The notes under the pieces were generated by a model. That model was not told the DNA's origin and did not search any database. It saw nothing but the letters and a program-made list of their open reading frames with translations. Source: an uncultured Chitinophaga sp. (GTDB lineage: Bacteria > Bacteroidota > Bacteroidia > Chitinophagales > Chitinophagaceae). From it: a DNA stretch of 64,000 nucleotides. The translations under genes and the position numbers were made by a program. The stretch lies in contig CAYLRV010000001.1 in NCBI GenBank assembly GCA_964386395.1, positions 23,807 through 87,806 on the forward strand, given 5' to 3'. Shown in pieces: positions 1 to 64,000 of the stretch (its first letter is position 1; every line of letters starts with the position of its first letter).

Positions 1-260
1 CTAAAAGTCCCTTGCTTAAAGAGACGAAACGGCTGGTAAGGGAAGTATTTGTGCCAGAAAAAAATATGCACCGTATCAGTTTTACACTTCCGCTGATTAA
101 TAAGGCCGCTAATGCAGCCTTCCTCGTTGCAGGTAAGGGCAAGGCTGCCATGCTGCAAACTATTTTGGGGCAAAAGAAAACGCAATTACCCGCAGCGCTG
201 GTTCACCCTGCCGGCAATCTATACTGGTTTCTTGACAAAGACGCTGCTTCACTCCTTTGA
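1..260 (+). CDS. 6-phosphogluconolactonase-like protein, C-terminal fragment (5' end lies outside the window)
   Basis: The ORF is open from the window start and its C-terminus (LVAGKGKAAMLQTILG...HPAGNLYWFLDKDAA) resembles the end of 6-phosphogluconolactonase/GlcN6P-deaminase-fold proteins. Confidence 0.45.
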   Translation, partial: KSPLLKETKRLVREVFVPEKNMHRISFTLPLINKAANAAFLVAGKGKAAMLQTILGQKKTQLPAALVHPAGNLYWFLDKDAASLL

Positions 261-310
261 TACCTCCCGGCTTGCGCCATTCTGCCTATCTTAGGCTTAT
301 AATTTTTCGT

Positions 311-1855
311 ATGCGGTTATTGCTTTTATTCCTGCTTGCCCCGGCCTTTTGTTTTGCGCAACAACGCACCAATATTATTTATATCATGAGTGACGATCAT
401 GATGCAGATGCGATCAGCGCTTATAACAAAAAGTTTATTAGAACACCCAATCTTGATCGCTTAGCCAAAGAAGGGATGTTGTTCACCCGGAATTTTGTAG
501 CCAACTCCATCTGCGGGCCAGTACGGGCTACATTGATTACAGGACAACACTCACACAAGAATGGTATGAAGGATAACCGTACCCGTTTTGATTCATCGAA
601 ACTGACGATGCCGAAGATATTTCAGCAACATGGCTACCAGACAGCTATTGTGGGCAAGTGGCATCTCCACTCCTATCCCACCGGCTACGATTACTGGAAA
701 ATACTGCCGGGACAAGGTTTATATTTTGAGCCCCGCATTATTTCTATGAAGGGCGATACCAGCACCTATCATGGTTATGCTACAGACGTAATAACGGATG
801 AAGCCCTCAAATGGCTTGACAACCGTGCCCCTGATAAACCTTTTGTATTGCATATACACCATAAAGCGCCACACCGGTATTTTTTGGCACCGTTAAAATA
901 TATTGAACAGTACCATAGCAAAATATTTCCTGAGCCTCCGACATTGTATAATGATACGGTGGGGCATGGTACAGCCTGGCGTTTGCAAACCATGAGTATT
1001 CTGTACGACATGAAACTTTGCAGCGATTTGAAAGTTGACCCAAAATACCTGGCCGGTATTCCTGCTTTGAAACCAGATTCTGCTGAAGTGGCCTATTATA
1101 ATGCCATCTTCAACCGGATTCCGGAGCCAGACAGAAGCGCTATCAAAAAATTATATGAAGAAAGAGGAAAGCTGTTGCAGCAATTAAAACCATCGGGCAA
1201 AGAATTACTGAAATATAAATACCAGTGGTATATGCAGGACTACATGGCCTGTGTGGCTTCCGTAGATGAAAATGTGGGCAGAGTACTTGACTACCTCGAT
1301 AAAAACAAACTCACCAATAACACATTGGTCATGTACACCGGCGACCAGGGTATGTATTTAGGTGAAAACGGCTGGTTTGATAAGCGCTGGATGTATGATG
1401 TATCTATGAATGCCCCGCTGCTGGTACGCTGGCCCGGAAAAATCAAAGCCGGTTCTGTAAATGCCAACATGACGCAGACCATTGACTATGCCCCCACCCT
1501 TTTAGATGCTGCTAATATCAAAGTCCCGGATTTTATGCAAGGCATCAGCCTTGTTCCATCCATGACCGGGAAACAAAAAACGATTCCGCGGCATAGCCTC
1601 TATTACCATTTCTACGAAGACAAAGCTGATCATACTGTTTTAAAACACCTGGGTGTACGGAGCGAACGCTATAAGCTCATTTATTTCTATACCGTAGAAG
1701 AATGGGAATTATATGATTTGAAAAAAGATCCGCAGGAACAAAACAACCTGATCAAATCACCAAAACACCAGCAAATAATGGCTGATATGAAAAAGGAATT
1801 AAACCGGTTAAGGGATATCTATGATGATCATGAAAAGGCCGGATCACTTCAATAA
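311..1855 (+). CDS. formylglycine-dependent sulfatase (arylsulfatase family)
   Basis: Carries a signal peptide (MRLLLLFLLAPAFCFAQQ), the sulfatase CxPxR signature (SICGPVRATLITGQ) and the N-terminal MSDDHDADAISAY metal-binding region. Confidence 0.8.
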   Translation: MRLLLLFLLAPAFCFAQQRTNIIYIMSDDHDADAISAYNKKFIRTPNLDRLAKEGMLFTRNFVANSICGPVRATLITGQHSHKNGMKDNRTRFDSSKLTMPKIFQQHGYQTAIVGKWHLHSYPTGYDYWKILPGQGLYFEPRIISMKGDTSTYHGYATDVITDEALKWLDNRAPDKPFVLHIHHKAPHRYFLAPLKYIEQYHSKIFPEPPTLYNDTVGHGTAWRLQTMSILYDMKLCSDLKVDPKYLAGIPALKPDSAEVAYYNAIFNRIPEPDRSAIKKLYEERGKLLQQLKPSGKELLKYKYQWYMQDYMACVASVDENVGRVLDYLDKNKLTNNTLVMYTGDQGMYLGENGWFDKRWMYDVSMNAPLLVRWPGKIKAGSVNANMTQTIDYAPTLLDAANIKVPDFMQGISLVPSMTGKQKTIPRHSLYYHFYEDKADHTVLKHLGVRSERYKLIYFYTVEEWELYDLKKDPQEQNNLIKSPKHQQIMADMKKELNRLRDIYDDHEKAGSLQ

Positions 1856-1861
1856 GGGGAT

Positions 1862-4483
1862 TTACAACTCCCTGTCACCATATTCACTAATCAGCTCTGC
1901 CACCAGGGCCGTCCATCCTGTTTGATGGCTTGCACCAATACCTTTACCGGTATCACCGTTGAAGTATTCATAAAATAATATAAGATGTTCATTGCCGGGT
2001 TGTCTATAAAACCAGTTGTACTCACCATTGAAACGGCGGTTGCCTTCCTCATCCCGCTCAAATAAACTAATCACCCGTCTCGTGAGCTCATATGCCACCT
2101 GCACCAGGTTCATTTTTACGCCTGAGCCAGTTGGATATTCCACCTGCAGATCATCACCATAGAATTCGCCGTAGTGCCGGAGCGACTGAATGATTAAAAA
2201 ATTAATCGGCATCCACATCGGCCCACGCCAGTTAGAATTACCACCAAATAAATCGGAGGTAGAATCACCCGGATCGTATTGAATAGTGTATGTTTGTCCA
2301 TCCATTCGTACGGAGTACGGATTTTGCTCATGGTATTTTGATAAGGCCCGGATACCGCTATCGGATAAGAACCCTTTTTCATCCAGCAGACGTTCGAGTA
2401 TTGAGACCAGCCTGTCTTTTGGTACTAACGATAAAAGAATTTCACCGTCCTTGCTTCGTTCTTCATTCGGCCAGAATTTATTATTCTTCAACCGGTAGTT
2501 TTCAAACCAGGTGATACGCTTTTTAAAATCAGGTAAGCTGTCCTGCCTCGCCTTGGATATGGTAGATACTGCATAGAGCGGGGCCACACCCACGATAGAC
2601 TGAATACGCAATGGTATGGGCGCAGCACCTGTCACACAAAGCACATCATAAAAGAACCGGTCTTCCTCATTCCACAAACCATGCTCATTGAGCGACTCGG
2701 CTATCAATACAAAGTGTTCAAAAAATTTAGTGGCTGTATCCTCAAAGGATTCATCGTGAATGGCAATTTCAATCGCCATATCCATCATATCAAGTGCGAA
2801 AGCACCCATCCAACTGGTGCCATCGGCCTGCTCCAGTTGTACTTCGCCAGTAAAGTGAAGGCTGCGGTTAAATACCCCGATATTATCCAGGCCAAGGAAA
2901 CCTCCCTCAAAAATGTTGTTGCCGTTTTTATCTTTCCGGTTTATCCACCAGGTAAAGTTGATAAGCAGCTTATGAAATACTTTCTTCAAAAAATTTATAT
3001 CACCGGAACCGCTTCTTCTTTTTTCAATCTGGTACACCTGCATTGCCGCCCATGCCTGTACCGGCGGGTTTACATCGCTGAAATTCCATTCATACGAGGG
3101 TAGTTGACCATCTGGCTTCATATACCATTCCCGCATAAGCAATAGTAACTGGTGTTTGGCAAAAGTGGGGTCTGCCACGGCCATTGAAATACACTGGAAA
3201 GCGAGATCCCAGGCCGCATACCAGGGATACTCCCATTTATCCGGCATCATAATGATGTCCTGGTTCTTCAGGTGCTGCCAGTCATTGTTGCGGCCTTTTT
3301 GTTTGCCCGGGTTTACCGGGGTGATTCCATCGCTTTTACCTATCCAGCGTTCCACATCAAAATGGTAAAACTGTTTGCTCCATAACATACCGGCCAATGC
3401 CTGGCGTTGTATACGTGCCACATCCTCATTCATTCCCTTTGGGAGAATAGCCGCATAATATTCATCCGCTTCTTGTTTGCGAAGTGTGAATACATCTTTC
3501 ACAATTTTTCCAAACGGCGCATCAAACAGTTCTGTACTGAGGCGGCAATAAATTGTTTTGGTAGCGCCACCGGCAATTTTCATTTTATATACCGGCGAAA
3601 ACTTAGTGCCCTTTTTTCGGGCGGCCAGCTCTTTTATATTCTTTCCTTCTATCACAGCATCATGAAAAGCGTCCTTTACAAAAATGTCTGCATTGGGTTG
3701 CCCGAGTATTTTTTCGTTGTTGGTTCGGTTATCGGTAAACAAGCAATTGTCTGCTGCCTGAAAATAGAAATAGTAATCACCAAGCCGTTCATGCTCCGCC
3801 CGTACCGTTGTTTTATCAATAAATTCAATACAAGGAAATTTTTTAAAGGCCTGGTAACTTTGCCTGTTATAAAACCAAAGGGTTGGCAGCACCGTTATTT
3901 CCGCTGCTTCTGTGTAGCGGTTGGTGATATCTATTTTGATAAAAATATCCTGCGCACTGTGTTTTGCATACGTAATCTGCACATCAAAATACTGGTTGTT
4001 ATCAAACACACCGGTATCTAATATTTCATACTCCGGCTCCAGCCTGTTGCGCTTCTTATTTTCGTCTTTCAGTTTTTGATAGGGAAATTCCTGCTGCGGG
4101 TATTTATATAAATACTCCATGTAGTAATGCGTGGGCAGGTTATCCAGGTAGTAGTATAGTTCTTTTACATCTTCTCCATGATTGCCCTGTGGATTGCTTA
4201 AACCAAAAAGCCTTTCCTTCAGAATTGGATCTTTACCATTCCATAAGGCCACTGCAAAACAGAGATTGCCAAAATAGTCGGTAATACCACCCAGGCCATC
4301 TTCGCCCCAGAGATAGCTGCGGCTATGGGCATGATCAAAAGGAAAATAATTCCAGGCATCTCCCCATTCCCCATAGTCTTCCCGCACGGTGCCCCATTGC
4401 CGTTCACTCAGGTAAGGCCCCCATTGCGCCAATGGAATTTCTTTGGTGGCGTTTACTGCCAGCCGTTGGTGTTCTGCTGTCAT
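1862..4483 (-). CDS. GH63-like glycoside hydrolase (mannosylglycerate hydrolase / processing glucosidase-like)
   Basis: An 873 aa ORF whose N-terminus (WGPYLSERQWGTVREDYGEWGDAWNYFPFDHAHSRSYLWGEDGLGG) is recalled as typical of bacterial GH63 (six-hairpin) glycosidases. Confidence 0.55.
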   Translation of the reverse strand: MTAEHQRLAVNATKEIPLAQWGPYLSERQWGTVREDYGEWGDAWNYFPFDHAHSRSYLWGEDGLGGITDYFGNLCFAVALWNGKDPILKERLFGLSNPQGNHGEDVKELYYYLDNLPTHYYMEYLYKYPQQEFPYQKLKDENKKRNRLEPEYEILDTGVFDNNQYFDVQITYAKHSAQDIFIKIDITNRYTEAAEITVLPTLWFYNRQSYQAFKKFPCIEFIDKTTVRAEHERLGDYYFYFQAADNCLFTDNRTNNEKILGQPNADIFVKDAFHDAVIEGKNIKELAARKKGTKFSPVYKMKIAGGATKTIYCRLSTELFDAPFGKIVKDVFTLRKQEADEYYAAILPKGMNEDVARIQRQALAGMLWSKQFYHFDVERWIGKSDGITPVNPGKQKGRNNDWQHLKNQDIIMMPDKWEYPWYAAWDLAFQCISMAVADPTFAKHQLLLLMREWYMKPDGQLPSYEWNFSDVNPPVQAWAAMQVYQIEKRRSGSGDINFLKKVFHKLLINFTWWINRKDKNGNNIFEGGFLGLDNIGVFNRSLHFTGEVQLEQADGTSWMGAFALDMMDMAIEIAIHDESFEDTATKFFEHFVLIAESLNEHGLWNEEDRFFYDVLCVTGAAPIPLRIQSIVGVAPLYAVSTISKARQDSLPDFKKRITWFENYRLKNNKFWPNEERSKDGEILLSLVPKDRLVSILERLLDEKGFLSDSGIRALSKYHEQNPYSVRMDGQTYTIQYDPGDSTSDLFGGNSNWRGPMWMPINFLIIQSLRHYGEFYGDDLQVEYPTGSGVKMNLVQVAYELTRRVISLFERDEEGNRRFNGEYNWFYRQPGNEHLILFYEYFNGDTGKGIGASHQTGWTALVAELISEYGDREL

Positions 4484-4572
4484 TTACCGGTTTTATACTT
4501 TCCCATAACAGCAAGCAAAATCGTTGGAAAAGTGAAATTAGAAATTATAACGGAATTTAAGAAAGGATAAAG

Positions 4573-5406
4573 CTATTCGTATTTTTTACTAAGCTGGTAC
4601 AATACTTTCAGCTGCTGGTCATTTAATCCCTTCGTTGTATCCTGCAACCAATGACGTTTGAAACCAATAATGGCTGCATTACTGTCCTTTGTATCATATC
4701 CAATGATCCGCAAGGCATGCAAACGATTGAAATTTGCAGGTAGCTGCACATTCGCTATATCATCATACCAGTACCCGAATCCTTTCTCCGATAATTGCTT
4801 CCAGGGAAAGCGCCAGTTGGGATCATTTTTACGGGTGGGCGCTATATCGCCGTGGCCGATAAAATTGGCTGCTGGTATGGAGTACGCATTTTTCAAACGG
4901 CCAAGCAGGGTGATCAAGCTATTTATTTGTGCTTCGGAAAAAGGCTCAAAGCCATTATTATCAAGTTCGATACCAACTGAAGAGGAATTTAAGTCAGTAG
5001 CATTGCCCCATTTGCTTACACCGGCATGGTGTGCCCTTAATAAATCATTGAGCATATGGTGCACGGTACCATCCTTACAAATTACATAGTGTGCACTTAC
5101 TTCACGGTTGCCTTTCACGGTAAACGTTCTTAACGTTTCCTCACAACTTTTCTGGGCAGTATGGTGGATGATCACATAGTTAGGCCGGCGTATGGTGAAG
5201 TTGATAGTACCAGCCCAATCCGCAGCATAATTCAATCCCGCGGAATCCTGTAAAGGATATTCAGCCAACAACTTTGCATATGCTTTTACCTGTTGCTTAT
5301 AAATTTTATTCGTACCCGCATATTTCGATTGCGAACAACCACAGGCAATAATAAGGAAGGCAAGGGACAGGGAAATGAACAAGCGGCTTTTTAAAAAGGA
5401 TTTCAT
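4573..5406 (-). CDS. N-acetylmuramoyl-L-alanine amidase, AmpD/PGRP (amidase_2) family lipoprotein
   Basis: Has a lipoprotein signal (LAFLIIACGC) and AmpD-like motifs (VIIHHTA, AHYVICKDGTVHHML, AHHAGVSKWG, GIELDN, HGDIAPTRKNDP). Confidence 0.8.
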   Translation of the reverse strand: MKSFLKSRLFISLSLAFLIIACGCSQSKYAGTNKIYKQQVKAYAKLLAEYPLQDSAGLNYAADWAGTINFTIRRPNYVIIHHTAQKSCEETLRTFTVKGNREVSAHYVICKDGTVHHMLNDLLRAHHAGVSKWGNATDLNSSSVGIELDNNGFEPFSEAQINSLITLLGRLKNAYSIPAANFIGHGDIAPTRKNDPNWRFPWKQLSEKGFGYWYDDIANVQLPANFNRLHALRIIGYDTKDSNAAIIGFKRHWLQDTTKGLNDQQLKVLYQLSKKYE

Positions 5407-5424
5407 ACCACTAAAGTAAAGACC

Positions 5425-6366
5425 TTACTGGTACTTGCGGTACAATGCATAGATTATTTTACGCACGGTGGCATTCATGGCACCACCAGAGCCATCCCGC
5501 ATAAAGTGGCGCTTAAATGCCGAAACAGCCGATGAAGGGGAGGATATATCATAGCCGATTATACGCAGCGCCATCAGGTAGTCGAACTGATCCGGAACAA
5601 CCATATTCGTCGTATCACTCCACCACAGACCATAGCCCTTGTCGCTGAAGTGTTTCCAGGGAAAGCGGAAATTGGGATCCATTTTTCGTGTAGGTGCTAT
5701 ATCACCATGGCCAATAAAATTGGCATCCGGAATTTTATACGCTCTCTTCAGGCGGCCCAGTAATATTTCAAGGCTTTGCATTTGTGCGTCGGCAAAAGCT
5801 TCGTACCCGGTATTTTCCAGCTCGATGCCAATGCTTGCAGAGTTGAGATCGGTGGTATTCCCCCATTTACCATCACCAGCATGATGCGAACGAAGTAAAT
5901 CATTCAGCATGTGATACACGGTTCCGTCACGGCAAATAAGATAATGTGAACTGGCCTCCCGGCCACCTGGTTTTGTAAATTCTGCCAGCACTTCCCTGAA
6001 TCCCTGGGTGGCTGTGTGATGAATGATAACAAAGTTGGGACGGCGTATGCCCATATTGGGCGTACCCACCCACTCTGCTGCATAAGGCAAGCCGGCTGAG
6101 TCTTCCAGCGGAAATTCAGCAATCACCCTTGCCAGTGAATCAATCATTTTATAATACAACCGGTTTGCGTAAGCGTACCTGCCTGTTGGCATGTATCTGG
6201 CGCTATCTTTTAAAGCTGAATCCAATGGATTTTTTACGATCGGATTGGGGTATTCTGTAATAGGTTGTTCACCCGGTGGTTGTGCAGCAACTGCGCCACA
6301 AAAGAGAAGGGTGGCGATTGCGGAGAGAACAGTCAAATGTTTACATATTGTTAAGGGCTTGTACAT
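5425..6366 (-). CDS. N-acetylmuramoyl-L-alanine amidase, AmpD/PGRP family (tandem paralog)
   Basis: Contains the same amidase_2 motifs (VIIHHTA, SHYLICRDGTVYHML, SHHAGDGKWG, HGDIAPTRKMDP) and is about 60% identical to the upstream paralog. Confidence 0.8.
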   Translation of the reverse strand: MYKPLTICKHLTVLSAIATLLFCGAVAAQPPGEQPITEYPNPIVKNPLDSALKDSARYMPTGRYAYANRLYYKMIDSLARVIAEFPLEDSAGLPYAAEWVGTPNMGIRRPNFVIIHHTATQGFREVLAEFTKPGGREASSHYLICRDGTVYHMLNDLLRSHHAGDGKWGNTTDLNSASIGIELENTGYEAFADAQMQSLEILLGRLKRAYKIPDANFIGHGDIAPTRKMDPNFRFPWKHFSDKGYGLWWSDTTNMVVPDQFDYLMALRIIGYDISSPSSAVSAFKRHFMRDGSGGAMNATVRKIIYALYRKYQ

Positions 6367-6384
6367 GGGGCTACACTATAACAG

Positions 6385-7680
6385 TTACCGCTTGTTTTTA
6401 TTGTTTGGATGACGATAAAAACGGCGTTGGGGTTTGCCAGCTCCGGCACTTCTTGTACGGGGTGTATAAGCAGGTACCGGGCCGAGTGAGGCCGGCACTT
6501 CTCCCTTATCCACTTCTTTTTCAATCAGTCTTTCTATAGCAGCGAATTTATTTTGTTCTTTCTCGCCCACCAATGTGTAGGCAACACCATCTGCTTCAGC
6601 CCTGGCTGTACGGCCAATGCGATGTACATAATCCTCTCCATCGCCCGGTACATCGTAGTTGATAACGAGATCGATAGTATCAATATCTATACCGCGGCTT
6701 AATATATCCGTAGCTACCAGCAGTGGAATTCTGCCGCTGGTAAATGCGGATAGTACATTTTCCCGCTGTGACTGCTCCAGGTCGCTATGTATTTCTTCTA
6801 TCGTAAAACCACCTTGCTTCAGTTCCCTGCGCAGCTGTTTTACTGTTTGCTTTTTACTGCAAAACACCAATGCATTTTTATATGGCGTTTCTTTCAGCAG
6901 CAGTTTTATCAGTGGCAGTTTTTGCGGATCATAAACTACAAAAGCTTTTTGTACCACTTTTGCCGGTGGTTTGGATATGGCAATATTGATTTCTGCCGGG
7001 TTTTGGAGAATACGGCGGGCCAGTTGCCTTATCTTATCCGGCATAGTGGCCGAGAACAAGAGGTTTTGTCTTTTTAACGGCAGCGCTTTGATAATTTTAT
7101 TAATGTCATCCTGGAAGCCCATGTCGAGCATACGGTCTGCTTCATCCAGTACAAGAAACTGCAGGCCCTTCATATTTACATAGCCCATGTTCAGGTGGGC
7201 AATCATACGGCCAGGTGTGCAAACGATTATATCAGCCCCCATTTGCAGGGCTTTTTTCTCAGCGATAAAATTATCGCCGCTGTTGCCACCATAAATGGCG
7301 ATAGAACTGAGATGGGTAAAATAAGAAAGCCCTTCAATATGTTGTGAAATCTGGATAGCCAGTTCACGGGTGGGAACCACGATCAATGCACCTGTTTGCC
7401 CGTCCACATGGTTCTTCAGCAGGCGGTTCATAACGGGAAGCAGGAAAGCTGCCGTTTTACCAGTGCCGGTTTGTGCGGAGGCAATCACATCCCTTCCTTC
7501 CAGAATAGGTGGTATAACCTGCTCCTGAACCGGGGTGGCGGTTTCGTAATTGGAGGCTTCAATGCCCTCTAAAACTTCTGGTAGAAAATCAAATTCGGTA
7601 AATCGCACTAGTTGCTCATTTTTAGGAAAGAGGCGAAGGTAGTTGAAAATAGTTTTAGCGGGGCAAGTAACCTTAATCAC
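6385..7680 (-). CDS. DEAD-box ATP-dependent RNA helicase (RhlE-like)
   Basis: Shows the Q-motif (TPVQ), Walker A (AQTGTGKTAAF), DEAD, SAT and HRIGRTAR motifs plus a basic C-terminal tail. The annotated ATG may be too far upstream, and a GTG at VRFTEF is a possible start. Confidence 0.85.
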   Translation of the reverse strand: MIKVTCPAKTIFNYLRLFPKNEQLVRFTEFDFLPEVLEGIEASNYETATPVQEQVIPPILEGRDVIASAQTGTGKTAAFLLPVMNRLLKNHVDGQTGALIVVPTRELAIQISQHIEGLSYFTHLSSIAIYGGNSGDNFIAEKKALQMGADIIVCTPGRMIAHLNMGYVNMKGLQFLVLDEADRMLDMGFQDDINKIIKALPLKRQNLLFSATMPDKIRQLARRILQNPAEINIAISKPPAKVVQKAFVVYDPQKLPLIKLLLKETPYKNALVFCSKKQTVKQLRRELKQGGFTIEEIHSDLEQSQRENVLSAFTSGRIPLLVATDILSRGIDIDTIDLVINYDVPGDGEDYVHRIGRTARAEADGVAYTLVGEKEQNKFAAIERLIEKEVDKGEVPASLGPVPAYTPRTRSAGAGKPQRRFYRHPNNKNKR

Positions 7681-8145
7681 AGCATTTGGAGCATTCCTTC
7701 AAACCGCCTCTTCATTTTCGCTCTCGAAAGCATGAAAAAATACAGGAAGAAAGGAGCCATCTGTAACAATATTATAGAAACATTAGAAAACCCCGTGTTA
7801 ACTATTTCGTACAGAGACAGCATACCAAGAATACCAGAGAGAAACAATAGCAAATAATTAGGACGGATGGTGATAGTAGTAATTGAACTTTCCGGTTCCT
7901 TACCAGCTTTTATACGACCTTCCAGTATAGCGAGGTGGCTCACGATTCCAAAAATTGCAAAATTGCCGAAGGTTATTTTTGGTTGCAGGATAAAGCTATT
8001 ATCATTCCTGAACCGGCCATAAAGATTAACCGACAAATCGTGCCAGGGTAAACTGATTAACTGCTTAATACCGGATTCAATACGCTCAACTGATCCATCG
8101 AGCGTATACTTATATTTTTTAGCTAAAAACAAGTGTCGGTTAAGA

Positions 8146-11100
8146 TTACATATTCCGCCTGTACTGCCCCCCCACTTCATACAATGCATGTGTTATCTGC
8201 CCAAGCGAACAATACTTTACTGTTTCCATTAATTGTGCAAAGAGGTTTCCATTGTTGATGGCCACCCGCTTTAACTCTTTTAACTCCTTTTCACTCTTAG
8301 CTTCATTACGCTTCCAGAAAGCTTTTAAGGCCTCTATCTGCTGCTCCTTTTCTTCGGTGGTGCTGCGGATTACTTCGGAAGGGATTATTGTTGGTGAACC
8401 TTTTTTGTTCAGGAATGTATTCACACCAATCAAAGGCAATTCGCCGGTGTGTTTCTGGTGCTCATAGTACAGGCTTTCTTCCTGTATTTTATTCCGCTGG
8501 TACATTCTTTCCATGGCACCCAATACACCGCCTCTCTCGGTAATGCGGTCGAACTCGGCCAGCACTGCTTCTTCCACCAGGTCCGTCATTTCTTCAATAG
8601 CAAATGAACCCTGTGTAAAATTTTCTGTTTTGGCCGAACCCAATTCCCGGTTAATGATCAACTGTATAGCCATGGCCCGGCGCACACTTTCCTCTGTTGG
8701 TGTGGTAATCGCTTCATCATAGGCATTTGTATGCAGGGAATTGCAATTATCATATATCGCATATAAAGCCTGCAGCGTGGTGCGGATATCATTAAAATCT
8801 ATCTCCTGTGCATGTAAGCTTCTCCCCGATGTCTGAATATGGTATTTAAGCATCTGGCTGCGCTTGTTGGCTTTGTACTTATACTTCATTGCCTTCGCCC
8901 AAATGCGGCGGGCCACCCGGCCAATCACACTATACTCAGGGTCCATACCATTACTGAAGAAGAATGAGAGGTTTGGGGCGAAATCATCGATATTCATCCC
9001 CCGGCTGAGATAATACTCCACATAGGTAAATCCATTCGCCAGCGTAAACGCCAATTGTGTAATGGGATTAGCACCTGCCTCCGCAATATGATAACCACTG
9101 ATAGATACAGAATAAAAATTGCGGACTTTATTTTCAATAAAATATTCCTGCACATCACCCATCAGCTTCAATGCAAACTCTGTAGAAAATATACAGGTAT
9201 TCTGCGCCTGGTCTTCTTTTAATATATCTGCCTGCACCGTTCCCCTTACCTGTTGCAGGGCATCTGCTTTTATTTTGGCATATACATCAGCAGGTAACAC
9301 ATCGGCACCGGATAGGCCCAGCAACCGCAAGCCCAACCCGTTATTTCCGGCCGGTAGCTCACCATGCAGTTCACCTTTTTGCGGTATTACCGGTTTACCA
9401 TCCACACCAATATAGGTGGGCAATTCTCCGGCTTTATATTTTGCTTCAATAATTTTATTGACGTCCTCCCGCAGGTTATTCGCAATAATATATTTCTCAC
9501 ATTGCTGATCAATGGCTGCATTCATAAAAAAAGCAAGCAGCATCGGTGCAGGGCCGTTGATAGTCATACTTACCGAAGTCTTCGGATCGCATAAGTCAAA
9601 ACCACTGTATAATTTTTTGGCATCATCCACTGTGGCAATGCTCACGCCGCTGTTACCTACTTTACCATAGATATCAGGACGATGACCAGGATCTTCACCG
9701 TATAAAGTCACACTATCAAAAGCCGTGGATAAACGTTTGGCTGGCTGATCCACACTTACATAGTGAAAGCGCTTATTGGTACGTTCTGGTCCGCCTTCAC
9801 CCGCAAACATCCTCGTTGGATCCTCTCCTTCCCGCTTCAATGGAAATACACCGGCCGTAAAAGGGAAATGACCCGGCACATTTTCCTGTGCCTGCCATTT
9901 TAATATGTCACCCCAGTCTTTATATTTGGGCAATACCACTTTCGGGATTCTTGTACCGCTTAAACTGGTGCTCGTCATGGATTGTTTTATCACTTTATCC
10001 CTGACGGTGTATTCGTAAAAGTCTTTCTGGTATTCGGCTACTTTCTCCGGCCAGTTTGTTACCAGCTTGCGGCTTACCGGCGTAAGCTGCTCGGTATAAA
10101 AATCTATTTGCTCCTGTATTTGTGAAAGTAAAGACTGATCAGCCTTTTCTTTTAATACAACCAGCGAGCCATTCAACTGGTAAATTTTCGTGGCAATTGC
10201 AGCCTGGTCTTTTACCAGCTGATCATAATTACGGCTGGCCTCACTTATCTCACTCAGGTACCTGGTGCGGTTGGATGGAATAACAGCCGATGAAACCTTG
10301 GCCGTTTCCGCAAAATGAAATTCACCGAAACGGGTATTGGTCTTTGCTTCTATTTTCTTCAGCAACAGTTCAAAGAGATGGTTCACCCCGTCATCATTAA
10401 ACTTGCTGGCCATCGTTCCCACTATTGGCAATTCATCATCCTTCGCTGAAAACAACTGATGGTTGCGTTTATATTGCTTCTTTACATCAGCCAGTGCATC
10501 CAATGCGCCTGCTTTGTCAAATTTGTTGATGCAGACCAGGTCTGCATAGTCCAGCATATTGATTTTTTCTAATTGTGAAGCAGCCCCGTACTCCGGCGTC
10601 ATCACGTACATACTTACATCACAATAATCAAGGATACTGGCATCGCTTTGTCCCACACCGGCACTTTCCAGTATAACAAAATCAAAGCCCGCTGCTTTAC
10701 AAATATCAATGGCCTCCTGTACAGCACTGCTCAGTGCCGTATTATCTTCACGGGTGGCCAGGCTGCGCATATAAGCCCTGGGGTGGTTGATGGAATTCAT
10801 CCGTATCCTGTCACCCAATAAAGCGCCGCCTGTTTTTTTCTTGGATGGATCAACAGAGATTACGGCAATGGTTTTATCCGAAAAATTGTGCAGGAAGCGG
10901 CGTACAATTTCATCGGTTACCGATGATTTACCAGCGCCGCCTGTACCGGTAATACCGAGAACAGGAATCTTCCTGCCCTCAGCCGGAAGACCCGAAATTT
11001 CTTTAAGCTGGTTTGTATAATCACCTCCTTCCTCTGCAATACTGATTGCCCTTGCAATCCGCCGCACATCCTTCACTTCATCCAGTGGCAATTTTCCATT

Positions 11101-11547
11101 CCATTCTGCCGACTGCCTCATACCCGCTGCTGACTGATTAATCACATCCTCAATCATTCCTTCCAGTCCCATATGTCTTCCATCATCGGGCGAATAGATA
11201 CGGGTGATGCCGTAGTTATGTAATTCTTCTATTTCATCAGGTAAAATCGTACCGCCACCGCCGCCAAAGATTTTGATATGGCCGCAGCCGTTTTCTTCCA
11301 GCAAATCCTTCATGTATTTAAAAAATTCCACATGCCCGCCCTGGTAACTGGTAATAGCAATACCCTGCACATCTTCTTCAATAGCTGTTTCTACAATGTC
11401 TTTCACACTGCGGTTGTGCCCCAGATGGATGATTTCAGCCCCCTTACTCTGCATAATGCGCCGCATGATATTAATAGCGGCATCATGCCCGTCGAAGAGA
11501 CTGGCTGCTGTAACAATTCTAACCTTACTGACCGGGGTATAACTCAT
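8146..11547 (-). CDS. icmF: fused isobutyryl-CoA mutase (B12-binding domain + MeaB-like G-protein + mutase TIM-barrel)
   Basis: An 1133 aa protein with an N-terminal B12-binding DxHxxG motif (FDGHDAAIN), a central MeaB P-loop ([12 protein letters not shown]) and a C-terminal methylmalonyl-CoA-mutase-like substrate domain, which is the IcmF architecture. Confidence 0.8.
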
Positions 11548-11817
11548 AAAAGCAATCTTAAGAAATGCAAATTTAGCTGATAAAGCTAATAACTGTTAGC
11601 TACAGGTTTTAGCCACGAATCACCCGAATTTCACGCATAATTCGATCCGGACCGGTATGTAATAGTTGTATCAAAAGATTTCCGGCATAGCACAGTTTTT
11701 TGATCCGAAAACAGCCCGTATGTTTTCCTGGCCTAACCGTTTTTAGTAAATAATCATTTGTGCGGTTCGTGGCATTCGTGGCCACCTCATTTGCGGCAGG
11801 TTATCTACATTTGCCAC

Positions 11818-13287
11818 ATGCAGCAAAAAACAGCATCCATTTCATCTTTATACACATCCTGGAAAGGCCAGGCCCCTGCATCGGTCGATCTGTTGCCTCA
11901 AAGTGGCAGCGAACGAAGATATTTCCGTTTACATGGCGGTGATGGCAGCACTGTTATCGGTACTTTCGGAGCCAACATACGTGAAAACGAAACGTTTATT
12001 TATTTCGCCCGCCAATTCACCAAACAAGGATTAGCGGCCCCTGAGATACTGGCTGTAAGCGACGACAAACAGTTTTACCTACAGGAAGATTTTGGTGATG
12101 TATCGCTGATCGATCACCTCGAACAAAAAGGCTATGTGCCTGAAGTTTATGAGTTGTTTAAAAAAAGCCTTGCTGCAATTGCCTTATTGCAGGTAAAAGG
12201 GGATAAAGGACTGGATTACAGCCAATGCCTGACCAATACCGAGTTTGGCAAACAGGCCATTATGGCCGACCTGCTATACTTCAAGTATTATTTCCTGGAC
12301 GCATTACGTAAGCCGTATGATAAACAAAAATTGATCGACGATTTTGAGGCGTTGAGCAATTACCTCACCCACACCGAATACAAATATTTCATGTTCCGCG
12401 ATTTTCAAAGCCGGAATATTATGATACGGGACGAACGACCCAATTTTATCGATTTCCAGGGGGGGATGAAGGGAGCACCTCAATACGATGTAGCGAGTAT
12501 GCTCTGGCAGGCAAGGGCCAACCTGCCCGATGACTGGAAAAACAATTTACTGGAAGATTATATTTCTGCATTTGAAGGGATAATAAAGCAGCCGGTTGAT
12601 CGTACCATATTCCGGAGCCAGTACAATGGGTATGTGCTGATTCGTTTATTGCAGGTCTTGGGCGCCTATGGTTTCCGTGGGTTGTTTGAACGTAAAGCAC
12701 ATTTTTTAACCAGCATACCATTGGCATTAAAAAACCTGAAAGAATTTTTTACCAGCAACAGTGTTGGTATTTCTGTCCCTGAATTTAAAAAAGTACTGGA
12801 TATCTGCGTAGCCGATGAAATCATTGCACAGTTTACACCTACACAGGCCACTGAACAAACACCTTTAGTAATAAAAGTTTGCAGTTTTTCCTATAAAAGC
12901 GGCGGTATTCCGACTGATGAATCGGAAAATGGTGGCGGCTTTGTTTTCGATTGCCGCGGTATTCTTAACCCCGGTCGTGTGGATAGTATGAAAACCCAAA
13001 CCGGCCGTGACAAAGAAGTAAAAGACTACCTCGAACAGCAAACGAAAATGCCCGAGTTCTTAAACAGTGTATTTGATATTGTAGATATTACTGTGGAGGA
13101 TTATATAAAACGTGGCTTTGGCAGCCTGATGGTGAGTTTTGGCTGTACCGGCGGACAACACCGCAGTGTATACGCAGCTGATGCCATGGCCCGGCATTTG
13201 AAAAATAAATTTAAAGTGAAGGTGGAGCTATCACATAAAATCCAGGATGCAAAAAACTGGCTGAACCCTTTACCTGACAAGAAATAA
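11818..13287 (+). CDS. APH-fold kinase (AmgK-like anomeric sugar kinase) fused to a RapZ C-terminal-like domain
   Basis: The N-terminal domain has aminoglycoside-phosphotransferase motifs (FRDFQSRNIMI, IDFQGG). The C-terminal 150 aa match the RapZ C-domain (SFSYKSGGIP...FDCRGILNPG...SFGCTGGQHRSVYAADAMA). Confidence 0.7.
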   Translation: MQQKTASISSLYTSWKGQAPASVDLLPQSGSERRYFRLHGGDGSTVIGTFGANIRENETFIYFARQFTKQGLAAPEILAVSDDKQFYLQEDFGDVSLIDHLEQKGYVPEVYELFKKSLAAIALLQVKGDKGLDYSQCLTNTEFGKQAIMADLLYFKYYFLDALRKPYDKQKLIDDFEALSNYLTHTEYKYFMFRDFQSRNIMIRDERPNFIDFQGGMKGAPQYDVASMLWQARANLPDDWKNNLLEDYISAFEGIIKQPVDRTIFRSQYNGYVLIRLLQVLGAYGFRGLFERKAHFLTSIPLALKNLKEFFTSNSVGISVPEFKKVLDICVADEIIAQFTPTQATEQTPLVIKVCSFSYKSGGIPTDESENGGGFVFDCRGILNPGRVDSMKTQTGRDKEVKDYLEQQTKMPEFLNSVFDIVDITVEDYIKRGFGSLMVSFGCTGGQHRSVYAADAMARHLKNKFKVKVELSHKIQDAKNWLNPLPDKK

Positions 13288-13451
13288 TTATTTACCGGGC
13301 TGCAGTACCCTGATTGGGCTTCCGTTGCGTCGCACACTTCAGCATCCTGTTCTCTAATCAACAATTTTCACCGCAGAGAAAAGAGAACGCTGAGTGTAAC
13401 GGAGAGGTCTCTGCAATTTTTTTACTCTTTTTCTCTGCGGTGACAAAAAAA

Positions 13452-14186
13452 ATGGGCATGCAAGCAATGATATTCAGCGCAGGATTAGGTACACGGTTTA
13501 AACCGTGGACTGATACACATCCAAAAGCATTGGCTATAGTCAATGGAAAGCCATTATTGCAACGCAATATTGAATACCTGCAGCGAAACGGTATTAAAGA
13601 TGTCATTGTCAACGTTCATCATTTTGCAGAACAAATAGAAGAAGCAATCGTTACCAACGACGGTTGGGGAAGCGATGTACTGGTAAGCGATGAAAGGGAT
13701 ATCGTATTAGAAACCGGCGGAGGTCTATTAAAAGCTAAAGATCTTTTTAACCCGGACGAACCTTTTATAACATGTAATGCAGATTTCTTAACCGACCTCG
13801 ATATCAATAAACTGATAGCATATCATAGTCAACAAAAAGCACTTATCAGCTTTGGCGTTACCAGCCGCAAATCTTCCCGCAACTTGTTATTCAATGCAGA
13901 CTACCGCCTGGTTGGCTGGAAAAACAACAGTACCGGAGAAACAAAAATTGCCATACCCGCAGAACCGGTTGCACATGAGCTGGCCTATAGCTGTGTGGTG
14001 GTGTTTGATTACCGCATTTTTGAACTGATGGAGCAATACGGCTTCAGTGGTAAATTCTCTTTGATAGACGTATATCTCAAACTTGCACCCGATCATCGGA
14101 TCATGGGCTACGAGCATACTGGCGACAAGCTGGTAGATGTGGGCAAACCGGAGAGTGTGGCAATAGCTGAAGCTTTATTCGAATAG
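13452..14186 (+). CDS. sugar-1-phosphate nucleotidyltransferase, MurU-like
   Basis: Has the NTP_transferase GxGTR motif (FSAGLGTRFKP) and lies immediately downstream of the AmgK-like kinase. The likely start is MGMQAM at 13452. Confidence 0.7.
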   Translation: MGMQAMIFSAGLGTRFKPWTDTHPKALAIVNGKPLLQRNIEYLQRNGIKDVIVNVHHFAEQIEEAIVTNDGWGSDVLVSDERDIVLETGGGLLKAKDLFNPDEPFITCNADFLTDLDINKLIAYHSQQKALISFGVTSRKSSRNLLFNADYRLVGWKNNSTGETKIAIPAEPVAHELAYSCVVVFDYRIFELMEQYGFSGKFSLIDVYLKLAPDHRIMGYEHTGDKLVDVGKPESVAIAEALFE

Positions 14187-14390
14187 GCAAGTGGCAAGAA
14201 GCTAGTGGGGGGTTACCATTCAACGGTTACACATCACCCCCTATTTTTTGCACCTCGCTACTTACATCAACCCCTACTCGCCACTTCCCACTTGCTACTA
14301 GCCTCTCCCTAAAGAAATGCAAATACCCTCCCCGCGGTACAGCCCTTGCAGCCTTTTGGCTTATCTTTCAATCCTAAAATAAAAAGACTG

Positions 14391-16352
14391 ATGAAGTACT
14401 TTCTTTCTTCCCTGCTGGGAATTCTATCCGTTACCATTTCCTTCTCACAAGTTTCGAAATATGACCATAAAGAAGCGTTTAACCCGAAGTTTTACCCATA
14501 CCCGGGCAATGATTACCGGAGTGCCAGCGGTGAGCCAGGGCCCAAATACTGGCAGAACCGAGCCGATTACGCCATCAACTGCACACTCGATACGGGTAAA
14601 CATACCGTAAGCGGCGACGTTACGATTACCTATACCAACAACAGCCCTGATAACCTGAAGTTCGTCTGGCTGCAGATGGATCAGAATATTTATAAGAAAG
14701 ACAGTAAAGGATCTGCAACTACGACTGAAACAGGCGGGCGTTGGGCCAATGGTGCTTTTACTGAGGGATATGTTACCTCCGGGTTGCAGATAAGTACTAA
14801 AGGATCCAGCTATAGTGATGCAAAAGTAATAACCAGTGATACCCGTATGCAGGTTTGGTTGAAAGAACCCCTGCGGAGTGGTGAAAAAGCAACCATCAAA
14901 ATGAACTATAGTTTCACTGTGCCTGAGTACGGTACAGATCGCATGGGGAGATTGAAAACAAAAAATGGAGTTGTATACGAAGTAGCACAATGGTTTCCCC
15001 GGCTCGCAGTATACGATGACATACAGGGATGGAATACCCTCCCCTATGTTGGCGCCGGAGAGTTTTATTTGGAGTATGGCGATATCAGCTTCAGCATTAC
15101 CGCCCCCGCTGATATGATTATCGTTGGTTCTGGTGAATTACAAAATCCGGCTGATTGTTATACCCCCGAACAAATGACCCGTTGGGCACAGGCGAAAAAC
15201 AGCGACAAAACAGTTATCATTCGCAGCGCTGCAGAAGTAAAAGATAAAAAAAGCCGTCCTTCAACTGCAAACATTACATGGAAGTTTAATATTACGAATA
15301 CCCGTGACGTTGCCTGGGCAGCAAGCAAAGCCTTTGTACAGGATGCAGCTAAAATTAATTTACCCAGCGGTAAAAATTGTATGGCCATCAGTGTCTATCC
15401 GGCTGAAAGTATTGTAAAAAATGGCTGGCAGCGGAGTACAGAATTCACTAAAGCAAGCATTGAACACTATTCTAATAAATGGTTTGAGTTTCCCTATCCC
15501 GCTGCAACCAATGTAGCTGGTATCGTTGGAGGCATGGAGTACCCGGGTATTGTATTCTGCAGTTCCGGTGCATCCGGTGGCGATTTGTGGGGGGTTACCG
15601 ATCATGAATTTGGCCATACCTGGTTCCCGATGATTGTAGGCAGCAATGAACGCAAATATGCCTGGATGGATGAAGGCTTCAACACATTCATCAATGATTT
15701 TTCAACTGCTGCATTTAATAAAGGCGAGTTTAAAGATCAGAGCTATTTCAGCGATCCCAACTCCTCCTTTATGATCAATTATACATTTGGCGAAACAATG
15801 GATGGGCTGTATAACGCACCTGACGTTATCCAGCAAAATAACCTTGGTATTGCCGCCTATATGAAGCCTGCACAAATGCTTCACCAGTTAAGAAATACAG
15901 TTATTGGTGCCGAACGTTTTGATGCAGCTTTCAAAGAATATATAAACCGGTGGGCGTTTAAACACCCCACTCCATGGGACTTTTTCCATACCATGGAAAA
16001 TGTAAGCGGGGAAGACCTCGGCTGGTTTTGGCGTGCCTGGGTGCTGAATACCTGGAAACTGGATATGGCCGTACGAACTGTGGAATATGAGGAGGAAAAT
16101 AAACCAGAAAAAGGTGCCCTTGTTACGATAGGCCTGGTGGAAAAAATGCCTATGCCGGTAACTGTTGTGGTTATAGAAACCAATGGCAAGCAACATACCT
16201 TTAATATGCCTGTGGAAATATGGCAGCGTACCCCCAACTGGACATTTGGTGTACCGAGTACCAGTGAAATTAAAGAAGTAATAATAGACCCCGACAATAA
16301 ACTGCCAGATGCTGACCGGGCAAACAATACCTGGAAGAAAAAAGGATTCTAG
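14391..16352 (+). CDS. M1-family zinc metallopeptidase (aminopeptidase N-like), secreted
   Basis: Has a signal peptide, the GGMEYPG exopeptidase motif, the HEFGHTWF zinc site and a downstream WMDEGFNTF glutamate. Confidence 0.8.
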   Translation: MKYFLSSLLGILSVTISFSQVSKYDHKEAFNPKFYPYPGNDYRSASGEPGPKYWQNRADYAINCTLDTGKHTVSGDVTITYTNNSPDNLKFVWLQMDQNIYKKDSKGSATTTETGGRWANGAFTEGYVTSGLQISTKGSSYSDAKVITSDTRMQVWLKEPLRSGEKATIKMNYSFTVPEYGTDRMGRLKTKNGVVYEVAQWFPRLAVYDDIQGWNTLPYVGAGEFYLEYGDISFSITAPADMIIVGSGELQNPADCYTPEQMTRWAQAKNSDKTVIIRSAAEVKDKKSRPSTANITWKFNITNTRDVAWAASKAFVQDAAKINLPSGKNCMAISVYPAESIVKNGWQRSTEFTKASIEHYSNKWFEFPYPAATNVAGIVGGMEYPGIVFCSSGASGGDLWGVTDHEFGHTWFPMIVGSNERKYAWMDEGFNTFINDFSTAAFNKGEFKDQSYFSDPNSSFMINYTFGETMDGLYNAPDVIQQNNLGIAAYMKPAQMLHQLRNTVIGAERFDAAFKEYINRWAFKHPTPWDFFHTMENVSGEDLGWFWRAWVLNTWKLDMAVRTVEYEEENKPEKGALVTIGLVEKMPMPVTVVVIETNGKQHTFNMPVEIWQRTPNWTFGVPSTSEIKEVIIDPDNKLPDADRANNTWKKKGF

Positions 16353-16355
16353 ATT

Positions 16356-16386
16356 AAAAACCCTCTGTACTTCCAGAGGGTTTTTA
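16356..16386 (+). terminator. rho-independent terminator
   Basis: A CCCTCTG/CAGAGGG stem is followed by TTTTT directly after the M1 peptidase stop. Confidence 0.7.
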
Positions 16387-16489
16387 ATAACAGCAAATGG
16401 GTTTTATCACCCTTTGTCTGTTATTGAACAGCTACTATCTTTACATCGATTGTAGCAATTTTATTAATTGAGGCTTTAACTTACTCCAC

Positions 16490-17323
16490 ATGAAACAAAA
16501 ACACTTTTTCTTTTACCTGTTCTTTACATTTATCAGTACCCTTGTTTTTGCGCAAAGCTCACCCTTCATCGGTACCTGGCAAGGAGAAATCCGCGGGTTT
16601 GATGACGATCTGTCACTGATTTGGCGGGCAAAAATAAAAGTAACGAGTTCAACCAGTGCTGAATTATTGTTGTATGATGATAATAAAGGCACTTATGTAT
16701 CCTATCTTACAGACAGCCGTTTTTCCGGACAAAAAAGAAAAGTAAGTTTTATCTCAAGCGGTATTACCGCCTCGCTGGTATTAAGTTATGAAAGCAGTAC
16801 GATGACCGGGCAGTCTGTATATAATATGCTTTATGATAGTAAAACGCAAATGGCCTCTGTTCTATGGAGCAATATGCATTCGGATATGACCGAATATTCC
16901 AAAGTGCTTGGCTATGGCGATTTCACGTCGGATAATAGCCCCGTCTACAGCGGCAGCAAACTGTTAGTAGGGGGTCAGTCCTATAGCTATATCAAGATTG
17001 ACAAAATCGCTGTGTCGGACCAGCAGACAGCCGTTACTTTTACTATTACCAATAATTCGGGCGAAGATATCAATGGCACATTTCATGAACCGGGCCACCC
17101 GACGGCTTTCTACATTACGAATGCAGACCGATCTGTAAAATACAAGCTGCGCTCAGCCGATAAAAGTTTACCCAAGGGTATAAAAATTGAACCAGGGAAA
17201 TCATTCACCATTACGCTCTATTTTGATCCTACTCCAAAATCAATGAAAGTGATGAATATTTTTGAAGGCGGCGACCCGACGACTGAACTCTGGAAATTTT
17301 TTGATATTGTGCTGAAAGACTAG
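16490..17323 (+). CDS. hypothetical secreted protein
   Basis: A 277 aa ORF with a signal peptide (FFYLFFTFISTLVFAQS), flanked by clean intergenic regions and matching no recognised family. Confidence 0.5.
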   Translation: MKQKHFFFYLFFTFISTLVFAQSSPFIGTWQGEIRGFDDDLSLIWRAKIKVTSSTSAELLLYDDNKGTYVSYLTDSRFSGQKRKVSFISSGITASLVLSYESSTMTGQSVYNMLYDSKTQMASVLWSNMHSDMTEYSKVLGYGDFTSDNSPVYSGSKLLVGGQSYSYIKIDKIAVSDQQTAVTFTITNNSGEDINGTFHEPGHPTAFYITNADRSVKYKLRSADKSLPKGIKIEPGKSFTITLYFDPTPKSMKVMNIFEGGDPTTELWKFFDIVLKD

Positions 17324-17334
17324 CAACACAAACC

Positions 17335-18435
17335 TCATAATGATAAATCAGACAGGGGGCTGCTTTCGAGCGGCTCCCTGCCTTTTTGGGCCGACCATTT
17401 CACCAGTCGTATCTCGCCGCCCTCAATTTCAATACCAGTAATATCTCCATCGCTGAAACAACAACACCCTGAATTAAAATAAGAGGGTTTCATCTGCATA
17501 TAGTCGACTGAAACAGAGGTAAAATCTTTCTCCCGCAGTCGTATCTCTTTTCGCACCGCATCCTGTTGGGCTTTATCGTCCCGCTTTATTGCATCCAGCA
17601 ATTGCTTATATAACCTTTCTAAATGTGTGAGTGAAGCAAAAACAGGCTGGTGCGTATGGCCGGTGATTAACACCAGCTTTTGCTGTTCACTGCTCCATTG
17701 GTACATGATATCATTATGCAGGGTTTTCCGCTCAGCATCGTAGGCAGGTGTATTCGGATTAATACGCAGGTAAGCCTGCAGTGGCGCCCATATCTTAGCA
17801 ACAAAAAACTTACTGAACCAGTTACCATCACTGCTTGCATCACCCTGATGCCCATGCGTTAAAAAAATAGTCAATGGCTTACTGCCTGCTGCAGACTGCT
17901 GACCGGAAGCTGAAGACTGTAGAACCACTCCCTCATACACCTTCACCTTTTGCCCGAAAATACTTTTCAATTGCCACCAGGCAAACGGATCATTATCCCA
18001 GAACAAATCGTGATTGCCGAATACTTTTATATATCGGTCTGCTGCTAAAAATTTCTTTTCCAGGTCAAAATTTTCCTTGTTATACTTCTTTACAGGCCAG
18101 AGACTGTTTTCCCATAATTCCTCGCTGTCACCCAAATTGATAAACGTGTACCCTTTCTCATAATAATATGCTAACGCTGCCATATAGTTTGGCTCAGCAA
18201 GCTTAAAATCATCTGCCCCGTTCTTTTTTCCTTTATGCTGATCAGAGAATATGATAAATTTTCCCGTTTGGCTGTCAAACGAAATAACCGGCCCCCGTTT
18301 ACCTGGTTCCGCATGAATGCTTTTATATAAATTATCTAAGGCAGTAAATATTCTTTCTTTCTTAGGCCTGGAAGAAAATTTAGCAGCCGCCCAAAGTATA
18401 GGCTTCAGCAATATGAACCGGAGAATTCTGCGCAT
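17335..18435 (-). CDS. calcineurin-like metallophosphoesterase
   Basis: Carries metallophosphoesterase motifs (GDSEELWEN, GNHD, GHTHQP). Confidence 0.7.
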   Translation of the reverse strand: MRRILRFILLKPILWAAAKFSSRPKKERIFTALDNLYKSIHAEPGKRGPVISFDSQTGKFIIFSDQHKGKKNGADDFKLAEPNYMAALAYYYEKGYTFINLGDSEELWENSLWPVKKYNKENFDLEKKFLAADRYIKVFGNHDLFWDNDPFAWWQLKSIFGQKVKVYEGVVLQSSASGQQSAAGSKPLTIFLTHGHQGDASSDGNWFSKFFVAKIWAPLQAYLRINPNTPAYDAERKTLHNDIMYQWSSEQQKLVLITGHTHQPVFASLTHLERLYKQLLDAIKRDDKAQQDAVRKEIRLREKDFTSVSVDYMQMKPSYFNSGCCCFSDGDITGIEIEGGEIRLVKWSAQKGREPLESSPLSDLSL

Positions 18436-18521
18436 GGATATTCCACAATATAATTATTCGGTACAAAATAAAAGTCCCGCCGGTTTGGCGGGACTTGGTT
18501 ATAATTAATTCCGAATACTAC

Positions 18522-21500
18522 TTATCGTATATGAACCTTCCCTTCTGCTAAGCGCTTGCCGGATGCATCGCCCACCACCAGGAGGTAAAGGCCAGTTCCC
18601 AGATGCGGCACAGTTACCGGCACTATGGTATAAGGTCCGCTCACGGCAAATTTGCTGTTATAAACCAGGGCACCTTTCGAATCGAATATGGTCATAGTGC
18701 GCTGAACAGAAGCACCACCAGGATTGTAATAGGAAACAGAGAAGTTACCATCGTTTGGAGATGGATAGATAAACAGTCTTGGGCTTACCGCTGCATCAAT
18801 ATTTAACACCTGTGAAAGCGCAGAGCAGAATAAACCTGAAGGCCATGTTTCCCGTACCTGTACCTGGTAAGCACCCGTATTGCCCACATTTACTACGTAG
18901 CTGTTACCTGTTACCGCCAGCGGATTTGTATTGTAGGTCCAAACAGTACTGAATGTACCCCCTGTTGATGCGCTCGTTGCCGCAGTAAGCGTCGTAGTTT
19001 GTCCCGGCAACAATGAAGTAAGTACCGGCGATTGGGTTAATGTAACAGTTGGCGTTAACCGTACCGTCAGCAAAGCTGCATTTGAAATGGTTGGTGCAGT
19101 GCAGGTTGCATTTGACACGAGAACACGATAACGGTTATTATTCATAACAATCAAAACACCGGGGACTGTCAACGTTGCTCCTGTTCCACCTGCCACGTTG
19201 GTCCATGTAGTACCACCATCTGTGCTAACCTGCCACACATAATTGATCGCTTCTGTACTATTGCCGGCTACTGTAAATGAAGCAGTAGTGCCGGAGCATA
19301 CTTCCGCATTCGAGGGCTGTGTGGTAATACTCACAGGTGCTACAACTGTAAGCACTGCTGCTGTCGTTGTGGCTGCCGGAGAACAAGTGCCGGCTACTAT
19401 ACAACGATAACGATAACCATTCATGCTAACCGTCACAGCAGAGACAGTATACGTTGAACTCGTCGCCCCGCTGATATTACTATACGTGACACCACCATCG
19501 GTACTCAACTGCCATTGATAAGTAATTGCTGTTCCGGTAGCTGTTACACTGAACGTACTACCAGCGCCAGCACAAAGCGTAACACTCTGCGGGTTGCTTG
19601 TTATGGCCGGCAACCTGTTTACGGTAAGTGTGGCCGCATTCGATGTGCCCGGTGTAGGGCATACACCGTTTGACACGATACAACGGTATTGGTTATTATT
19701 CAGAGCAACTGTTGCACCCGCAATACTATATGCAGAACTGGTTGCTCCGCTTATATTACCCCAGCTTGTGCCGCCATCAGTACTTAATTGCCATTGATAA
19801 CTCAGCCCTGCGCCACTGGCCCCTACCGTAAAGTTGGCATTACCCCCCTCGCAAACTGTCTGACTAACGGGTTGCGTGGTAATGGTAACGGAAGAAACAA
19901 CAGTGATTGTTGCACAGTTTGATGTGACAGTACCGCCGCAACCACCGCTCGCCGAAACTTTACAACGATAGGCGGCATTTGCAGACCCGGTTATAGTTAA
20001 ACAATTGCTGGTTGCGCCCGCTACATTCGTAAATGGCGCAGCACAGTTGGGCGCAGATTCCCATTGGTAGGTAAGTCCATTACCCGTTGCTGTAACACAA
20101 AGTGTAGTTGTTTGTCCCGTACAAACAGTAGCATCGCCGGGATGATTGGTAATAGTAGCCCCGGTATTCACAGTAAGTAACGCCGGGTTAGAATTTGTGC
20201 TGGCACATATATTACTTACCACACAGCGGTATTGATTGCCATTCATGCCTGCTGTTACTGCAGAAAGGGTTAAGGTTGAGGTTGTGGCTCCGCTGATATT
20301 TGCCCAGGTAGTACCGCCGTCTGTGCTTACCTGCCACTGGTACGTGCCAGTAGCCGTCACACTGAATGTTGCATTCGCACCAGCACAAACTGTTTGTGGC
20401 TGGGGCTGTACGCTAATCACTGGCCCTGTTCCGGGATTGATGGTAAAAGTAACAGTAGCTGTCTGTGTAACGCTGCCTGCCACACCTTGTATAGTTGCGG
20501 TATAGGTACCTGCCCCAAGTGTATTAGCATTATTCAGTGTTACAGTTGTGCTGTTACCTGGTGTAATAGAGGAAGGTAATACCGAAACGTTTAAACCTGC
20601 TGGGTTTGTTGATAATACGGTCAAGGAAATAGGTGTGGAGAATCCGCCCGTTGAAACCGTGGGCAATACCACATTCATTGTGGCAGGTGCAGGACAAGTA
20701 ACAGTGGTTGGTGTGGTGGCACCAAAAGTAAATCCTGATGCACCAGGAATAGTGGCTGTCCATATACCACGGCCGTGTGTACCCGCTGCAATAGTACGAT
20801 CAGATGAACGGTACTTGATCATGTCTGTTCTCACATTCGGGAAAGTAGTGTTCGGAGTCCACACTGTACTGGCACCATTCAATTGTTCTGTTTCCCATAC
20901 ACCGGTCTCGGTTGCGATAAATGCTTTCGTATCGCTATCAGGATGAAATAAGGCCCAGCGAACCGGCATATCAGGTAAGTTACCATCACTGGCAGCCCAT
21001 GTAGTACCACCATTCGTACTCACCCATACATTCGTTACACCGTAACTGGAGTAAGTAGCTATAAGATTATTGTCAGATGATCCGGTTACTATACTGTTCA
21101 AATAACCTGTTGCACCCGGAGGAGTAATGATAGTACTTGTAGGGGTTGCTGTATTCGCTGCATCCACTCTTACAAGCCTGTTGGTTCCACCACTTACGCC
21201 GAAGTATACACGGTGGGCTGTATAGGGTGATACGTGCACGGCTGAGACCTGCAGGCCGCCAAAATCTGTTATTGCAACCACGCTGGTCGTATTACCTGTT
21301 TGCGGATTATCCCAAAGCATATAATTGCCGGCTCCGCTGCATGCATAAATTTTGTTGTTGATATTATCGTAGTCCCAGGGGTTAACAAAACGCCCGGTAC
21401 TTTGATTATTCACCGGCGTTGTCCAGGTAGCTCCGTTATTTACACTACGCCGATAAACATTATAAACATACGACCCGAACTGAAACTGCGGTTCGTCCTG

Positions 21501-23069
21501 ATCAATAGCACTATAGCAACCATCACCGCCCACCACTTCCTGCGAGCTATCAAGGCCCGGGTGATTTAATTTGTGCATACCATTATCCTGTGTACCACCT
21601 ATAAAATGATTGGTTGAAGTAGGGTGTATTGCTACAGAATAAAACTGCTTTAACCGGAGTCCCTGGTTCCTGTCCGCCATCGACGTGCCTCCGTTGGTAG
21701 AATAGTGCACCCCGCCATCGCAGGCAAAGAGTAGTTTAGAACCCCCGTCCCACCATTGAATATTGTGCTGGTCAGCATGGATGTAAAAACCTGTTACGGC
21801 AGTGGCCCATCCGGATATTTTTACCCAGGTCAAACCACCATTGGATGTTTTGAAACAATCCAGACCGCCTACGATACACTCATCAGGATTAGCCGGATTT
21901 ATACCGCAGGACAATGAATACCAACCCTGCCCGCTCGCCCATCCGCTGGTAGGTTGTGTGGTAGTGGCCGCCCAGTTGATACCACCGTCGGTTGATTTAT
22001 ATATTGTCGGCACATTATTATTCGAATTATTTACCGGCAGGGCATATAGCCTGTCGCCCATTACGGCTATCTCGCATCTTTCATTAAATGTAGGAAATGC
22101 GGTGGCAGGTGCATTCCACCCGGCTGCGGTTGTAACGGTGGCAGGTATATCCGTATAGCGATAGGTTTGTGCTGAGCCAATACCTGTTACCATATGCAAT
22201 CTTGCTGGACCGGAGGTAGAACTGATTTCTAAATCACAAATACTTTGACTGGGCACACCTGCAGGTGTAATATTCGTCCAGCTTGTGCCACCATCTGTTG
22301 AGCGGTACAAGCCTCCGGGTGCACCGGCAGAGTTACGGGTAGCGAGATAGACATTGCCCTCGAAATCGCATACAATGCGGGTACATAGTATATGGGTACT
22401 GGTGCTGGACAAGAAATTCCAGGTGGCACCACCATCAATACTTTTAAATACACCGACCCCTCTCACTGCATCTGCGTTTCGGAATGATTCACCCGTACAG
22501 AAGTACATGATATTTTGAAAACCGGGGCGAGGATCCTGGCAAATAGCAGAGACTGCAAGATTACTCAGGTAGTCATTTACTAAAGTCCATGGCGAAGGGT
22601 TTACGGTAATATCCGTAGTTTTCCATAAACCTCCGTCCACACCACCGGCCCATACTGTTTTATGTGTCGGGTCTGTTGAGTCTACCATCAATGCCCGTAT
22701 CCTTCCGGATGTTTGCTGGCCTGTTGGCCTCGGGTTACCACCTACAGTAAAGTCACCTGTAGGGCCACGCTCCTGCCACGACAGGGCTTCCATAAAATCG
22801 GGTGTATTTCTACGGGCAGCTTTTGCCTGCTCTGTAAATTCTTTTGCCAGCCACAAACGGTTTGTTGGTACTCTGCCTGTGGCCGGATCCTTAGTCCGCT
22901 CCATTTCAAACAGCATAGCTAACTCAATACCATCGTAGCCATCCCTTCCCTCTTCTTCTTCATAGGCATATGCTGATTTATTGTTTTTGCCCTGGTTACA
23001 GGCGGCAAACAACAATACAAAAAAGGCTGCGGCAAGCAGCCAGAAACGATTTCTCAAAAATAATTGCAT
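18522..23069 (-). CDS. giant T9SS-secreted surface protein with a BNR/Asp-box beta-propeller region, six Ig-like repeats and a T9SS C-terminal sorting domain
   Basis: The N-terminal half holds at least 8 Asp-box motifs (STDGGTSW, STDGGINW, TSNGGLTW, STNGGTTW and others). Six roughly 80 aa repeats fit YQWQ.STDGG.TW..ISGAT....MNG..YRC.VSN. The C-terminus (LFIYPSPNDGNFSVSYY...LYLLVVGDASGKRLAEGKVHIR) is a type-A CTD. Confidence 0.8.
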   Translation of the reverse strand: MQLFLRNRFWLLAAAFFVLLFAACNQGKNNKSAYAYEEEEGRDGYDGIELAMLFEMERTKDPATGRVPTNRLWLAKEFTEQAKAARRNTPDFMEALSWQERGPTGDFTVGGNPRPTGQQTSGRIRALMVDSTDPTHKTVWAGGVDGGLWKTTDITVNPSPWTLVNDYLSNLAVSAICQDPRPGFQNIMYFCTGESFRNADAVRGVGVFKSIDGGATWNFLSSTSTHILCTRIVCDFEGNVYLATRNSAGAPGGLYRSTDGGTSWTNITPAGVPSQSICDLEISSTSGPARLHMVTGIGSAQTYRYTDIPATVTTAAGWNAPATAFPTFNERCEIAVMGDRLYALPVNNSNNNVPTIYKSTDGGINWAATTTQPTSGWASGQGWYSLSCGINPANPDECIVGGLDCFKTSNGGLTWVKISGWATAVTGFYIHADQHNIQWWDGGSKLLFACDGGVHYSTNGGTSMADRNQGLRLKQFYSVAIHPTSTNHFIGGTQDNGMHKLNHPGLDSSQEVVGGDGCYSAIDQDEPQFQFGSYVYNVYRRSVNNGATWTTPVNNQSTGRFVNPWDYDNINNKIYACSGAGNYMLWDNPQTGNTTSVVAITDFGGLQVSAVHVSPYTAHRVYFGVSGGTNRLVRVDAANTATPTSTIITPPGATGYLNSIVTGSSDNNLIATYSSYGVTNVWVSTNGGTTWAASDGNLPDMPVRWALFHPDSDTKAFIATETGVWETEQLNGASTVWTPNTTFPNVRTDMIKYRSSDRTIAAGTHGRGIWTATIPGASGFTFGATTPTTVTCPAPATMNVVLPTVSTGGFSTPISLTVLSTNPAGLNVSVLPSSITPGNSTTVTLNNANTLGAGTYTATIQGVAGSVTQTATVTFTINPGTGPVISVQPQPQTVCAGANATFSVTATGTYQWQVSTDGGTTWANISGATTSTLTLSAVTAGMNGNQYRCVVSNICASTNSNPALLTVNTGATITNHPGDATVCTGQTTTLCVTATGNGLTYQWESAPNCAAPFTNVAGATSNCLTITGSANAAYRCKVSASGGCGGTVTSNCATITVVSSVTITTQPVSQTVCEGGNANFTVGASGAGLSYQWQLSTDGGTSWGNISGATSSAYSIAGATVALNNNQYRCIVSNGVCPTPGTSNAATLTVNRLPAITSNPQSVTLCAGAGSTFSVTATGTAITYQWQLSTDGGVTYSNISGATSSTYTVSAVTVSMNGYRYRCIVAGTCSPAATTTAAVLTVVAPVSITTQPSNAEVCSGTTASFTVAGNSTEAINYVWQVSTDGGTTWTNVAGGTGATLTVPGVLIVMNNNRYRVLVSNATCTAPTISNAALLTVRLTPTVTLTQSPVLTSLLPGQTTTLTAATSASTGGTFSTVWTYNTNPLAVTGNSYVVNVGNTGAYQVQVRETWPSGLFCSALSQVLNIDAAVSPRLFIYPSPNDGNFSVSYYNPGGASVQRTMTIFDSKGALVYNSKFAVSGPYTIVPVTVPHLGTGLYLLVVGDASGKRLAEGKVHIR
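19050..20500. repeat. tandem roughly 240 bp intragenic repeats (about 6 copies) encoding Ig-like domains
   Basis: Repeated peptide blocks are visible in the translation (YQWQVSTDGGTTW...YRCVVSN, YQWQLSTDGGTSW...YRCIVSN and others). Confidence 0.6.
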
Positions 23070-23247
23070 AGTCTTGTTTTGAATAGTTAGGACACTAGTC
23101 CCTGAAGTCAGCGAAAGTAATCAAAAAAAGAGGTTAATTGCAAATCCGCCCTCAAGGATAACCACCTATAAATACCAGCGGGACAGAGTATAATTTTCAG
23201 TCATATATCGGGTAGGTAAGACGACATACGAATATGTATAGCAGGGA

Positions 23248-23628
23248 TTATTTCACCGCTATCATACTGATTTCCACATTTACAAACTTTGGCAGGGCGC
23301 CGGCTTGTACCGTTTCCCTGGCAGGAAAATCACCTTCAAAATATTTTCCGTACACTTCATTTACTTCAGAAAAACGGTGCATATCTGTAAGAAAGATGGT
23401 CGTCTTAACCACATTGCTGAAATCCATACCGGCTTCATGCAGTATTGCTTTCAGGTTGTGCATCACCTGATGTGCTTCTTCCTGGATATCCTTATTTTTT
23501 AAAGAGCCGGTAGCAGGATCAATACAAATTTGACCGGAAATAAACAGCATGCCGCCCGTAAGCACGGCCTGGTTATAAGGGCCAATAGGTGCAGGTGCCT
23601 GTGTTGTATTTATGATGGTTTTACTCAT
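23248..23628 (-). CDS. ridA: RidA family reactive-intermediate deaminase (YjgF/L-PSP)
   Basis: Matches RidA residues APAPIGPYNQAV...TTIFLTDM...ARETVQAGALP...VEISMIAV. The start was moved to MSKTII. Confidence 0.8.
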   Translation of the reverse strand: MSKTIINTTQAPAPIGPYNQAVLTGGMLFISGQICIDPATGSLKNKDIQEEAHQVMHNLKAILHEAGMDFSNVVKTTIFLTDMHRFSEVNEVYGKYFEGDFPARETVQAGALPKFVNVEISMIAVK

Positions 23629-23701
23629 TTGTTTATGATTATAATAAATAGTGCAGACGAAATTAGGTTTATACGTTTTCTTTGCAAAAAATAACACCTG
23701 C

Positions 23702-24325
23702 ATGATAGCGGTAATAGCAGATGCACTGCAACAAAAGGAGCTGGCGGGATATGGTATCACTGAAGATCAACCCATTATCTGGTTGACAGCACCTGCAACG
23801 CATAATGCCGCAACGGTGTATATAGACCTGCGTTATGATGGCAGTAAGGAGCGGATCGAATTACTCCGGCAACTGCCTGCCGAATGCATTATCATCAATG
23901 ATGTGGCTGGCAGCCTGCGGGATTTGCCTGCTAATTTTGCTCGTTTCAACGGCTGGCCCGGCTTTTTACAACAAGCTGCCGTTGAGTGTGCCGTGGCAAA
24001 TGAAATACTCAAACCGGTTGTAGAAGAAACCTTTGCTATTTTCTCCAGGAAAGTTGTATTTACTCCCGACACACCCGGTTTTATCAGTGCCCGCATTATC
24101 GCTATGATTATTAATGAAGCTTATCTTGCAGCAGCAGAAGGTGTGAGCATAAAGCCGGAAACTGATACGGCTATGAAAATGGGAACAAATTATCCATACG
24201 GACCATTTGAGTGGGCCGAAAAAATCGGGTTGCAAAACCTGCACGCACTACTGGTAGCAATGGCCGATACCAATAAGCGTTATACACCGGCGCCTATGCT
24301 CACGCATGAAGCCACTACAACATGA
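23702..24325 (+). CDS. 3-hydroxyacyl-CoA dehydrogenase family protein (C-terminal 3HCDH domain; N-terminal NAD motif degenerate)
   Basis: The C-terminal domain (PGFISARIIAMIINEAYLAAAEGVSIKPETDTAMKMGTNYPYGPFEWAEKIGL) is intact, but there is no clear GxGxxG at the N-terminus. Confidence 0.5.
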   Translation: MIAVIADALQQKELAGYGITEDQPIIWLTAPATHNAATVYIDLRYDGSKERIELLRQLPAECIIINDVAGSLRDLPANFARFNGWPGFLQQAAVECAVANEILKPVVEETFAIFSRKVVFTPDTPGFISARIIAMIINEAYLAAAEGVSIKPETDTAMKMGTNYPYGPFEWAEKIGLQNLHALLVAMADTNKRYTPAPMLTHEATTT

Positions 24326-24990
24326 GTTATATTTTAAATATAGATACGGCACTGGAAACTGCCTCCATCTGTTTAGCAAAGAATGGCGAGACAGTTGCTT
24401 ATGCAGAGAACCACACGCAAAAAGATCATAGTACGTGGTTGCATTCAACTATTAAAACTGTCTTAGAAAAAAATGATTGCCAGCTAAGTCAACTTGAGGC
24501 TGTCAGTGTGAATAATGGGCCGGGGTCTTATACAGGTATTCGTATCGGCCTGTCTGCTGCAAAAGGTCTATGTTATGCATTACAAAAACCTTTACTAACC
24601 GTTACCAGCCTTGAACTGATTGCATTTACCGCTAAGAATATTGCATCCGGACTTATTTGTCCTGTTGTTGATGCCCGCAGGATGGAAGTATATTATGCTG
24701 TATATTCAAACGACATGGCATTACAACAAGAGCCTGCAGCACATATTATAACCGAAAATAGTTTTACCGATTTGTTACAATCAGGGCCAGTATTGTTTTG
24801 TGGTACGGGTTGCAAAAAACTGCAAACGGCTATACATCACCCCAATGCATCCTTCCATCCCATTAACGGAACTGCGAAGGAAATGAGCCCGATCAGTTTT
24901 AGAAAGTTCGAAAATGGAGAAACTGCACCGCTTGTGCAAACCGATCCTCTTTATATTAAAGATTTTTTTACTTTTGTCCAAAAGGCTTAA
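24322..24990 (+). CDS. tsaB: tRNA threonylcarbamoyladenosine biosynthesis protein TsaB
   Basis: Matches the YeaZ/TsaB fold (NIDTALETASICLAK...NNGPGSYTGIRIGLSAAKGL). Confidence 0.8.
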   Translation: MSYILNIDTALETASICLAKNGETVAYAENHTQKDHSTWLHSTIKTVLEKNDCQLSQLEAVSVNNGPGSYTGIRIGLSAAKGLCYALQKPLLTVTSLELIAFTAKNIASGLICPVVDARRMEVYYAVYSNDMALQQEPAAHIITENSFTDLLQSGPVLFCGTGCKKLQTAIHHPNASFHPINGTAKEMSPISFRKFENGETAPLVQTDPLYIKDFFTFVQKA

Positions 24991-25096
24991 ATCTTTCTTC
25001 CGTCTTAGAGTAGAGCATAAAAAGATCATCAATAATTTTTATTAACGGGAATAGAAAATTAATTTTACTACCTATCCTCAAACAACGACCTGATCC

Positions 25097-25435
25097 ATGA
25101 ACAATTACTCGCTTACATTGAACAATGCCAAGGGAGGAGGTACGCCATTACAACTCGACCTCCTCAATCTGAAAAAAGCCGCACTTACGTTGCGTGCCGT
25201 TAATCACAAACTGCGGCAACAAATCCTGAAGATGATTGATGACCATGGTAAAATGACTGTAACAGAATTATATGTAAACCTCAGGTTAGAACAATCTGTT
25301 ACTTCCCAGCACCTGGCCATCCTGCGAAAAGCCGGTTTTGTAAAAACTACCCGTGATGGTAAGTTTATATATTACGCGGTAAACGCACCCCGTATTGAAG
25401 AACTGAACAGGTTTGTAAACCAGCTGCTCAACTGA
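25097..25435 (+). CDS. ArsR-family HTH transcriptional regulator (no cysteines)
   Basis: Carries the HTH_20 core (LRQQILKMIDDHGKMTVTELYVNLRLEQSVTSQHLAILRKAGFV). Confidence 0.7.
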   Translation: MNNYSLTLNNAKGGGTPLQLDLLNLKKAALTLRAVNHKLRQQILKMIDDHGKMTVTELYVNLRLEQSVTSQHLAILRKAGFVKTTRDGKFIYYAVNAPRIEELNRFVNQLLN

Positions 25436-25452
25436 TTGTGGTCAAGCTTTTA

Positions 25453-25485
25453 AAGCCCTGTTTACTTAACAGGGCTTTTTATTTA
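25453..25485 (+). terminator. rho-independent terminator
   Basis: An AGCCCTGTT/AACAGGGCT stem is followed by a T-run. Confidence 0.6.
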
Positions 25486-25522
25486 TTTGTGGTATTTTTG
25501 CTGCACAAATCAGCTATCACCT

Positions 25523-26932
25523 ATGTATATCAAACAATTATACACCGGCTGCCTGAGTGAGGCGGCTTATTATATAGAAAGTAACGGGGAGGCGGCCATT
25601 ATTGATCCGCTCAGAGATATTGATGTGTACCTGCAGCTGGCCAATGAAAGAAAAGCGAAAGTCAAGTATATATTTGAGACCCATTTTCATGCAGACTTTG
25701 TAAGCGGGCATATTGACCTTGGCAATGCCACTGGTGCTCCCATTGTGTATGGCCCGGGCACCATCACAAAATTTCCGGTACATGTGGCAAAAGATGGTGA
25801 AACGTTTTCTATCGGCGCACTCACCATTAAAGTATTGCATACACCCGGCCATACACTCGAATCAACCTGTTACCTATTGAAAGATGAAAACAACAACGAC
25901 CATTGTGTTTTCACCGGCGACACATTGTTTGTAGGCGATGTGGGCCGGCCCGATTTAGCACAGAAAGGGGAAGAATTGACGATGAATGACCTGGCAGGCA
26001 TGATGTATGACAGCATACAGAATAAGCTATTTCCCCTTGCCGATCATGTGATTGTATATCCTGCTCATGGCGCCGGCAGCAGTTGCGGCAAAAACCTGGG
26101 CAGTGAAACCTTCAGTACGATTGGTGAACAGAAAAAACATAACTATGCCCTGCAGGCTGCCAATAAGGAAGAGTTTATTAAGGCAGTAACGGACGGAATC
26201 AGCGCCCCGCCCCAGTATTTCCCTATCAATGCAAAAATTAACAAAGAAGGATACGACAGCATTGATGAAGTATTGAACAAAGGCATGCGGGCACTGTCGG
26301 TAGAAGAATTTAAAAAAGAAAACACAGATAATACTATTATACTGGATACACGTCATGCCGCTGTATTTACACAAGGATTTGTTCCGGGATCTATCAGCAT
26401 TGGATTAGAAGGCAGGTTTGCTGAATGGGCGGGAAGTGTGCTGCCCTTTTCACAACCCATTCTGCTTATAACAGAGGAAGGAAAAGAAAAAGAAACGATT
26501 ATTCGTCTTGCACGAGTTGGCTTTGATAAAATGATTGGATACCTCCAGGGCGGATTTGAAGCGTGGCAAAATGCCGGCGAACCTATCGATCTCATTATAG
26601 ATGTGGAAGCAGATGAACTGATCATGGATATTCCGCATGATCCTAAACTGGTAGTGGTGGACGTGCGCCGGGAAACAGAATATGCCGACGGCCATTTAAA
26701 AAACGCCATCAACCTGCCGCTGAACGAAATGAATGACCCCGCGATGATGGCCAGCCTTGAAGAGGATCAGAACATCTATGTGCATTGCGCCGGAGGATAC
26801 CGCAGCGTAATCGCTTCATCTATGTTGAAAAGACAAGGCATTCACAATATTCGTAACGTAGTCGGTGGCTGGTCTGCAATAAAAGAGCAGGAAAAAGCTG
26901 AGATAGTTAAAGAAACAAGTGTACTGAACTAA
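25523..26932 (+). CDS. persulfide dioxygenase (MBL fold) fused to two rhodanese domains (CstB/Blh-like)
   Basis: Has the MBL HxHxDH motif (THFHADFVSGH) and a C-terminal rhodanese active-site loop (VHCAGGYRSVIAS). Confidence 0.75.
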   Translation: MYIKQLYTGCLSEAAYYIESNGEAAIIDPLRDIDVYLQLANERKAKVKYIFETHFHADFVSGHIDLGNATGAPIVYGPGTITKFPVHVAKDGETFSIGALTIKVLHTPGHTLESTCYLLKDENNNDHCVFTGDTLFVGDVGRPDLAQKGEELTMNDLAGMMYDSIQNKLFPLADHVIVYPAHGAGSSCGKNLGSETFSTIGEQKKHNYALQAANKEEFIKAVTDGISAPPQYFPINAKINKEGYDSIDEVLNKGMRALSVEEFKKENTDNTIILDTRHAAVFTQGFVPGSISIGLEGRFAEWAGSVLPFSQPILLITEEGKEKETIIRLARVGFDKMIGYLQGGFEAWQNAGEPIDLIIDVEADELIMDIPHDPKLVVVDVRRETEYADGHLKNAINLPLNEMNDPAMMASLEEDQNIYVHCAGGYRSVIASSMLKRQGIHNIRNVVGGWSAIKEQEKAEIVKETSVLN

Positions 26933-26952
26933 TAAACAGTTCTCCAAATTAT

Positions 26953-26985
26953 AAAGCCCTGTCATTTCTCATGACAGGGCTTATT
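26953..26985 (+). terminator. rho-independent terminator
   Basis: An AGCCCTGTCAT/ATGACAGGGCT stem is followed by a TTATTATTT run. Confidence 0.6.
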
Positions 26986-27003
26986 ATTTAACTGCAGGTA
27001 TGC

Positions 27004-27711
27004 TTACATTTTTGATTTAATCCAGGCATCCAGTTCTGGTGAACTTTCTGTACTGATGATAGCTGCATACCTTGATTTTGTACCATTGTGTACCCCAACA
27101 TGCCAGAGTCGTTGAGAATCTACCACAAAGTGTGCACCTTTTGGCATCGGCACCCTCGCTTCTGATTCTTTAATAGGCAGGTTATTTTCATCACTATCGT
27201 AAAGCAGCATATAACTATCCGGATTGTCGGTAAGTTCTATCCACATGCGCACTACCCAACCTTCACCTTCCGGGTTCAGGCGGTTATTATCATCACGGTG
27301 TACAGATCGTATAGCCTGGTCATGTGTTTGTGGTTCAAGGCGTATGATACGCACCCTTCCGAAGTTGGCCGGAATCGATTTAATATATTCCATCAGTTTC
27401 GGGCAACCTTCAGAATTGGGTGTGAAGATGGCATCCTTATCTGTTTTACCATTTTCCCAAAACCCTTTGCATTCATTGGTGCCATCACAGGACGCCAGTG
27501 GTGCAAAGTTGGTATCGCCACCGCTTTTCCAGTCCATATACACTAAGTTTTCCCATTCAGATGCGGGAATATGCGATATGTCAAGCGTTTTCATAATAAC
27601 ATATCCTTTCTCTTCCATTACCGGCATGCGGTAGTGGTTTGTTTTGGCAGGAATTTTTACCGACCAATGCTCGCTATGCGGCCAGAAAATAGCAGGTGCA
27701 GGTGATGACAT
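27004..27711 (-). CDS. hypothetical protein (possible cupin/aspartyl beta-hydroxylase-like fold)
   Basis: A 235 aa ORF with only a weak impression of a His/Asp-containing cupin region (SVHRDDNN...HVGVHNG). Confidence 0.35.
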   Translation of the reverse strand: MSSPAPAIFWPHSEHWSVKIPAKTNHYRMPVMEEKGYVIMKTLDISHIPASEWENLVYMDWKSGGDTNFAPLASCDGTNECKGFWENGKTDKDAIFTPNSEGCPKLMEYIKSIPANFGRVRIIRLEPQTHDQAIRSVHRDDNNRLNPEGEGWVVRMWIELTDNPDSYMLLYDSDENNLPIKESEARVPMPKGAHFVVDSQRLWHVGVHNGTKSRYAAIISTESSPELDAWIKSKM

Positions 27712-27727
27712 ATAAAATGATTAATGA

Positions 27728-29011
27728 TTGATTTTAAAATTCAAGGGCAAATTAATAAATAATCAGGTCCCCCCGCCTGATCTTCATCAAATTCCCCATC
27801 CGGCCTGTTGGTCTTTTATTTACCTTTCGGCAACAAAGACTGCCGTGAATCAACGCTTTTATTCCCTCGATGTATTCCGTGGTGCCACTGTTTGCCTGAT
27901 GATATTGGTAAATAATCCCGGCAGCTGGGGCCATATATATGATCCACTGGAGCATGCACCCTGGCATGGCCTCACTCCCACCGATTTGGTTTTCCCTTTT
28001 TTCCTGTTTGCCGTAGGCAATGCGATGGCTTTTGTGATGCCTAAACTGGAGCAGGCCGGAGATGCCTTGTTTTGGAAAAAAGTGATCAAAAGAAGTTTGC
28101 TGATTTTTGCGATTGGTCTATTTCTCGCCTGGTGGCCATTTTTTAAATGGAGTGGCGATTCATTGGTGTTCAAACCCTGGGAATACAGGGATGATAAAGG
28201 CAACCTGCAAGGTATTCGCATCATGGGGGTGCTTCCACGTATAGCTATTTGTTACTTCTTTGCGGCAATAATTGTATACTACTTGAAATTACGTAAGGCT
28301 TTTTATGTGGGTATGCTCATGCTTTTGTTGTATTGGGTACTTTCTGCTTTGTTAGGCGCAAAAGGAGATCCGTACAGCATTACCGGCTGGTTCGGCACCC
28401 GGGTGGATATTGCGGTACTGACGAAGGCCCACATGTACAAGGGGGAAGAACTGAACGGTATTAAGTACCTGTTTGATCCCGAAGGCCTGATGAGTACAAT
28501 GCCGGCAATTGTACAGGTAATCTTTGGGTATATAGCAGGTGACTATATTATAAAGAAGGGCAAAAACTATGAGATGGTGACAGGGCTTTTTGTAAGTGGT
28601 ATAGGTCTATTACTTGCCGGTTTTTGCTGGGATATGGTATTCCCCATCAATAAAAAAATATGGACAAGCTCTTATGTAGTATATACAACTGGTTTGGCGA
28701 TGATTACTATAGCCACCATGATATATATGATTGAATTCAAAAATGTAAAAGGGGGTCTGGCACGGTTCTTTGATGTATTTGGCAAGAATGCTTTGTTTGT
28801 ATTTGCGCTCAGCGCCTTTTTACCCAAGGGCCTTGCCCTTATCCGGTTGGGCGATGGGGTGAATCCATGGAACTGGTTGTACAAAAAAGTACTTGTCTAT
28901 ACACCCGGTCCCAAAGAAAATGGCTCACTATTATATGCTATATGTGTTATCATCTTTATGTGGGCCATTTGCTGGTGGATGGATAAGAAGAAAATATATG
29001 TGAAAGTGTAG
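27728..29011 (+). CDS. DUF1624/HGSNAT-like membrane acyltransferase (heparan-alpha-glucosaminide N-acetyltransferase-like)
   Basis: Matches the conserved N-terminus RFYSLDVFRGATVCLMIL.N, has many predicted transmembrane segments and ends in an LYAICVIIFMW tail. Confidence 0.65.
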   Translation: MILKFKGKLINNQVPPPDLHQIPHPACWSFIYLSATKTAVNQRFYSLDVFRGATVCLMILVNNPGSWGHIYDPLEHAPWHGLTPTDLVFPFFLFAVGNAMAFVMPKLEQAGDALFWKKVIKRSLLIFAIGLFLAWWPFFKWSGDSLVFKPWEYRDDKGNLQGIRIMGVLPRIAICYFFAAIIVYYLKLRKAFYVGMLMLLLYWVLSALLGAKGDPYSITGWFGTRVDIAVLTKAHMYKGEELNGIKYLFDPEGLMSTMPAIVQVIFGYIAGDYIIKKGKNYEMVTGLFVSGIGLLLAGFCWDMVFPINKKIWTSSYVVYTTGLAMITIATMIYMIEFKNVKGGLARFFDVFGKNALFVFALSAFLPKGLALIRLGDGVNPWNWLYKKVLVYTPGPKENGSLLYAICVIIFMWAICWWMDKKKIYVKV

Positions 29012-29104
29012 CCGGTTTCATTAACAATGTTTTAAACAAAAGCAGTAGTTGTGGGTTGTGTAGTCAATCTTCCAATTGCATCTATTAGCTGTAAAACTAA
29101 AATT

Positions 29105-29533
29105 ATGAAATCACTACATGTAATAGTTGCAGCGACGATGCTGGTTATAGCATCTTCCTGCTCCGCTCCTAAAACAGTTGTCGCAGAAGCACCGGCTGCC
29201 TCCCTGTATGACACAAAATGGTCTTTAAAGAAGATTTATGCCGATGGTGTGGTGCAGGACGTAGATACCAAGGCATTTATCCGTTTTGACAAAGAAAAAA
29301 ACAGTGCCGGAGGAAACGGCAGTTGCAATAGTTTTGGCAGCACGACCACCATCAATGGCAGCAGTGTAAGTCTTAAAAATATCTTCTCAACAAAAATGTT
29401 TTGCGAAGCAGTACAGAAAACAGAGGATAGTTTTTTCAGCCAGTTGGGAAAGGTAACTACTTACACGATAAAAGGTAAAACATTACAGTTGCTGGCCGAC
29501 AATACAGTGTTACTGGAGTTTATAGCAGAGTAA
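29105..29533 (+). CDS. META-domain (HslJ-like) lipoprotein
   Basis: Has a lipoprotein signal (MLVIASSCSA) and the META-like core (WSLKKIYADGV...NSAGGNGSCNSFGST...GSSVSLKNIFSTKMFC). Confidence 0.55.
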   Translation: MKSLHVIVAATMLVIASSCSAPKTVVAEAPAASLYDTKWSLKKIYADGVVQDVDTKAFIRFDKEKNSAGGNGSCNSFGSTTTINGSSVSLKNIFSTKMFCEAVQKTEDSFFSQLGKVTTYTIKGKTLQLLADNTVLLEFIAE

Positions 29534-29551
29534 ATAATCTTCTTCTTATAT

Positions 29552-29588
29552 AAAAGCCCGGTTTAGAACCGGGCTTTTGTTATTTACT
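29552..29588. terminator. bidirectional rho-independent terminator between convergent genes
   Basis: An AAAAGCCCGGTT...AACCGGGCTTTT hairpin sits between the 29533 (+) and 29584 (-) gene ends. Confidence 0.65.
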
Positions 29589-31035
29589 CTCCTACAACCT
29601 CCTCGCTTCCTTTCTTTCGCCAGGATCTATGTTTAGCCCCGTCCATTTTTACAATCTTCGGGGTAAACTTACCGACCACATCCACCAATGCCTTCTGTGA
29701 TTGCATCACAACATTAATATCCTTGTAGGCAAAAGGTGATTCATCCAGTCCGCCACCCAGCAGTTTTACGCCAAACTTATCCAGTTCGTCTTTCATCTGC
29801 TTATCGGTAACAGAAGCGATGGCCCTTGTACGGCTCATCTTCCGTCCGGCACCATGCGAGGCAGAGTTGACAGATGCGGATTCGCCTTTACCTTTTACAA
29901 TAAATCCATCGGCGGTCATTGAGCCCGGTATAATACCCAATACATCTTTACCTGCAGGTGTTGCGCCTTTACGGTGAACGATCACATCCTTACCTTCCCA
30001 TTTTTCTTTCCAGGCAAAATTGTGGTGATTCTCCACCATCTTCACTGGTTTACGTCCCAGTTGCTTCGCAATTTTGGCATGTATTACATGGTGACAGGCG
30101 CTGGCATAATCACCAGCCAGGTTCATTGCATTCCAATACTCTATGCCTTCTTCTTCATCCAGCAAAAGCCAGGCAAGATTTTTTGATTCCTGCGGCAAAC
30201 GCCTTTTGCTGATAGCCAGTTTAGTATAGTGGTTCGCTATGTTAGCACCTAGTGCCCGAGAACCGGAGTGAGTAAGAAAACCAATGTACTTACCAGCTTC
30301 TATACCCAATACCTGATCTTCTTCTGCAATATCCACGACGCCAAATTCGGCGAAGTGGTTACCCGACCCGGATGAACCTAACTGCTTCCACACACGGCCA
30401 TGCAATTTTTTCAGCATCGGTAGTTGAAAAAATAATTCATGCTCCATCACTTCGTGGTTAGCCGCCCGATCGAATTGTGCGCCGCTGCCAAACAATGTAG
30501 CCTCATTGATTTCACGGGCAAAATATGATTCCCGGTCCGTCAGATCTTTTGGGTTGATATCGAATACACTCAGGCACATACGGCATCCGATGTCTACTCC
30601 TACTCCGTAAGGGATAACAGCATTCTCGGTTGCCAGTACGCCACCGATTGGCAATCCATACCCGCTATGTGCATCTGGCATCAAGGCGCCGGCCACACTC
30701 ACCGGCAATTTAGCTGCCTGGTACATCTGGTGCATAGCGCCTTCTTCGATATGTTCCTGTCCAAATACATTAAACTGTATGCCGGTTTGGTTCAGCGAAA
30801 TTTCTGCCCCTTCCGTTTCTTTCTTTGGTATCAGCTGTTCTGCTATCAATGCAAGTACTGCGTCATTGCTGTACTCGATTGGATTGGCCAATACTTTTTG
30901 TAATAGTTCCATCACTTCCTCCTTTCCATGATGCTTATATTTTTTTTGCATCACATCCATTGCTATGCTAATTACCGGTCCTTCCGGGTAGCCAATAGTC
31001 CTTAGTTCTTTTCCTGTTATTTTTAGTTTACTCAT
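29584..31035 (-). CDS. rtcB: RNA 3'-phosphate/2',3'-cyclic-phosphate ligase RtcB (with about 70 aa N-terminal extension)
   Basis: RtcB metal and GTP-site motifs (MPDAHSGYGLP, GSGNHFAEFG, THSGSRALG, NHHNFAWKE, ASHGAGR) support the call. The start was set at MSKLKITG. Confidence 0.85.
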   Translation of the reverse strand: MSKLKITGKELRTIGYPEGPVISIAMDVMQKKYKHHGKEEVMELLQKVLANPIEYSNDAVLALIAEQLIPKKETEGAEISLNQTGIQFNVFGQEHIEEGAMHQMYQAAKLPVSVAGALMPDAHSGYGLPIGGVLATENAVIPYGVGVDIGCRMCLSVFDINPKDLTDRESYFAREINEATLFGSGAQFDRAANHEVMEHELFFQLPMLKKLHGRVWKQLGSSGSGNHFAEFGVVDIAEEDQVLGIEAGKYIGFLTHSGSRALGANIANHYTKLAISKRRLPQESKNLAWLLLDEEEGIEYWNAMNLAGDYASACHHVIHAKIAKQLGRKPVKMVENHHNFAWKEKWEGKDVIVHRKGATPAGKDVLGIIPGSMTADGFIVKGKGESASVNSASHGAGRKMSRTRAIASVTDKQMKDELDKFGVKLLGGGLDESPFAYKDINVVMQSQKALVDVVGKFTPKIVKMDGAKHRSWRKKGSEEVVGE

Positions 31036-31429
31036 TGTTTTGTTTTTTGAAACACGGTGACAGAGAGACAGGGGCGGCACAGTGTTTTTCGGTGTTGCCC
31101 TGTGTCGTTATGCCTTTGTGGTTCTATTTTTTGTTTACCAGCGACAGTAACTCCGGTCATCTTATGTTGCGTCGCACACTTCAGCTGCATATCCCTAATC
31201 ATCATAATCCCACATAATTTACCCTTTATTTAGATTCTCAAGCGCATCAATAAACTGTGCAACCCTTTCATCTTCTGACTCCTTGATAATAAAATCTAAC
31301 CGTTCAAAAGTATTTTCCAATAGAATTACAACAGTACAAGTGTGCGACGCAAGGGACGATGATAGAAGCAATACAGCCTGTAACATAAAAACATAAAACA
31401 TCCGGTACCGTTATAATACCGGATGTATA

Positions 31430-32527
31430 TTATTTACTTACCAAAATCTGCTTCAACTGCTCTAATAGCTGACCGTTACCGCCTACGCTGATATTGCTGA
31501 TTTTGTCGGCAATTTTCTCCACGTATTCCATTTCCTTCAGCTTCCAAAGCATGGCATTTTCTTCCATCAGTTTGGCTGTGTTCAGCAGGCTACGGGTGCT
31601 GGCAGTTTCTTCACGACGCATAATGGTGTTGGCCTGCGCCTTCTTTTCTGCCACCAGTACCTGGTTCATAATCTCTTTCATATCACCTGGCAGTATGATA
31701 TCACGAATACCAAAACCATTCACCGCAACACCCAATGCTTCTGCTTTTCCTTTCACACTTTGCAGGATAAAAGGAGCAATGGCTTCCTTCTTTTCCAGCA
31801 ATTCATCAAAGCCGAATCCGGCAATGTATTCACGCAGGGCCAGTTGCAGCGCCACGTACAGTTGCTTATCGTATTCTTTGTTCAGCACCATAGCTATTTC
31901 AAGGTCTGTTACGTTGTACTGTGACCAGGCATTGATACGCAATGCAGCCTTATCACGGGTCAGTATTTCCTGACCGTTGATTTCCAGTTGTTGCTGACGC
32001 ATATCTGCTTTCGCTACATGGATAGTGATACTGTTCTTCCACCAATAGTAGGTACCTGCATCCAGTTGCTTTACAAACTTACCATCTATGAACAACACCG
32101 CTTTCTCATAGCTTTGCACCTCGTAGTTACGCACCCAGTTGCTCACCGGTGCTTTTACCAGTACGGCACGGTCGATAGCCGTATCGATTTCAACCTGGCT
32201 GATATCAGCCCGAACGAAATCATTTTGCACAACAGATTTCCAGAATGCATAACGGCCGGCCGCCAGCACCTGCTTCAACAGGCCATTTTCGTATTGCAAC
32301 ACTATTTCTGTGTCTTTCACTTCCACTACCTGCAGTATAGCAGCCAGCTCCTTGTCCTGCAACAGGATGTTTAGTTCTACCGGTGCAGTGAATTGTTTGG
32401 TAATATCATAGATATATACCTGTTCGTTTTTCCAGAACCAGTAATTACCAGTCAGCAGCAGGCGCTTGTAGGCGCCATCTTTGAACACCAAACCAACCTG
32501 CCATGCGTTAATTTTTACTTTTTTCAT
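31430..32527 (-). CDS. SPFH/band-7 (flotillin/YqiK-like) protein
   Basis: Has an SPFH core and a C-terminal coiled region (RINAWSQYNV...EKKAQANTIMRREETASTRSLLNTAKLMEENAMLWKL). Confidence 0.7.
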   Translation of the reverse strand: MKKVKINAWQVGLVFKDGAYKRLLLTGNYWFWKNEQVYIYDITKQFTAPVELNILLQDKELAAILQVVEVKDTEIVLQYENGLLKQVLAAGRYAFWKSVVQNDFVRADISQVEIDTAIDRAVLVKAPVSNWVRNYEVQSYEKAVLFIDGKFVKQLDAGTYYWWKNSITIHVAKADMRQQQLEINGQEILTRDKAALRINAWSQYNVTDLEIAMVLNKEYDKQLYVALQLALREYIAGFGFDELLEKKEAIAPFILQSVKGKAEALGVAVNGFGIRDIILPGDMKEIMNQVLVAEKKAQANTIMRREETASTRSLLNTAKLMEENAMLWKLKEMEYVEKIADKISNISVGGNGQLLEQLKQILVSK

Positions 32528-32880
32528 TTTACTTGTTTTGCCCGTCAATAAACATTTATTTACTGTCAGCATGATTAATTAAAATAAAGCCGTGCTTGCC
32601 GCCACCAGTTACTACGGAATGAGATTAATACAACCCAGTTTCGTACAGTTCTTCACTCCCTCATCAGCTATACGTATATAACAAACTATGAGTGACGAAG
32701 TATAGTCAACTTCATTATACGCTTCTTATTTCGGGTAGCTGCCCGGCTGTATTGGTACAGGCTGCTTTAGCGTCCCGACCAATTACAGGCAACAAACCCG
32801 GCTTTTATCGGTCACCATTTTTTGAGAAGTGGTGTACTTCTTTGATACAAGCATCCTAAGTGCTTTGCGTTTACCATTTC

Positions 32881-33000
32881 CGCCATTTCCCCTTTAGAGG
32901 GAAAGCGGGATTCGAACCCGCATATTGTCTGTTGCTCTGTCCACTAAGCTACCGGGCCCATTGCCCGGATGGGATTCGAACCCATGACCCACAGGTTGTG
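32881..33000 (-). pseudogene. two tandem tRNA 3'-fragment remnants (T-arm plus partial acceptor/D-arm, no anticodon arm)
   Basis: Two T-arm reverse-complements are present (GCGGG ATTCGAA CCCGC and ATGGG ATTCGAA CCCAT). The first also retains a D-arm-like GGTAGCTTAGTGGACAGAGC, but neither folds into a full cloverleaf. Confidence 0.4.
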
Positions 33001-33163
33001 GTGATATATGTATCAGTGAAATAATAGCATACAGATAGCTATTGCGTCTGCACTGCCATGCTTGTTAAACATGTACCTGGTTTATTTTCAACAGGCATAT
33101 ATCATCTTGCCGTTAAGCAAGCCATTACGTTGATGTTTTCGCATCAACAATATTGTAAAGAGC

Positions 33164-34240
33164 TTAATTCATCAATGTCTCCGGCAGGCGAAACCCAATT
33201 ATCTCGGTCTGCTTTACTTCCTGCTGCTTTTCATGCGGGTTGGCGATCTCCGCTATTGTCATCGGACCGGTTATTGTTTTATCATATCCCAAATGTTCGC
33301 TTAGCCGCTGCGCTTTTTCTTTACTGAGCTTTCCGAATTCATAACGGGCTATCAACCTTCCTTTCCGCAACAGGGCACTGTCAATGGCTGTCAGTGAACT
33401 GTTGAATGTGCATATCAATTGCACATTCAGGAAGTCGGCCAGCAGACCATCTGATATATTCAGCAGGTTACTCACCGCTGAACTGCTGTTTTGCTTCCTG
33501 TCCATGATAATATTCTCGGCATCTTCAATTATCAAGACTGTATTCGGGTTATTGATCAGCAGTTCGATAAACTCAGGGTTCATCAGGTTTCCCGCTACCG
33601 ATGGTGAAAGGAATAAAACCCTTTTCTTTACCTTACCCACCAGGTACCGTAAATAGGTTGTCTTTCCTGTACCCGGTAAACCATGCAGCAGTACAATACC
33701 TTTGTCATTCTTTTGCCTGAGCCTTTTTTGTATGACCGTATCCACATCTTTAAAATCGTCTTCGTAAAAAAGTCCCAGATCCAGCTTTGTCCGTTTTATT
33801 TCCATCGCCCGCAGATCCATCGAATTCCGGCTTTGCACAATCAGGTTGATCTCCAATGGCTGCCGGCGTTGCCTTTCTTTAAACTGAAGGGCAATGGCAA
33901 CAATCGCTTTTACCAGTTCCCCGTCACTGCCATCGTGGAGTATTTCGCAATAGTCATCCTCCAGCTCCACAATACAGTTTTGTTGCAACACAATAAGCGT
34001 TTTATCAAACTGAAATTTCTTCTTTTTACGCTTGTACCAGGTCGTCCGATGAATGTTCTTTATTGATTGCGCAAATTTCTCCTGCAATACAGCAAACACC
34101 TTCTCCCCTTCCACATCGCTGATAAAATTGATGTTTGGCAGTGCGTTAAAACTGTACAGGTACAACATCTTTGCGTCCAGGAAAGAGTCGCCAAACACAT
34201 TGTTTGCGTTTATAACTTTCTGACTGTATAGATTTTCCAT
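33164..34240 (-). CDS. AAA+ ATPase with a roughly 180 aa N-terminal domain of unknown function
   Basis: Has a Walker A (LLHGLPGTGKTT), a Walker B (VLIIEDAEN) and the AAA sensor-2 motif LLRKGRL. It lies directly downstream of the tRNA array and the DUF458-like gene on the same strand. Confidence 0.7.
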   Translation of the reverse strand: MENLYSQKVINANNVFGDSFLDAKMLYLYSFNALPNINFISDVEGEKVFAVLQEKFAQSIKNIHRTTWYKRKKKKFQFDKTLIVLQQNCIVELEDDYCEILHDGSDGELVKAIVAIALQFKERQRRQPLEINLIVQSRNSMDLRAMEIKRTKLDLGLFYEDDFKDVDTVIQKRLRQKNDKGIVLLHGLPGTGKTTYLRYLVGKVKKRVLFLSPSVAGNLMNPEFIELLINNPNTVLIIEDAENIIMDRKQNSSSAVSNLLNISDGLLADFLNVQLICTFNSSLTAIDSALLRKGRLIARYEFGKLSKEKAQRLSEHLGYDKTITGPMTIAEIANPHEKQQEVKQTEIIGFRLPETLMN

Positions 34241-34341
34241 TGTCTTACATTTTAGCTGTTCCGTTGCCGGTAACAGTGTTCCTATTAATTTTTCGTTCCT
34301 TTCCTAATCTCCCGCCCGCAGGCAGGAGACCGAAAAGGTTG

Positions 34342-34848
34342 TTACTGTACCACTTTATTTGCACAGCTGGAGCTGGCAAAAGCTTCCGGTTTAGCCTTGA
34401 AAGCAAAACCCCTGCCTGTCCGGCAGGCAGGCATTCCCATGATATAGCCCATAGCTTCCTTCAGGGCATCGTTACTTTTAAAGTTTGGGTTGGTGTTGAT
34501 GTCCGCATGCACTTCCATATCCACACTGTAGCGGCTGAATATGTTGCACAGTGCATAGGCTACTTCGATACTTTTCTGTACTTCCATCAACATCCGTTCT
34601 TTAATCGTCATACGCTGGCGGGTTGTTTCATTATGGATATACATGAAACCACCTTTCCCTTTCCGGATGAATACGATTACCGTGGCAAACTCAGTCACCC
34701 TGGCTTTCACCTGGCTATCGGTACCAATGCAGACTTTCAATTCATGTCCATTCTCTTTTTCCTGCATCAATACACGGCTTACCTCTTCCGCAATCGGGAT
34801 TTGAATCCGTTCACCGGTCAATTTTCTCCATTGTTGTTCCTGTTCCAT
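34342..34848 (-). CDS. hypothetical protein, possibly DUF458 (YkuK-like RNase-H-fold) family
   Basis: A 168 aa ORF with VCIGTDSQ and GKGG motifs that recall the DUF458 family. It starts about 25 nt downstream of the last tRNA-like unit on the same strand. Confidence 0.4.
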   Translation of the reverse strand: MEQEQQWRKLTGERIQIPIAEEVSRVLMQEKENGHELKVCIGTDSQVKARVTEFATVIVFIRKGKGGFMYIHNETTRQRMTIKERMLMEVQKSIEVAYALCNIFSRYSVDMEVHADINTNPNFKSNDALKEAMGYIMGMPACRTGRGFAFKAKPEAFASSSCANKVVQ

Positions 34849-34871
34849 TGTTTTTGTTTTTCAATGTTGTG

Positions 34872-34945
34872 CTGCATAAGTACAAGGATTCGATCCACCT
34901 CCGGTGGATTGTAAGCCATTATGCTACCGTTACATCATACTTGCT
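34872..34945 (-). pseudogene. degenerate tRNA-like unit (CTTACAA anticodon-like loop, no foldable T-arm)
   Basis: A T-loop-like GGATTCGATCC and a D-region are present, but no consistent acceptor or T stems could be found. Confidence 0.25.
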
Positions 34946-34948
34946 TTT

Positions 34949-35021
34949 GTGGACAAAACAGGATTCGAACCTGTACTGCTGCGGCTTCAACGCAGTGCTC
35001 TGCCATTGGAGCTATTTGTCC
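34949..35021 (-). tRNA. tRNA-Phe (GAA)
   Basis: Manual fold: acceptor GGACAAA/TTTGTCC, D-arm GCTC-CAATGGCA-GAGC, anticodon arm CTGCG-TTGAAGC-CGCAG and T-arm ACAGG-TTCGAAT-CCTGT. Confidence 0.8.
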
Positions 35022-35115
35022 TTTTGTTTGTACCTGCACTGGCTGATCTTTTACACTTCATCACCGAATTGTGTTGCACAAACTCTGTCTTCCCGCCATA
35101 GCGGAATTATCATTG

Positions 35116-35203
35116 CGGAGAGTAAAGGATTCGAACCTTTGTACCGTTGTGAACGACAGCCCAAGCTTAGCAGGCTGGCACATTACCACTCTGTCAACCC
35201 TCC
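35116..35203 (-). tRNA. tRNA-Ser (GCU), type II
   Basis: Manual fold: acceptor GGAGGGT/ACTCTCC with one GU pair, a 3-bp D stem, anticodon loop CTGCTAA with one mismatch in its stem, a variable-arm hairpin and T-arm AAAGG-TTCGAAT-CCTTT. Confidence 0.55.
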
Positions 35204-35207
35204 TTTG

Positions 35208-35291
35208 TGTGATTAATAAGATTCGAACTTATTCAGCCCGAAGGCAACGGTTTTACAGACCGTTACGACTCTCCGTCTTCGTCGTACTCAC
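35208..35291 (-). tRNA. tRNA-Tyr (GUA), type II
   Basis: Manual fold: anticodon arm ACGGT-CTGTAAA-ACCGT, variable arm GCC-TTCG-GGC and T-arm ATAAG-TTCGAAT-CTTAT, with one G-A mismatch in the acceptor. It sits 4 nt from the Ser gene. Confidence 0.6.
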
Positions 35292-35302
35292 CAAAATTTC
35301 AG

Positions 35303-35379
35303 CGGATGAAGAAAGGGTCGAACTTTCAACCATCGGCTTAACATCCGCCACTGGCGGACTGCCATTGAGCTATTCATCC
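35303..35379 (-). pseudogene. non-canonical tRNA-like unit (77 nt)
   Basis: The acceptor GGATGAA/TTCATCC is perfect and the T-arm GAAAG-TTCGACC-CTTTC is present. The D-stem 3' half and anticodon arm are replaced by a CCGCC-AGT-GGCGG hairpin. Confidence 0.35.
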
Positions 35380-35383
35380 ATTG

Positions 35384-35457
35384 TTGTCCCGGTGAGATTC
35401 GAACTCACAACCCCCCGGTTAAAAGCCGGGTACATCTTCCAGTTGAGCTACGAGACA
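35384..35457 (-). tRNA. tRNA-Lys (UUU), with a weak D-stem
   Basis: The anticodon arm CCCGG-CTTTTAA-CCGGG and T-arm GTGAG-TTCGAAT-CTCAC fold well, and the acceptor holds with one GU pair. Only 2 of 4 D-stem pairs form. It lies 4 nt from the previous unit. Confidence 0.5.
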
Positions 35458-35463
35458 TTTTTG

Positions 35464-35555
35464 TTGCGGCTACCGGATTCACTGTCTGCCGACAGGCAGG
35501 GAACCAGTAACTCCTGCCATGTAAAAACAGCTTTCTCCCATTGAATTAAGCCGCA
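35464..35555 (-). tRNA. tRNA-Val (UAC)-like carrying a 20-nt insertion in the T-loop (35481..35500)
   Basis: The acceptor TGCGGCT/AGCCGCA is perfect and the anticodon loop is TTTACAT. The T-loop reads ATTC[ACTGTCTGCCGACAGGCAGG]GAA on the plus strand. Confidence 0.45.
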
Positions 35556-35572
35556 CTGCTTCATAAGGTTTG

Positions 35573-35644
35573 TGATGGTTGACAGATTCGAACTGTCAGC
35601 CGCTATCGTATCAGGATAGTACTCTGCCATTGAGTTAAACCATC
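35573..35644 (-). tRNA. tRNA-Ile (GAU)
   Basis: Manual fold gives a perfect cloverleaf: acceptor GATGGTT/AACCATC, D-arm ACTC-AATGGCA-GAGT, anticodon arm CTATC-CTGATAC-GATAG and T-arm GACAG-TTCGAAT-CTGTC. Confidence 0.75.
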
Positions 35645-35648
35645 ATTG

Positions 35649-35720
35649 TTGCGGCTGCCAGATTCGAACCAGCATTTGAAGCTTATGAGACTTCTGAGTT
35701 AGCCATTACGCTAAACCGCA
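35649..35720 (-). tRNA. tRNA-Met/Ile2 (CAU)
   Basis: Manual fold: acceptor with one GU pair, anticodon arm GAAGT-CTCATAA-GCTTC and a T-stem with two GU pairs. It sits 4 nt from the Ile gene. Confidence 0.5.
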
Positions 35721-35729
35721 ATTAATATG

Positions 35730-35803
35730 TAAGCCTGGTGAGAATCGAACTCACACTACATGGCTTCTAAGGCCATTGCCTCTCCCAATTGGGCTACAAG
35801 CTT
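35730..35803 (-). tRNA. class-I-shaped tRNA with Leu anticodon UAG (non-canonical: short variable arm)
   Basis: The anticodon arm ATGGC-CTTAGAA-GCCAT folds cleanly. The variable region is 5 nt, the D stem is 3 bp, the T-arm is GTGAG-TTCGATT-CTCAC and the discriminator is A. Confidence 0.5.
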
Positions 35804-35813
35804 ATTTCATTTG

Positions 35814-35886
35814 TCGGCCAGACTGGATTCGAACCAGTAACCTTTTGCGTATAAGGCAACTGCTCACACCGTTGAGCTACAGGCCG
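35814..35886 (-). tRNA. tRNA with anticodon UAU (Ile-like)
   Basis: The D-arm GCTC-AACGGTGT-GAGC folds, the anticodon loop is CTTATAC and the T-arm is ACTGG-TTCGAAT-CCAGT. The acceptor has one mismatch. Confidence 0.5.
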
Positions 35887-35894
35887 CTTGTTTG

Positions 35895-35987
35895 CTGACT
35901 CAGAAAGATTCCCTGCCAGTCGGCAGACAGGGAACTTTCATCTCCTCATTCGTAGTGAGGTGTTCTTCTCCATTGAACTATAAGTCA
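35895..35987 (-). tRNA. tRNA-Arg (ACG) carrying a 20-nt insertion in the T-loop (35912..35931)
   Basis: The rest of the cloverleaf is otherwise canonical: acceptor TGACTTA/TGAGTCA, D-arm GTTC-AATGGAGAA-GAAC and anticodon arm CCTCA-CTACGAA-TGAGG. The T-loop reads ATTC[CCTGCCAGTCGGCAGACAGG]GAA on the plus strand. Confidence 0.5.
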
Positions 35988-35993
35988 TCATTG

Positions 35994-36109
35994 TACGGCT
36001 TCAGGAATTCCTGCCTGGCCGGCAGCCAGGGAACCTCTGCAACGATCACCTGCTATTTTCCTCTCAGAAAGAAAGGGAGGTGATTATGTTTCCATTACAA
36101 CAAGCCGTA
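35994..36109 (-). pseudogene. tRNA-like unit with a 20-nt T-loop insertion (36011..36030) and a second roughly 21-nt expansion of the anticodon loop
   Basis: The acceptor ACGGCTT/AAGCCGT is perfect and the D-arm is recognisable. A 6-bp stem (ATCACC/GGTGAT) closes a 28-nt loop, and the T-loop carries the insertion CTGCCTGGCCGGCAGCCAGG. Confidence 0.3.
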
Positions 36110-36111
36110 TT

Positions 36112-36186
36112 GGGTGCACTGCGGGGCTCGAACCCTGTTCTCCCGATGCACAGTCGGGCACTTTACCAAATAAGCTACAGCCACCA
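36112..36186 (-). pseudogene. tRNA-His (GUG)-like, probably degenerate
   Basis: The 5' half matches tRNA-His very well (G-1 GTGGCTG TA GCTT..., anticodon arm CCCGA-CTGTGCA-TCGGG). The T-stem has only 3 pairs, and the 3' acceptor strand is disrupted (GTGCACTG rather than GTGGCTG). Confidence 0.35.
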
Positions 36187-36190
36187 TCTG

Positions 36191-36282
36191 TTACCCGGCT
36201 CAGACTCCCTGTCTGCTGACAGGCAGGGAACTGAGAATACCAGACTCAAATTCTGGTGTGTTGCCAATTACACCACCCGGTA
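36191..36282 (-). tRNA. tRNA-Gln (UUG)-like carrying a 20-nt insertion in the T-loop (36208..36227)
   Basis: Manual fold: anticodon arm CCAGA-ATTTGAG-TCTGG, D-arm GTGT/ACAC and T-stem CTCAG/CTGAG flanking ACTC[CCTGTCTGCTGACAGGCAGG]GAA. The acceptor has one G-G mismatch. Confidence 0.45.
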
Positions 36283-36455
36283 ATCGTGCAGCATGAGTGA
36301 ATCCCTGTCTGCAGACTGGAAGTGAACATGCAGCCTTCCGCCGCGGCGGATATCCGGCCAATCGAAATGCTCCTATATTTTGCTCAAAGAACTTTTGGAA
36401 AAGCATCCCCGCTGCACCTGCGGGGAGCTTTGTCCCTCCTTCTGCACATAATCTG

Positions 36456-36590
36456 TTAACGCAGTTCATATTCTGCAGGGTGACGAACTTTGCAGTTGGT
36501 CATTCCTTTGTGATGAACATTGCTTTTATTTTCTTTCTTTATCAGCACTTTCACTATAAAGTGAATGGCCAGTACTATCAGTAAAAATTT
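36456..36590 (-). CDS. possible small hydrophobic protein (45 aa)
   Basis: The ORF reads MKFLLIVLAIHFIVKVLIKKENKSNVHHKGMTNCKVRHPAEYELR, with one predicted TM helix followed by a basic tail. It lies downstream of a strong minus-strand terminator. Confidence 0.2.
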   Translation of the reverse strand, partial: KFLLIVLAIHFIVKVLIKKENKSNVHHKGMTNCKVRHPAEYELR

Positions 36591-36679
36591 CATAGCTACC
36601 TCCTTTCTATTAACTGCATTTTTTATTTCCGCACTCTTCACCAATTGATTTCCTAACACTTCAACGACGGGAAATCTTT

Positions 36680-36750
36680 GTGGCAACCCACCTTCGCCAA
36701 AGCTTCGGTGGGTAAATAAAAAAACCCGGTCGTTTTTAGCGACCGGGTTT
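36680..36750 (-). terminator. repeat unit A: hairpin ACCCACC...GGTGGGT followed by a strong terminator (CCCGGTCG...CGACCGGG plus T7 on the minus strand)
   Basis: Both hairpins were read directly from the sequence, and this unit is a copy of the one at 37045..37112. Confidence 0.55.
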
Positions 36751-37044
36751 CCTGGCAAGCACAATTGTACTTACCTATGGATTGTCCGGTCGCCGATGGT
36801 GATCATTCTCATTACCTATGGGCACAATACTCCTGTTCGCTTGCGCAGAGCAATAGCATATGGCTGATAGTTGATCATTCATCGTTTGACTAAATCGTTT
36901 ATGTCGTAATAGTTTCAGCATTCTTTATTTTTCGGTTACAATAGATTCAAAACTTTTCCGATTACATAACTATTTTTCTTGTCCACTTACACTGAAGCTT
37001 GGGATTATCGCTTTCGCTTGCGCTGTGGGTAACACTTCTTCGCC

Positions 37045-37112
37045 GGCGGGTAACCCACCTTCGCTAAAGCTACGGTGGGTAAATAAAAAGCCCCGACGTT
37101 TGCCGGGGCCTG
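37045..37112 (-). terminator. repeat unit B: hairpin ACCCACC...GGTGGGT followed by a terminator (GCCCCG...CGGGGC plus T-run on the minus strand)
   Basis: It has the same architecture as unit A, with compensatory base changes in the terminator stem. It lies downstream of the Dabb gene. Confidence 0.55.
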
Positions 37113-37331
37113 TATTTCATTGAATTCGTTAGTATAACTTATCCTGGCAAAATACATGCCCCACAAACAGTGTAGTCTCCCTTGGGACTAAACCAATTCG
37201 CTGATTCAATATGTAATTTTATGCGTAGCATGTTTTTGTTTTGCAGTGCAAAGATGAATTTATTTTTTTGATGTTGCCAAATTTTTCTTGAAGAATTTTT
37301 AAAAATTATTTTTTTGCGCACAATTCCTATT

Positions 37332-37739
37332 TCAAATATCAACTGAATCATACACTATTACTTTACTCCACAAATGCGAATATTCCTCAATGAAAAGCAG
37401 GTGAATGGGATCAGTTTGATAACTCGCATGGTCTGCATCATTTTCAAAATACACCAGCCAGGATACAGCATAGCCTCTTTCAATTACTTCACGATTAGTA
37501 TCAGCCGGTTTACCAATCCGGAAACTTTTTATCGTTTTTACTTTCGATAATTTATGCAAACCTTCCACTAATTTTTCCCTGTCAGCAAGATTGTCCGTAT
37601 TCTTTAACCAGAAGAATACATGATGAATAAATGCAGCCTTCTTTTTGCCAGTTGATTTTGTTCCTGAAAAAGAAGATAACCCTGTTACGAGTGCGGCTGC
37701 ACCTGCTTTATTGATAAATTGTTTGCGGGTTTGTTTCAT
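37332..37739 (-). CDS. Dabb (stress-responsive alpha/beta-barrel) domain protein
   Basis: Matches the Dabb fold (FIHHVFFWLKN...VKTIKSFRIGKP...YQTDPIHLLFIEE). The start was set at MKQTRKQF. Confidence 0.6.
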   Translation of the reverse strand: MKQTRKQFINKAGAAALVTGLSSFSGTKSTGKKKAAFIHHVFFWLKNTDNLADREKLVEGLHKLSKVKTIKSFRIGKPADTNREVIERGYAVSWLVYFENDADHASYQTDPIHLLFIEEYSHLWSKVIVYDSVDI

Positions 37740-37800
37740 GATGCCTGTATTTTCGGCATAAGGTAATGCAAAATTAAATGCCGGCAATCGCAGACCTGTT

Positions 37801-38910
37801 TCAAAACAACCTCCCCTGCCCGCCCGGTACCTGGAACTTACTCCTGTCAAGGCTCCATTCCTCCGCATTCATGCCGTATAGCTTACCGTATTTTTTATAC
37901 TGCATCGCTACCATCTCTGCGATATTCCCTTCGCCACGCATGCGTACGCCCCATCGGGTATCATTTACTTTTCCATCGTGGCTTTGTTCGATCAGGTGCC
38001 ACACTTTATCTGCCCTGTCGGGAAAGTTCTTATATAACCAGTCGTGAAATAGAAATTTTATCGCCCCGTTGAGCCGTATGAATGTATACGCTGTAAAGGT
38101 TGCGCCGTTGTCCTTCGCTGCTTTCATGATACGCTGCATTTCATGTTCATTCAGGCCCGGTATCATCGGCCCCATCATGATGCCCATCCGTACTCCTGCG
38201 CTGCTTAACTCGTTTATCACTTTCAGTTTTTGCTTAGCTGTGGTGGTGCGTGGCTCCATTGCCCTTCGCAGATCTTCATTGAAGGATGTAATGGATACCA
38301 TGGCTGACACAATCTGTTTCTTGCCCATTTCCTGCAGCACATCCTTGTCCTTCAGTATCCAGGAGTTTTTGGTGAGTATACCTACCGGCTGGTTAAATTC
38401 ATTGCAGACTTCCAGTAATCCTCTCGTCAGCCGGTATTTTTGTTCGGCAGGCTGGTAGCAATCGGTATTGCCACTGAGCATGATCGGCGTGGCATCCCAA
38501 TCCTTTTTCATCAGGAATTTTCGCAGCAGTTGTGGTGCATTTTTCTTGACAATTATTTTTCGCTCAAAATCCAGCCCGGCACTGTAACCCCAGTATTCAT
38601 GCACATTTCTTGCATAGCAATAGATGCAGCCATGCTCGCACCCGGCATACGGGTTCATGCTGTACATCATTCCCACATCCCTGCTCTCTACTTTGTTTAC
38701 GATGGTTTTTGATTCCTGTTCCATGTAAATAGTTGGCACATTTGATTCTTCCCAGTCGTCAATGCCTTCAATGTGCTCTCTTGTTGTTTCATTTTTTAAA
38801 AACCGGTTCTTTGTATTGAACTGGGCACCGCGACCGGCGAGGTAGGGCTTTGTTTCTTCAGGTTGCTTCACTTCTACTTTGAAATGATCTTGTTGCAAAT
38901 CCTTGCTCAT
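37801..38910 (-). CDS. radical SAM protein, SplB/Rv2578c-like (DNA-repair-photolyase-like family)
   Basis: Has the CxxxCxxC cluster motif (GCEHGCIYCYARN) and a family-typical length. Confidence 0.7.
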   Translation of the reverse strand: MSKDLQQDHFKVEVKQPEETKPYLAGRGAQFNTKNRFLKNETTREHIEGIDDWEESNVPTIYMEQESKTIVNKVESRDVGMMYSMNPYAGCEHGCIYCYARNVHEYWGYSAGLDFERKIIVKKNAPQLLRKFLMKKDWDATPIMLSGNTDCYQPAEQKYRLTRGLLEVCNEFNQPVGILTKNSWILKDKDVLQEMGKKQIVSAMVSITSFNEDLRRAMEPRTTTAKQKLKVINELSSAGVRMGIMMGPMIPGLNEHEMQRIMKAAKDNGATFTAYTFIRLNGAIKFLFHDWLYKNFPDRADKVWHLIEQSHDGKVNDTRWGVRMRGEGNIAEMVAMQYKKYGKLYGMNAEEWSLDRSKFQVPGGQGRLF

Positions 38911-39044
38911 GCAATTGTTTTAAATAGTGATTATTTTGAACCACGGAGACACAAGGACAGGGAGATGCACAGATATACACATACTGCCGGGAGACAGTCA
39001 CGGTGAGCTGGCGACAGGGAGAAGCACAAAAGCCGTGCTTATTT

Positions 39045-39461
39045 TTAAAGAATCATCCTTTTAATGCCATCTTTCATAAGCGGTGCGTGAAAATTTAATA
39101 CATAGCCAAGCCGCTTTTGTGTAAGGCGCAGGTAACTTAATAGCTGGGCATCCCAAACGGGATGATAGTTATCCTGCGCTTTCAATTCAACAATTATTAA
39201 ATTGTCAATCAATATATCAATCCGAAGACCATCACTAATGATCAATTTATCGTATACCAGTTCTACATTTTTTTGAACAACAAACGGAATATCCCTTTTG
39301 GTCAATTCATAACAGAAGCATTTTTCATACACACTTTCAATTAAGCCCGGACCGAGAAACCTATGGATCTTTATAGCAATATCCATTATTTGATATGTCA
39401 GCCATATTTCCCTTTCGGTTAAAGGTTTATGCTTTTTTTCTGTGCCGCTCCGTGCCGTCAT
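39045..39461 (-). CDS. GxxExxY protein (PD-(D/E)xK nuclease-fold family)
   Basis: Carries the signature HRFLGPGLIESVYEKCFCYEL, and the start was set at MTARSG. The family is typically found in rRNA/tRNA-proximal positions in Bacteroidota and cyanobacteria. Confidence 0.65.
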   Translation of the reverse strand: MTARSGTEKKHKPLTEREIWLTYQIMDIAIKIHRFLGPGLIESVYEKCFCYELTKRDIPFVVQKNVELVYDKLIISDGLRIDILIDNLIIVELKAQDNYHPVWDAQLLSYLRLTQKRLGYVLNFHAPLMKDGIKRMIL

Positions 39462-39483
39462 GCCGCTGTGGTTCAAAATATAA

Positions 39484-40095
39484 TCAGAATAACTCCCCCT
39501 GCTTCGTTGCAACCGGCAGGTTCTGGAATTGGAATGTTGCTGCAATACGATATTTCATTTCCCCCACCGGCCGTTTGAGCAAAGTCATGCCATCAGCAAT
39601 AAACCGACCGGTAAAATGCTTTTGACTATACTCCAGCCAGCCCTTTTCATACTGCCAGGGCTTTAATTTCCGGGCAATGGTCAGGTGGGGCTCCATGATA
39701 AAATGCGGTTTATTATCCTCGTTCAGTTTCATCAGGCGCTGGCTTTCTGTACGGATGCTTTTTACCAGGCCTTGTACCGGTAATTTGCTGGTTACATTGA
39801 TATAAATAGTATGCGCCGGAAAACTGCCAAAATCTTTCAGCTCCACTTTAAATGGCGGGAAGCCCATGGCCACATTCCGCAGCCGGTTTAGTATCCGTTC
39901 TTCCAGCATGGCATGCTGCACAAAATTGACCAGCGTAATATGCGGCTTGCCCCATCTTGCATGATCCGATTTGTACGCAGTAGCAAAATCCTCCTTCACT
40001 TTCATTATCCTTTTCCATAGCTCTTCGTGCGGACTAAGCACCAATAAGTACTCATATTCCCGGTAGCCCGGGATCGTGTTGATAATACTTTCCAT
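39484..40095 (-). CDS. 2H-phosphoesterase superfamily protein (LigT/ThpR-like RNA 2',3'-cyclic phosphodiesterase / 2'-5' RNA ligase)
   Basis: Two H-x-T/S-x motifs are present (HITL and HLTI) in a protein of about 200 aa. Confidence 0.7.
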   Translation of the reverse strand: MESIINTIPGYREYEYLLVLSPHEELWKRIMKVKEDFATAYKSDHARWGKPHITLVNFVQHAMLEERILNRLRNVAMGFPPFKVELKDFGSFPAHTIYINVTSKLPVQGLVKSIRTESQRLMKLNEDNKPHFIMEPHLTIARKLKPWQYEKGWLEYSQKHFTGRFIADGMTLLKRPVGEMKYRIAATFQFQNLPVATKQGELF

Positions 40096-40247
40096 AACCC
40101 ACCCATTTAGGAATTGAAAAAATACTTACCCATTTTATTAGCATAAATTTACTAAATTATTTAGCTTTACCAAAAATTACCCCATTAAATTTTTGAAATA
40201 ATTTTTTCACCCCAGCCGGCACAGCCGGCAGGATAAACTGATTAACT

Positions 40248-40685
40248 ATGGACGGAGAAGATTTTTTTGGGGCCGCATATAAGGGCTCAAAGCAGTTCAA
40301 GCAACAGGAAGTAAAAACAGCGAACGCCACCGGCTTTGGCGCTGCCGCCGATGATTATATGGAACGGGGTATTGATTTGAATGAGCAACTGATACGAAAC
40401 AAGCCCGCCACCTTCTTCTTCCGCATGAAAGGCGACGCTATGCAGGAAGCAGGTATTTTTGACGGCGATACGCTTATTGTAGATCGCTCTATAAAACTGG
40501 CTAACGGAAAAATAATCGTAGCCATTCTTAACGGAGAATTACTGGTACGCCGGTTCCATAAAAACTTTTCTTCCGCTTTCCTGATTGCCGAAAACAACCG
40601 GTATAAAAATATCAACCTGGCCGAGTTCAGCAACTTCGCTGTGTGGGGGGTGGTGACGTATACGATACACCCCGTCGGCGGTTGA
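40248..40685 (+). CDS. umuD: UmuD-like S24 peptidase-fold protein with substituted catalytic dyad (GDAM instead of GDSM; R instead of K)
   Basis: Read against UmuD/LexA recalled from memory, the motifs are FFFRMKGDAMQEAGIFDGDTLIVD...GKIIVAILNGELLVRRF. That places Ala at the Ser position and Arg at the Lys position. Confidence 0.65.
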   Translation: MDGEDFFGAAYKGSKQFKQQEVKTANATGFGAAADDYMERGIDLNEQLIRNKPATFFFRMKGDAMQEAGIFDGDTLIVDRSIKLANGKIIVAILNGELLVRRFHKNFSSAFLIAENNRYKNINLAEFSNFAVWGVVTYTIHPVGG

Positions 40686-40724
40686 AAACCCGGCGGGGTT
40701 CGCTTACTAATAAAATTAATTTGT

Positions 40725-41324
40725 ATGGATATTCAACCGATAATCGAAGGCCAGTACTTCCATATTTACAATCGTGGTGTAAACAGCGAAGATATTTTTA
40801 AAGAAAAAAAGAATTACTACTATTTTCTTAAACAGTACAGCTTTTATTGCAATACGGTACTGGATACACTGGCGTATTGCTTATTGAAAAATCATTTTCA
40901 TTTACTCGTGTATGTCAAAGAAAATGTGGAAGTACCCCGCACTGACGGAAAAGAAGGCAGCTTTCGTCTGCATGCATCCAAACAACTGGGGCATTTTTTC
41001 AACTCCTACGCCCAATCCATCAATAAGGCCTATAAACGTACGGGACAACTTTTCGAATCCCCGTTTGAAAGAAAACTGGTGGACGATGAAAGTTATATGA
41101 TGTCCCTGATCTATTACTGTAATCAAAACGCCGTACATCATGGCTTCGTTAAGAGCACAAATGACTGGGAATTTTCTTCCTACCACGCTGTAATAAAAAA
41201 CGATAAAAGCCTTGTGGCTGTAGACCAGGTACTAAAGCGATTTGGCGATATTCAGCGATTTAAAGAAGCGCATACAACTAATAGCATAAAAGAAAAAGAG
41301 CAACAATATATTATAGACTATTAA
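40725..41324 (+). CDS. REP-associated tyrosine transposase (RAYT, IS200-like HuH Y1)
   Basis: Has the YHIYNRG and HuH (NHFHLLVYV) motifs. It is inserted between the umuD-like and umuC genes and flanked by inverted CCGTCGGCGG / CCGCCGACGG segments. Confidence 0.75.
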   Translation: MDIQPIIEGQYFHIYNRGVNSEDIFKEKKNYYYFLKQYSFYCNTVLDTLAYCLLKNHFHLLVYVKENVEVPRTDGKEGSFRLHASKQLGHFFNSYAQSINKAYKRTGQLFESPFERKLVDDESYMMSLIYYCNQNAVHHGFVKSTNDWEFSSYHAVIKNDKSLVAVDQVLKRFGDIQRFKEAHTTNSIKEKEQQYIIDY

Positions 41325-41374
41325 TCACTCTCCTATTTTAAACTACCGTCGGGGCCTACAGCCGCCGACGGAGT

Positions 41375-42667
41375 TTGCCGAAGATGATGAAAGCAATCGT
41401 TGACTGTAATAACTTCTACTGTTCCTGCGAAAGGTTGTTTAAACCGGCGCTGGAGAATAAACCCGTTGTTGTACTGAGCAACAATGACGGCTGCATCATT
41501 TCACGCAGTAACGAAGCAAAAAAACTGGGCGTTGAAATGGCCGGGCCCTTCTTTATGGCCAGGCCCCTGATTAAAAAATATGATGTCGCTGTTTTCTCGT
41601 CTAATTACAATTTGTATGGCGACCTGAGCTGGCGGGTAATGGAAACCCTGCGGATACTATTGGGGGAAAATAATGTAGAAGTTTATTCGGTAGATGAAGC
41701 CTTCCTTGATCTGGATATTTTTCCGGTGAATGATCTGCAGGCCATCGGAGAAAAAATAAAAACCACAGTTGAAATGTGGACAGGTATTAAAGTATCTGTT
41801 GGTGTGGCTCCTACCAAGGTATTGGCCAAAGCAGCTAACCGCCTTGCAAAAAAGAACCCGGAGAAATACCAGGGCGTAATGGTGCTGCACAATGAAGAAG
41901 AAATTATATCGGCACTGCGGCAAACACAAATAGACGATATATGGGGTGTGGGCAGGCAGTATGCCCAGAAACTGAAAGAGCAGTATTGCATTTATGACGC
42001 CCTGCAGTTAAGCCGGATGAGTGAAGAGTTTGGAAGAACACAGTTAGGCGGTGTCACCGGCGTCCGCCTCCTGAAAGAACTGAAAGGAGAACCTGCGAAA
42101 GATATGGAAGATGAACTGGTGGTAAAAAAAATGATTGCCACTACCCGTATGTTCGGCAGCCCTGTGGGCGATATCGCATCTATCAAAGAAGCCGTAGCCA
42201 CTTATGCATCGAGGGCCGCTGAAAAATTAAGAAGGCAACATAGTGCGGCAAAAGTGATCAATGTCTTTGTCGTAACCAAAGAGGAGAACCACAATGTAGA
42301 TTTCCGGGGCGCCACCAACGGAACGTCCGTTATACTGCCCGCTGCTACGTCCGCTACCAATGAACTGATAAAACCGGCGGTGGCACTGGTTGACAAGTTA
42401 TTTGAAGCAGGAAAACTATATAAAAAAGCAGGCGTAATGCTGAGTGGCATTGTGCCAGACAACTCTATACAGGGTAATCTCTTTCTCCCCGGCACCAAAA
42501 ACTGCGAACGAAAACTGATGGACATGATTGATAACGTCAACTTCAGCCAGCGGGATGATGTTTTAAAATTTGCGGCCAGCGGTACTACCCGCAACTGGAA
42601 GATGCAGCAGAATTTTATCAGCGATCGTTATACCAGCCGTTGGAATGAATTGTATGAAGTAAGCTGA
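41375..42667 (+). CDS. umuC: Y-family DNA polymerase V subunit UmuC
   Basis: The N-terminus is AIVDCNNFYCSCERLFKP...VVVLSNNDGC. The true start is probably a few codons into the ORF. Confidence 0.85.
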   Translation: MPKMMKAIVDCNNFYCSCERLFKPALENKPVVVLSNNDGCIISRSNEAKKLGVEMAGPFFMARPLIKKYDVAVFSSNYNLYGDLSWRVMETLRILLGENNVEVYSVDEAFLDLDIFPVNDLQAIGEKIKTTVEMWTGIKVSVGVAPTKVLAKAANRLAKKNPEKYQGVMVLHNEEEIISALRQTQIDDIWGVGRQYAQKLKEQYCIYDALQLSRMSEEFGRTQLGGVTGVRLLKELKGEPAKDMEDELVVKKMIATTRMFGSPVGDIASIKEAVATYASRAAEKLRRQHSAAKVINVFVVTKEENHNVDFRGATNGTSVILPAATSATNELIKPAVALVDKLFEAGKLYKKAGVMLSGIVPDNSIQGNLFLPGTKNCERKLMDMIDNVNFSQRDDVLKFAASGTTRNWKMQQNFISDRYTSRWNELYEVS

Positions 42668-44923
42668 TTAGAACCCCTTGATTTCTTCATCGTTGTCCAT
42701 GGCTATTTTATAAGCCTTAATAAACAAAGCGCCGAGGTTTTTATACGGTGGGGTGTAGTCTTCTATTTCAGACTCATAAGAGCATGCCACCATCTCCTTC
42801 CAAAATGGCACCCAATCTACATTTTTTCCAGCCAGCATTTTGTCCGTCAGTACCTTCAAAAAACATTTATTAATCCCAGTGGCACCAATTTGTTTGGTGG
42901 ATACAATATGGGCATCTGAGGAAACCTCTAATACATCCTTTATCAGATGATATCCGCCGCAAGAACCAAGAAACACAATTTTGGAAGATGGTGCCATCTG
43001 CTGAATCGTTGATTCGGCATAATAACTATGACCACGGTGAACCGTTACAGTCGGATATAATTTATTTTTTACCAGGTATTCACCCAGCTCCTTTTGTGCC
43101 TTTTCATCTTCGCCGCCTTCTTCAGGCAGGGCCCGGTTGGCATAGATAGTAACCGGCTTTCCTTTTACCGAACGGACTTCAATCCATTTTTCCTTCGGTA
43201 TAATTTTCCAATTGCTGTTGGAGAACTGTTTTACAAACCCATTGAACACACCCATGCCATCCTTATCGCCATAGAAAAACTGCTGCATGATCACCCGGCC
43301 GCTGTCATTGGCCAGCGCTTTGAAGGGCACTTCATATACTGGCGGTATACCCAGTTCCTTTGTTAAATCAATATTCTTTGTGCTATCCGCGGAAAGAAAC
43401 AGGTAGTTCAATATTTTATATATCGCTATGCCCGTTTTGTTATTTGCTTCCGTATTACGCTGGTAGTTCTCCTGAACATTTTTCAGCATTTCATCAGCCA
43501 GTGGCTTTAATGTTTCGGCAATACTGGCATAGGAGTCGGCCACATCCACGGCATCTTCCGGACCATCGGATTTCTCCAGATTCTTCACAAACGATTTCAT
43601 CAGCACTTCGGCATCACTGGCCTCGCCCGGACTGCGCCGTGGCGGAAAGGACGCAAGGAATATACCCAGTGTATTATAACCCGCTGCCATTTTTATCAGC
43701 TTACGGTATTTATCAAAATGAACAGCCACCAACAGCGAATCGCCCCTGTTATTTATTTTTTTCATCATCAGGGGGAATACACCTTTTACAAAACTGGATG
43801 TATAGATGGACCCGTCTGATGACACAGCCAGATAATACAGTTCTTCCGCGGTTAAAGGTTGTATTGATTTGAACCGCACCTCTGCACTTTCATTATGAAG
43901 TCCGTTGATTACATTGACAAAATTTTCTTTTGCTTTTTTCTCCAGTCGCTTAGTCAGTTCTTTATATTCAAAAGCTGTGTCTTTGTTGTGCAGGCGTTCT
44001 ACATAGTCGATCTGTGTCTTTACGAGCAGACGATAATATTTCAGGGAATCGTCCTTTGCCGCATCAATATCTGCCAGTGTCATTTTGCCCCGGAAGATAT
44101 TATCAAAGAAAGGAAAGTACTGCATCCCGTTCTTGCTGCGGGCCATATCGGATATGGTCTTTATAAAAATGTCGTCTTTGATATTACGTATGACTGTACT
44201 TAGCTTACTGTTGGATTGTGCATAATCATACAATTGTTTGGGGTATCGCTGTGCCACAAGTCTTACCACACTGTCTGCAAAAGGCATATCCGGGTTATCG
44301 TACAATGTCCGCAGTGCTTTGGCCGGATAGGCCAAACAATACTTGAGTATTACTGTTTGCTTGCTTTCTGTATAACCTGCATTTTTTACGAACGTTACAT
44401 GGCTGCCATCCACCAGCGAGAGGGCTGTTTCATAAGGATAGGTTTTTATAACATCGGCAATTGATTTTCCGGCCCTGTCCAATGCATACATTTTCTCATA
44501 AGCGCTGATAATGTCTGGCAGGCGGAGCTTGCTGATTTTACCTGCCCGGGCATTTGCTATGTATGACCGCAGCTGGTTTTCTATTCCTTTCAGGTATTTC
44601 TTCTTTACCTGGTCGCCCATAGTGCTGTCCGTTTCAATCTGGCACTGCAGTGCATCAATGCGCTGAGTAGCAGCTTGTGTGAGCATAAAATTCACTTCTT
44701 CATTGGCCGAGGGTGTAAACTTATCGTCGGCTTTACCGTCAATACCAAGAATATTTTTTTGCTGTGTATCAACGTAGTCATGAAACAGTGACCGCTTGAA
44801 ATCAGGCTTACAGCCAGGTGCCGCAGTTGTGCTGCTCGACGCAAAAGATAGTTGTGCTGTGCTTTTTAAAACCAGCAATATAGAACTCGCTGCAAGGACC
44901 AGGTATCTCATTGATGTTGTCAT
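42668..44923 (-). CDS. hypothetical secreted protein (751 aa)
   Basis: A long ORF with a signal peptide (ASSILLVLKSTAQ) that matches no recognised family. Confidence 0.5.
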   Translation of the reverse strand: MTTSMRYLVLAASSILLVLKSTAQLSFASSSTTAAPGCKPDFKRSLFHDYVDTQQKNILGIDGKADDKFTPSANEEVNFMLTQAATQRIDALQCQIETDSTMGDQVKKKYLKGIENQLRSYIANARAGKISKLRLPDIISAYEKMYALDRAGKSIADVIKTYPYETALSLVDGSHVTFVKNAGYTESKQTVILKYCLAYPAKALRTLYDNPDMPFADSVVRLVAQRYPKQLYDYAQSNSKLSTVIRNIKDDIFIKTISDMARSKNGMQYFPFFDNIFRGKMTLADIDAAKDDSLKYYRLLVKTQIDYVERLHNKDTAFEYKELTKRLEKKAKENFVNVINGLHNESAEVRFKSIQPLTAEELYYLAVSSDGSIYTSSFVKGVFPLMMKKINNRGDSLLVAVHFDKYRKLIKMAAGYNTLGIFLASFPPRRSPGEASDAEVLMKSFVKNLEKSDGPEDAVDVADSYASIAETLKPLADEMLKNVQENYQRNTEANNKTGIAIYKILNYLFLSADSTKNIDLTKELGIPPVYEVPFKALANDSGRVIMQQFFYGDKDGMGVFNGFVKQFSNSNWKIIPKEKWIEVRSVKGKPVTIYANRALPEEGGEDEKAQKELGEYLVKNKLYPTVTVHRGHSYYAESTIQQMAPSSKIVFLGSCGGYHLIKDVLEVSSDAHIVSTKQIGATGINKCFLKVLTDKMLAGKNVDWVPFWKEMVACSYESEIEDYTPPYKNLGALFIKAYKIAMDNDEEIKGF

Positions 44924-45143
44924 AAGGATGATTGTGCAAAGGTAACAAGCATACAGTATAAATAAACCAAATGCTTTGCCCTGATACAGACTGGTTTACA
45001 CATAAAAAGGCTGTCCCGGCCCTCATATTTATTTTCATCCATCAAAATGGATGTATTAACTTATCATTAAGTCTCTGTAAACAAGACCACAGATATTTCA
45101 TTGACATTCATTTAACAAGTAGGTTTGCGAAAATTTTTCCCTG

Positions 45144-45842
45144 ATGGAAAATTCCAAAGGAATCCATTCTGACAAGGCCCGGAAAGTACTAATAGCAGAC
45201 GATGAGCCGGATATTTTGGAGATTTTAAAGTACAACCTCGCAGCGGAAGGCTATGATGTGGTAACGGCCAAAGATGGTGATGAGGCCTTGGAAAAAGCCC
45301 GCCGTAACCAGCCCGACCTGATTGTTCTTGACGTAATGATGCCTAAAAAAACCGGGGTGGAAGTTTGTGGACTTTTGCGTGCCCAGGCCGCTTTTAAGGA
45401 CACCCTTATCATTTTCCTGACTGCACTAAATGATGAAAATACACAGATTAAGGGCCTGGAAACCGGTGCCGACGATTATATCAGCAAACCGATTAGTCCG
45501 AAAGTGTTTATTTCCCGGGTAAATGCACTTTTCCGCAGGCTGAATAAAACCGAAGCCCGCATCCTCACTATCGAAAATATGGTCATCGACCCCGAACGTT
45601 TTATCGTTACCGTGGGCGACCAGGAAATTGTACTGGCCAAAAAAGAGTTTGAGCTTTTATACCTGCTGGCGATTAAACCTGGCCGGGTTTTCCTCCGGCA
45701 TGAAATATTGAACCAGGTTTGGGGCAATGATGTGATTGTTGGCGACCGCACTATCGACGTACATATCCGTAAAATACGGCAGAAACTGGGCGTGGATTGT
45801 ATTACCACTGTAAAAGGTGTTGGCTATAAGTTTGAGCTCTGA
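45144..45842 (+). CDS. OmpR/PhoB-family response regulator
   Basis: Has a receiver domain (LIADDEPDILE...DLIVLDVMMP) and a winged-helix C-terminus (RTIDVHIRKIRQKL...GVGYKF). Confidence 0.85.
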   Translation: MENSKGIHSDKARKVLIADDEPDILEILKYNLAAEGYDVVTAKDGDEALEKARRNQPDLIVLDVMMPKKTGVEVCGLLRAQAAFKDTLIIFLTALNDENTQIKGLETGADDYISKPISPKVFISRVNALFRRLNKTEARILTIENMVIDPERFIVTVGDQEIVLAKKEFELLYLLAIKPGRVFLRHEILNQVWGNDVIVGDRTIDVHIRKIRQKLGVDCITTVKGVGYKFEL

Positions 45843-45918
45843 CAAAAAGTTCAGGGCGCAAGCCTCTTATTAAATGAAGTTACTGGTCGCTGCAGCCCTG
45901 TATCTTGTTCCTTGATCC

Positions 45919-46983
45919 ATGTACCTTCGCAATATGTTCTCTACGAAAAACATTTCCCCTAAACAAATTGCCTTTTTTACAGCCCTGGTACTCGCTATAC
46001 CTGAGAGCCTGCTGGTATATATCGTGGAGAAAAAATGGTTGTGGGCAGTGGGTTCTTTTGTCATCTTCTTTACAGGCAGTTATTTCCTGGTTGCTTTCAT
46101 GCTCGAACGTTTTATTTACCGTAAAATAAAACTGATCTATAAGTTCATCAATAAAACGAAAGCCACCAGGCGGGAGGAAACCTTTTACAAATATGTATTG
46201 CCACAGAAAAGCATCGACGAAGTGCGGGAAGATGTAGAAAAATGGGCAGCCGAAAATGAAAAAGAACTGGAACTGCTGCGGCAAAACGAACAGTTCAGGC
46301 GTGAATTTTTGCAAAACCTTTCGCATGAGTTTAAAACACCGGTTTTTGCTATACAGGGATATGTAGATACCCTGCTAAATGGCGCATTGGCCAACCCGGA
46401 GGTAAACAAAAAATTCTTAGAAAAGACTTCCAAAAACGTCGACCGGCTTACCCACCTGCTTAGCGATCTCGATGAAATATCCAGCCTGGAAAGAGGGGAG
46501 CTGGTTTTATACAAACAGAATTTTATTATACAGGAGGTTGCGCGGGATGTTTTTGAAAGCCTGTCAGTAAAGGCGGAGGCGCAAAACATTACCTGTACTA
46601 TTAAGAAGGGCTGTGAGTCGCCACTCACCGTTTTTGCTGATAAAGAAAAAATAAGACAGGTTTTTACCAATCTTGTAGAGAACTCAGTTAAGTATGGAAA
46701 GATGCATGGAACAATCACCGCCAGTATGTATAAGACTGACGGCAAACGCATACTGATAGAAATTACTGATGATGGAATTGGTATTGGCGAAAAACACCTG
46801 CCCCGTTTGTTTGAACGGTTTTACCGTACGGATGAAGGCCGGAGCATTGATGTCAGCGGCAGTGGCCTGGGATTAGCTATTTGCAAACATATTATCGAAG
46901 CACACGGGCAAACAATACATGTGCGCAGCACCGCCGGCGTGGGCACCACGGTTGGGTTTACACTGGATGTGAAAAAAGACTAA
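45919..46983 (+). CDS. sensor histidine kinase (PhoR-like)
   Basis: Has two predicted TM helices, a HisKA H-box (NLSHEFKTPVFAIQGY) and HATPase_c N/G boxes (NLVENSVKYG, DDGIGIG, GSGLGLAI). Confidence 0.85.
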   Translation: MYLRNMFSTKNISPKQIAFFTALVLAIPESLLVYIVEKKWLWAVGSFVIFFTGSYFLVAFMLERFIYRKIKLIYKFINKTKATRREETFYKYVLPQKSIDEVREDVEKWAAENEKELELLRQNEQFRREFLQNLSHEFKTPVFAIQGYVDTLLNGALANPEVNKKFLEKTSKNVDRLTHLLSDLDEISSLERGELVLYKQNFIIQEVARDVFESLSVKAEAQNITCTIKKGCESPLTVFADKEKIRQVFTNLVENSVKYGKMHGTITASMYKTDGKRILIEITDDGIGIGEKHLPRLFERFYRTDEGRSIDVSGSGLGLAICKHIIEAHGQTIHVRSTAGVGTTVGFTLDVKKD

Positions 46984-47393
46984 TACCAGCTTTTCCCCTC
47001 ACCAAGACTTTTCAGAAAATCAACTGCTTCGTTGCTCATTTCCGTACTCATGACTTTATTGTCAAGGTCAAAAGAGAAATGTTTACAATCATTTTCACTG
47101 AACTTAAATACAACAGGCAGTACCTGCTGGCCGTTGCGGAAGAACAGCATATTCCCGTCGTATCCGCATTTATATAATGCCGAAGCCTTTCCGTTCAGAA
47201 ATTTAGCCATACGTTGAATAGCCTTGGTATCAGTCGTACTCACCATTTTTATTACAGAATCGCTGTTGGGTGCATTGAAGTTAATCACCATGCTATCGCA
47301 GCCCTTTAATTTCTTACCTATTGCTGAATTGTTACAACTGCATAAAAACAGGACAACGCTTACCGGGATAAAGAGTTTGGAGAAGTGCTTCAT
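46980..47393 (-). CDS. hypothetical lipoprotein
   Basis: Has a signal plus lipobox (VVLFLCSCNN) and matches no recognised family. Confidence 0.4.
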   Translation of the reverse strand: MKHFSKLFIPVSVVLFLCSCNNSAIGKKLKGCDSMVINFNAPNSDSVIKMVSTTDTKAIQRMAKFLNGKASALYKCGYDGNMLFFRNGQQVLPVVFKFSENDCKHFSFDLDNKVMSTEMSNEAVDFLKSLGEGKSWY

Positions 47394-47434
47394 ATTCCAA
47401 ATATAATTATCCGCCCAAACATTTTCATCTGTTT

Positions 47435-48550
47435 CTACCGGACAGATAAAGGAGGTGCCGCTTCCCCAATTTCATATTCCTCGCCCACCACCCATGCAAT
47501 CGTCTTCGCCAGTTGTGCTGTGTATTGCTGTTCCTTGTCTGTTATTTCACCCAGCGGGTGAATACCAGGTCCCAACAACGCTGCCCATGTTTGCGATGAT
47601 CCACTTATAAACCGGCCATGTGCATCCCAACGTTTTGTTTTATTTCCCCTGCCATGATCGGTGGTGATAATAAACGTGGTGCTATTCTTATATCCCGGTG
47701 TACTCTGAACCAGTTGCCACAGCTCAGCAATCATACGGTCTGCTTCGGCTGCTTTCTGCAAGTAAAGATCGTAGCGGCCTTCATGTGCATATTCATCTGT
47801 TTCGCCAAGGCCCAGGAATACAACCCTCGGCTGCTGCGTCTTTATATATTCTTTGGCGGTAAGAAAAGTAAGCATATCCTGCCTCGTGCTGTGCCTTTCC
47901 CTGGTTATCTTTTCCTGCACAGCATTAATGTACCGCTGTTCGGCTGAAGCATTATTGACCATATTCATATACCCGCTATTTACCGGCAGTGCATTTCGTT
48001 CCGTATTTAGAATATACGGAAATACATCCCATGATGTAAAAGCCACCACCTCACCTGCAAAGCCCGGACGTGCCGCAATATGCTCCAGCACATTGATATT
48101 GGGGTTCTCAATTTTCCGGTTGGAAGATATACGCGGATCGGCATGGCCTGTGAGCATCTCATTGTAACCCGGGTATGATATAGCATAGCTATTCGCCACA
48201 TTTAGTTTATTACCTGCATCCCGGTTACCCAGCAATTGTCCCTTCGTTGCTATTACATTCCAGAAAAATGGAAGTAACTTCTTTCGTCGTTCTTCCGCAG
48301 TTGACCCACCATATAAAAGCATGGCTGTTTCACTATCAGGTGTGCATTCGTCATCCAGCAGCAGCGATGAGTCGGCACCCCTGTACAACTCCTGCCAGCG
48401 AAAACCATCCAGTGTAATAATGAAAAGATTTTTAGTGGGTGTAATAGCAGGTTCCGCTGCAGGTGCCCAGGTTTTTGAGCCCGGTGATTGAATGATGGCC
48501 AGGCACACGAGTGGCCCGATCAGTTTTTTCATTGTGTAACGGTTTTGCAA
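47435..48550 (-). CDS. alkaline-phosphatase-superfamily enzyme, nucleotide pyrophosphatase/phosphodiesterase (NPP)-like
   Basis: Carries the ITLDGFRWQE (DGFR) and TTDHGRG motifs typical of type I phosphodiesterase/NPP, and has a signal peptide. Confidence 0.6.
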   Translation of the reverse strand: MQNRYTMKKLIGPLVCLAIIQSPGSKTWAPAAEPAITPTKNLFIITLDGFRWQELYRGADSSLLLDDECTPDSETAMLLYGGSTAEERRKKLLPFFWNVIATKGQLLGNRDAGNKLNVANSYAISYPGYNEMLTGHADPRISSNRKIENPNINVLEHIAARPGFAGEVVAFTSWDVFPYILNTERNALPVNSGYMNMVNNASAEQRYINAVQEKITRERHSTRQDMLTFLTAKEYIKTQQPRVVFLGLGETDEYAHEGRYDLYLQKAAEADRMIAELWQLVQSTPGYKNSTTFIITTDHGRGNKTKRWDAHGRFISGSSQTWAALLGPGIHPLGEITDKEQQYTAQLAKTIAWVVGEEYEIGEAAPPLSVR

Positions 48551-48612
48551 AGGAACAACGGCAGTTTAAACCCAGTTTTATGCAAACGTTACGGTTAGGT
48601 TATATCACCAGG

Positions 48613-49182
48613 TCAATGCTGGTGACCATGACCTGCAGTTATCCATGCACTGATCTTATTTCGTTCCTGCAATGGCAGCAGGCCAGTCTGCGGCATGGGT
48701 GAAGGATTGCCATCAACTGCCCTCGCTTTTATCCGATCCCAGTTATTGAGTATGTCACAGCTGCGTGTCCAATCATGGCCTGCCTGTGGGTTTACTCCGC
48801 TATGGCAGGAAAGGCAATTTGCTGCAAGCAATGATTTAACGGCAGTAAATAAAGTCCCTGCATTGCTTTCAGGTATTATTATTGATGATGTGTATTCACA
48901 TCCACCGTTATCTCTTGCCACTACTTTATACGTACCCGGTAGCAAAGAAGAGAAAACGGGTGAGGATTGAAAAGCGCTGTTTCCAATCTTGTATGAGATC
49001 CCATTACCAACCGGAGAAGTAATGCTGATGCTGCCGCCAGCCACACATGGATGTGATGATGCAGTATCCGCTGTAATAACCAACGCCGGGCAATTGGCGG
49101 GTGATGTGGCATTTTTTGAACAACTTATCAAATAAGAAAGTATTGCCAGCAGGGCGATATAAATTCTTCCACAGCTTGCCAT
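48613..49182 (-). CDS. small secreted c-type cytochrome-like protein
   Basis: Has a signal peptide and a CxxCH heme-binding motif (ANCLSCHSG). Confidence 0.45.
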   Translation of the reverse strand: MASCGRIYIALLAILSYLISCSKNATSPANCPALVITADTASSHPCVAGGSISITSPVGNGISYKIGNSAFQSSPVFSSLLPGTYKVVARDNGGCEYTSSIIIPESNAGTLFTAVKSLLAANCLSCHSGVNPQAGHDWTRSCDILNNWDRIKARAVDGNPSPMPQTGLLPLQERNKISAWITAGHGHQH

Positions 49183-49183
49183 A

Positions 49184-50992
49184 TCAATACACTTGACGTT
49201 TATCAGTCAGCGATTGCATGAACGAAACAATTGCCCTTTTTTCATTTACGTTTAATGTCAGTGAATCAAACGGCAGCGACTGGTAAGGCAAATCGATTCC
49301 GAGCCCCACACCTCCACCCTTGTGGTAAAACTCGACTACTTCATCCAACGTCCCATAAACCCCATTATGCATATACGGGGCTGTCATTGCCGCATTGCGA
49401 ACAGTGGGCGTTTTAAATGCGTATAACAATTCGTTGAGCTGATTAATACGGTAACGGCCCGAATCACGGTCAATCACTGCACCCCGCCAAACCGGTTTTG
49501 CCGGCACACCAATAATTTCTGACTCTGACTTCGTAAACCACGGGGGTATGTTGCCGTTAAACAAAGGAACAAAATGGCAGGTGGCACATTTTGCTTTACC
49601 TGCAAAGAGGTTAAACCCATTTTTCTCTTCTGCACTCAGTGCATTATTGTCGCCTTGCATATATTCATCAAAACGGGAGGAGAATGGGTTCAGTGAACGG
49701 ACAAAGGCAGCCAGTGCATTTCTCACTTCATATCCGCCGATAGTGTCAATGCCGGGGAAAGCTTCAAAAAAAAGATTCCTGTAGCCTGTATCCCTGCTGA
49801 GCTTATTAGCTATACCAGATGAGCTGAATGCAAACTCCTGGTGGTTCTTCATCACCTCATTTGCCTGATCTTCCAGTGTAACCGCCCGCAGATCGTAGAA
49901 TTGATGACTTTGTAAAGAAGCGTAATAGAGGCCGGGTGTATTTCTTTCCAGTAATCCGCCATGTACCAGATTACCGGCCTTTTCTTTTCCGTCTGTAAAG
50001 AATTTATCCGGCTGATGGCAACTGCCACAACTTATCTTACCCGAGAGCGAAAGCGATTTGTCGAAGAATAGTTTTTTACCGAGGCTTGTTTTTTCTGCGC
50101 TGGTGGTAGCAGACGCATAGCCAGCATAATAATCCGGATTCAATCCATTGCCTTCCAGCAAATCGGCTAAAGTCCCATCAAATACCTTTATTGCCAGGCT
50201 GTCGGTATCCGTCTTCTTATCCTCATTCACCAGCATTTTACTAAGCGGTGCCAGGTAATGCCGCATAAAAGTGAGCCTGTCAAAGGAATCGAAATCGGTG
50301 TGCCGGTCAAGATACTCTATGCACTTGTTAAAATTAGTACCCCATCTATCATTACCAGTTTCACCAAAATATAAATGGCTAAAGGACGCCACACCTTGCA
50401 GCGCCGCCCTGGCCTCCGGCAGTGATTGCTTGCTCAAGGGTGCATCGAAGCCCGTAATGCCCTGTGTAGCTATGCGTATCAGCTCATGTTGAATAATTTC
50501 CCGGGCATGTTGTGGCAATATTGTGGTTTGCTCCATGGAAGTTTTAATAAACCGCAGATCTGTTTGGAGCAATTTTATTTCGTTGGACACAACAGGGGCC
50601 AATGAATCGTGGTAGCTGATATACAAATATTGCTCTATTACCTGGAACCCATGGGGCGGCCATACCTGGCCGTCCTCCGTTTTCACATCCGGTAATGCCG
50701 GCCCGTTCACCCGTTTCATCAATCCCTGGAAATAATATTCAGTTATACCCTCAGTTTGTTTGTATAACAATCTAGCTTTACCAAACTGATTTTTAAGTTC
50801 GGTTGCGGGACGCTTTCCCTGTGCGGCCTTACTGAGTTCATCCAGTTGTGCAAGCAGGGAATCTGTCTGTCTGTTGAAATATTCTTTCACCACAGGTTCG
50901 CCATACTGCTTATTATTTATCCGGCAACTCTGGATCAACACATAGCCCGTAGTAATAATGAATGCCAGTAAGCCAGTGACTTTTTGTTTCAT
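49184..50992 (-). CDS. di-heme cytochrome c peroxidase (CCP/MauG family) with N-terminal extension
   Basis: Two CxxCH motifs are present (ISCGSCHQP and KCATCHFVP), with family-typical spacing. Confidence 0.75.
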   Translation of the reverse strand: MKQKVTGLLAFIITTGYVLIQSCRINNKQYGEPVVKEYFNRQTDSLLAQLDELSKAAQGKRPATELKNQFGKARLLYKQTEGITEYYFQGLMKRVNGPALPDVKTEDGQVWPPHGFQVIEQYLYISYHDSLAPVVSNEIKLLQTDLRFIKTSMEQTTILPQHAREIIQHELIRIATQGITGFDAPLSKQSLPEARAALQGVASFSHLYFGETGNDRWGTNFNKCIEYLDRHTDFDSFDRLTFMRHYLAPLSKMLVNEDKKTDTDSLAIKVFDGTLADLLEGNGLNPDYYAGYASATTSAEKTSLGKKLFFDKSLSLSGKISCGSCHQPDKFFTDGKEKAGNLVHGGLLERNTPGLYYASLQSHQFYDLRAVTLEDQANEVMKNHQEFAFSSSGIANKLSRDTGYRNLFFEAFPGIDTIGGYEVRNALAAFVRSLNPFSSRFDEYMQGDNNALSAEEKNGFNLFAGKAKCATCHFVPLFNGNIPPWFTKSESEIIGVPAKPVWRGAVIDRDSGRYRINQLNELLYAFKTPTVRNAAMTAPYMHNGVYGTLDEVVEFYHKGGGVGLGIDLPYQSLPFDSLTLNVNEKRAIVSFMQSLTDKRQVY

Positions 50993-51053
50993 AGAAATAA
51001 AAATATCCCCCCGCTAATAAGGCAAGGGGGATGTTATAATTGCTGATAGTATT

Positions 51054-52478
51054 TTAACGGGGAACGCCTCTTAACAACAATGTTTGTCCACCTGATTTAT
51101 ATGCCTGCACGGAAGTAGCCCGGCTTGGATTCAGGAACCTGTCTCCTTCCACCCATGAATGGGCATGTATATTTATGATGAATGTATTCGGCTCTCCAAT
51201 AATATCAGAGATGTCAAGCATAGCACCATGCTCCCACAAGGCAAAGCGCTGATCATTGGTTGGGTTATAAACAGTAGAACCCAGTGTTTTATTCTTCAAA
51301 TCAATCATACGCTTCTTCGTACCTGTGGCAATATCATATTGCCATATCAGTGAATTGTGCGAAGCGCCGGGGAAGAATGAGTCGCCGTCTTCCTGTATGT
51401 ACACATAGTTCTGTGTTACGCAAAGGTTATCGGGGTTGATAATTTCATTACCTGGATTTAAATCGCCATCTTCAACAATATCAAGCTTACCTGTCAATGG
51501 ATTAGCGGCATCCATTTTCAAACGGTACACACGGCCCCAGTATGTTTTTTCAGGCTGGCCGCTTACACCTGTTGCAACAAAATACACTTCGCGGCTGTTG
51601 GCACCACCGCCCTTACGGTAATCCAGATCTTCCACCCGGGCAAACTGTATAGACTTCAGTGAACTGTTCAGGTTTTCAATCTCAGCACCCGTCAGGTTTT
51701 TAGCATTGGGCACTTCCACAAATTCCACATCGTACACATTGCCTTTGGTCATGTTTGTTTCGATCTGGTTCTGGTTGGTCCTTCTGAGCACATACAGTTT
51801 ACCATTATCCAAATCACCGGGTGTATTGGATACATACAGATACACCTGTCCGTTACCGGCATCTTCGCCAAGGATAATTACTGTTTTACCAGCGTATGCA
51901 TCTTTTGCTAATGGCACTGCGTTCTCCCCGCTGAATTTACCCAAGGCTGGCTTTACCCGTGACTGATTAGCTGCGTCTGCCGGAGCAATTGGATCAATTG
52001 CATGTGTCATAGCGTTTACATTGCTCTCGCCTGTGGAAAGGAACATCGGTTTAGGAAATCCGTGTTCTTCCGGCGTGGCCAAAGTTCCGGAGCAAAGGCG
52101 GAACATACCACCATCTGTATTGACAATATACTCCCCTTTAACCGGGTTCAGTTTTTTATCAAGATAAACCCTGGATATGGCGTAGGTATTCTCATGATTG
52201 GTAACCATGATATAACCGCTTCCGTCGGGATTCTTTAGGAAACCTTGTCCATCCGGCGCACCACCATACACAAAATTGGGATAACCGGGAATAGTGTCAC
52301 TGCTGCTTATCAATGTGTAAGCACTTACACCGGAAAACGCCGGATCAATGGTGACAAAAGATTCTGCATTTGACCGGTTTTTAAACTCAGGCTTTTCTGC
52401 CGGTTGGTCATTTTTGTTTTTCTTGCAGCTGGCAAAAAAGATAGCGGCTACAGCGGTTAAGGTTACAATTTTTCTCAT
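51054..52478 (-). CDS. lipoprotein, possible PhoX/phytase-like beta-propeller phosphatase (DUF839-like)
   Basis: Has a lipobox (FFASCKK) and a beta-propeller-like repetitive Gly/Asp-rich sequence. The family assignment is weak. Confidence 0.4.
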   Translation of the reverse strand: MRKIVTLTAVAAIFFASCKKNKNDQPAEKPEFKNRSNAESFVTIDPAFSGVSAYTLISSSDTIPGYPNFVYGGAPDGQGFLKNPDGSGYIMVTNHENTYAISRVYLDKKLNPVKGEYIVNTDGGMFRLCSGTLATPEEHGFPKPMFLSTGESNVNAMTHAIDPIAPADAANQSRVKPALGKFSGENAVPLAKDAYAGKTVIILGEDAGNGQVYLYVSNTPGDLDNGKLYVLRRTNQNQIETNMTKGNVYDVEFVEVPNAKNLTGAEIENLNSSLKSIQFARVEDLDYRKGGGANSREVYFVATGVSGQPEKTYWGRVYRLKMDAANPLTGKLDIVEDGDLNPGNEIINPDNLCVTQNYVYIQEDGDSFFPGASHNSLIWQYDIATGTKKRMIDLKNKTLGSTVYNPTNDQRFALWEHGAMLDISDIIGEPNTFIINIHAHSWVEGDRFLNPSRATSVQAYKSGGQTLLLRGVPR

Positions 52479-52694
52479 CGGGATTTTGTTGAATTGTGTT
52501 TCAAATAATATATATCATCTGCTGATTTCGCTGCAAAACTGCCATGTCAATGTTACCTTCCTGTTAGCCAAAGTTTACCAGATTATGAAATGAATTGTTG
52601 CCGTGGATAATTTGCAGAAGTGATTTCGTTTATACATATAAAAAAAGCCAGTCCTCCAAGAGGAGGACTGGCTTTTCAAACTACAATTACCTGA

Positions 52695-55600
52695 TTACTG
52701 CTTAACGAATTTCTGCGAACTGCCATCTGCAAAACGCAGCAGGTAATAACCGGCAGCTAACTGTGAAATGTTTATGGTTGTTGATTGATTGCTGATTCGT
52801 ATTGATGATAATTGGCGCCCCTGCATATCATGCAATTGCACAGTAGTGTTTTGAAGTGCTGCAGGAACAGTCAAAACAATCACATCACTCGACGGGTTGG
52901 GATAAAGCGTAATCAGTCCTTCGCCGGTGGTACTCAGTTTCATCACTGCAGAATAACCAGAACGTCCGCTAAATTCAACCTGCCTGATACGGAAGAAGGC
53001 AGTACCGGTAAGGCGTACGGGTTGAGTAAACGTATAGCTGTTTTCACCATTACCGCTGCTGCTTACGGTGCCAATGAGGGTGTAGTTTATTCCATCCTCA
53101 CTTCTTTCAATTTCATAACGGGCAATGTTTGATTCCTGTACTTTCCATTTTATAACTGGCTGTTTCAAACTGTTGAGGCTACCAGCAACAGTTAACCAGT
53201 TCAATGGTAATGTACTGCCGATTGATTTAATAAAGAACCCGCTGAAGCCCGTTACATCAAAACTGATTTCCCAGCGATTGTCAACATTGTTCCATACAAT
53301 ATCGGCGTCGTTCGGGTTTATTGTTTCCGGTGCCCCGGGATAGGAGGCCGGCAGACCTGAACCATCACTGCTTGTACCACCTCTTTTTTCAACCAGCAGG
53401 TTAGCCTTACCAGCAGCGTCACCGGGATTTTGTGGTAACAGTGCTGTGTTCAATGCATTGAAATCATCAAAATCTTGTTGTGTAAAGAATAAGGTAATCC
53501 GCCCTGTTGAAGTAGCAGGGTTTGTAACAGGTGTTATTTCGTAATGTCTTTTTACAAATTCGGCAGGAGGCGTGCTTTCAATCCAAACTTCTGCATCCAC
53601 TTGCCCGGTTACAGGGCTTGCACCGGCCTGTGCCAGGTTTGCAATAAGACTGGTACAGGTGCCAAATGAGGTAACAGTACCTTGTGTGGTCTGCACTGCA
53701 ACATTTGTCATAGCCAGGGAAGATGAAATAAGGCTAAACTCATATATCGTTACAGTCCGGCTTACTTCGGCAGTAGCAATCACCAATGCCCTTCCGGTTG
53801 GGCTTTGATTGGCGGGTACAAATAACAATCCCTCCACACCCAGGTCGGCAGGATGATCAATGTATTGCAGGAACACGGGTGCAAGCGGGTTGCTGATATC
53901 ATAAACAAAAATATCACCGGTACGTTCACTACCTACGAATGCATACAATACACCATTTACTGTTCCGGTGGTAACCGCTTCTACTTCTGGTCCTTTATTA
54001 TCGCTACGTGTATCAAAACTTGCTGATGTACCATCGGAGTTGAATACCGTTGGGTTTTGTTGTGCGGAAATTTGCTCTAACTGATCGCCACTGTCAAACA
54101 CCTGTGTATAGCTGCTGTTCCAGATGCTGAATGAACGTGCACCCAAGGCATGTATCTGATCGTAATCACCATCAGTATCTGTATCACCAGTAGCGCTTGT
54201 CAGTTGCAGACGGCCCAGGTTCTGGTTTAATTTTAAAGTGGCTGCATTTGGAAATACAGTCGGATCCAGTGTATATCCACCAGCACCTACCCTTATTTCT
54301 TCTGAAAAACCTGTCCAAGCCCTTGCATCACCTTCGTTGGCTGTTATATAGTAAGTATTGCCTCCAACAGTAAAGCTGCCAATGGCATCCGGCTGGTACA
54401 TCCCAAATACCGGCCAGTTTTGAATATTAATAGCACCTGTGCTGAAGCCCGGTGCCAAATCACGGTCACTGGCATCAAGGCCGTTGCCGGCCAGGTTATG
54501 ATTTTTTAATCCGAGTGGAACAATCTGTGTTACGGTAGCTGATGCAATATCCACTTCTGCCAGTGCATTATTCTCCTGTAAGGTTACGATTGCTTTTGTA
54601 CCGTCACCGGAGAAGGTGATATATTCCGGTTCCAGGTCCTGTGCTACGGTAGCACCAGGACCATAGATGCGTACACCGGCTGCCCGCAGGGCAGCAATTT
54701 GCGGATTGAAACTCGCAAAGCCTGCGGTTTGTACGGTTGCGGCTAATACACCTCCGGATATATCAATGATGGAAACAGAACCTTCCGGATCAAATGAATT
54801 GCCTTGTCCATAACTATTGGGTTCCCCTTCGTTGGCCGTCAGTACTTTTGTTCCGTCTGGTGAGAAGGTAACCATATCCGGCAGATAGCCTACAGTTACA
54901 TGGTTGATATACGCACCGGTAGCTGCTGTATAGAAAGCAACAATACCCTGTTCTTGTGCACTGCTGCTGTTATTTACAATCGCATAGCCTACGGCAACGA
55001 TACCATTTCTTATTGCAACACTATTGGGCAGCGCCGTGGTGCCGCCGGGTGCACTAAACCCGAATGGGAGGTTGGTTGGGCCACCGATTGTGCCTGTATT
55101 ACTTACAGTATAATATTCCATAGCAGGGCCTGCGACGGTATAAATTCGTAACGAAGCCGCATCGAATGCTGAAATCTCTGCACCATTTGCACTCGTTCCT
55201 GTTGATTTATGAATAAGTACCTGGCAGGTATTATCTGCAATGGTTATATTTTGTGAAACGGGTGAACCCAATATGACACCCGCAGAGGGGTTGCTGATGG
55301 TTAGTACAGCCGTTTCAGCTCCTTCCGTCGCTGCATCATTTCTTATTGTAAATGTTACCGTACCTGTGGTTTGTCCGTTCAGGATAGTGATAGTAGTACC
55401 GGATAATATATAATCACCCGCTGTAATACCCGTGCCGTTTACAGCCAGGTTCACTGTTTGATTCCCCGATACCGGTGCGGATGCGGTAGCCGTTACGGTA
55501 ATGGAGGTAGCAGCCGCTTCACTACCTGCGTTGCTGCTCACAGACAGGTTCACTGTTGGTAAAGCCACATCATTATCGGTGATATCTACGTTCTGGGAAA

Positions 55601-56618
55601 GAGTAGAGCCCAATATAATACCTGCTGATGGGTTGCTGATGGTTAATACCGCTGTTTCCAGGCTTTCGATTACAGCATCATCTACAACGGTAAACGTGAC
55701 CGTACCCAGGGTAGCTCCGTTCGGAATGGTTATCGTCGTGTTCGATAAATTATAATCACCTGCTGTAATATTTGTCCCGCTTACACCAAGGCTTACGGTC
55801 TGATCACCTGTAACTGGTGCTGATGCTGTAGCTGTTACCGTAATACTTGTAGCCGCTGCCTCGCTGCCAGCATTGCTGCTTACAGAGAGTGACACGGATG
55901 GGGTTGCTGCTATATCTGTGCCGCTTACTGTCACCATATCAAAACGCCAGGTACCTGAGCCTGCATAACTGCTGCCTGAATTGGAAGGTGCATAGGCTGA
56001 AGTAGAAGGCGCAAAAACCGATACGATACGGAAAGCGAAATTGGGGTTATTGTTAACCGCAGTTACTGAACTCAAATCAATAGTACGCTGGTTAAACCAG
56101 GTATCGCCGGCATTGCCATCGAAGGGAGCGCCGAAGTCAACAAAGGTTGATCCGTTGGTACTGTACTGAAACTGTTCGTAGCGGCTGGATGTGTTACTAT
56201 GCCGCAAATCATAACGGATAATAATATTTTGCTTTCCTGCTGTACTTACATTGTATTGGGTACCCGCAGTTTTGTTGGCTGCTCCCACAGCCGGATACGT
56301 GGTCGTACCCCAGCCATAGTTGGGCGGGCTGGTAGTTACCGGGTCACTTGAGCCACCATTGGATACACCACTTGCATACGAAGCGGTTGCGCCCCCAATT
56401 AATGCCGCAGTCCCAGTACCTGTAGCAGGGGTAGGTGCGGTGGTGCCTCCGGGAACAGTGCTGGTGGACGTCCCGTTAAAATTCCATTGTGTAATCACTG
56501 TTTGTGCTTGCATCACAGGGCCAATCGCCATGAGCAACAAAACCATAGAAGTTGTCAAAAAACCGTAAACACTTTTTTGCGTATAACTTTTTCTCATATC
56601 CAGTAATAGTTTGCGCAA
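52695..56618 (-). CDS. giant T9SS-secreted protein with two tandem Calx-beta domains, a beta-propeller region and a T9SS C-terminal sorting domain
   Basis: A duplicated block of about 100 aa (SVSSNAGSEAAATSITVTATASAP...TVTFTVVDDAVIE...ETAVLTISNPSAG) is present. The C-terminus LITLYPNPSSDVIVL...YYLLRFADGSSQKFVKQ is a T9SS CTD. Confidence 0.75.
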   Translation of the reverse strand: MRKLLLDMRKSYTQKSVYGFLTTSMVLLLMAIGPVMQAQTVITQWNFNGTSTSTVPGGTTAPTPATGTGTAALIGGATASYASGVSNGGSSDPVTTSPPNYGWGTTTYPAVGAANKTAGTQYNVSTAGKQNIIIRYDLRHSNTSSRYEQFQYSTNGSTFVDFGAPFDGNAGDTWFNQRTIDLSSVTAVNNNPNFAFRIVSVFAPSTSAYAPSNSGSSYAGSGTWRFDMVTVSGTDIAATPSVSLSVSSNAGSEAAATSITVTATASAPVTGDQTVSLGVSGTNITAGDYNLSNTTITIPNGATLGTVTFTVVDDAVIESLETAVLTISNPSAGIILGSTLSQNVDITDNDVALPTVNLSVSSNAGSEAAATSITVTATASAPVSGNQTVNLAVNGTGITAGDYILSGTTITILNGQTTGTVTFTIRNDAATEGAETAVLTISNPSAGVILGSPVSQNITIADNTCQVLIHKSTGTSANGAEISAFDAASLRIYTVAGPAMEYYTVSNTGTIGGPTNLPFGFSAPGGTTALPNSVAIRNGIVAVGYAIVNNSSSAQEQGIVAFYTAATGAYINHVTVGYLPDMVTFSPDGTKVLTANEGEPNSYGQGNSFDPEGSVSIIDISGGVLAATVQTAGFASFNPQIAALRAAGVRIYGPGATVAQDLEPEYITFSGDGTKAIVTLQENNALAEVDIASATVTQIVPLGLKNHNLAGNGLDASDRDLAPGFSTGAINIQNWPVFGMYQPDAIGSFTVGGNTYYITANEGDARAWTGFSEEIRVGAGGYTLDPTVFPNAATLKLNQNLGRLQLTSATGDTDTDGDYDQIHALGARSFSIWNSSYTQVFDSGDQLEQISAQQNPTVFNSDGTSASFDTRSDNKGPEVEAVTTGTVNGVLYAFVGSERTGDIFVYDISNPLAPVFLQYIDHPADLGVEGLLFVPANQSPTGRALVIATAEVSRTVTIYEFSLISSSLAMTNVAVQTTQGTVTSFGTCTSLIANLAQAGASPVTGQVDAEVWIESTPPAEFVKRHYEITPVTNPATSTGRITLFFTQQDFDDFNALNTALLPQNPGDAAGKANLLVEKRGGTSSDGSGLPASYPGAPETINPNDADIVWNNVDNRWEISFDVTGFSGFFIKSIGSTLPLNWLTVAGSLNSLKQPVIKWKVQESNIARYEIERSEDGINYTLIGTVSSSGNGENSYTFTQPVRLTGTAFFRIRQVEFSGRSGYSAVMKLSTTGEGLITLYPNPSSDVIVLTVPAALQNTTVQLHDMQGRQLSSIRISNQSTTINISQLAAGYYLLRFADGSSQKFVKQ

Positions 56619-56808
56619 AGAAACCTGTGCGGCATGATGTATATGTTACCGCTATGTTACCAGAATATTATCATGGTCCGGTTGAATTCATCATACTATC
56701 AAAACAAGCGTTACTTAACATTTACATAATAGCAAAGTCATGGTAATTTAAACTTACCGTCTCATTCAGGTAACAAACAGTTGTGTTCTTTGCCAAACCC
56801 CTGTACAC

Positions 56809-57654
56809 TTGAAAAAAAGAAACCTTGGCGTTGTTGTTATCTCCGATGTTCACCTGGGCACATATGGTTGCCATGCCGGGGAACTGGTCAACTACCTCCG
56901 CAGCATCAGTCCGCAAATACTTATCCTGAATGGTGACATCATTGATGGCTGGCAGTTCAGCAAACGGTACTTTCCTCCCACGCATTTACAGGTAATAAAA
57001 GAAGTGCTGAATATGCTTAGCAACGGTACCCGTGTTATCTATATCACCGGCAACCATGATGAAATGATGCGCCGGTACTGCGACTTACAACTCAGCCATT
57101 TTCAGCTTACAGATAAGCTGGTTATGGAAATCAATGGGAAGACAACCTGGATATTTCATGGCGATGTGTTTGACAACACCACAAAAGGCAGTGCTAAATT
57201 CTTCGCAAGGCTTGGTGGCCACGGGTACGACTGGCTGATACTGCTGAACCGTTTTGTAAACTGGTCGCTGAAGAAAATGGGCCGGCCGAGAATGAGTTTT
57301 AGCAAAAAGATAAAAGATGGAGTAAAGAAAGCCGTAAAGTGGATTGCTGATTTTGAGCAGACGGCTGCTGAACTGGCTATTGAAAAAAAATATGACTATG
57401 TCATCTGCGGGCATATCCACCAGCCGCAAAAGCGGGTCATTGAAACAGCCAATGGCAAAGTTATTTACCTGAACAGCGGCGACTGGGTGGAGAACCTCAC
57501 TGCGCTGGAGTACAATGACAATGAATGGACGATTTACCAATATAAAGAAGAGCATTATGAAGCAGCTCCAGTTATTCCGCTCGACAAGAAGTTACCAGTG
57601 CTGAATGTGGTAACAGATGAAATAAACCTGTTTATAAATTCACTCGGAACCTAA
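56809..57654 (+). CDS. LpxH-like metallophosphoesterase (UDP-2,3-diacylglucosamine diphosphatase family)
   Basis: Has calcineurin-like motifs (VISDVHLG, GDIIDG, GNHDE, GHIHQP) and a length typical of LpxH. Confidence 0.55.
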   Translation: MKKRNLGVVVISDVHLGTYGCHAGELVNYLRSISPQILILNGDIIDGWQFSKRYFPPTHLQVIKEVLNMLSNGTRVIYITGNHDEMMRRYCDLQLSHFQLTDKLVMEINGKTTWIFHGDVFDNTTKGSAKFFARLGGHGYDWLILLNRFVNWSLKKMGRPRMSFSKKIKDGVKKAVKWIADFEQTAAELAIEKKYDYVICGHIHQPQKRVIETANGKVIYLNSGDWVENLTALEYNDNEWTIYQYKEEHYEAAPVIPLDKKLPVLNVVTDEINLFINSLGT

Positions 57655-57663
57655 ATCCAACGT

Positions 57664-58707
57664 ATGAAGATATTCTACGCCGTACAGGCCACGGGCAATG
57701 GCCATATCAGCCGGGCCATGGAATTATTACCGCACTTGCAGCAACATGGCACAGTGGATGTTTTTTTAAGCGGCAACAACAGCCATCTTGAACCCAATTT
57801 GCCGGTAAAATTCAGAAGTAAGGGCCTCAGCCTGTATTATAATTGTAAAGGCGGGCTTAGCTACTGGAAAATGCTGAAAGACTTCCATCCCTTCCGAATA
57901 AGACAGGAGATAAAAGACTTACCGGTGGAAAACTATGATTTGGTACTGAATGATTTTGATTATATCACTTCCGCAGCCTGTGCGGCAAAGAAAGTACCAT
58001 CGGTACATTTTGGCCACCAGGCCAGTTTTCAATCAGCGGACACTCCACGCCCTGCATCTGTCAGCCAAACCGGTGAATGGTTGCTGAAGAACTATGTGAA
58101 AGCTACGCATCATGTGGGCATTCACTTTAAACGCTATGCTGATTTTATTTTCCCTGCCGTGGTAAAGAAGGCTATTTTACTGGCCGAGCCAGTTGATAAG
58201 AACTATGTCACGGTTTATCTTCCTTCCTATTGTGAAAAGCAACTGACCGCTATCCTGCATGGCCTGCCGGACTTTCGTTTTGAAGTATTTTCCCGTGAGG
58301 CAAGTGCAGTAAGAACAGAAAAAAACATAACTTTTATTCCCATTCAAAAAGATCGGTTTACGGAGAGCCTGATCAATTGTACCGGTATTATTTCCGGTGG
58401 TGGTTTTGAAACACCTGCGGAGGCATTGCATTTAGGTAAACGCATAATTGCCATACCTATCCGCGGGCAGTATGAGCAGCAGTGTAATGCGGCGGCATTG
58501 GCGGGCACTGGTGCGCTATGCCTGGACAAGATAGACGACCAATTCCCAAACTTATTTCACCAATGGATAAGCGGCCCGGCCCCTGCTGCCTGCAATTATA
58601 ATGGCGCTGCTGAAGCCTGTATTGAGTATATCCTTTCACTCCAACTCCATCGTCGCCCTCACTACGCATATCCTGCCACAGCAGACAATGGAGGAAAGGC
58701 GGCATAA
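57664..58707 (+). CDS. glycosyltransferase, GT1/GT28 (MGT)-like
   Basis: The N-terminus (IFYAVQATGNGHISRAMEL) resembles the MurG/MGT Gly-rich loop, and the C-terminal region (GGFETPAEALHLGKRIIAIP) resembles the UDP-sugar-binding part of MurG/MGT-type glycosyltransferases. Confidence 0.55.
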   Translation: MKIFYAVQATGNGHISRAMELLPHLQQHGTVDVFLSGNNSHLEPNLPVKFRSKGLSLYYNCKGGLSYWKMLKDFHPFRIRQEIKDLPVENYDLVLNDFDYITSAACAAKKVPSVHFGHQASFQSADTPRPASVSQTGEWLLKNYVKATHHVGIHFKRYADFIFPAVVKKAILLAEPVDKNYVTVYLPSYCEKQLTAILHGLPDFRFEVFSREASAVRTEKNITFIPIQKDRFTESLINCTGIISGGGFETPAEALHLGKRIIAIPIRGQYEQQCNAAALAGTGALCLDKIDDQFPNLFHQWISGPAPAACNYNGAAEACIEYILSLQLHRRPHYAYPATADNGGKAA

Positions 58708-58896
58708 AAAAACCATCCCGGAGAACCGGAATGGTTAACTGCTTGAGAAAAATCGGGAATTTACGCTAACGGTAAGCGCAGCTGTTATGCAACCTGATCA
58801 AGAACTGGTGCAAAATTGACGGCTGCTTGTTACCAGTTTATTTCGTTGTGGTTAAGCTATCGTTACGTTATTCAGTGCCTGGCTTTCACAAACGAG

Positions 58897-58951
58897 TTAT
58901 AGGCATACTATAGGCGAATTATAGGCATATTATAGGCGTACTATAGGCAAA
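58897..58951. repeat. 5 tandem copies of an 11-bp repeat, (C/T)TATAGGC(A/G)(A/T)A
   Basis: The copies are TTATAGGCATA, CTATAGGCGAA, TTATAGGCATA, TTATAGGCGTA and CTATAGGCAAA. They sit in a convergent intergenic region and are followed by two TATAGAT half-sites. Confidence 0.7.
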
Positions 58952-59047
58952 CATCGCTATAGATGCTGTATAGATATTGTACTGATATGGTAGCTGTCAC
59001 CGATAGTTTAACAGTCATTAAGTTGTTGTTATCGTATTTATTCCTGC

Positions 59048-60862
59048 TTAGTTTGATTTCTTTTTCATGGCGGCATTTTCTGCTTCCAGTTTTTCCAGGC
59101 GCTTGTTCATCTCAATCATATGCAGGGTCATTTCTTCAATTTTCTTCAGGAGTACCGCCTGCCCGTCACCAAGATCAAGGCCTTCTTTTTCTATTTCTTT
59201 TGCAGAGGGAACGCCGGGCAGGTGACTATTGGCTTTTATGAACTGTTCTGTTTCAGGGAGGGTTGGCAGGTTGTAACTGGGCTTAAATACATAATCAGGC
59301 CAGATGCTTGACTGCAATTTTACCCTTACCTTTTCAGCAATAACATTGCCTGCTACTGCCAGTTTGTAATTGCCTGTGGCAGGAAAAGTAGTGACAGCAC
59401 CAATACTAACTTCTCCGTTAAGATGCGTGGTGCCGCTTACAGCCAGCTTGTATGCCGGCGTAGTGACACCTATACCTACATTTCCACTATTGTAATATAT
59501 ATCAGAACCGGTTGTTGTCCATTGGCTGCTACCACCACCGCTACCTACTGCAGACCAGCCTGAGGATTTATATTGATAGAGCCCTTCAGTGCCATCTGTT
59601 TGGTAGACTACTAAGCCTGTGGCAGGACTGCTGATGGCAGAACGTTGTGTTGCTGTCATACGGGGTGGCAGGAAACCCTTTGTTGTGGAATTGGCTGTTA
59701 GTACTGCACTCGATGCAATACCGCCGTCTCCAAATGATCCATTACCGTAACTATAAAAATCACCATTCCCATAAAATATATGGGTAGTCGGGCCGGAGAA
59801 GGTTGGCACATTTATGCCAATATCACCCGAGGAGTTAATGATGCCAATTCCCCTGGATATCACACCACTTAAGTCGAGTGTCAACGATGGACGTATATTA
59901 TCCCTGATCTGTATACCAGCATTACCACTGCTTGTTTCTGTTACCAGAGATGTGGCTGCGCCAGTATACAGGTATGATGTGGCGGTTGCAGAATAAGACA
60001 GCATGGACACATTACCTGTAAATCGGCCAGTACCATTCACATCAAGTTTATAAGCTGGCGATGTGGTTCCAATACCAAGGCGGCCAGCATCATCAAAGAA
60101 GGCGGTGGTGATTGCATTGGCACCGATAGATAATGTTGTTGTACCGGGCCTGGCTCTTGTATTAATAGCATTTGGAGTAAGTTCAAGCCCATCCAATCCA
60201 TCGTTATCAGAATTGATTCGCAGTTTTCTTTTTAATATGACATTGTCGTTTTGCCCGCCATCGTGTTTACCCATTAAATATAGCGGGCCGTTATTGGCTA
60301 CCAGCATACCTCCAGAAGCCCGGTACGAATACAGCGCATCTATCTCCGCACCATCCGGGTTAATTACCCACCCGTATGAACTGCTGTTACCAAAAATAGC
60401 TTTGCCGGTACCGCGAATAGTGCCATCAACTTCCAGTTTATGAGCCGGGCTGGTGGTGCCAATACCCACATTACCATCGGAAGCAACCCTGAACCTTGCC
60501 AGGCTGTTTGTATAAATCGTATAATTGGCATTTTCATAACCGTACAAATAAAGATCGTTGCTATTATTTGCCCCATATCCAAAATTCCAGCCACCGCCTG
60601 CATTGGTAGATTGCTTCAGGTGCATCACCAGCTGTCCTGTTTGGGCCGTACTGCCGAAATGAAAACTGGGTCCCCCCACTTTTAAACTACCGTTTACATC
60701 CAGCCTTACCGTTGGGTTGTTGGTGCCGATACCTACATTACCCAGTTGAGTATTATAGATATCATCGCTGGTGCTGCCTACAGAAGACCAGAGTGCCTGT
60801 GCATTGGCCATACTTGCTGACAGCAAAGCAACTGCCAGGATCATTACTTGTATTATTCGCAT
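59048..60862 (-). CDS. tail-fiber-domain protein with C-terminal intramolecular-chaperone-like domain
   Basis: Has a signal peptide and repeated GNVGIGT..P..KL.V.G blocks. The C-terminus (WPDYVFKPSYNLPTLPETEQFIKANSHLPGVPSAKEIEKEGLDLG...LLKKIEEMTLHMIEMNKRLEKLEAEN) is typical of Bacteroidota tail-fiber-domain proteins. Confidence 0.6.
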   Translation of the reverse strand: MRIIQVMILAVALLSASMANAQALWSSVGSTSDDIYNTQLGNVGIGTNNPTVRLDVNGSLKVGGPSFHFGSTAQTGQLVMHLKQSTNAGGGWNFGYGANNSNDLYLYGYENANYTIYTNSLARFRVASDGNVGIGTTSPAHKLEVDGTIRGTGKAIFGNSSSYGWVINPDGAEIDALYSYRASGGMLVANNGPLYLMGKHDGGQNDNVILKRKLRINSDNDGLDGLELTPNAINTRARPGTTTLSIGANAITTAFFDDAGRLGIGTTSPAYKLDVNGTGRFTGNVSMLSYSATATSYLYTGAATSLVTETSSGNAGIQIRDNIRPSLTLDLSGVISRGIGIINSSGDIGINVPTFSGPTTHIFYGNGDFYSYGNGSFGDGGIASSAVLTANSTTKGFLPPRMTATQRSAISSPATGLVVYQTDGTEGLYQYKSSGWSAVGSGGGSSQWTTTGSDIYYNSGNVGIGVTTPAYKLAVSGTTHLNGEVSIGAVTTFPATGNYKLAVAGNVIAEKVRVKLQSSIWPDYVFKPSYNLPTLPETEQFIKANSHLPGVPSAKEIEKEGLDLGDGQAVLLKKIEEMTLHMIEMNKRLEKLEAENAAMKKKSN

Positions 60863-60972
60863 ACCTGTTGGTTTTAGTTATGTTAATTCTTTTTTATTGT
60901 AAAAAAACTACTCTTAAATAAATGCCACCCACGCTGTTCTGAGTTTGCAACTCAGGACACGACACTCACATA

Positions 60973-61548
60973 CTATATTAATACAACTTCCAGCAATCCG
61001 CACTTCTTTCCAAACGCATAATCCCTGCCGCTGCTATACAAATAATCTTCGGGCTTGAGTACTATCCATGCTTCCACAGGATTATTATGAATATAGTTCA
61101 GCTTTTGTACAGTAAACCCTGAACTAAAAAGCTCTTTTGGCTGATTATCTTGCCTCCAGAACTGGTAGTTACTATTCCGGCTGTTGCACTCTCCCGCTTT
61201 TCTAAATATTTCCAGCATCCATTCCCTCCTGCTTTCTTTTTTATTTTCCTGTATAGCTTTTATAATTTTTTTACTGGTAAACTTCTTAAAGTCCCTTAAT
61301 ATCTCACTTGTATCATTGCTTTTGGCCGCCACTACCATATGGATATGGTTGCTCATCAAGCACCATGCATATAACACCAATCCCTTTTCTGCCTGGCAAT
61401 ACCTGATACTTTCCAGCACGATGTCCCTGTATTCCTTTCTTGTAAACACGTCCACCCATTCGACTACGGCAAATGTTATAAAATGAATACCTTCTTTGTT
61501 TCGTATTTTATAACCTCCGTCATTGATATTTTCATCCGTTTGCTTCAT
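60973..61548 (-). CDS. IS200/RAYT-like Y1 HuH transposase
   Basis: Has the HuH motif (NHIHMVVA) and the catalytic Tyr region (YIHNNPV). It is flanked by REP-like hairpins CTGAGTT-TGC-AACTCAG (60935..60951) and CTGAGAC-ACA-GTCTCAG (61653..61669). Confidence 0.75.
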   Translation of the reverse strand: MKQTDENINDGGYKIRNKEGIHFITFAVVEWVDVFTRKEYRDIVLESIRYCQAEKGLVLYAWCLMSNHIHMVVAAKSNDTSEILRDFKKFTSKKIIKAIQENKKESRREWMLEIFRKAGECNSRNSNYQFWRQDNQPKELFSSGFTVQKLNYIHNNPVEAWIVLKPEDYLYSSGRDYAFGKKCGLLEVVLI

Positions 61549-61760
61549 TTTTACAGATAGCCTTAGTTGTTAACTAAAACAAATAATATTCCTTTTTACT
61601 TTAGCAGCATATACTGCTGTCTATTTTTACGGCTTTTACAAAGCCGGTACTGAGACACAGTCTCAGCACAGCCTTTCAACATTTTTTTACGACTTCATCG
61701 TTTCCTGTTGATTTTATCGTTCTCCCTTTTTTGCCGAACACTACGGACAGCGGGGGAACA

Positions 61761-62210
61761 TTACCACACTCCTATGAACTTTGTTTCCTTTTGATAAACA
61801 ATTGTCTCCAAAGCTTCAAAAAAATTACGCCCAATTTCAAAAATTGCATCATCGTCAGCTATAAAAAAAACTCCTGAATAAGATACTAATAATAATCCTG
61901 AATAGAAATGTACACACCCAACAGCTATTATTTTATCCTGAATCAAAAGCTCACATTTCTTTATAGCTTTTTTGTCAACGCCCAACCCATAATCTATATT
62001 TAGCTTGATATTGCTAAACTGGCCATCCGGCGTTTTAAACTCCAATTCAATATTCCAAAATTCTGTTAATAAACTTGCAATCAATTGATTGGGCAGATTG
62101 TATCCTCTCTTATTCAGGTCCTCAATCATATAATCTATTTCAATCTTTCGGCCAGGGTACCATCCAGATTCTTCTAAAATTTCTCTTATCTGATTATTCA
62201 TTAGTTTCAT
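61761..62210 (-). CDS. probable immunity protein for the adjacent RHS toxin
   Basis: A 149 aa ORF sits immediately downstream of the RHS C-terminal domain on the same strand, which is the canonical toxin-immunity arrangement. Confidence 0.45.
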   Translation of the reverse strand: MKLMNNQIREILEESGWYPGRKIEIDYMIEDLNKRGYNLPNQLIASLLTEFWNIELEFKTPDGQFSNIKLNIDYGLGVDKKAIKKCELLIQDKIIAVGCVHFYSGLLLVSYSGVFFIADDDAIFEIGRNFFEALETIVYQKETKFIGVW

Positions 62211-62222
62211 CGTAATAATTTT

Positions 62223-64000
62223 TTAATTCCCTTTTGTTCCTTTTAGAGTTTGAACACAATTGGCACATGCTGGAACTGCTTTAATCGGGTTAGGCTTAAT
62301 ATAGTCTAAAGTAATTGGGCTATTTCCCCTATAGCTAAATCCGCTTTTTAAAGTAAATGAACTTGAATATATCGTTGCCTCATCAGTAACTAGTAGCGCT
62401 TGTGAAACTGTAATATTTCTCTTTTTTATTCCCAAATTTAAAAGTGTATTTATTGCTTTTGGCTCTGCGCACTGCAATGCTGGCCTTCCACTTTTCATCA
62501 AACTCACCAATGGAGCTTTCAGGTTTCTATTAATATTCATTGGATAATGACTTCCATTAACTCCAACAGAAACAAAGCCATTCCCTTCAGCTGCTGATAC
62601 TACTTGAATACCTTTATTATTAATTGGAGCTAAATGTGTCATCTTGAGAATAGCATAATCATTTGCAGCCATTTGAGCAGTATATTTTGCAGCAGGAGCA
62701 GATGCGATTTTTATACCACTGGAGATCTTCGAAGTATAACCTGGGGCTAGGAAAGCAATTCCATTCTCCAAGGTTTGAGGATTTTTGAGAGCATTCCATG
62801 AGTCCTCTAATTGTACTCCAAATGGAGTGTTCCAGGTATAATTCCATGAGCTTACGACACTATTGTTAATACCACTACTTATAACATTTAACTCATCAGC
62901 CAAATCAGCAAAAAAAGTTCCATTCTTAATACTATTTACGCCTTTGATGGTTCCATTCGTAAAATCCACAACTGTCCAATTCCATGCTTTTATTAGTCCA
63001 TTAGGCACCGCACTTAACCAGTCTACAAGATTTCCTTGCTGAGGAATTGTACGAACATATCCTACATATGGAATATCATTAGCTGTCTTAGGATCTGCGC
63101 ATTCTCCGCTATGTTCTTTTCCGCAGACCGGGCAATTCCCACCGGCATGGTCACCATTCACATCAGATAAAAGAACTGGATTCCCTGCAAAACATAAATA
63201 AGAACTTTCATATTCTTTAACTATCGGGTCCACATTCCACCTCCTCACAATCCTTGCATCATACTGCCAGAACTCTGCAGTTGTACTATTAGCTCCAATT
63301 TCCGGCGTTTTCTCCTGCCCGTTTATTGAGTACCGGTAACTGCTGCCCGCCTGCTCAAATTTCCGGCCCGGCATTTCCATACCACCACTGTAGCCGTCAA
63401 CGGCTGTAGCCACATCAGCCGTGTAATATGCTACCGTTGTATTGTTGGTACTCACCTGTATCTTCCTGTCACTCACCGTTACCAGCACATTCCCTAAATG
63501 GTTACTCAGCTCATACACCGTACTGCCCCTTTCAAAACTGTAGATACCTATTGTATTTGCAACCGGGTTCTCCACATTTACATCGCGGTTCACAATACCG
63601 AGACGACTGCTGCCATAGAGGTGTACTTCGGCTTGTATCAAATCCTTCATCGAGCCACCAATTACATCCGAAGGCAATGGCAGCTTTTCATATACACTCA
63701 TTACATTACCACTGGCATCACGCACATAAATAGTGGTGCTGGGGCCGCCCGTTGCTATAGGAGGAGTTACCACTTTGCTGATACGATTACCACCTGCATC
63801 ATAGGTATAAGCAATCGTAGTAGTTTCACCACTCTTCACTTTAGTTATGCTGCTTATTTTTCCATATACATTCCACTCAATATTAGTAATACCTTCTTTT
63901 ATATCTTTTACCAGGTTACCAATCTCATCGTACTCATAATTATCATCTGCCTGGTTGTCTATATCTTCCTGGTAGTTAGCATCGCCTATGGCATCTTTTA
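62223..64000 (-). CDS. RHS/YD-repeat polymorphic toxin, C-terminal part (5' end lies outside the window)
   Basis: YD repeats are present (YTYDAGGNRISK, YEYDEIGNLVKD), with the core-end motif WQYDARIVRRWNVDP followed by a roughly 350 aa unique C-terminal domain. The ORF stays open to the window edge. Confidence 0.8.
   Translation of the reverse strand, partial: KDAIGDANYQEDIDNQADDNYEYDEIGNLVKDIKEGITNIEWNVYGKISSITKVKSGETTTIAYTYDAGGNRISKVVTPPIATGGPSTTIYVRDASGNVMSVYEKLPLPSDVIGGSMKDLIQAEVHLYGSSRLGIVNRDVNVENPVANTIGIYSFERGSTVYELSNHLGNVLVTVSDRKIQVSTNNTTVAYYTADVATAVDGYSGGMEMPGRKFEQAGSSYRYSINGQEKTPEIGANSTTAEFWQYDARIVRRWNVDPIVKEYESSYLCFAGNPVLLSDVNGDHAGGNCPVCGKEHSGECADPKTANDIPYVGYVRTIPQQGNLVDWLSAVPNGLIKAWNWTVVDFTNGTIKGVNSIKNGTFFADLADELNVISSGINNSVVSSWNYTWNTPFGVQLEDSWNALKNPQTLENGIAFLAPGYTSKISSGIKIASAPAAKYTAQMAANDYAILKMTHLAPINNKGIQVVSAAEGNGFVSVGVNGSHYPMNINRNLKAPLVSLMKSGRPALQCAEPKAINTLLNLGIKKRNITVSQALLVTDEATIYSSSFTLKSGFSYRGNSPITLDYIKPNPIKAVPACANCVQTLKGTKGN

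What the first reader, a model, noticed from the sequence alone, without database searches (positions are those of the whole stretch)
29584..40095. The tRNA array is embedded among RNA end-healing and sealing enzymes and an RNase-H-fold + AAA+ ATPase pair
Within 6 kb of the interrupted tRNA genes lie RtcB (29584..31035), a 2H-phosphoesterase of the LigT/ThpR type (39484..40095) and a GxxExxY PD-(D/E)xK-fold protein (39045..39461). A DUF458-like RNase-H-fold ORF and an AAA+ ATPase (34848..33164) sit directly downstream of the array on the same strand and probably in the same transcript. RtcB joins 2',3'-cyclic-phosphate and 5'-OH ends, and it is the tRNA-splicing ligase in archaea and metazoa. 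2H enzymes act on the same cyclic-phosphate ends. If the 20-nt T-loop inserts are excised at the RNA level, these neighbours are the obvious candidates for endonuclease and ligase roles. Alternatively the locus could be a tRNA-targeting or tRNA-repair module of a mobile island. The co-localisation is my inference, and none of these genes is individually unusual.
Basis: inference. Interest (0 to 1): 0.7.

Follow-up and report, generated by a model that had tools for sequence, protein, structure and literature searches.

The report
Spare-tRNA array fused to RtcB repair operon
In this soil bacterium (family Chitinophagaceae), a block of extra tRNA genes sits in one conserved gene cluster with the RNA-sealing enzyme RtcB, its helper proteins and a structured tRNA-mimicking RNA; the cluster looks like a kit for surviving tRNA damage, not a machine for cutting out the odd 20-base inserts found in some of its tRNAs.

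Summary
I compared 80 species-level Chitinophagaceae genomes. They share the order leader ORF, terminator, tRNA array (1-16 genes), DUF458, AAA+, (tRNA-like RNA, SPFH), RtcB. Gene order is sometimes shuffled but the cluster stays together. SPFH always comes with the RNA (47/47) and with RtcB (32/32). The array tRNAs evolve fast and differ from a stand-alone tRNA-Phe.

The splicing idea is not supported. The T-loop inserts belong to a small palindrome family. This family also lies in intergenic DNA, and in-frame inside genes (a 7-residue insertion in this genome's own DUF458). The inserts are absent from the closest relative and from most genomes that keep all the proteins. 2H and radical-SAM are syntenic in only about half the genomes. 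PD-(D/E)xK is sporadic.

Best reading: a translation-stress or tRNA-damage operon (spare or decoy tRNAs plus RtcB repair). It parallels the cyanobacterial trn-array/rtcB/AAA/slipin regulon and the predicted RtcB-SPFH-tRNA-like RNA systems. I rate it a new variant of a known kind.

The parts
29584..31080 (-). RtcB RNA ligase (3'-phosphate / 5'-OH sealing enzyme); last gene of the cluster
   Evidence: PF01139, E 3e-81. Active-site motifs align with the T. thermophilus RtcB structure 2epg; the P. horikoshii structures match the same region. RtcB lies downstream of the AAA gene in 45 of 51 related loci.
31398..31426 (-). Terminator-like hairpin between SPFH and RtcB
   Evidence: Consensus scan, 12-bp stem plus a T run. 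Function not tested.
31430..32572 (-). SPFH/Band-7 (slipin-like) protein with no evident transmembrane segment
   Evidence: PF01145, E 5e-27. Sequence shown. It is 36-39% identical over 95-98% of its length to the slipin of the enterobacterial rtcR-slipin-RlaP operon. In the 51 loci with adequate flanks, all 32 that have SPFH also have RtcB.
32813..33128 (-). Structured non-coding RNA (or SPFH leader). It has three 5' hairpins, two circularly permuted tRNA-like modules (T arm, capped acceptor stem, D arm; module 2 also has an anticodon arm) and a 3' H-type pseudoknot.
   Evidence: Present upstream of SPFH in 47 of 47 loci, and it moves with SPFH. 33-sequence alignment A2: 96.9% of cells paired, 43 pairs with compensatory change, covariation 0.513 against at most 0.128 for slid controls, 0 of 500 shuffles reach the observed value. 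Pseudoknot covariation. The only Rfam hit is a sub-threshold YrlA match, 39 bits against a gathering score of 69.
33164..34240 (-). AAA+ ATPase of the classical clade, with a family-specific N-terminal domain of about 170 residues
   Evidence: PF00004. Nearest solved relatives are AFG2, BCS1 and Rpt3, over the ATPase core only. 358 residues and 65-83% identical across Chitinophagaceae. This gene anchors the conserved locus.
34342..34848 (-). DUF458/YkuK RNase-H-like protein (predicted nuclease)
   Evidence: PF04308, E 2e-34. Where it is present, at least one tRNA lies upstream in 36 of 38 loci, against 5 of 13 where it is absent (Fisher p = 7e-5, not corrected for phylogeny).
34411..34431 (.). 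21-nt palindrome CCTGCCTGTCCGGCAGGCAGG inserted in frame in the DUF458 gene (adds PACRTGR)
   Evidence: The insertion is absent from 12 orthologues. The pattern is not expected by chance.
34875..36373 (-). tRNA array of about 16 genes, listed 3' to 5'.
- degenerate tRNA-like 34875-34944
- Phe 34949-35021
- Ser(GCU) 35115-35203
- Tyr(GUA) 35208-35291
- degenerate Asn-like 35303-35379
- Lys 35383-35457
- Val* 35464-35555
- Ile(GAU) 35572-35644
- Met 35648-35720
- Leu(UAG) 35729-35803
- Ile(UAU) 35813-35886
- Arg* 35895-35987
- tRNA-like with long anticodon arm* 35994-36108
- His 36113-36184
- Gln* 36191-36282
- degenerate Pro-like* 36287-36373
(* = palindrome in the T loop)
   Evidence: ARAGORN; Rfam; restoration of tRNAs by deleting the insert; sequence read directly; orthologous arrays with conserved gene order in 49 loci.
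36208..36227 (-). 20-nt palindromic insert in the T loop of tRNA-Gln(UUG). Sister copies: 35912-35931 (Arg), 35481-35500 (Val), and within the repeat copies 36007-36034 (tRNA-like) and 36300-36327 (Pro-like).
   Evidence: Repeat family D1/D2; restoration of the tRNAs. In the Gln and Arg tRNAs the predicted fold pairs the insert coaxially with UUC/GAA of the T loop.
36406..36445 (-). Conserved GCAGAAGGAGG box plus a G+C-rich hairpin and U tract (intrinsic-terminator-like), between the leader ORF and the first tRNA
   Evidence: Terminator scan. The box and a covarying hairpin are visible after the leader ORF in most of the 22 loci listed.
36456..36593 (-). Leader ORF of 45 codons. Hydrophobic N-terminus, N/K/E/D-rich middle, conserved C-terminus RHPAEYxLR followed by the stop codon.
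   Evidence: HMM hits in 41 loci. The ORF is always on the operon strand. It always lies 5' of the first tRNA, or 5' of DUF458/AAA where there is no array.
37332..38910 (-). Dabb-domain protein (37332..37868) and PA0069-family radical-SAM protein (37801..38910). Syntenic neighbours, separated from the array by two terminator-like repeats.
   Evidence: PF07876 and PF04055. NF033668 scores 462 bits, above its cut-off. The radical-SAM gene lies within 10 kb upstream in 26 of 47 loci. Terminator at 37088-37111; repeat D5.
39045..39545 (-). GxxExxY PD-(D/E)xK protein; a sporadic insertion, not part of the system
   Evidence: PF13366 / TIGR04256. Present only in the window, L001 and L048.
39484..40095 (-). 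2H phosphoesterase, transcribed divergently from umuD; membership of the system is uncertain
   Evidence: PF13563 and two HxT motifs. Lies within 10 kb upstream in 25 of 47 loci.

Best explanation
The region from about 29.6 to 36.6 kb is one conserved, vertically inherited Chitinophagaceae gene cluster for coping with tRNA damage or translation stress.

The cluster starts with a short leader ORF followed by an intrinsic-terminator-like hairpin. This is probably a translation-sensing attenuator (inferred). Next comes a set of supernumerary, fast-evolving tRNAs, then a DUF458 RNase-H-like nuclease and an AAA+ ATPase. After these come a 316-nt RNA carrying two permuted tRNA-like modules, a soluble SPFH/Band-7 protein, and the RtcB ligase.

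Proposed working (inferred). When tRNAs are cut or translation falters, read-through of the attenuator raises the level of array tRNAs, which act as replacements or as decoys for tRNases. It also raises the level of the repair proteins. RtcB reseals 2',3'-cyclic-phosphate / 5'-OH breaks. SPFH with its tRNA-like RNA acts as scaffold or specificity cofactor, as Ro60 with YrlA does in the Salmonella rsr-yrlBA-rtcBA operon. AAA+ remodels the complexes. DUF458 trims or degrades RNA that cannot be repaired.

The 20-nt T-loop inserts are copies of a small selfish palindrome. They invaded this genome's array recently and probably disable the affected tRNAs. They are not the substrate the locus evolved for.

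The 2H and radical-SAM genes are neighbours of uncertain relevance. The PD-(D/E)xK gene is an unrelated sporadic insertion.
For: Shown by tool results:
- Gene identities and intact catalytic motifs.
- The cluster is conserved in many genera. Of 51 loci with full flanks, 45 have RtcB, 38 have DUF458, 41 have at least one tRNA and 35 have at least three.
- Order changes (AAA then DUF458, or DUF458 then AAA; SPFH relocated in Flavisolibacter L070 and L072) keep the cluster together.
- SPFH and the RNA co-occur in 47 of 47 loci. SPFH and RtcB co-occur in 32 of 32.
- The RNA structure has strong covariation.
- The leader ORF lies at the 5' edge of the cluster in 41 loci, including loci with no array.
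- No terminator-like site separates the array, DUF458 and AAA.
- Array tRNAs diverge to 71-85% mean identity between species. They are only 62% identical to a stand-alone tRNA-Phe.
- The most conserved anticodons are Phe, Lys(UUU), Asn(GUU), Arg(ACG), Gln(UUG), His(GUG), Asp and Glu(UUC). From my own knowledge, most of these are classic anticodon-nuclease targets.

Outside parallels:
- In Anabaena, the trn array, rtcB, an AAA ATPase (all0263) and a slipin (alr0740) are co-repressed by TrcR. The array and rtcB are induced by translation inhibitors (PMC8421152; PMC10272220).
- In enterobacteria a homologous slipin sits in an rtcR-slipin-RlaP RNA-repair operon.
- DUF458 homologues lie next to a DUF2828 'RNA-binding protein' in Vibrio phages, near tRNA genes in a Pseudomonas phage and a Pontibacillus plasmid, and near a Pnk-HD kinase/phosphatase plus RNA ligase pair on a Bacillus plasmid.

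Inserts as selfish palindromes.
Against: - There are no expression or biochemical data, so every functional step is inferred.
- The conserved cluster is seen in only one bacterial family, so shared ancestry inflates the counts.
- Two distant AAA homologues in Cytophagales are not linked to tRNAs or RtcB.
- A terminator-like hairpin lies between SPFH and RtcB, so RtcB may be a separate transcript.
- Supernumerary status of the array could not be checked against a whole-genome tRNA census.
- The N/K/E/D-rich middle of the leader peptide could be only a hydrophilic linker.
- The element that mobilises the palindromes is unknown. The nearby RAYT-like gene is flanked by different hairpins.
- Palindrome density in the array zone is 5 times that of the flanks, but it may simply match that of non-coding DNA.
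Confidence: 0.6

Rival explanations
1. The 20-nt T-loop inserts are RNA-level introns. A neighbouring nuclease (DUF458 or the PD-(D/E)xK protein) cuts them out, and RtcB rejoins the halves, with 2H acting on the cyclic-phosphate ends.
For: Deleting exactly 20 nt restores canonical tRNA-Gln, Arg and Val. The insert lies at the same C56/R57 position in at least 4 window genes and in Asn, Val and Gln genes of other genomes. With the insert the T loop is abolished, so the tRNAs would need excision to work. An active-looking RtcB and a predicted nuclease are in the same cluster.
Against: The proteins are conserved in dozens of genomes that have no interrupted tRNAs. The closest relative has the locus and no inserts. 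L011 has an interrupted tRNA-Asn but no DUF458 in the locus. The same palindromes occur in D loops, in intergenic DNA, and in frame (21 and 27 nt) inside coding genes. There is no bulge-helix-bulge geometry. PD-(D/E)xK is present in only 3 genomes, and 2H in about half.
Confidence: 0.07
2. Mere synteny. The tRNA array is an ordinary tRNA operon. It happens to lie next to an unrelated RtcB/SPFH unit and an unrelated AAA/DUF458 pair, and the order has been frozen by descent within one family.
For: All 80 loci come from one family. Flanking genes unrelated to RNA (UmuDC, HGSNAT, META) are also syntenic. Distant AAA homologues elsewhere are unlinked. 12 of the 45 loci with RtcB have fewer than 3 tRNAs.
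Against: The cluster survives internal rearrangements. A single leader ORF heads it whether or not an array is present. The array tRNAs are divergent, not housekeeping-like. The same functional set is co-regulated in Anabaena. DUF458 is independently found near tRNA or RNA-repair genes in phages and Bacillales plasmids.
Confidence: 0.17
3. The array RNAs are not used in translation at all. Together with the tRNA-like RNA they serve only as decoys or sensors that soak up tRNA-cleaving toxins or report tRNA damage.
For: Several array members are non-canonical but conserved, for example the tRNA-like gene with a ~12-bp anticodon arm between His and Arg in 14 loci. This genome tolerates at least 5 disrupted members. 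The array tRNAs evolve fast. The 'sponge' idea was proposed for Anabaena (PMC8421152).
Against: Most members keep a full cloverleaf and a correct anticodon loop. In Anabaena, 23 of 26 array tRNAs are aminoacylated. No data here separate decoy from replacement.
Confidence: 0.12
4. The locus is a mobile island or prophage remnant carrying a tRNA-targeting or tRNA-repair module.
For: tRNA arrays with repair enzymes are typical of large phages. A REP-transposase-like gene and a GxxExxY gene lie nearby. DUF458 occurs in 75 phage genomes.
Against: No integrase or structural genes were found among the neighbours scanned. GC content is uniform at 0.42-0.46. The flanks and position are the same across genera. 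PADLOC gives only three weak P-loop matches for the AAA protein and nothing for the other nine proteins.
Confidence: 0.04

Closest known systems
RtcB systems with an SPFH/Band-7 partner and a tRNA-like RNA (Burroughs & Aravind 2016, Nucleic Acids Res 44:8525; recalled from the abstract, paper not held), and the enterobacterial rtcR-slipin-RlaP operon
   Same: RtcB is linked to a soluble SPFH protein preceded by a tRNA-mimicking RNA. The SPFH protein here is 36-39% identical over its full length to the slipin next to rtcR in Citrobacter and E. coli. A T-arm-like motif followed by a capped stem is visible in that operon's leader (by eye).
   Different: There is no RtcR, RtcA or RlaP here. The RNA is larger, with two tRNA-like modules and a pseudoknot. 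Its sequence match to the enterobacterial leader is not significant (E = 0.12). The tRNA array, AAA+, DUF458 and the leader ORF are additions.
Cyanobacterial long tRNA arrays (trn operon) and the TrcR translational-stress regulon of Anabaena (PMC8421152, PMC10272220)
   Same: A supernumerary tRNA array is functionally tied to rtcB. The TrcR regulon also contains an AAA ATPase and a slipin. A role in translation stress, with repair or a 'sponge' function, has been proposed.
   Different: In Anabaena the genes are scattered and linked by a repressor; here they form one physical cluster. The cyanobacterial arrays are horizontally spread and often plasmid-borne with an HNH endonuclease; here the array is chromosomal and vertically inherited. 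Homology of the Anabaena AAA and slipin proteins to these could not be tested.
Salmonella rsr-yrlBA-rtcBA operon (Ro60 with YrlA Y RNA and RtcB)
   Same: A non-coding RNA with a T arm, capped acceptor stem and D arm is encoded inside an RtcB operon. Rfam's best match for the RNA is YrlA.
   Different: No Ro60/TROVE gene was found among the neighbours scanned; SPFH takes that place. The YrlA score is below the gathering threshold (39 vs 69 bits). No Ro-binding stem was identified.
Archaeal/eukaryal tRNA splicing (EndA endonuclease plus RtcB)
   Same: Short inserts interrupt tRNA genes at a non-canonical position, and an RtcB ligase is nearby.
   Different: There is no bulge-helix-bulge and no EndA. 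The inserts are polymorphic between close relatives and belong to a palindrome family that is also found outside tRNAs.
Small selfish palindromes: REP elements with RAYT transposases, and Rickettsia palindromic elements (comparison from my own knowledge)
   Same: Short G+C-rich palindromes are scattered in intergenic DNA, RNA genes and, in frame, in protein genes. A RAYT-like gene lies 4.4 kb away.
   Different: The elements are only 16-28 nt long. The RAYT-like protein scores below its family cut-off and is flanked by hairpins of a different sequence. The repeated insertion at the centre of the TTCGAA palindrome of the T loop is unexplained.

Membership tests
RtcB RNA ligase | PF01139 domain above the gathering score | tested here: met
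   274 bits against a cut-off of 27
RtcB RNA ligase | Metal-binding and guanylylation residues (MPDxH, GxDIxC, GSGNH, HxGSR, SHGAGR) | tested here: met
   Residue-by-residue alignment to the T. thermophilus RtcB structure 2epg; the P. horikoshii entries match the same region
RtcB RNA ligase | Joins 3'-phosphate or 2',3'-cyclic-phosphate ends to 5'-OH ends | not testable with these tools
   Needs an enzyme assay
RtcB-SPFH-tRNA-like RNA repair system | SPFH gene adjacent to RtcB | tested here: met
   32 of 32 loci with SPFH also have RtcB
RtcB-SPFH-tRNA-like RNA repair system | tRNA-like non-coding RNA next to the SPFH gene | tested here: met
   47 of 47 loci; structure supported by covariation
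RtcB-SPFH-tRNA-like RNA repair system | The RNA is the same family as the one published | not testable with these tools
   Paper not held. The sequence match to the enterobacterial leader is not significant.
YrlA / Y RNA with Ro60 | Rfam RF02553 gathering score | tested here: not met
   39.2 bits against 69; only model positions 23-88 match
YrlA / Y RNA with Ro60 | Ro60/TROVE protein encoded nearby | tested here: not met
   No TROVE hit among about 30 neighbouring ORFs scanned between about 16 and 52 kb. The rest of the genome is unknown.
Long tRNA array (L-array) | Many same-strand, closely spaced tRNA genes | tested here: met
   About 16 genes in 1.5 kb
Long tRNA array (L-array) | Supernumerary to the housekeeping tRNA set | tested here: inconclusive
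   The array tRNAs are divergent, and 62% identical to a stand-alone tRNA-Phe. No whole-genome tRNA census was possible.
Long tRNA array (L-array) | Sporadic, horizontally transferred distribution | tested here: not met
   Syntenic across many genera of one family
Enzymatically spliced tRNA intron (BHB type) | Bulge-helix-bulge at the exon-intron junctions | tested here: not met
   In the Gln and Arg tRNAs the predicted fold has the insert stacking on the T stem through UUC/GAA pairing, without staggered 3-nt bulges. The Val tRNA did not fold as a cloverleaf.
Enzymatically spliced tRNA intron (BHB type) | Presence of the inserts tracks with the presence of the machinery | tested here: not met
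   The proteins are conserved where there are no inserts. One locus has an insert but no DUF458.
REP element with RAYT | Short G+C-rich palindrome in many copies | tested here: met
   35 copies in 1.3 Mb of loci and at least 6 in the window
REP element with RAYT | Cognate RAYT gene flanked by the same palindromes | tested here: not met
   NF047646 scores 46 bits against a cut-off of 80. The flanking hairpins have a different sequence.
2H phosphoesterase (LigT/ThpR) | Two HxT/S motifs and a 2H-family domain | tested here: met
   HITLV and HLTIA; PF13563, 77 bits
2H phosphoesterase (LigT/ThpR) | ThpR/LigT equivalog model TIGR02258 | tested here: not met
   33 bits against a cut-off of 65.7
Classical AAA+ ATPase | PF00004 domain with Walker A and Walker B motifs | tested here: met
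   44 bits. GLPGTGKT and IIEDAE are invariant.

The most novel reading that the evidence does not exclude
The T-loop mini-palindromes are removed from the RNA by the DUF458 RNase-H-like nuclease and resealed by RtcB. This would be the first protein-catalysed tRNA splicing in a bacterium, with the cluster doubling as a defence that keeps a palindrome-invaded tRNA set usable.
Probability: 0.05. Interest if true: 0.9.

Novelty: new variant of a known kind. Interest (0 to 1): 0.58.

Why it matters
What bacterial RtcB repairs in vivo, and what long tRNA arrays are for, are both open questions.

In this locus one family of common soil bacteria has joined all the suspected players into a single cluster behind one candidate translation-sensing leader. 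The players are the array, RtcB, SPFH with its tRNA-like RNA, an AAA+ ATPase and the uncharacterised DUF458 nuclease. In Anabaena the corresponding genes are linked only by a shared repressor.

This gives a compact, genetically tractable system, because cultured Niastella, Terrimonas and Lacibacter species carry the locus. It also gives a well-supported RNA family that is missing from Rfam, and the first contextual functional lead for DUF458/YkuK.

The finding removes a tempting but unsupported claim of bacterial tRNA splicing. It also documents a mini-palindrome that inserts into T loops and, in frame, into genes.

Tried and rejected
- The Burroughs & Aravind 2016 paper could not be read. Its content is cited from memory only.
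- AlphaFold2 of the AAA protein gave a poor model (pLDDT 53), so I ran no fold search. The N-terminal domain stays unassigned.
- PADLOC gave only three weak P-loop matches for the AAA protein and nothing for the other nine proteins. PHROGs and NCBIfam gave no function for AAA or DUF458.
- Distant AAA homologues on Persicobacter and Bernardetia replicons showed no link to tRNAs or RtcB.
- I considered that the pseudoknot at the 3' end of the RNA is a preQ1-type aptamer. Rfam gave no match even at E = 10.
- I considered that the RAYT-like gene mobilises the T-loop palindromes. It is flanked by different hairpins, and its co-occurrence with palindromes is only weak (4 of 5 loci against 14 of 42).
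- I first noted a second palindrome family (TCCGCC..GGCGGA). Comparison with the closest relative shows these are degenerate anticodon arms of Pro-like and Asn-like tRNAs, so I retract it.
- nhmmer with the RNA profile did not significantly match the enterobacterial slipin leader.

Full report
**1. What is there**

The window is ordinary chromosomal DNA of a Bacteroidota bacterium of the family Chitinophagaceae.
- It carries a type-IX-secretion C-terminal sorting domain.
- GC content is even, at 0.42-0.46 around the locus.
- The best homologues come from Terrimonas, Niastella, Lacibacter and their relatives.

- RtcB, 29584..31080, has intact catalytic motifs, including SHGAGR.
- The AAA+ ATPase is at 33164..34240.
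- The DUF458/YkuK RNase-H-like protein is at 34342..34848.
- The GxxExxY PD-(D/E)xK protein is at 39045..39545.
- The 2H phosphoesterase, 39484..40095, has both HxT motifs. It scores below the cut-off of the ThpR/LigT equivalog model.

All are on the minus strand, as is the tRNA array at 34875..36373. ARAGORN tRNAs. Rfam adds Tyr, His and a degenerate Asn-like gene. Deleting 20 nt between C56 and R57 restores tRNA-Gln(UUG), Arg(ACG) and Val(UAC). Two more array members carry the same palindrome.

**2.

- *SPFH/Band-7 gene.* It lies at 31430..32572, between RtcB and AAA. It has no evident transmembrane segment.
- *A conserved RNA.* Rfam gave a sub-threshold YrlA (Y RNA-like) hit in the 590-nt gap between the AAA and SPFH genes. 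That gap holds a conserved RNA at about 32813..33128. I aligned 33 orthologues. RNAalifold predicts 66 pairs, 44 of them with compensatory changes. For the 65-pair structure, 96.9% of cells are paired. The covariation score is 0.513, against at most 0.128 when partners are slid, and no shuffle out of 500 reaches it.
- *Its architecture.* The RNA has three 5' hairpins, then a first permuted tRNA-like module. In that module the two halves of an anticodon-type stem enclose a T arm, an acceptor stem capped by a loop, and a D arm. A second module follows (T arm, capped acceptor, D arm, anticodon arm). The RNA ends in a 3' hairpin whose loop pairs with a downstream UGGUG across an A-rich linker. That H-type pseudoknot also covaries.
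- *A leader ORF.* A 45-codon ORF (36456..36593) lies upstream of the array. It is followed by a conserved GCAGAAGGAGG box and a G+C-rich hairpin with a U tract.

**3.

I used an alignment of AAA proteins to fetch 80 species-level loci. I mapped them with tblastn and ARAGORN.

The recurring order is: leader ORF, hairpin, tRNA array, DUF458, AAA, RNA, SPFH, RtcB. The array has 1-16 genes in the conserved order Pro, Glu, Asp, Gly, Gln, His, Arg, Leu, Met, Ile, Val, Lys, Asn, Tyr, Ser, Phe, (Trp).

Counts among the 51 loci with adequate flanks:

| Feature | Loci |
|---|---|
| RtcB | 45 |
| DUF458 | 38 |
| SPFH | 32 |
| at least 1 tRNA | 41 |
| at least 3 tRNAs | 35 |

Other results:
- All 32 loci with SPFH also have RtcB.
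- The RNA precedes SPFH in 47 of 47 cases and moves with it when the order changes.
- DUF458 goes with an upstream tRNA in 36 of 38 loci, against 5 of 13 without it (Fisher p = 7e-5, not corrected for phylogeny).
- Niastella-type loci have AAA before DUF458. Flavisolibacter has SPFH before AAA. The set stays together in both.
- The minimal form is AAA followed directly by RtcB.
- The leader ORF was found in 41 loci. It is always on the operon strand and always at the 5' edge, including loci with no array (L036, L041, L063).
- No terminator-like site separates the array, DUF458 and AAA in the window. One lies between SPFH and RtcB.
- The 2H and radical-SAM genes (PA0069 family) lie within 10 kb upstream in only 25-26 of 47 loci. 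They are transcribed divergently from umuD. Two terminator-like repeats separate them from the array.
- The PD-(D/E)xK gene is in only three genomes: the window, L001 and L048.

**4. Nature of the array**

The array tRNAs are not housekeeping-like. Orthologous members average only 71-85% identity between species. Array tRNA-Phe is on average 62% identical to a canonical stand-alone tRNA-Phe found in locus L023.

The most widely kept anticodons are Phe(GAA), Lys(UUU), Asn(GUU), Arg(ACG), Gln(UUG), His(GUG), Asp(GUC), Ser(GCU), Ile and Glu(UUC). From my own knowledge, most of these are the known targets of anticodon nucleases such as PrrC, colicins D and E5, and zymocin-type toxins.

A conserved non-canonical member sits between His and Arg in 14 loci. 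It has a ~12-bp anticodon arm presenting UUC.

**5. The T-loop inserts**

The inserts belong to a palindrome family typified by CCTGCCTGCCGGCAGGCAGG. Where it occurs:
- In related loci it lies at the same T-loop position in tRNA-Asn, Val and Gln genes of a few genomes.
- It also lies in D loops and other tRNA positions, in intergenic DNA, and inside coding genes.
- In the window a 21-nt copy sits in frame in DUF458. It adds seven residues that 12 orthologues lack.
- A 27-nt copy lies in an HGSNAT gene.

Further evidence on what the inserts are:
- The closest relative (83% identical AAA protein) has the same locus with 11 tRNAs and intact Arg and UUC-type genes. It has no T-loop palindromes. 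The window's inserts are therefore recent.
- For the Gln and Arg tRNAs the predicted fold pairs the insert with UUC and GAA of the T loop. This turns the T arm into a rod of about 14 bp and removes the T loop. There is no bulge-helix-bulge.
- Palindromes are 5 times denser in array zones than in the flanks. The flanks are mostly coding, so this may only reflect non-coding content.
- In the window all copies lie between 34.4 and 36.3 kb. That local clustering is unexplained.
- A REP-transposase-like gene lies at 40725..41324. It scores below its family cut-off, and its flanking hairpins have a different sequence.

**6. Links outside the family**

- *Enterobacteria.* A full-length homologue of the SPFH protein (36-39% identity) lies between rtcR and an RlaP nucleotidyltransferase in Citrobacter and E. 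coli. Pfam describes RlaP as 'RNA repair pathway DNA polymerase beta family'. The leader of that operon shows a T-arm-like motif and a capped stem (by eye). The sequence match is not significant. As I recall its abstract, Burroughs & Aravind (2016) predicted RtcB systems with SPFH/Band-7 and a novel tRNA-like RNA. I could not read the paper.
- *Cyanobacteria.* Long tRNA arrays neighbour rtcB in several species. In Anabaena the array and rtcB are co-induced by translation inhibitors, and repair and 'sponge' roles have been proposed (PMC8421152). The TrcR regulon lists the trn operon, rtcB, an AAA ATPase and a slipin (PMC10272220).
- *DUF458 homologues.* They occur in 75 large phages.
  - In two Vibrio phage types the gene directly follows a DUF2828/DUF7788 'RNA-binding protein'.
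  - In a Pseudomonas phage it lies about 1.2 kb upstream of the first of three tRNA genes.
  - On a Bacillus cereus megaplasmid it is 1.8 kb from a kinase-HD plus RNA-ligase pair.
  - On a Pontibacillus plasmid a six-tRNA array lies 4.7 kb upstream.

  These DUF458 cases are single observations and only suggestive.

**7. Interpretation**

The best-supported reading is a conserved operon for tRNA damage or translation stress. It has four elements:
- a leader peptide with a terminator as a candidate attenuator;
- spare or decoy tRNAs;
- RtcB repair assisted by SPFH and its tRNA-like RNA;
- accessory AAA+ and DUF458 functions.

Shown here are the gene content, the conservation, the linkage and the RNA structure. 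Inferred are the regulation, the substrates and the role of each protein. The resemblance of SPFH plus an AAA+ ATPase to the HflK/C-FtsH pairing is a lead from my own knowledge, not a test.

I rate the locus a new variant of a known kind and score its interest at 0.58.

Noticed in passing
window 36456-36593 (-), with 36406-36445: A conserved 44-47-residue leader ORF: hydrophobic N-terminus, N/K/E/D-rich middle, and an invariant-like C-terminus (R/L)HPA(E/A)(F/Y/H)xLR followed by the stop codon. It is followed by a conserved GCAGAAGGAGG box and a covarying terminator hairpin. The layout resembles arrest-peptide monitors (SecM/MifM type) and attenuators. A conserved AGGAGG box would be odd in Bacteroidota, which as far as I know make little use of Shine-Dalgarno sites.
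   Followed up: partly
window 35994-36108 (-); also 13 other loci, e.g. L017 and L025, between tRNA-His and tRNA-Arg: A conserved non-canonical tRNA-like gene. It has a normal acceptor stem and T arm and a short D arm. Its anticodon arm is about 12 bp long with an internal bulge and a 7-nt loop presenting UUC. ARAGORN does not call it.
   Followed up: partly
window 32813-32845 (-): The 3' end of the tRNA-like RNA forms an H-type pseudoknot (AGAAG-UACACCR-CUUCU ... A-rich linker ... UGGUG) with clear covariation. It has no Rfam family and its role is unknown.
   Followed up: partly
L086 3275-5471; L087 3485-5492: In Vibrio phages the DUF458 homologue directly follows a 465-477-residue DUF2828 + DUF7788 protein annotated as 'RNA-binding protein' (phrog_850). 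Whether this is a Ro/TROVE-like protein was not settled: a PDB sequence search gave only armadillo-repeat noise.
   Followed up: partly
L084 5546-7913; L083 5522-7976: Enterobacterial operon rtcR, then slipin, then RlaP, with a sigma-54-like promoter. The roughly 300-nt leader contains GTGGGTTCGATTCCCAA plus a capped stem TTTCAT/ATGAAA.
   Followed up: partly
window 40725-41324 (+), hairpins 40669-40699 and 41346-41371: A REP-associated tyrosine-transposase-like gene sits between umuD and umuC, flanked by G+C-rich hairpins (CCCCGTCGG type). In the closest relative a DUF559 endonuclease gene occupies that position instead.
   Followed up: partly
window 36682-36728 and 37049-37095: Two copies (89% identical) of a 47-nt unit made of a terminator hairpin followed by a second hairpin (ACCCACC...GGTGGGT), in the spacer between the Dabb gene and the leader ORF.
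   Followed up: no
window 35477-36327: All palindrome copies in the 64-kb window lie within 2 kb (five in T loops, one in DUF458). The T-loop copies sit exactly at the dyad of the natural TTCGAA palindrome. The insertion or spreading mechanism (gene conversion between T arms?) is unexplained.
   Followed up: partly
L092 5896-9836: On a Bacillus cereus megaplasmid a YkuK/DUF458 gene lies 1.8 kb from a polynucleotide-kinase-like (AAA_33) + HD protein and an RNA ligase (PF09414). This is a heal-and-seal pair.
   Followed up: no
window 37801-38910 and 39484-40095: A PA0069-family radical-SAM gene is paired with a 2H phosphoesterase gene, transcribed divergently from umuDC, in about half of the related genomes. 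This may be a damage-inducible unit of its own.
   Followed up: no

Follow-up and report, generated by a model that had tools for sequence, protein, structure and literature searches.

A dense tRNA array in an RNA-repair neighbourhood

This locus raises the question of what a tightly packed run of tRNA genes, in which regular members stand beside aberrant ones, is for, and how its mosaic appearance came about. In the window, by which we mean the whole 64-kb stretch of DNA analysed, the array lies on the minus strand at 34875-36376 and is made up of 16 tRNA-derived units and one conserved non-tRNA hairpin:

36286..36376, minus strand: U00, tRNA-Pro remnant with a TCCGCC-GCG-GCGGA hairpin in place of the anticodon arm
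36191..36282, minus strand: U01, tRNA-Gln(UUG) with a 20-nt palindrome (36208-36227) between C56 and G57
36113..36184, minus strand: U02, tRNA-His(GUG)-derived, acceptor 3' strand damaged, Rfam 36.3 bits
35997..36108, minus strand: U03, tRNA-like RNA in which a 7+6-bp arm with a 5-nt loop replaces the anticodon arm
35895..35988, minus strand: U04, tRNA-Arg(ACG) with a 20-nt T-loop palindrome (35912-35931)
35813..35886, minus strand: U05, tRNA with anticodon UAU (Ile), ARAGORN and Rfam, 64.2 bits
35729..35803, minus strand: U06, class-I-sized tRNA of 75 nt with Leu anticodon UAG and A73, Rfam 59 bits
35648..35720, minus strand: U07, tRNA(CAU), Met, ARAGORN and Rfam, 49.8 bits
35572..35644, minus strand: U08, tRNA-Ile(GAU), ARAGORN and Rfam, 65.8 bits
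35464..35555, minus strand: U09, tRNA-Val(UAC) with a 20-nt T-loop palindrome (35481-35500)
35383..35457, minus strand: U10, tRNA-Lys(UUU), ARAGORN and Rfam, 53.5 bits
35303..35379, minus strand: U11, tRNA-Asn(GUU)-derived, Rfam 33.2 bits
35208..35291, minus strand: U12, tRNA-Tyr(GUA), Rfam E-value mode, 38 bits (gathering score 29)
35115..35203, minus strand: U13, tRNA-Ser(GCU), ARAGORN and Rfam, 52.8 bits
35026..35083, minus strand: conserved non-tRNA hairpin RNA, consensus structure of 22 pairs, six with compensatory changes
34949..35021, minus strand: U15, tRNA-Phe(GAA), ARAGORN and Rfam, 63.5 bits
34875..34944, minus strand: U16, degenerate tRNA-like unit with a TCCACC-GGA-GGTGGA hairpin, Rfam 23.6 bits, sub-threshold

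With 16 units in 1.5 kb, this is a long tRNA array (L-array: at least 10 same-strand tRNA genes with very short spacers). The spacers measure 3-10 nt; those of 3-5 nt carry CAAT or CAAA on the coding strand, which are the 4-nt ATTG and TTTG spacers of the plus strand that had been noted before and are seen directly in the sequence. The Rfam model RF00005 gave nine hits at its gathering score of 29 bits and a tenth, Tyr-GUA, in E-value mode, placing 10 of the 16 units above the tRNA threshold, eight or nine of them at 50-66 bits; two more units remained below it at 26.2 and 23.6 bits. ARAGORN called seven tRNAs in the unedited array, and called Gln-UUG, Arg-ACG and Val-UAC once the 20-nt palindrome had been deleted in silico. 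The unit-sized segment 35022-35114 is not tRNA-derived. It holds the conserved hairpin RNA, which has no Rfam match and is preceded in the window by a TTCCGC-TATG-GCGGGAA hairpin (35090-35106).

These results bear out most of what the sequence-only reading had described. The minus-strand array is as dense as claimed, and the count of 15 tRNA-like units in 34872-36282 was right, with the Pro-derived remnant lying further upstream. The scores listed above agree with canonical Phe-GAA and Ile-GAU, with near-canonical Ser-GCU, Met-CAU and Tyr-GUA, with the Lys-UUU and UAU-anticodon units, and with a Leu UAG anticodon on a class-I body; the His-like unit is indeed defective in its 3' half, and the two units said to carry triloop hairpins are U11 and U16. 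That most units might be sub-threshold pseudogenes is contradicted by the readable tRNA body and anticodon in 13 of the 16.

The array is embedded in a run of genes on the same strand, identified with Pfam except for the small ORF:

39484-40095, minus strand: 2H/LigT phosphoesterase, upstream of the array
39045-39545, minus strand: GxxExxY PD-(D/E)XK nuclease, upstream
37801-38910, minus strand: PA0069-family radical SAM protein, upstream
37332-37868, minus strand: Dabb protein, upstream
36456-36764, minus strand: small ORF, upstream
36406..36426, minus strand: terminator-like hairpin between the small ORF and the array
34342..34848, minus strand: YkuK/DUF458 RNase H-like gene, directly downstream of the array (PF04308, E=2e-34)
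33164-34240, minus strand: AAA ATPase, downstream
31430-32572, minus strand: SPFH/slipin (Band_7), downstream
29584-31080, minus strand: RtcB RNA ligase, downstream

The resulting island reads LigT, GxxExxY nuclease, radical SAM, array, YkuK/DUF458, AAA ATPase, slipin and RtcB. RNA-processing and translation genes such as rtcB are thus found close by, as is typical of L-arrays, and this is conserved in relatives. A scan that does not cover Bacteroidota promoters identified no array promoter.

A short palindrome in the T-loops

Much of the irregularity comes from a palindrome of 20-21 nt with the consensus CCTGCCTGCCGGCAGGCAGG. In five array units, a palindrome interrupts the T-loop at precisely one point, TTC|GA. 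The window holds seven copies, five of them at this position, and all convincing copies fall in 34308-36349. Three fit a strict palindrome pattern, which gave 0 matches in 100 shuffles. Besides the copies in Gln, Arg and Val, a 21-nt variant occupies the T-loop of U03 (36010-36030) and a short palindromic insert the T-loop region of U00 (36303-36319); the copy in U04 is of the opposite orientation type to those in U01 and U09. The flanking TTC and GA(A/G/T) lengthen the palindrome, and in RNAfold predictions for U01 and U04 the T-stem and palindrome fuse into one helix. As this predicted merger turns the T-arm into a long hairpin, units interrupted in this way probably work poorly or not at all in translation. 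Outside the insert, the Gln, Arg and Val units keep an intact tRNA body, apart from one G.G mismatch in the acceptor stem of U01. The T-loop palindrome is the main cause of the non-canonical look of the units and was missing from the sequence-only reading.

A second family, TCCGCC-N3-5-GGCGGA-like, is also present in the array. In U11, an additional TCCGCCAGT pairs with the 5' strand of the anticodon stem to form the hairpin 35344-35358 (TCCGCC-AGT-GGCGGA). U00 was called as a tRNA by neither ARAGORN nor Rfam, and its fold z-score is -0.2. We found no target-site duplication at the palindrome inserts and no transposase.

One copy lies in the neighbouring protein gene:

34411..34431, minus strand: palindrome copy of 21 nt, in frame in the YkuK/DUF458 CDS, encoding the 7-aa PACRTGR

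In a protein alignment, most YkuK homologues lack this insert: it is missing from those of 161-162 aa and present in some others.

Conservation and turnover in relatives

At least six Chitinophagaceae genomes carry the island at the same chromosomal place and with the same genes on either side. We compared the loci L072, L028, L243, L244, L245 and L246, in each of which the array appears as a gene-free gap. YkuK/DUF458 adjoins it in L072 and L243-L246, and synteny was seen both for the downstream AAA ATPase, slipin and RtcB genes and for the upstream genes (L028, L243, L245). The stem of the terminator-like hairpin differs in L072 by a compensatory change, and the non-tRNA hairpin RNA was found in 7/7 arrays compared. 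UmuDC and variable defence-type genes (Shedu SduA_C, MmeI-type restriction-modification, Fic) occur near the island in relatives.

At this fixed place the content of the array varies. Orthologous units are 75-95% identical, as against 85-91% for the neighbouring YkuK proteins; the Lys unit U10 shows 95% identity to the L243 and L246 copies and the Phe unit U15 96% to that of L072. Compensatory changes affect 13 of 22 pairs of the Gln cloverleaf among five orthologues, and the L243 orthologue of U06 has the anticodon CAG, and in its anticodon stem a G-C pair is replaced by A-U, a compensatory change. Judged from these alignments, the array tRNAs change fast yet keep the cloverleaf.

Several aberrant units have regular counterparts. 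U02 corresponds to intact tRNA-His genes in relatives, and the position and 5' half of U00 are homologous to tRNA-Pro-UGG of L028 (3301-3374). U16 probably derives from tRNA-Trp, an intact copy of which occupies its position in L072. The L245 orthologue of U03 has the same long arm, the outer stem of which covaries, and its T-loop is uninterrupted. The presence of palindromes also differs between orthologues: the Gln unit is interrupted only in the window, its orthologues in L244, L245, L243 and L028 lacking the insert, and the Val orthologue in L243 lacks it as well. Asn, in turn, is interrupted only in L072, where the orthologue of U11 is an ordinary Asn-GUU except for its T-loop palindrome. 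Arg-ACG carries the palindrome in the D-loop in L028 and none in L245, and the orthologues in L244 and L245 contain no palindrome at all.

Whether the whole array is a decaying, non-functional relic can be judged against this record. At least five units of the window are defective (U00, U02, U11, U16 and perhaps U03), three to five have inserts, and the arrays of L244 and L072 are short. However, an array is kept in every relative examined, L245 yields 14 ARAGORN calls (two with an irregular anticodon) free of palindromes, compensatory substitutions are abundant and, in the window itself, eight or nine units score 50-66 bits; we therefore regard decay of the array as a whole as unlikely.

The palindrome in other bacteria

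The palindrome is by no means confined to this family. It was found in Bacteroidota, Patescibacteria, Bdellovibrionota, Omnitrophota, Elusimicrobiota and other phyla, as imperfect variants in both orientations, the commonest of which occurred four times forward and six times reverse. Apart from T-loops, it resides in protein genes, heptamer repeats, other tRNA positions and intergenic DNA. In an unbiased metagenome sample, 18 copies ran in frame through long ORFs against three of the frameshift type; being kept in frame, such copies are translated, and their hosts in other phyla include PheS, AtpA, SecA, ParB, PurH, UvrC and LigA. More than 100 other loci with the T-loop insert have no RtcB within 8 kb, the close relative L072 excepted. 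Two independent neighbour clusterings returned one recurrent neighbour only, a gene for a GIY-YIG nuclease of ~80 aa, which has an intact tRNA on one side and, on the other, a partial copy of that tRNA marked by the palindrome. It encodes the catalytic domain alone, with no DNA-binding domain, and is absent from the 64-kb window. No description of the palindrome was found in the literature searched or in Rfam.

Rickettsia palindromic elements (RPEs) can insert into RNA genes. As dispersed palindromic repeats, they populate intergenic DNA and also lie in frame within protein-coding genes (PMC1779305). Our palindrome behaves similarly, being multi-copy, polymorphic for presence in a lineage-specific way, and present in RNA genes as well as in proteins, where it is tolerated as an extra peptide segment. 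The resemblance is one of behaviour only, and an identification with RPEs proper was rejected: those are 100-150 bp long and restricted to Rickettsia, whereas the palindrome has 20-21 nt, occurs in many unrelated phyla, is linked to a mini GIY-YIG gene and has no sequence similarity to them. REP elements, which are extragenic imperfect palindromes associated with a Y1 (RAYT) transposase gene, do not fit either, since many copies are intragenic and the only recurrent neighbour in the two clusterings is a GIY-YIG ORF.

Free-standing GIY-YIG homing endonuclease genes, such as SegB of T4, reside in phage tRNA clusters. The palindrome-linked gene likewise sits directly between or next to tRNA genes, which is consistent with nuclease-driven spread; unlike SegB, it comprises the catalytic domain only, is chromosomal and is flanked by the palindrome-bearing partial tRNA copy. 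From its distribution, the palindrome behaves as a selfish or mutational insertion at the DNA level and not as an intron. More tentatively, and with the odds rather against it, palindrome and nuclease might form an undescribed cross-phylum mobile system that targets tRNA genes and spreads solo palindromes, the Chitinophagaceae array being a preferred landing site. Such a system would leave behind an intact tRNA, a nuclease gene and a palindrome-marked partial tRNA copy, and its solo palindromes would come to lie in the loops of tRNAs, in intergenic repeats and, with the reading frame preserved, in essential protein genes.

Origin of the mosaic and role of the array

One alternative is that the T- and D-loop palindromes are functional modules of the mature RNA, which stack on or replace the elbow and serve as decoys or as protein handles for YkuK, the AAA ATPase, slipin or RtcB. 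The two insertion sites, C56|G57 in the T-loop and G18|G19 in the D-loop, flank a single tertiary pair, G19:C56, a coincidence that might stem from RNA-level selection instead of mere tolerance. The insert site and T-stem of Arg-ACG are identical in the window and L246, so this insert has persisted, and conserved non-decoding RNAs are present in the array too. Paired changes between variants also keep the hairpin stems, but these are explained by one sequence inserted in either orientation. Against a function in the RNA stand the copies that lie within protein genes, in heptamer repeats or elsewhere in tRNAs, the palindrome-free orthologues of L245 and L244, and the loss of U33 in the Arg-ACG copy of L246, and we hold this explanation to be improbable.

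Carriage by a phage or another mobile element had been one half of the earlier interpretation of the mosaic, the other being a rapidly evolving supplementary tRNA set. The latter gains from the variable arrays, divergence and compensatory changes seen in relatives. For the former, the mixture of canonical and degenerate members does recall phage and plasmid tRNA clusters, and the UmuDC and defence-type genes of relatives would suit it. The array, however, holds the same position between the same genes in all those genomes, flanked by RNA-repair and stress genes. G+C is even along the whole window in a composition scan, and Pfam and PHROGs detected no phage, integrase, transposase or plasmid families among 20 neighbouring proteins. 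Searches with blastn against phage and plasmid collections gave only matches of single-tRNA size at 73-81% identity, and the T-loop-insert pattern only two chance matches in viral contigs. A phage or mobile origin is accordingly quite improbable.

In archaea, non-canonical tRNA introns in D- and T-loops are spliced by EndA and RtcB. That the palindromes are a bacterial counterpart, cut out by a nearby nuclease and rejoined by RtcB, is very improbable: short intervening sequences do sit in loops of otherwise intact tRNAs, with RtcB, a 2H phosphoesterase and a PD-(D/E)XK protein in one gene run, but the predicted continuous helix of T-stem and palindrome makes a bulge-helix-bulge motif impossible, there is no EndA, the palindrome is translated in protein genes including the adjacent YkuK gene, the many T-loop-insert loci elsewhere lack a nearby RtcB, and close relatives with the same RtcB cluster have orthologous tRNAs free of the insert.

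Taken together, we consider it rather probable that this is a chromosomal long tRNA array within a Chitinophagaceae RNA-repair and translation-stress cluster, whose mosaic is secondary and due to mini-palindrome insertion and local decay, a more specific cause than the sequence-only reading had offered. In the best reading of the combined analysis, the array would be a reserve of tRNAs that is induced by stress and coupled to repair by RtcB. It would be co-expressed with the island genes under translational stress or ribotoxin attack and would supply spare Gln, His, Arg, Lys, Asn, Tyr, Ile, Met, Ser, Phe and Val isoacceptors, presumably redundant with the housekeeping tRNAs, while RtcB would reseal cleaved RNAs. 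The two palindrome families would have entered unit loops as DNA, after which several units decayed, and palindromes would last where harm is small, that is in tRNA loops of a redundant array, protein surface loops and intergenic DNA.

Known systems support parts of this picture. Bacteroidetes are among the phyla with long tRNA arrays, the neighbourhoods of which are enriched in RNA-processing genes including rtcB, and the trn operon of Anabaena PCC 7120 resembles ours in its many same-strand tRNA genes, very short spacers and aberrant members (PMC8421152). In Anabaena, one repressor, TrcR, governs rtcB and the genes for a slipin and an AAA ATPase as well as the trn array, a comparable association of a tRNA array with rtcB and other RNA-processing genes (PMC10272220). 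There, the regulon is dispersed and the array is located on a megaplasmid, whereas array, RtcB, slipin, AAA ATPase and YkuK are contiguous on the chromosome in the window; no TrcR-type repressor or direct-repeat operator was identified at this locus. Colonisation of L-arrays by palindromes is not reported in the literature we found. YrlA and other bacterial Y RNAs (rsr-rtcBA operons, RF02553) are likewise tRNA-like non-coding RNAs encoded beside RtcB, and U03, with its non-decoding long arm, is a tRNA-like RNA too. An assignment to this family was rejected, the best RF02553 score being 19.1 bits against a gathering score of 69, on units other than U03, with no Ro/TROVE family among the neighbour proteins scanned.

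For annotation, tRNA finders here, and probably in many genomes, miss tRNAs that are intact but for a palindrome of 20 nt in the T- or D-loop, and the same element adds seven residues (LPAGRQ, PACRQAG or CLPAGR) to proteins. Its spread across phyla and the minimal GIY-YIG gene beside partly duplicated tRNAs point to an insertion mechanism for which we found no description. At this locus, a single gene run physically joins a long bacterial tRNA array to the genes for YkuK, an AAA ATPase, slipin and RtcB. That the same functions share a repressor with the tRNA array of Anabaena strengthens the idea of a conserved combination of reserve tRNAs and RNA repair, and the locus offers a compact place to test such a response.

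Content of the tRNA array

Sixteen tRNA-derived units and one non-tRNA segment of unit size lie on the minus strand at 34875–36376, separated by spacers of 3–10 nt whose coding-strand sequence is frequently CAAT or CAAA. The sequence-only reading had described a dense array of tRNA genes unlike housekeeping ones, and a tRNA search with ARAGORN and the Rfam tRNA model confirmed the array. ARAGORN called seven tRNAs (Phe-GAA, Ser-GCU, Lys-UUU, Ile-GAU, Met-CAU, Leu-UAG, and Ile-UAU). The Rfam model added two units at its gathering score, His-GUG (36.3 bits) and one derived from Asn (33.2 bits), and three more in E-value mode, namely Tyr-GUA (38 bits) and two that stay below threshold (26.2 and 23.6 bits). 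Because ARAGORN also calls tRNA-Gln(UUG), tRNA-Arg(ACG), and tRNA-Val(UAC) once a 20-nt palindrome is deleted from their T-loops, a tRNA body is readable in 13 of the 16 units. The first descriptions of single units held as well: we reproduced a class-I-sized unit with UAG and A73, a unit with the anticodon UAU, a His unit whose 5' half is sound and whose 3' half is damaged, and two units holding a triloop hairpin where the anticodon should be; overlooked had been a palindrome in the T-loop of five units. Across the window and 18 related loci, at gathering and permissive thresholds, Rfam returned tRNA family matches only, and no family for the insert-bearing T-arm, the long-arm tRNA-like unit, or the 58-nt hairpin. 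Further elements in or next to the array are:

36286–36376, minus strand: Pro-derived remnant, just beyond the array as first delimited
35997–36108, minus strand: unit U03, a tRNA-like RNA, with a counterpart at about 5592–5685 of the related locus L245
35026–35083, minus strand: non-tRNA hairpin RNA of about 58 nt, between Ser and Phe
36406–36426, minus strand: terminator-like hairpin (CCCCGC/GCGGGG, then TTTT), separating the array from the small ORF upstream

The hairpin RNA of about 58 nt is kept in all seven related arrays, with compensatory changes at 6 of its 22 predicted pairs; in the relative L243 its loop carries the 20-nt palindrome. U03 keeps its acceptor, D, and T arms, while the anticodon arm is replaced by an arm of 7+6 bp with the 5-nt loop UUUCU. 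This long arm is non-decoding, its outer stem covaries between the window and L245, and U03 may be a non-decoding partner RNA of repair proteins. A second palindrome family, TCCGCC-N3-5-GGCGGA, has 17 strict matches in the 1.69 Mb of the window and fetched loci, against 0.25 expected; 16 are in the fetched loci, the window's only one is at 35344–35358 (36335–36349 and 35090–35106 being looser variants), and copies frequently lie inside tRNA-like units. The family accounts for the "triloop hairpin" of unit U11, and U00 has a variant with shorter arms.

A conserved chromosomal island

The array sits within a run of minus-strand genes, with a 2H/LigT phosphoesterase, a GxxExxY PD-(D/E)XK protein, a PA0069-family radical SAM protein, a Dabb protein, and a small ORF upstream, and a YkuK/DUF458 RNase H-like protein (for which no exact-sequence record was found), an AAA ATPase, an SPFH/slipin protein, and RtcB downstream; farther out come UmuD/UmuC and ordinary chromosomal genes. 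The terminator-like hairpin, present in the relative L072 in a compensated version (CCCTGC/GCAGGG), may regulate entry into the array.

A DNA scan brought up two syntenic Chitinophagaceae MAGs, L072, whose RtcB is 84% identical, and L028, and four further loci (L243–L246) were obtained via YkuK homologues. In every relative, a gene-free gap ahead of YkuK is taken up by tRNA genes (ARAGORN calls: 14 in L245, 11 in L243, 8 in L246, and 5 in L244), and the gene order around it is conserved, with LigT, GxxExxY, and radical SAM on one side and YkuK, AAA, slipin, and RtcB on the other, apart from variable extra genes (Fic, PcfJ, SduA_C, SRAP, and an MmeI-type enzyme). The order of the tRNAs is broadly conserved too: Glu, Asp, Gln, His, Arg, Ile, Met, Ile, Val, Lys, Asn, Tyr, Ser, Phe, Trp. 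A tRNA-like unit at 3375–3560 of L028 has an insertion of about 110 nt in its anticodon region.

Orthologous units are merely 75–95% identical and retain the cloverleaf through compensatory changes, found at 13 of 22 cloverleaf pairs in five Gln orthologues. In an orthologue of the class-I "Leu" unit, CAG stands in place of UAG and a change in the anticodon stem is compensated; the unit is similar to the Ile-UAU group, UAG being one substitution away from UAU, and was probably derived from that group. Conserved gene order, this degree of identity, and the compensatory changes together mark the array as a feature of the chromosome that has been conserved while its sequence changes fast within structural limits, which supports the earlier suggestion of a supplementary, fast-evolving tRNA set. 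The other suggestion, a phage or mobile element, found no support: synteny is conserved, no phage, integrase, or plasmid families are among the neighbours, the base composition of the window displays no anomaly, and phage and plasmid collections gave only generic matches of single-tRNA size to the array. PADLOC defence models likewise had no meaningful match among the island proteins, revealing no known defence system.

A palindrome in the T-loop of array tRNAs

In five units a GC-rich palindrome splits the T-loop precisely at C56|G57, as in GGTTC-[CCTGCCTGTCAGCAGACAGG]-GAGTC and similar. Its strict pattern has three copies in the window and no match in 100 shuffles of it; of the variants in the array, U03 holds one of 21 nt and U00 a short one, and all convincing copies of the 64-kb window are confined to 34308–36349. 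For the Gln and Arg units, RNAfold predicted that the palindrome joins the T-stem and the TTC/GA flanks in one long hairpin, with the other parts of the cloverleaf staying in place.

Both occupancy and position vary among the Chitinophagaceae arrays. For Arg-ACG, the window and L246 have the palindrome in the T-loop, L028 has it in the D-loop (G18|G19), and L245 has none; since the T-stem is identical, the insert of the window and L246 is common by descent. The L246 Arg copy has lost U33, a hint of decay after insertion. The Gln unit bears the palindrome in the window only and the Asn unit in L072 only, L243 has copies in one D-loop and in non-tRNA spacers, and the arrays of L244 and L245 are free of it.

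The palindrome across genomes and in protein genes

A scan of one genome per species for the T-loop-insert pattern gave at least 120 loci. Among the 138 matches listed, 82 have a T-arm with at least four of five stem pairs followed by the 3' acceptor strand of a tRNA; they come from Bacteroidota, Patescibacteria, Bdellovibrionales, Omnitrophota, Elusimicrobia, and others, and 47 of these 82 carry the consensus, the perfect palindrome CCTGCCTGCCGGCAGGCAGG. Imperfect variants occur in both orientations among the matches listed, which explains the apparent covariation and suggests that insertion takes place at the DNA level. Viral contigs yielded two chance matches only, both within coding sequence.

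Specificity for tRNA T-loops had to be rejected after an unbiased sample of metagenome contigs was scanned for the bare 20-mer. Of at least 127 perfect copies, none of the 127 listed had TTC|GA flanks, and none lay within a tRNA callable by ARAGORN after removal of the palindrome. Many of the copies listed sit amid degenerate, heptamer-like direct repeats, and ORFs of 200 aa or more contain 37; counting those with at least 60 aa of ORF on each side, 18 of the copies listed are in frame, against 3 in which a frame would be regained only by deleting 20 or 22 nt. The palindrome can be read without a stop in all three frames (peptides LPAGRQ, CLPAGR, or PACRQAG), and the host proteins include PheS, ATP synthase alpha (AtpA), SecA, ParB, PurH, UvrC, and the NAD-ligase LigA. 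In-frame copies are found at:

metagenome loci L131, L161, L204, L233, L159, L151, and L177: conserved essential genes, LPAGRQ-type peptides
34411–34431 of the window, minus strand: 21-nt copy in the YkuK/DUF458 gene (34342–34848)

In the window's YkuK, the seven residues PACRTGR are added between GYIMGM and GFAFKAK. Homologues of 161–162 aa do without the insert, some carry the same one, and in others this spot is taken by differing inserts of 9 aa. One homologue, P0052, has an additional SACPAGR-like insert near its N-terminus.

It is tempting to think of the palindrome as spliced from the tRNAs with the help of RtcB. Against this idea speak the in-frame copies in proteins, the missing bulge-helix-bulge motif, and, among the loci listed, T-loop inserts of other phyla that have no RtcB nearby; being kept in frame in proteins, the palindrome is evidently not removed from RNA. 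It rather behaves as a selfish palindromic repeat, like the palindromic elements of Rickettsia that abound in intergenic and protein-coding regions (PMC1779305), but it is only 20–21 nt long, unrelated in sequence, and spread across phyla. No consistent target-site duplication surrounds it, only a minority of copies lying within heptamer-like repeats. Our literature search on its sequence, on the peptides LPAGRQ/PACRQAG/PAGRQG, and on GIY-YIG with tRNA and T-loop found nothing relevant, and this colonisation is, as far as could be found, an undescribed variant of gene-invading palindromic repeats.

The palindrome also occurs within a longer dispersed repeat, …AATGTCGTTTAGTTAGTGAAAACAGAC-[palindrome]-TCGCTCAGTCTGAC…, with many copies per genome, unrelated to tRNA genes:

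Draconibacterium MAG loci L015, L033, L059, L062, and L064
loci L088, L093, L094, and L108
Kuenenia loci L013, L018, L043, and L058

A mini GIY-YIG gene linked to the palindrome

Neighbour clustering, run on the genome loci and then on the unbiased metagenome loci, revealed among the loci listed the same sole recurrent neighbour of the palindrome, an ORF of about 80–117 aa that amounts to a GIY-YIG catalytic domain and has 32 tblastn matches across all loci. For nearly all matches having a tRNA nearby, the nearest one is on the same strand, in most at a distance of 0–100 nt. The palindrome is mostly on the opposite side of the ORF, inside a partial copy of that tRNA, so that the layout is either tRNA-ORF-[3' fragment, palindrome in T-loop] or [5' fragment, palindrome in D region]-ORF-tRNA. 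Arg isoacceptors are the commonest hosts. Loci with the ORF between an intact tRNA and a palindrome-bearing partial copy are:

L057, 3838–5115: ORF of about 80 aa; four tandem 300-nt tRNA-fragment/GIY-YIG units after tRNA-Arg
L097, 3997–4600: ORF of about 80 aa; interrupted Arg-CCU, intact Arg-CCU, two T-arm fragments, GIY-YIG ORF
L098, L102, L008, L084, L024, L071, L092, L096, L166, L216, and L221: ORF between intact tRNA and partial copy

Immediately downstream of the ORF in L097, at 4620–4830, there are about 10 tandem repeats of about 21 nt, AACATTCATAACAGCGAAGCC-like. Because the ORF adjoins a complete palindrome, the view of palindrome halves as its terminal repeats was rejected. One possibility is a homing-type nuclease whose immune or scarred site would be marked by the palindrome. 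The window has no mini GIY-YIG ORF, and its palindromes are therefore solo elements.

Proposed function of the island

Classic targets of colicin E5 are the Tyr, His, Asn, and Asp tRNAs, of colicin D the Arg tRNA, of PrrC the Lys tRNA, and of eukaryotic-type toxins the Gln, Glu, and Lys tRNAs. The conserved array members include these classic anticodon-nuclease targets.

Long tRNA arrays are known, Bacteroidetes included, and RNA-processing genes, rtcB among them, are over-represented around such arrays, which in cyanobacteria stay silent unless translation is impaired (PMC8421152). In Anabaena, the repressor TrcR jointly controls the array, rtcB, and the genes of a slipin, an AAA ATPase, and an L-PSP endoribonuclease (PMC10272220). 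Our array belongs to this known kind, and in the window array, RtcB, slipin, and AAA ATPase are contiguous, with an L-PSP gene apart:

23248–23760, minus strand: L-PSP endoribonuclease gene, about 6 kb past the RtcB end of the island and 11 kb from the array

We infer that the island is the Chitinophagaceae version of the Anabaena-type response, in which tRNA damage or stalled translation would lead to reserve tRNAs being made alongside an RNA ligase and accessory proteins, through putative co-transcription and induction. The direct fusion of such an array to an RtcB/slipin/AAA/YkuK cluster is what makes the island notable.

Follow-up and report, generated by a model that had tools for sequence, protein, structure and literature searches.

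Why are several tRNA-like genes of a single bacterial array interrupted, at one and the same bond of the T-loop, by near-palindromes of about 20 nt? The array lies in a 64-kb stretch of DNA from an uncultured Chitinophaga sp., the whole of which was analyzed here and is referred to as the window. The original prediction, made from the sequence alone, considered an intron-like element removed from the RNA, a miniature palindromic insertion and a family of altered tRNA-like RNAs. Our analysis points to the second of these: with a probability that we put at roughly 60%, the inserts represent a non-autonomous mobile DNA element, palindromic and, at 20 or 21 nt, very small, that has a hot spot in the T-loop and disables spare tRNA genes.

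ARAGORN called seven tRNAs in the native array, and Val-UAC, Arg-ACG and Gln-UUG were not among them. Once the 20-mers were cut out in silico, all three were called (Table 1), in agreement with the near-palindromes predicted at their T-loop bond, and direct reading of these genes indicates that the register between C56 and G57 is the only one that gives back TTCGA. The element consensus, with up to three mismatches allowed, matched the window three times, against 0.00 matches expected from 100 shuffles. The predicted folds of Arg and Gln are cloverleaves with a T arm lengthened to ~14 pairs. As had been noticed, the Val copy read as its reverse complement matches the Arg copy, here at all but two bases, and both orientations therefore occur. 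The claim of four 20-nt inserts at TTC/GAA (the slash marks the interrupted bond) held for Val, Arg and Gln; in the long-arm unit, which had been left unassigned, the insert is 21 nt and lies at TTC/AATTC, so the inserts are not all exactly 20 nt. This variant departs from the consensus by a T>G/A>C double change under which the inner 5-bp hairpin is preserved. What had been taken for a partial fifth copy is a complete, mutated 20-mer in the T-loop of a decayed tRNA-Pro-like unit, and all five copies in tRNA-like units of the window sit at bond 56/57.

Decay of the element tracks decay of its host in the window. The copy with three substitutions lies in the ruined Pro-like unit, which has a shortened anticodon arm, has lost the pairing of its 3′ T-stem and acceptor and folds no better than shuffled sequences (z = 0.02); we aligned this unit by eye with the intact tRNA-Pro first units of four related arrays (L322, L325, L233 and L297; L numbers denote loci compared with the window). 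The T-stem of the long-arm unit is weakened, and tRNA-Gln has a single acceptor-stem mismatch, G5-G68. Val and Arg form flawless cloverleaves apart from the insert, as would be equally expected of a tolerated or a spliced insert.

Table 1. Positions in the window of the array, its interrupted units, the element copies and two genes of the adjoining island.
Feature	Position	Strand	Evidence
Long tRNA gene array (L-array), ~16 head-to-tail tRNA-like units	34875..36376	-	ARAGORN, Rfam, ARAGORN after excision
20-nt element in tRNA-Val(UAC), tRNA sense CCTGCCTGTCGGCAGACAGT	35481..35500		Excision test, shuffle test
tRNA-Val(UAC) gene interrupted between C56 and G57	35463..35555	-	ARAGORN after excision
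20-nt element in tRNA-Arg(ACG), opposite orientation, tRNA sense CCTGTCTGCCGACTGGCAGG	35912..35931		Excision test, shuffle test
tRNA-Arg(ACG) gene interrupted between C56 and G57	35894..35987	-	ARAGORN after excision, fold
20-nt element in tRNA-Gln(UUG), between C56 and G57, tRNA sense CCTGCCTGTCAGCAGACAGG	36208..36227		Excision test, shuffle test
tRNA-Gln(UUG) gene interrupted in T-loop	36190..36282	-	ARAGORN after excision, fold, comparison with L190 Gln
21-nt element variant in T-loop of long-arm unit, between TTC and AATTC, plus strand CCTGCCTGGCCGGCAGCCAGG	36010..36030		Uninterrupted L196 orthologue
Conserved tRNA-like long-arm unit (anticodon arm ~24 nt over normal)	35994..36109	-	Fold, orthologues
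20-nt element copy with 3 substitutions, at GTTC/GATTC, tRNA sense ACTTCCAGTCTGCAGACAGG	36304..36323		By-eye alignment with intact tRNA-Pro units
Decayed tRNA-Pro(UGG)-like first unit	36287..36376	-	ARAGORN Pro(tgg) calls at same place in related arrays
21-nt element variant in frame in YkuK gene, encodes PACRTGR	34411..34431		Homologue comparison
YkuK/DUF458 RNase H-like protein gene, directly downstream of array	34342..34848	-	Pfam PF04308, E = 2e-34
RtcB RNA ligase gene of conserved island	29584..31080	-	Pfam PF01139, E = 3e-81

The array that hosts these copies is supernumerary and was acquired horizontally. Its units run in the order Pro-like, Gln, His, long-arm unit, Arg, Ile-UAU, Leu, Met, Ile-GAU, Val, Lys, two weak units, Ser, Phe and one further weak unit; the Pro-like, Gln, long-arm, Arg and Val units are interrupted. 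Rfam added tRNA matches beyond those of ARAGORN at 35208-35291, 35303-35379 and 36113-36184 and a weak one at 34875-34944. L-arrays have been defined by many closely spaced, same-strand, supernumerary tRNA genes with rtcB-type neighbors (PMC8421152), and the window locus has these traits: its genes lie closely spaced on one strand, are supernumerary and vary between relatives, and RNA-processing genes such as rtcB lie nearby. Arrays syntenic with that of the window were found beside YkuK homologues. The array is flanked by chromosomal genes of Bacteroidota that encode T9SS sorting domains. A phage origin of the array was considered and set aside, as a phage collection gave short tRNA-level matches only and no close match. 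The island also contains a Y-RNA-like tRNA mimic.

Related arrays hold uninterrupted orthologues of the affected units, and the inserts are therefore DNA insertions. Insert-free alleles, which the original prediction had proposed to seek in relatives, were found for four units. An uninterrupted Val orthologue is present in L197, with ARAGORN calls of Val(tac) in L195, L197 and L321; L195 and L196 have an Arg T-loop free of the insert, and Arg(acg) is called in L321, L322, L325 and L332; L190 carries an empty-site Gln allele with an identical T arm (ctcagTTCGAGTctgag); and the L196 orthologue of the long-arm unit reads CAGTTC/AATTCTGAA without interruption. Filled and empty sites differ by exactly 20–21 nt, with no duplicated flank. 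The inserts entered the DNA cleanly, in either orientation and without target duplication, and in the window lineage they did so between the bases encoding C56 and R57 in five different array units. The empty sites, both orientations and the dispersed repeat family described below bear out the miniature palindromic insertion that had been one of the predicted readings.

Insertions in these arrays are lineage-specific, and none is common to the sampled array haplotypes. In L272, the long-arm unit was struck independently, by a 20-nt copy, at the bond that is interrupted in the window, and the tRNA-Arg of L196 carries the element between positions 9 and 10 instead. Further T-loop insertions in the same island family affect His and Ile (L233), Asn (L258), Asp (L278) and Ser (L297); in L281, a short contig with a tRNA cluster, the T-loop of Met is interrupted. 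The eight array haplotypes besides the window that were found through YkuK alone contain no T-loop insertion and seven insertions elsewhere, which indicates that the T-loop hot spot is not the sole target.

Some copies within the window array probably arose from one another with inversion, because the Pro and Arg copies have in common, in opposite orientation, a rare CCAG variant that was absent from the 138 metagenome T-loop sites listed. Taken further, this variant could mean that no site-specific enzyme was involved at all, and that one chance T-loop insertion spread by short-patch gene conversion or replication template switching, with the almost invariant GGTTC...GAATCC flanks as microhomology and the palindromic TTC/GAA flanks permitting inversion. 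Such spread would fit the confinement of all five T-loop copies to one 1.5-kb array and the nature of the window copies, which belong to asymmetric or 21-nt sub-families and not to the commonest perfect palindrome. We nevertheless consider it unlikely: more than 100 T-arm insertions lie in unrelated contigs, where many match the consensus exactly and occupy a lone tRNA or tmRNA locus, other arrays were struck independently in different tRNAs, and clean insertion also occurs without T-arm microhomology (between positions 9 and 10, in spacers and in coding sequence).

One further copy entered the gene next to the array, YkuK, in frame. YkuK homologues are mostly 161-162 aa long and lack the seven residues PACRTGR; the insert recurs at the same site in L196 and L321. 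The copies seen in coding sequence are all of the 21-nt type, in frame and translated, and the downstream reading frame is conserved in several lineages. YkuK belongs to an island with the gene order LigT, radical SAM, array, YkuK, AAA, SPFH and RtcB. The order array, YkuK, AAA, (SPFH) and RtcB recurs in related loci, including those with element-free arrays; L197 lacks SPFH, and within the 8 kb that flank L189-L194 no RtcB was seen.

Under the mobile-element interpretation, the insert would stay in the transcript, where it is predicted to turn the T-loop into the middle of a continuous ~14-bp hairpin with which the T-loop/D-loop elbow could not form. Loss of the elbow would disable the tRNA gene, and disabled genes would be tolerated only because they are redundant. 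Alternatively, the hairpins could be true tRNA intervening sequences, mobile mini-introns that invade T-loops and that an endonuclease cuts from the pre-tRNA at both junctions, leaving 2′,3′-cyclic phosphate and 5′-OH ends, after which the island RtcB reseals the T-loop, with a LigT-type 2H phosphoesterase or the YkuK nuclease assisting. RtcB, the 2H/LigT phosphoesterase, a PD-(D/E)XK nuclease and the RNase H-like YkuK are indeed conserved around the array, the Val, Arg and Gln genes are cloverleaf-competent after excision, and the insert boundaries are sharp and identical. If true, this would be the first enzyme-dependent tRNA splicing system in Bacteria and would alter the textbook view by which protein-catalyzed tRNA splicing is absent from bacteria.

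We regard splicing as very unlikely, and the intron-like reading of the original prediction found no positive support. In the predicted folds of Arg and Gln, the C56-G57 pair stacks on the first and last pair of the insert, so that the junctions face each other in an unbroken helix whose sole bulge is U60, with no bulge-helix-bulge. We know of no endonuclease that would precisely excise an insert from such a helix. The copies in coding sequence are translated, the element occurs in both orientations, T-loop copies elsewhere avoid the functional gene copy and the copy with the most mutations is that of a decayed tRNA. The RtcB/YkuK island is also found around element-free arrays (L325 and its relatives, and partly L322), and linkage of RtcB to long tRNA arrays is a general feature that had already been reported (PMC8421152).

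Beyond the arrays, the element belongs to a family dispersed through many bacterial phyla and viral contigs. Its forms are CCTGCCTGCCGGCAGGCAGG, an interleaved form, CCTGCCTGTCGGCAGACAGG, and 21-nt relatives; two sequences account for 180 of the 203 copies. The family is present in 68 viral and at least 120 genome loci (at least 188 in total), mostly outside tRNAs, and its host phyla include Bacteroidota, Patescibacteria, Omnitrophota, Planctomycetota, Gammaproteobacteria and others. Copies are nested in L069, L009 and L042 and lie in tandem-heptamer contexts in L001, L015, L036 and L153. No target motif was detected in the element flanks, where a purine preference at -1 (72%) was the only bias. 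Insertion at the apex of an existing hairpin was dropped as a general rule: joined-flank folding, a poor measure, gave the same result as random sites, and a stricter count of Watson–Crick runs in the flanks showed only a slight excess (runs of 5 bp or more at 9% of sites, against 3.4% in controls). In the literature searched, we found neither the exact 20-mers, in DNA or RNA spelling, nor a description of such palindromic T-loop insertions; Elhai et al. 2008 (Genome Res 18:1484), cited in PMC3116915 and PMC5861425, lay outside the coverage of this search.

Within this family, GTTC/RA in a T-arm context is a recurrent insertion hot spot. A metagenome scan returned at least 138 sites of the form GTTC/element/RA in at least 120 loci, and T-stem flanks (at least 4 of 5 pairs) were present in 102 of the 136 sites listed (75%), against ~7% expected. 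In an unbiased genome sample, only ~2 of 123 copies lie in T-loops; the window itself was selected for its T-loop insert, an ascertainment bias. The T-loop pattern was not found in the viral contigs. Sites with A57 are struck as well (L111, L272 and the long-arm unit of the window); the target is GTTC/RA in a T-arm context and not as such the TTCGAA hexamer, which the original prediction had proposed as the targeted palindrome. That prediction had also set against itself a dispersed repeat with no preference for TTC/GAA; the element is indeed common at many non-tRNA sites, but a T-loop preference does exist. Avoidance of TTCGAA as a restriction site was rejected because most array tRNAs keep it.

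T-loop copies are almost confined to redundant sequence, namely 3′ fragments of a tRNA or tmRNA next to the intact gene, tRNA-Arg genes present in duplicate and supernumerary array tRNAs. Fragments account for 119 of the 138 sites listed, and among these matches an intact tRNA or tmRNA lies no more than 450 nt upstream of 75 of the 119. Of the 17 full-length cases among the matches listed, 11 are tRNA-Arg copies with an uninterrupted tRNA-Arg nearby, and 5 more lie in arrays or clusters. The duplicate tRNA-Arg copies are parted by a small GIY-YIG nuclease ORF, and in such cassettes the element is always in the displaced tRNA duplicate or fragment, near one or the other end of the ORF. The cassette may carry the element along with it, and the restriction of the element to the duplicate would then tell nothing about selection.

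GIY-YIG proteins were the only family to recur beside the element when all ORFs of 70 aa or more that lie up to 1.5 kb from element copies in the 188 loci were clustered. Such ORFs (Pfam PF01541) lie within approximately 100 nt of the element in 23 of the 120 T-loop loci listed and in ~6 of 188 unbiased loci, a proximity that we estimate roughly, from these counts, at ~12-fold above the rest of those loci. The element-linked ORFs encode ~80-90 aa and consist of the catalytic domain only. Because no other protein family recurrently adjoins the element in other genomes, we hypothesize that a small (~80-90 aa) GIY-YIG nuclease catalyzes insertion in trans, possibly with two nuclease subunits acting together, as a dimer, on the palindrome. 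The association could instead be indirect, if nuclease cassettes produce dead tRNA duplicates that offer neutral T-loop targets. Most element copies elsewhere are solo, and no GIY-YIG gene is present in the 64-kb window or the related island loci. Mobilization by YkuK, RtcB, AAA, SPFH, PD-(D/E)XK, LigT or radical SAM proteins was rejected, as these lie near the element only in this island family.

The same cassettes bear on a possible role at the DNA level, in which splitting the best-conserved DNA motif of tRNA genes would make a copy immune to a GIY-YIG homing endonuclease or an integrase that targets tRNA genes, or would break a direct repeat through which the nuclease cassette would otherwise be deleted. 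The constant position of the element in the displaced duplicate or fragment fits this idea, as does the company that homing endonucleases keep with tRNA arrays (T4 SegB; HNH genes by cyanobacterial arrays; PMC8421152). It is distinctly improbable given that the functional copy beside the nuclease gene has an intact T-arm, that most tRNAs of the window array retain TTCGAA, that the window has no nuclease gene nearby and that most family copies lie far from tRNAs.

The remaining predicted reading, altered RNAs that are used with their hairpin, would make the interrupted units decoys or sponges for tRNA-cleaving toxins, or would make the hairpins processing or termination signals that silence a costly foreign array. 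One proposal is that, when translation is under stress, long arrays serve as sponges for toxin RNases (PMC8421152). The compensatory double change in the hairpin of the 21-nt copy would fit such use, as would the Y-RNA-like mimic and the conserved, non-canonical long-arm unit, whose arm shows compensatory changes (CACCU/AGGUG versus CAUCU/AGAUG) across its orthologues in L196, L322 and L272. We judge such use highly improbable, because the insertions are lineage-specific, their orientation is random, the element also lies in plainly dead fragments, spacers and a protein gene, and host units decay after insertion.

If the mobile-element interpretation is correct, the element would be among the smallest mobile DNA elements known, 20 nt long and essentially identical across distant phyla, and it would land on a single phosphodiester of the tRNA T-loop, the most conserved motif in biology. 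For annotation, the insert explains tRNA genes missed by tRNA finders, with three more recovered here after its removal. For evolution, the element offers a marker for the turnover of horizontally acquired tRNA arrays.

Among known systems, the inserts were compared with introns and with larger mobile elements. Archaeal non-canonical tRNA introns form a bulge-helix-bulge, in which the splice sites occupy two 3-nt bulges on either side of a 4-bp helix, or a relaxed version of it; they are spliced by EndA and RtcB and occupy non-anticodon positions that include the T-loop region. The window inserts resemble these introns, which are reviewed in PMC3978253, in being short, in occupying a non-anticodon position and in the presence of RtcB in the island; they differ in their bacterial host and in occurring also in spacers, fragments and coding sequence. 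No EndA domain was found in the 10 flanking ORFs scanned. A group I intron would have a ribozyme core of ~200 nt or more and lie in the anticodon loop, whereas the inserts are 20-21 nt and lie in the T-loop, and Rfam gave no intron match in 33000-38000. MITEs have terminal inverted repeats and a target-site duplication and usually measure 50-500 bp; here, no flank is duplicated.

The L-arrays described in 2021 (PMC8421152) match the array in its ~16 same-strand, supernumerary tRNA genes, some of them degenerate, in its rtcB neighborhood and in its variable content; here, the array hosts the element and is distinct from it. A search of that text found palindromic T-loop insertions undescribed and the word 'insertion' once, in a general comment on how arrays rearrange. 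Free-standing GIY-YIG homing endonuclease genes beside tRNA genes, such as T4 SegB (cited in PMC8421152), resemble the small GIY-YIG ORFs wedged between tRNA copies at other loci, with duplicated tRNA sequence. The element-linked ORFs differ in comprising the catalytic domain only, in the constant 20-nt palindrome at one or both ends and in being absent from the window.

Among short palindromic repeats, the element shares traits with three groups. The SDR4-6 repeats of Nostocaceae, reportedly described by Elhai and colleagues in 2008, are said to be 21-27-nt hairpin-forming repeats that behave as mobile DNA, with clean insertions, nested copies and copies within tandem heptamer repeats. The 20-21-nt element likewise inserts cleanly, is nested and occurs in tandem heptamers. 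It probably differs from the SDRs in sequence, and it spans many phyla and viral contigs instead of Nostocaceae only. Its T-loop hot spot, in-frame 21-nt coding copies and GIY-YIG linkage also set it apart; to our knowledge, none of these has been described for SDRs. Rickettsia palindromic elements (RPEs), which are 100-150 bp long and restricted to Rickettsia, lie in frame in protein genes and also in RNA genes and are kept in the transcript. The window element is similarly palindromic, in frame in a protein gene and present in RNA genes, whereas RPEs are longer, lack T-loop specificity and occur in a single genus.

REP/REPIN sequences are mobilized by RAYTs, which are Y1 HUH transposases of the IS200/IS605-like type. 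The element resembles them as a short, mostly extragenic, non-autonomous palindrome with many solo copies and few that flank a presumed mobilizer gene. It differs in having no GTAG-type 5′ tetranucleotide, in its length of only 20 nt and in entering RNA genes and coding sequence, and no RAYT-like neighbor was found when ORFs of 70 aa or more lying up to 1.5 kb from copies in the 188 loci were clustered. A partnership between this palindrome and a minimal GIY-YIG nuclease would parallel the REP/RAYT system with a different enzyme fold.

Direct reading of the array shows 20 extra bases in each of the Val-UAC, Arg-ACG and Gln-UUG units, placed exactly between C56 and G57 of genes whose acceptor, D, anticodon and T stems are normal. 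The Val and Arg units are flawless apart from the insert, and the Gln unit has a G5–G68 mismatch. ARAGORN, which detects seven array tRNAs in the uncorrected sequence, calls all three units once the insert is deleted in silico, confirming the interruptions described in the original prediction. Folded with their inserts, Arg and Gln give cloverleaves whose T arm is an unbroken hairpin of ~14 pairs. The claim that the inserts in the four named units are all 20 nt long holds for these three but not for the long-arm unit: its uninterrupted orthologue in a related array (L196) reads CAGTTC followed directly by AATTCTGAA, so the insert in the window is the 21-nt CCTGGCTGCCGGCCAGGCAGG (tRNA sense). 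What had been taken for a partial fifth copy is full-length: a 20-mer bearing three substitutions, in the T-loop of the decayed, Pro-like first unit. Related arrays have an intact tRNA-Pro(UGG) in this place; the window's unit has a shortened anticodon arm and an unpaired 3′ half, and folds no better than shuffles.

Features in the window
Feature	Position	Strand	Size or score	Context or basis
tRNA-like array	roughly 34875-36376	minus	~16 head-to-tail units	ARAGORN, Rfam, direct reading
Array unit	34875-34944	minus	23.6 bits (weak)	Rfam tRNA; no ARAGORN call
Array unit	35208-35291	minus	38 bits	Rfam tRNA; no ARAGORN call
Array unit	35303-35379	minus	33 bits	Rfam tRNA; no ARAGORN call
Array unit	36113-36184			Rfam tRNA
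Long-arm unit	35994-36109	minus		conserved, tRNA-like
Element in tRNA-Val(tac)	35481-35500		20 nt	ARAGORN calls Val(tac) after in silico deletion
Element in tRNA-Arg(acg)	35912-35931		20 nt	ARAGORN calls Arg(acg) after in silico deletion
Element in tRNA-Gln(ttg)	36208-36227		20 nt	ARAGORN calls Gln(ttg) after in silico deletion
Element in long-arm unit	36010-36030		21 nt	between TTC and AATTC
Element in first (Pro-like) unit	36304-36323		20 nt	T-loop, flanks GTTC and GATTC
Element in YkuK gene (sixth copy)	34411-34431		21 nt
Y-RNA-like partial match (YrlA, RF02553)	32927-32993	minus	39.2 bits, E = 5.6e-07	between AAA and SPFH genes
Island	29584-40095			UmuD/UmuC to RtcB

In the window's tRNA-like units, every one of the five copies sits at 56/57, a placement that simple counting makes vanishingly unlikely by chance, as there are ~17 such bonds among ~1,500 positions. 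The consensus 20-mer occurs three times in the window at up to three mismatches, versus none in 100 shuffles. Copies are present in both orientations, and the Pro and Arg copies have the same rare CCAG variant in opposite orientation, which suggests that the element was copied and inverted within the array.

The Rfam match to the Arg unit is truncated and sub-threshold. The three Rfam units without an ARAGORN call all lack the element and are further non-canonical or decaying array members. The anticodon arm of the long-arm unit extends ~24 nt beyond normal length and has an outer stem of 7 bp enclosing a CCUUUC/GAGAGG hairpin; orthologues of the unit lie at ~1010–1100 of L196, from ~3940 of L322 and at ~2120–2230 of L272. 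Compensatory changes between lineages (CACCU/AGGUG versus CAUCU/AGAUG) suggest that this unit is a structured RNA.

Comparison with orthologous loci, the check proposed with the original prediction, recovered insert-free alleles: a tRNA-Gln(UUG) whose T arm is identical to that in the window (L190), an uninterrupted Val orthologue (L197), uninterrupted Arg T-loops (L195 and L196) and the L196 long-arm unit. Several related arrays also yield ARAGORN calls for Arg(acg), Val(tac) and Gln(ttg). A filled site equals an empty one plus exactly the element; no target sequence is duplicated. These empty sites show that the inserts entered as DNA. An independent 20-nt copy occupies the T-loop of the L272 long-arm unit, and L196 carries the element between positions 9 and 10 of its Arg orthologue, in a spacer and in YkuK. 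T-loop insertions within the same island family also affect His and Ile in L233, Asn in L258, Asp in L278 and Ser in L297, and Met is interrupted in a tRNA cluster on a short contig (L281).

A metagenome scan for GTTC, the element and RA returned at least 120 loci, with 138 sites among the matches listed, to which the following counts also refer. At least four of five T-stem pairs are present in the flanks of 102 of 136 sites, versus ~7% expected. Most sites (119 of 138) are 3′ fragments comprising variable loop, T arm and acceptor 3′ strand, 75 of which have an intact same-strand tRNA within 450 nt upstream. The 17 full-length cases include 11 tRNA-Arg copies near an uninterrupted tRNA-Arg and five in arrays or clusters. 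At L210 (2005–2470), where Rfam identifies a complete tmRNA gene (167.8 bits), a duplicate fragment of the T arm and acceptor (..CCACCTCCACCA) lies 26 nt beyond the gene and has the 20-mer in its T-loop.

A flank-free pattern search found 68 viral and at least 120 genome loci, the latter, among matches listed, from Bacteroidota, Patescibacteria, Omnitrophota, Planctomycetota, Gammaproteobacteria and others. Among the 203 copies in the matches listed, 122 are the perfect palindrome CCTGCCTGCCGGCAGGCAGG and 58 are CCTGCCTGTCGGCAGACAGG or its complement, in which two 5-bp half-sites are interleaved (X Y X′ Y′) instead of nested. The family also includes 21-nt relatives and tandem arrays. The only features of the flanks are a purine preference at −1 and a weak excess of hairpin contexts. 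T-loop copies account for ~2 of 123 in the unbiased genome sample (L111, L119), with several further copies in D or variable loops (among matches listed). The scenario of a common dispersed repeat without T-loop preference is thus half right: the family is dispersed and, among matches listed, mostly outside tRNAs, but the T-loop hot spot is real. The empty-site orthologues and the dispersed family support the proposed miniature palindromic insertion.

At the end of a viral contig (L064, 3915–4124), a 21-nt relative, CCATGCCTACCGGCAGGCAGG, is repeated head to tail at least ten times up to the end of the locus sequence, and six more dispersed relatives lie within the same 4 kb; the run may be a genuine tandem array or an artefact of assembly. 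In a Bacteroidales MAG (L069, ~2015–2080), one copy is nested in another in a tRNA D-loop: agctcagttg[tctgcctgccg[CCTGCCTGTCGGCAGACAGG]gtaggcagg]gatagagc.

The YkuK copy is in frame and adds PACRTGR. YkuK homologues are mostly 161–162 aa and lack this insert; in others the same site holds PACRSGR or PACRAGR, or a second site holds PAYRTGR/SACPAGR, and the reading frame downstream of the insert is conserved. Two homologues (P0002, P0038) read GGFIRQLADNE at alignment columns ~112–118, versus GGFM--YIHNE in all others, which may reflect a further small insertion or local frame change.

An intron-like element removed from the RNA had also been proposed, and RtcB, encoded in the island, is a tempting splicing partner. 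RtcB is, however, linked to such arrays generally, including those without any element; splicing is not supported and seems unlikely. Several features instead argue, indirectly, that the hairpin would stay in the RNA and disable the tRNA: coding-sequence copies are 21 nt and translated, the element elsewhere avoids the functional gene copy, both orientations occur, and the two junctions lie opposite one another within a continuous helix and form no bulge-helix-bulge. Element decay also parallels host decay, with Pro ruined, the long-arm T-stem weakened and Gln mismatched; the Val and Arg units, by contrast, are otherwise flawless. As the interrupted tRNAs are supernumerary array genes, their loss would be cheap.

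At loci that we read, a small ORF encoding a catalytic-domain-only GIY-YIG nuclease (PF01541) is wedged between a functional tRNA and an element-carrying duplicate or fragment. Among the matches listed, this ORF has the element within ~100 nt of one or both of its ends in 23 of the 120 T-loop loci and ~6 of the 188 unbiased ones, and no other neighbouring family recurs. In six examples of ~80–90 aa (L263 4700–5080, L289 (reverse complement) 4720–5400, L315 7800–8500, L132 2100–2480, L055 490–860, L111 7400–7809), a functional tRNA gene flanks the ORF on one side and a full or partial duplicate of the same tRNA, with the 20-mer in its T- or D-loop, on the other; L289 has two further element-bearing T-arm fragments in tandem. 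No GIY-YIG gene is present in the window or in related island loci, and its link to the element may be indirect.

The window belongs to a Bacteroidota chromosome: T9SS sorting domains are found in several large proteins, and the closest source-named YkuK homologues bear Chitinophagaceae or Bacteroidota labels. On the array strand, UmuD/UmuC is followed by a LigT-type 2H phosphoesterase, PD-(D/E)XK (PD-(D/E)XK_3), radical SAM, the array, YkuK (DUF458, RNase H-like), AAA ATPase, SPFH and RtcB. Much of this order is repeated around YkuK homologues of other assemblies, including Chitinophagaceae-like genomes (L195, L197–L200, L322, L325–L333), with some members absent at some loci. The YrlA match does not reach the gathering score of 69; a fragment resembling a tRNA D arm and T arm comes after it, and GGTTCGAATCC occurs a second time at 32908–32918. 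YrlA-type tRNA mimics are known beside rsr-rtcB operons, but the ORFs scanned here included no Ro60/Rsr gene. With its tRNA array at the centre, the island resembles a module for RNA repair or stress. Array and island match the L-arrays of Santamaria-Gomez et al. (PMC8421152), which are long, supernumerary, horizontally spread tRNA arrays enriched in nearby RNA-processing genes such as rtcB. We found no description of the element, its T-loop hot spot or the GIY-YIG companion in the searchable literature; among known systems, the element comes closest to the small dispersed repeats of Nostoc, to REP/RAYT and to the Rickettsia palindromic elements.
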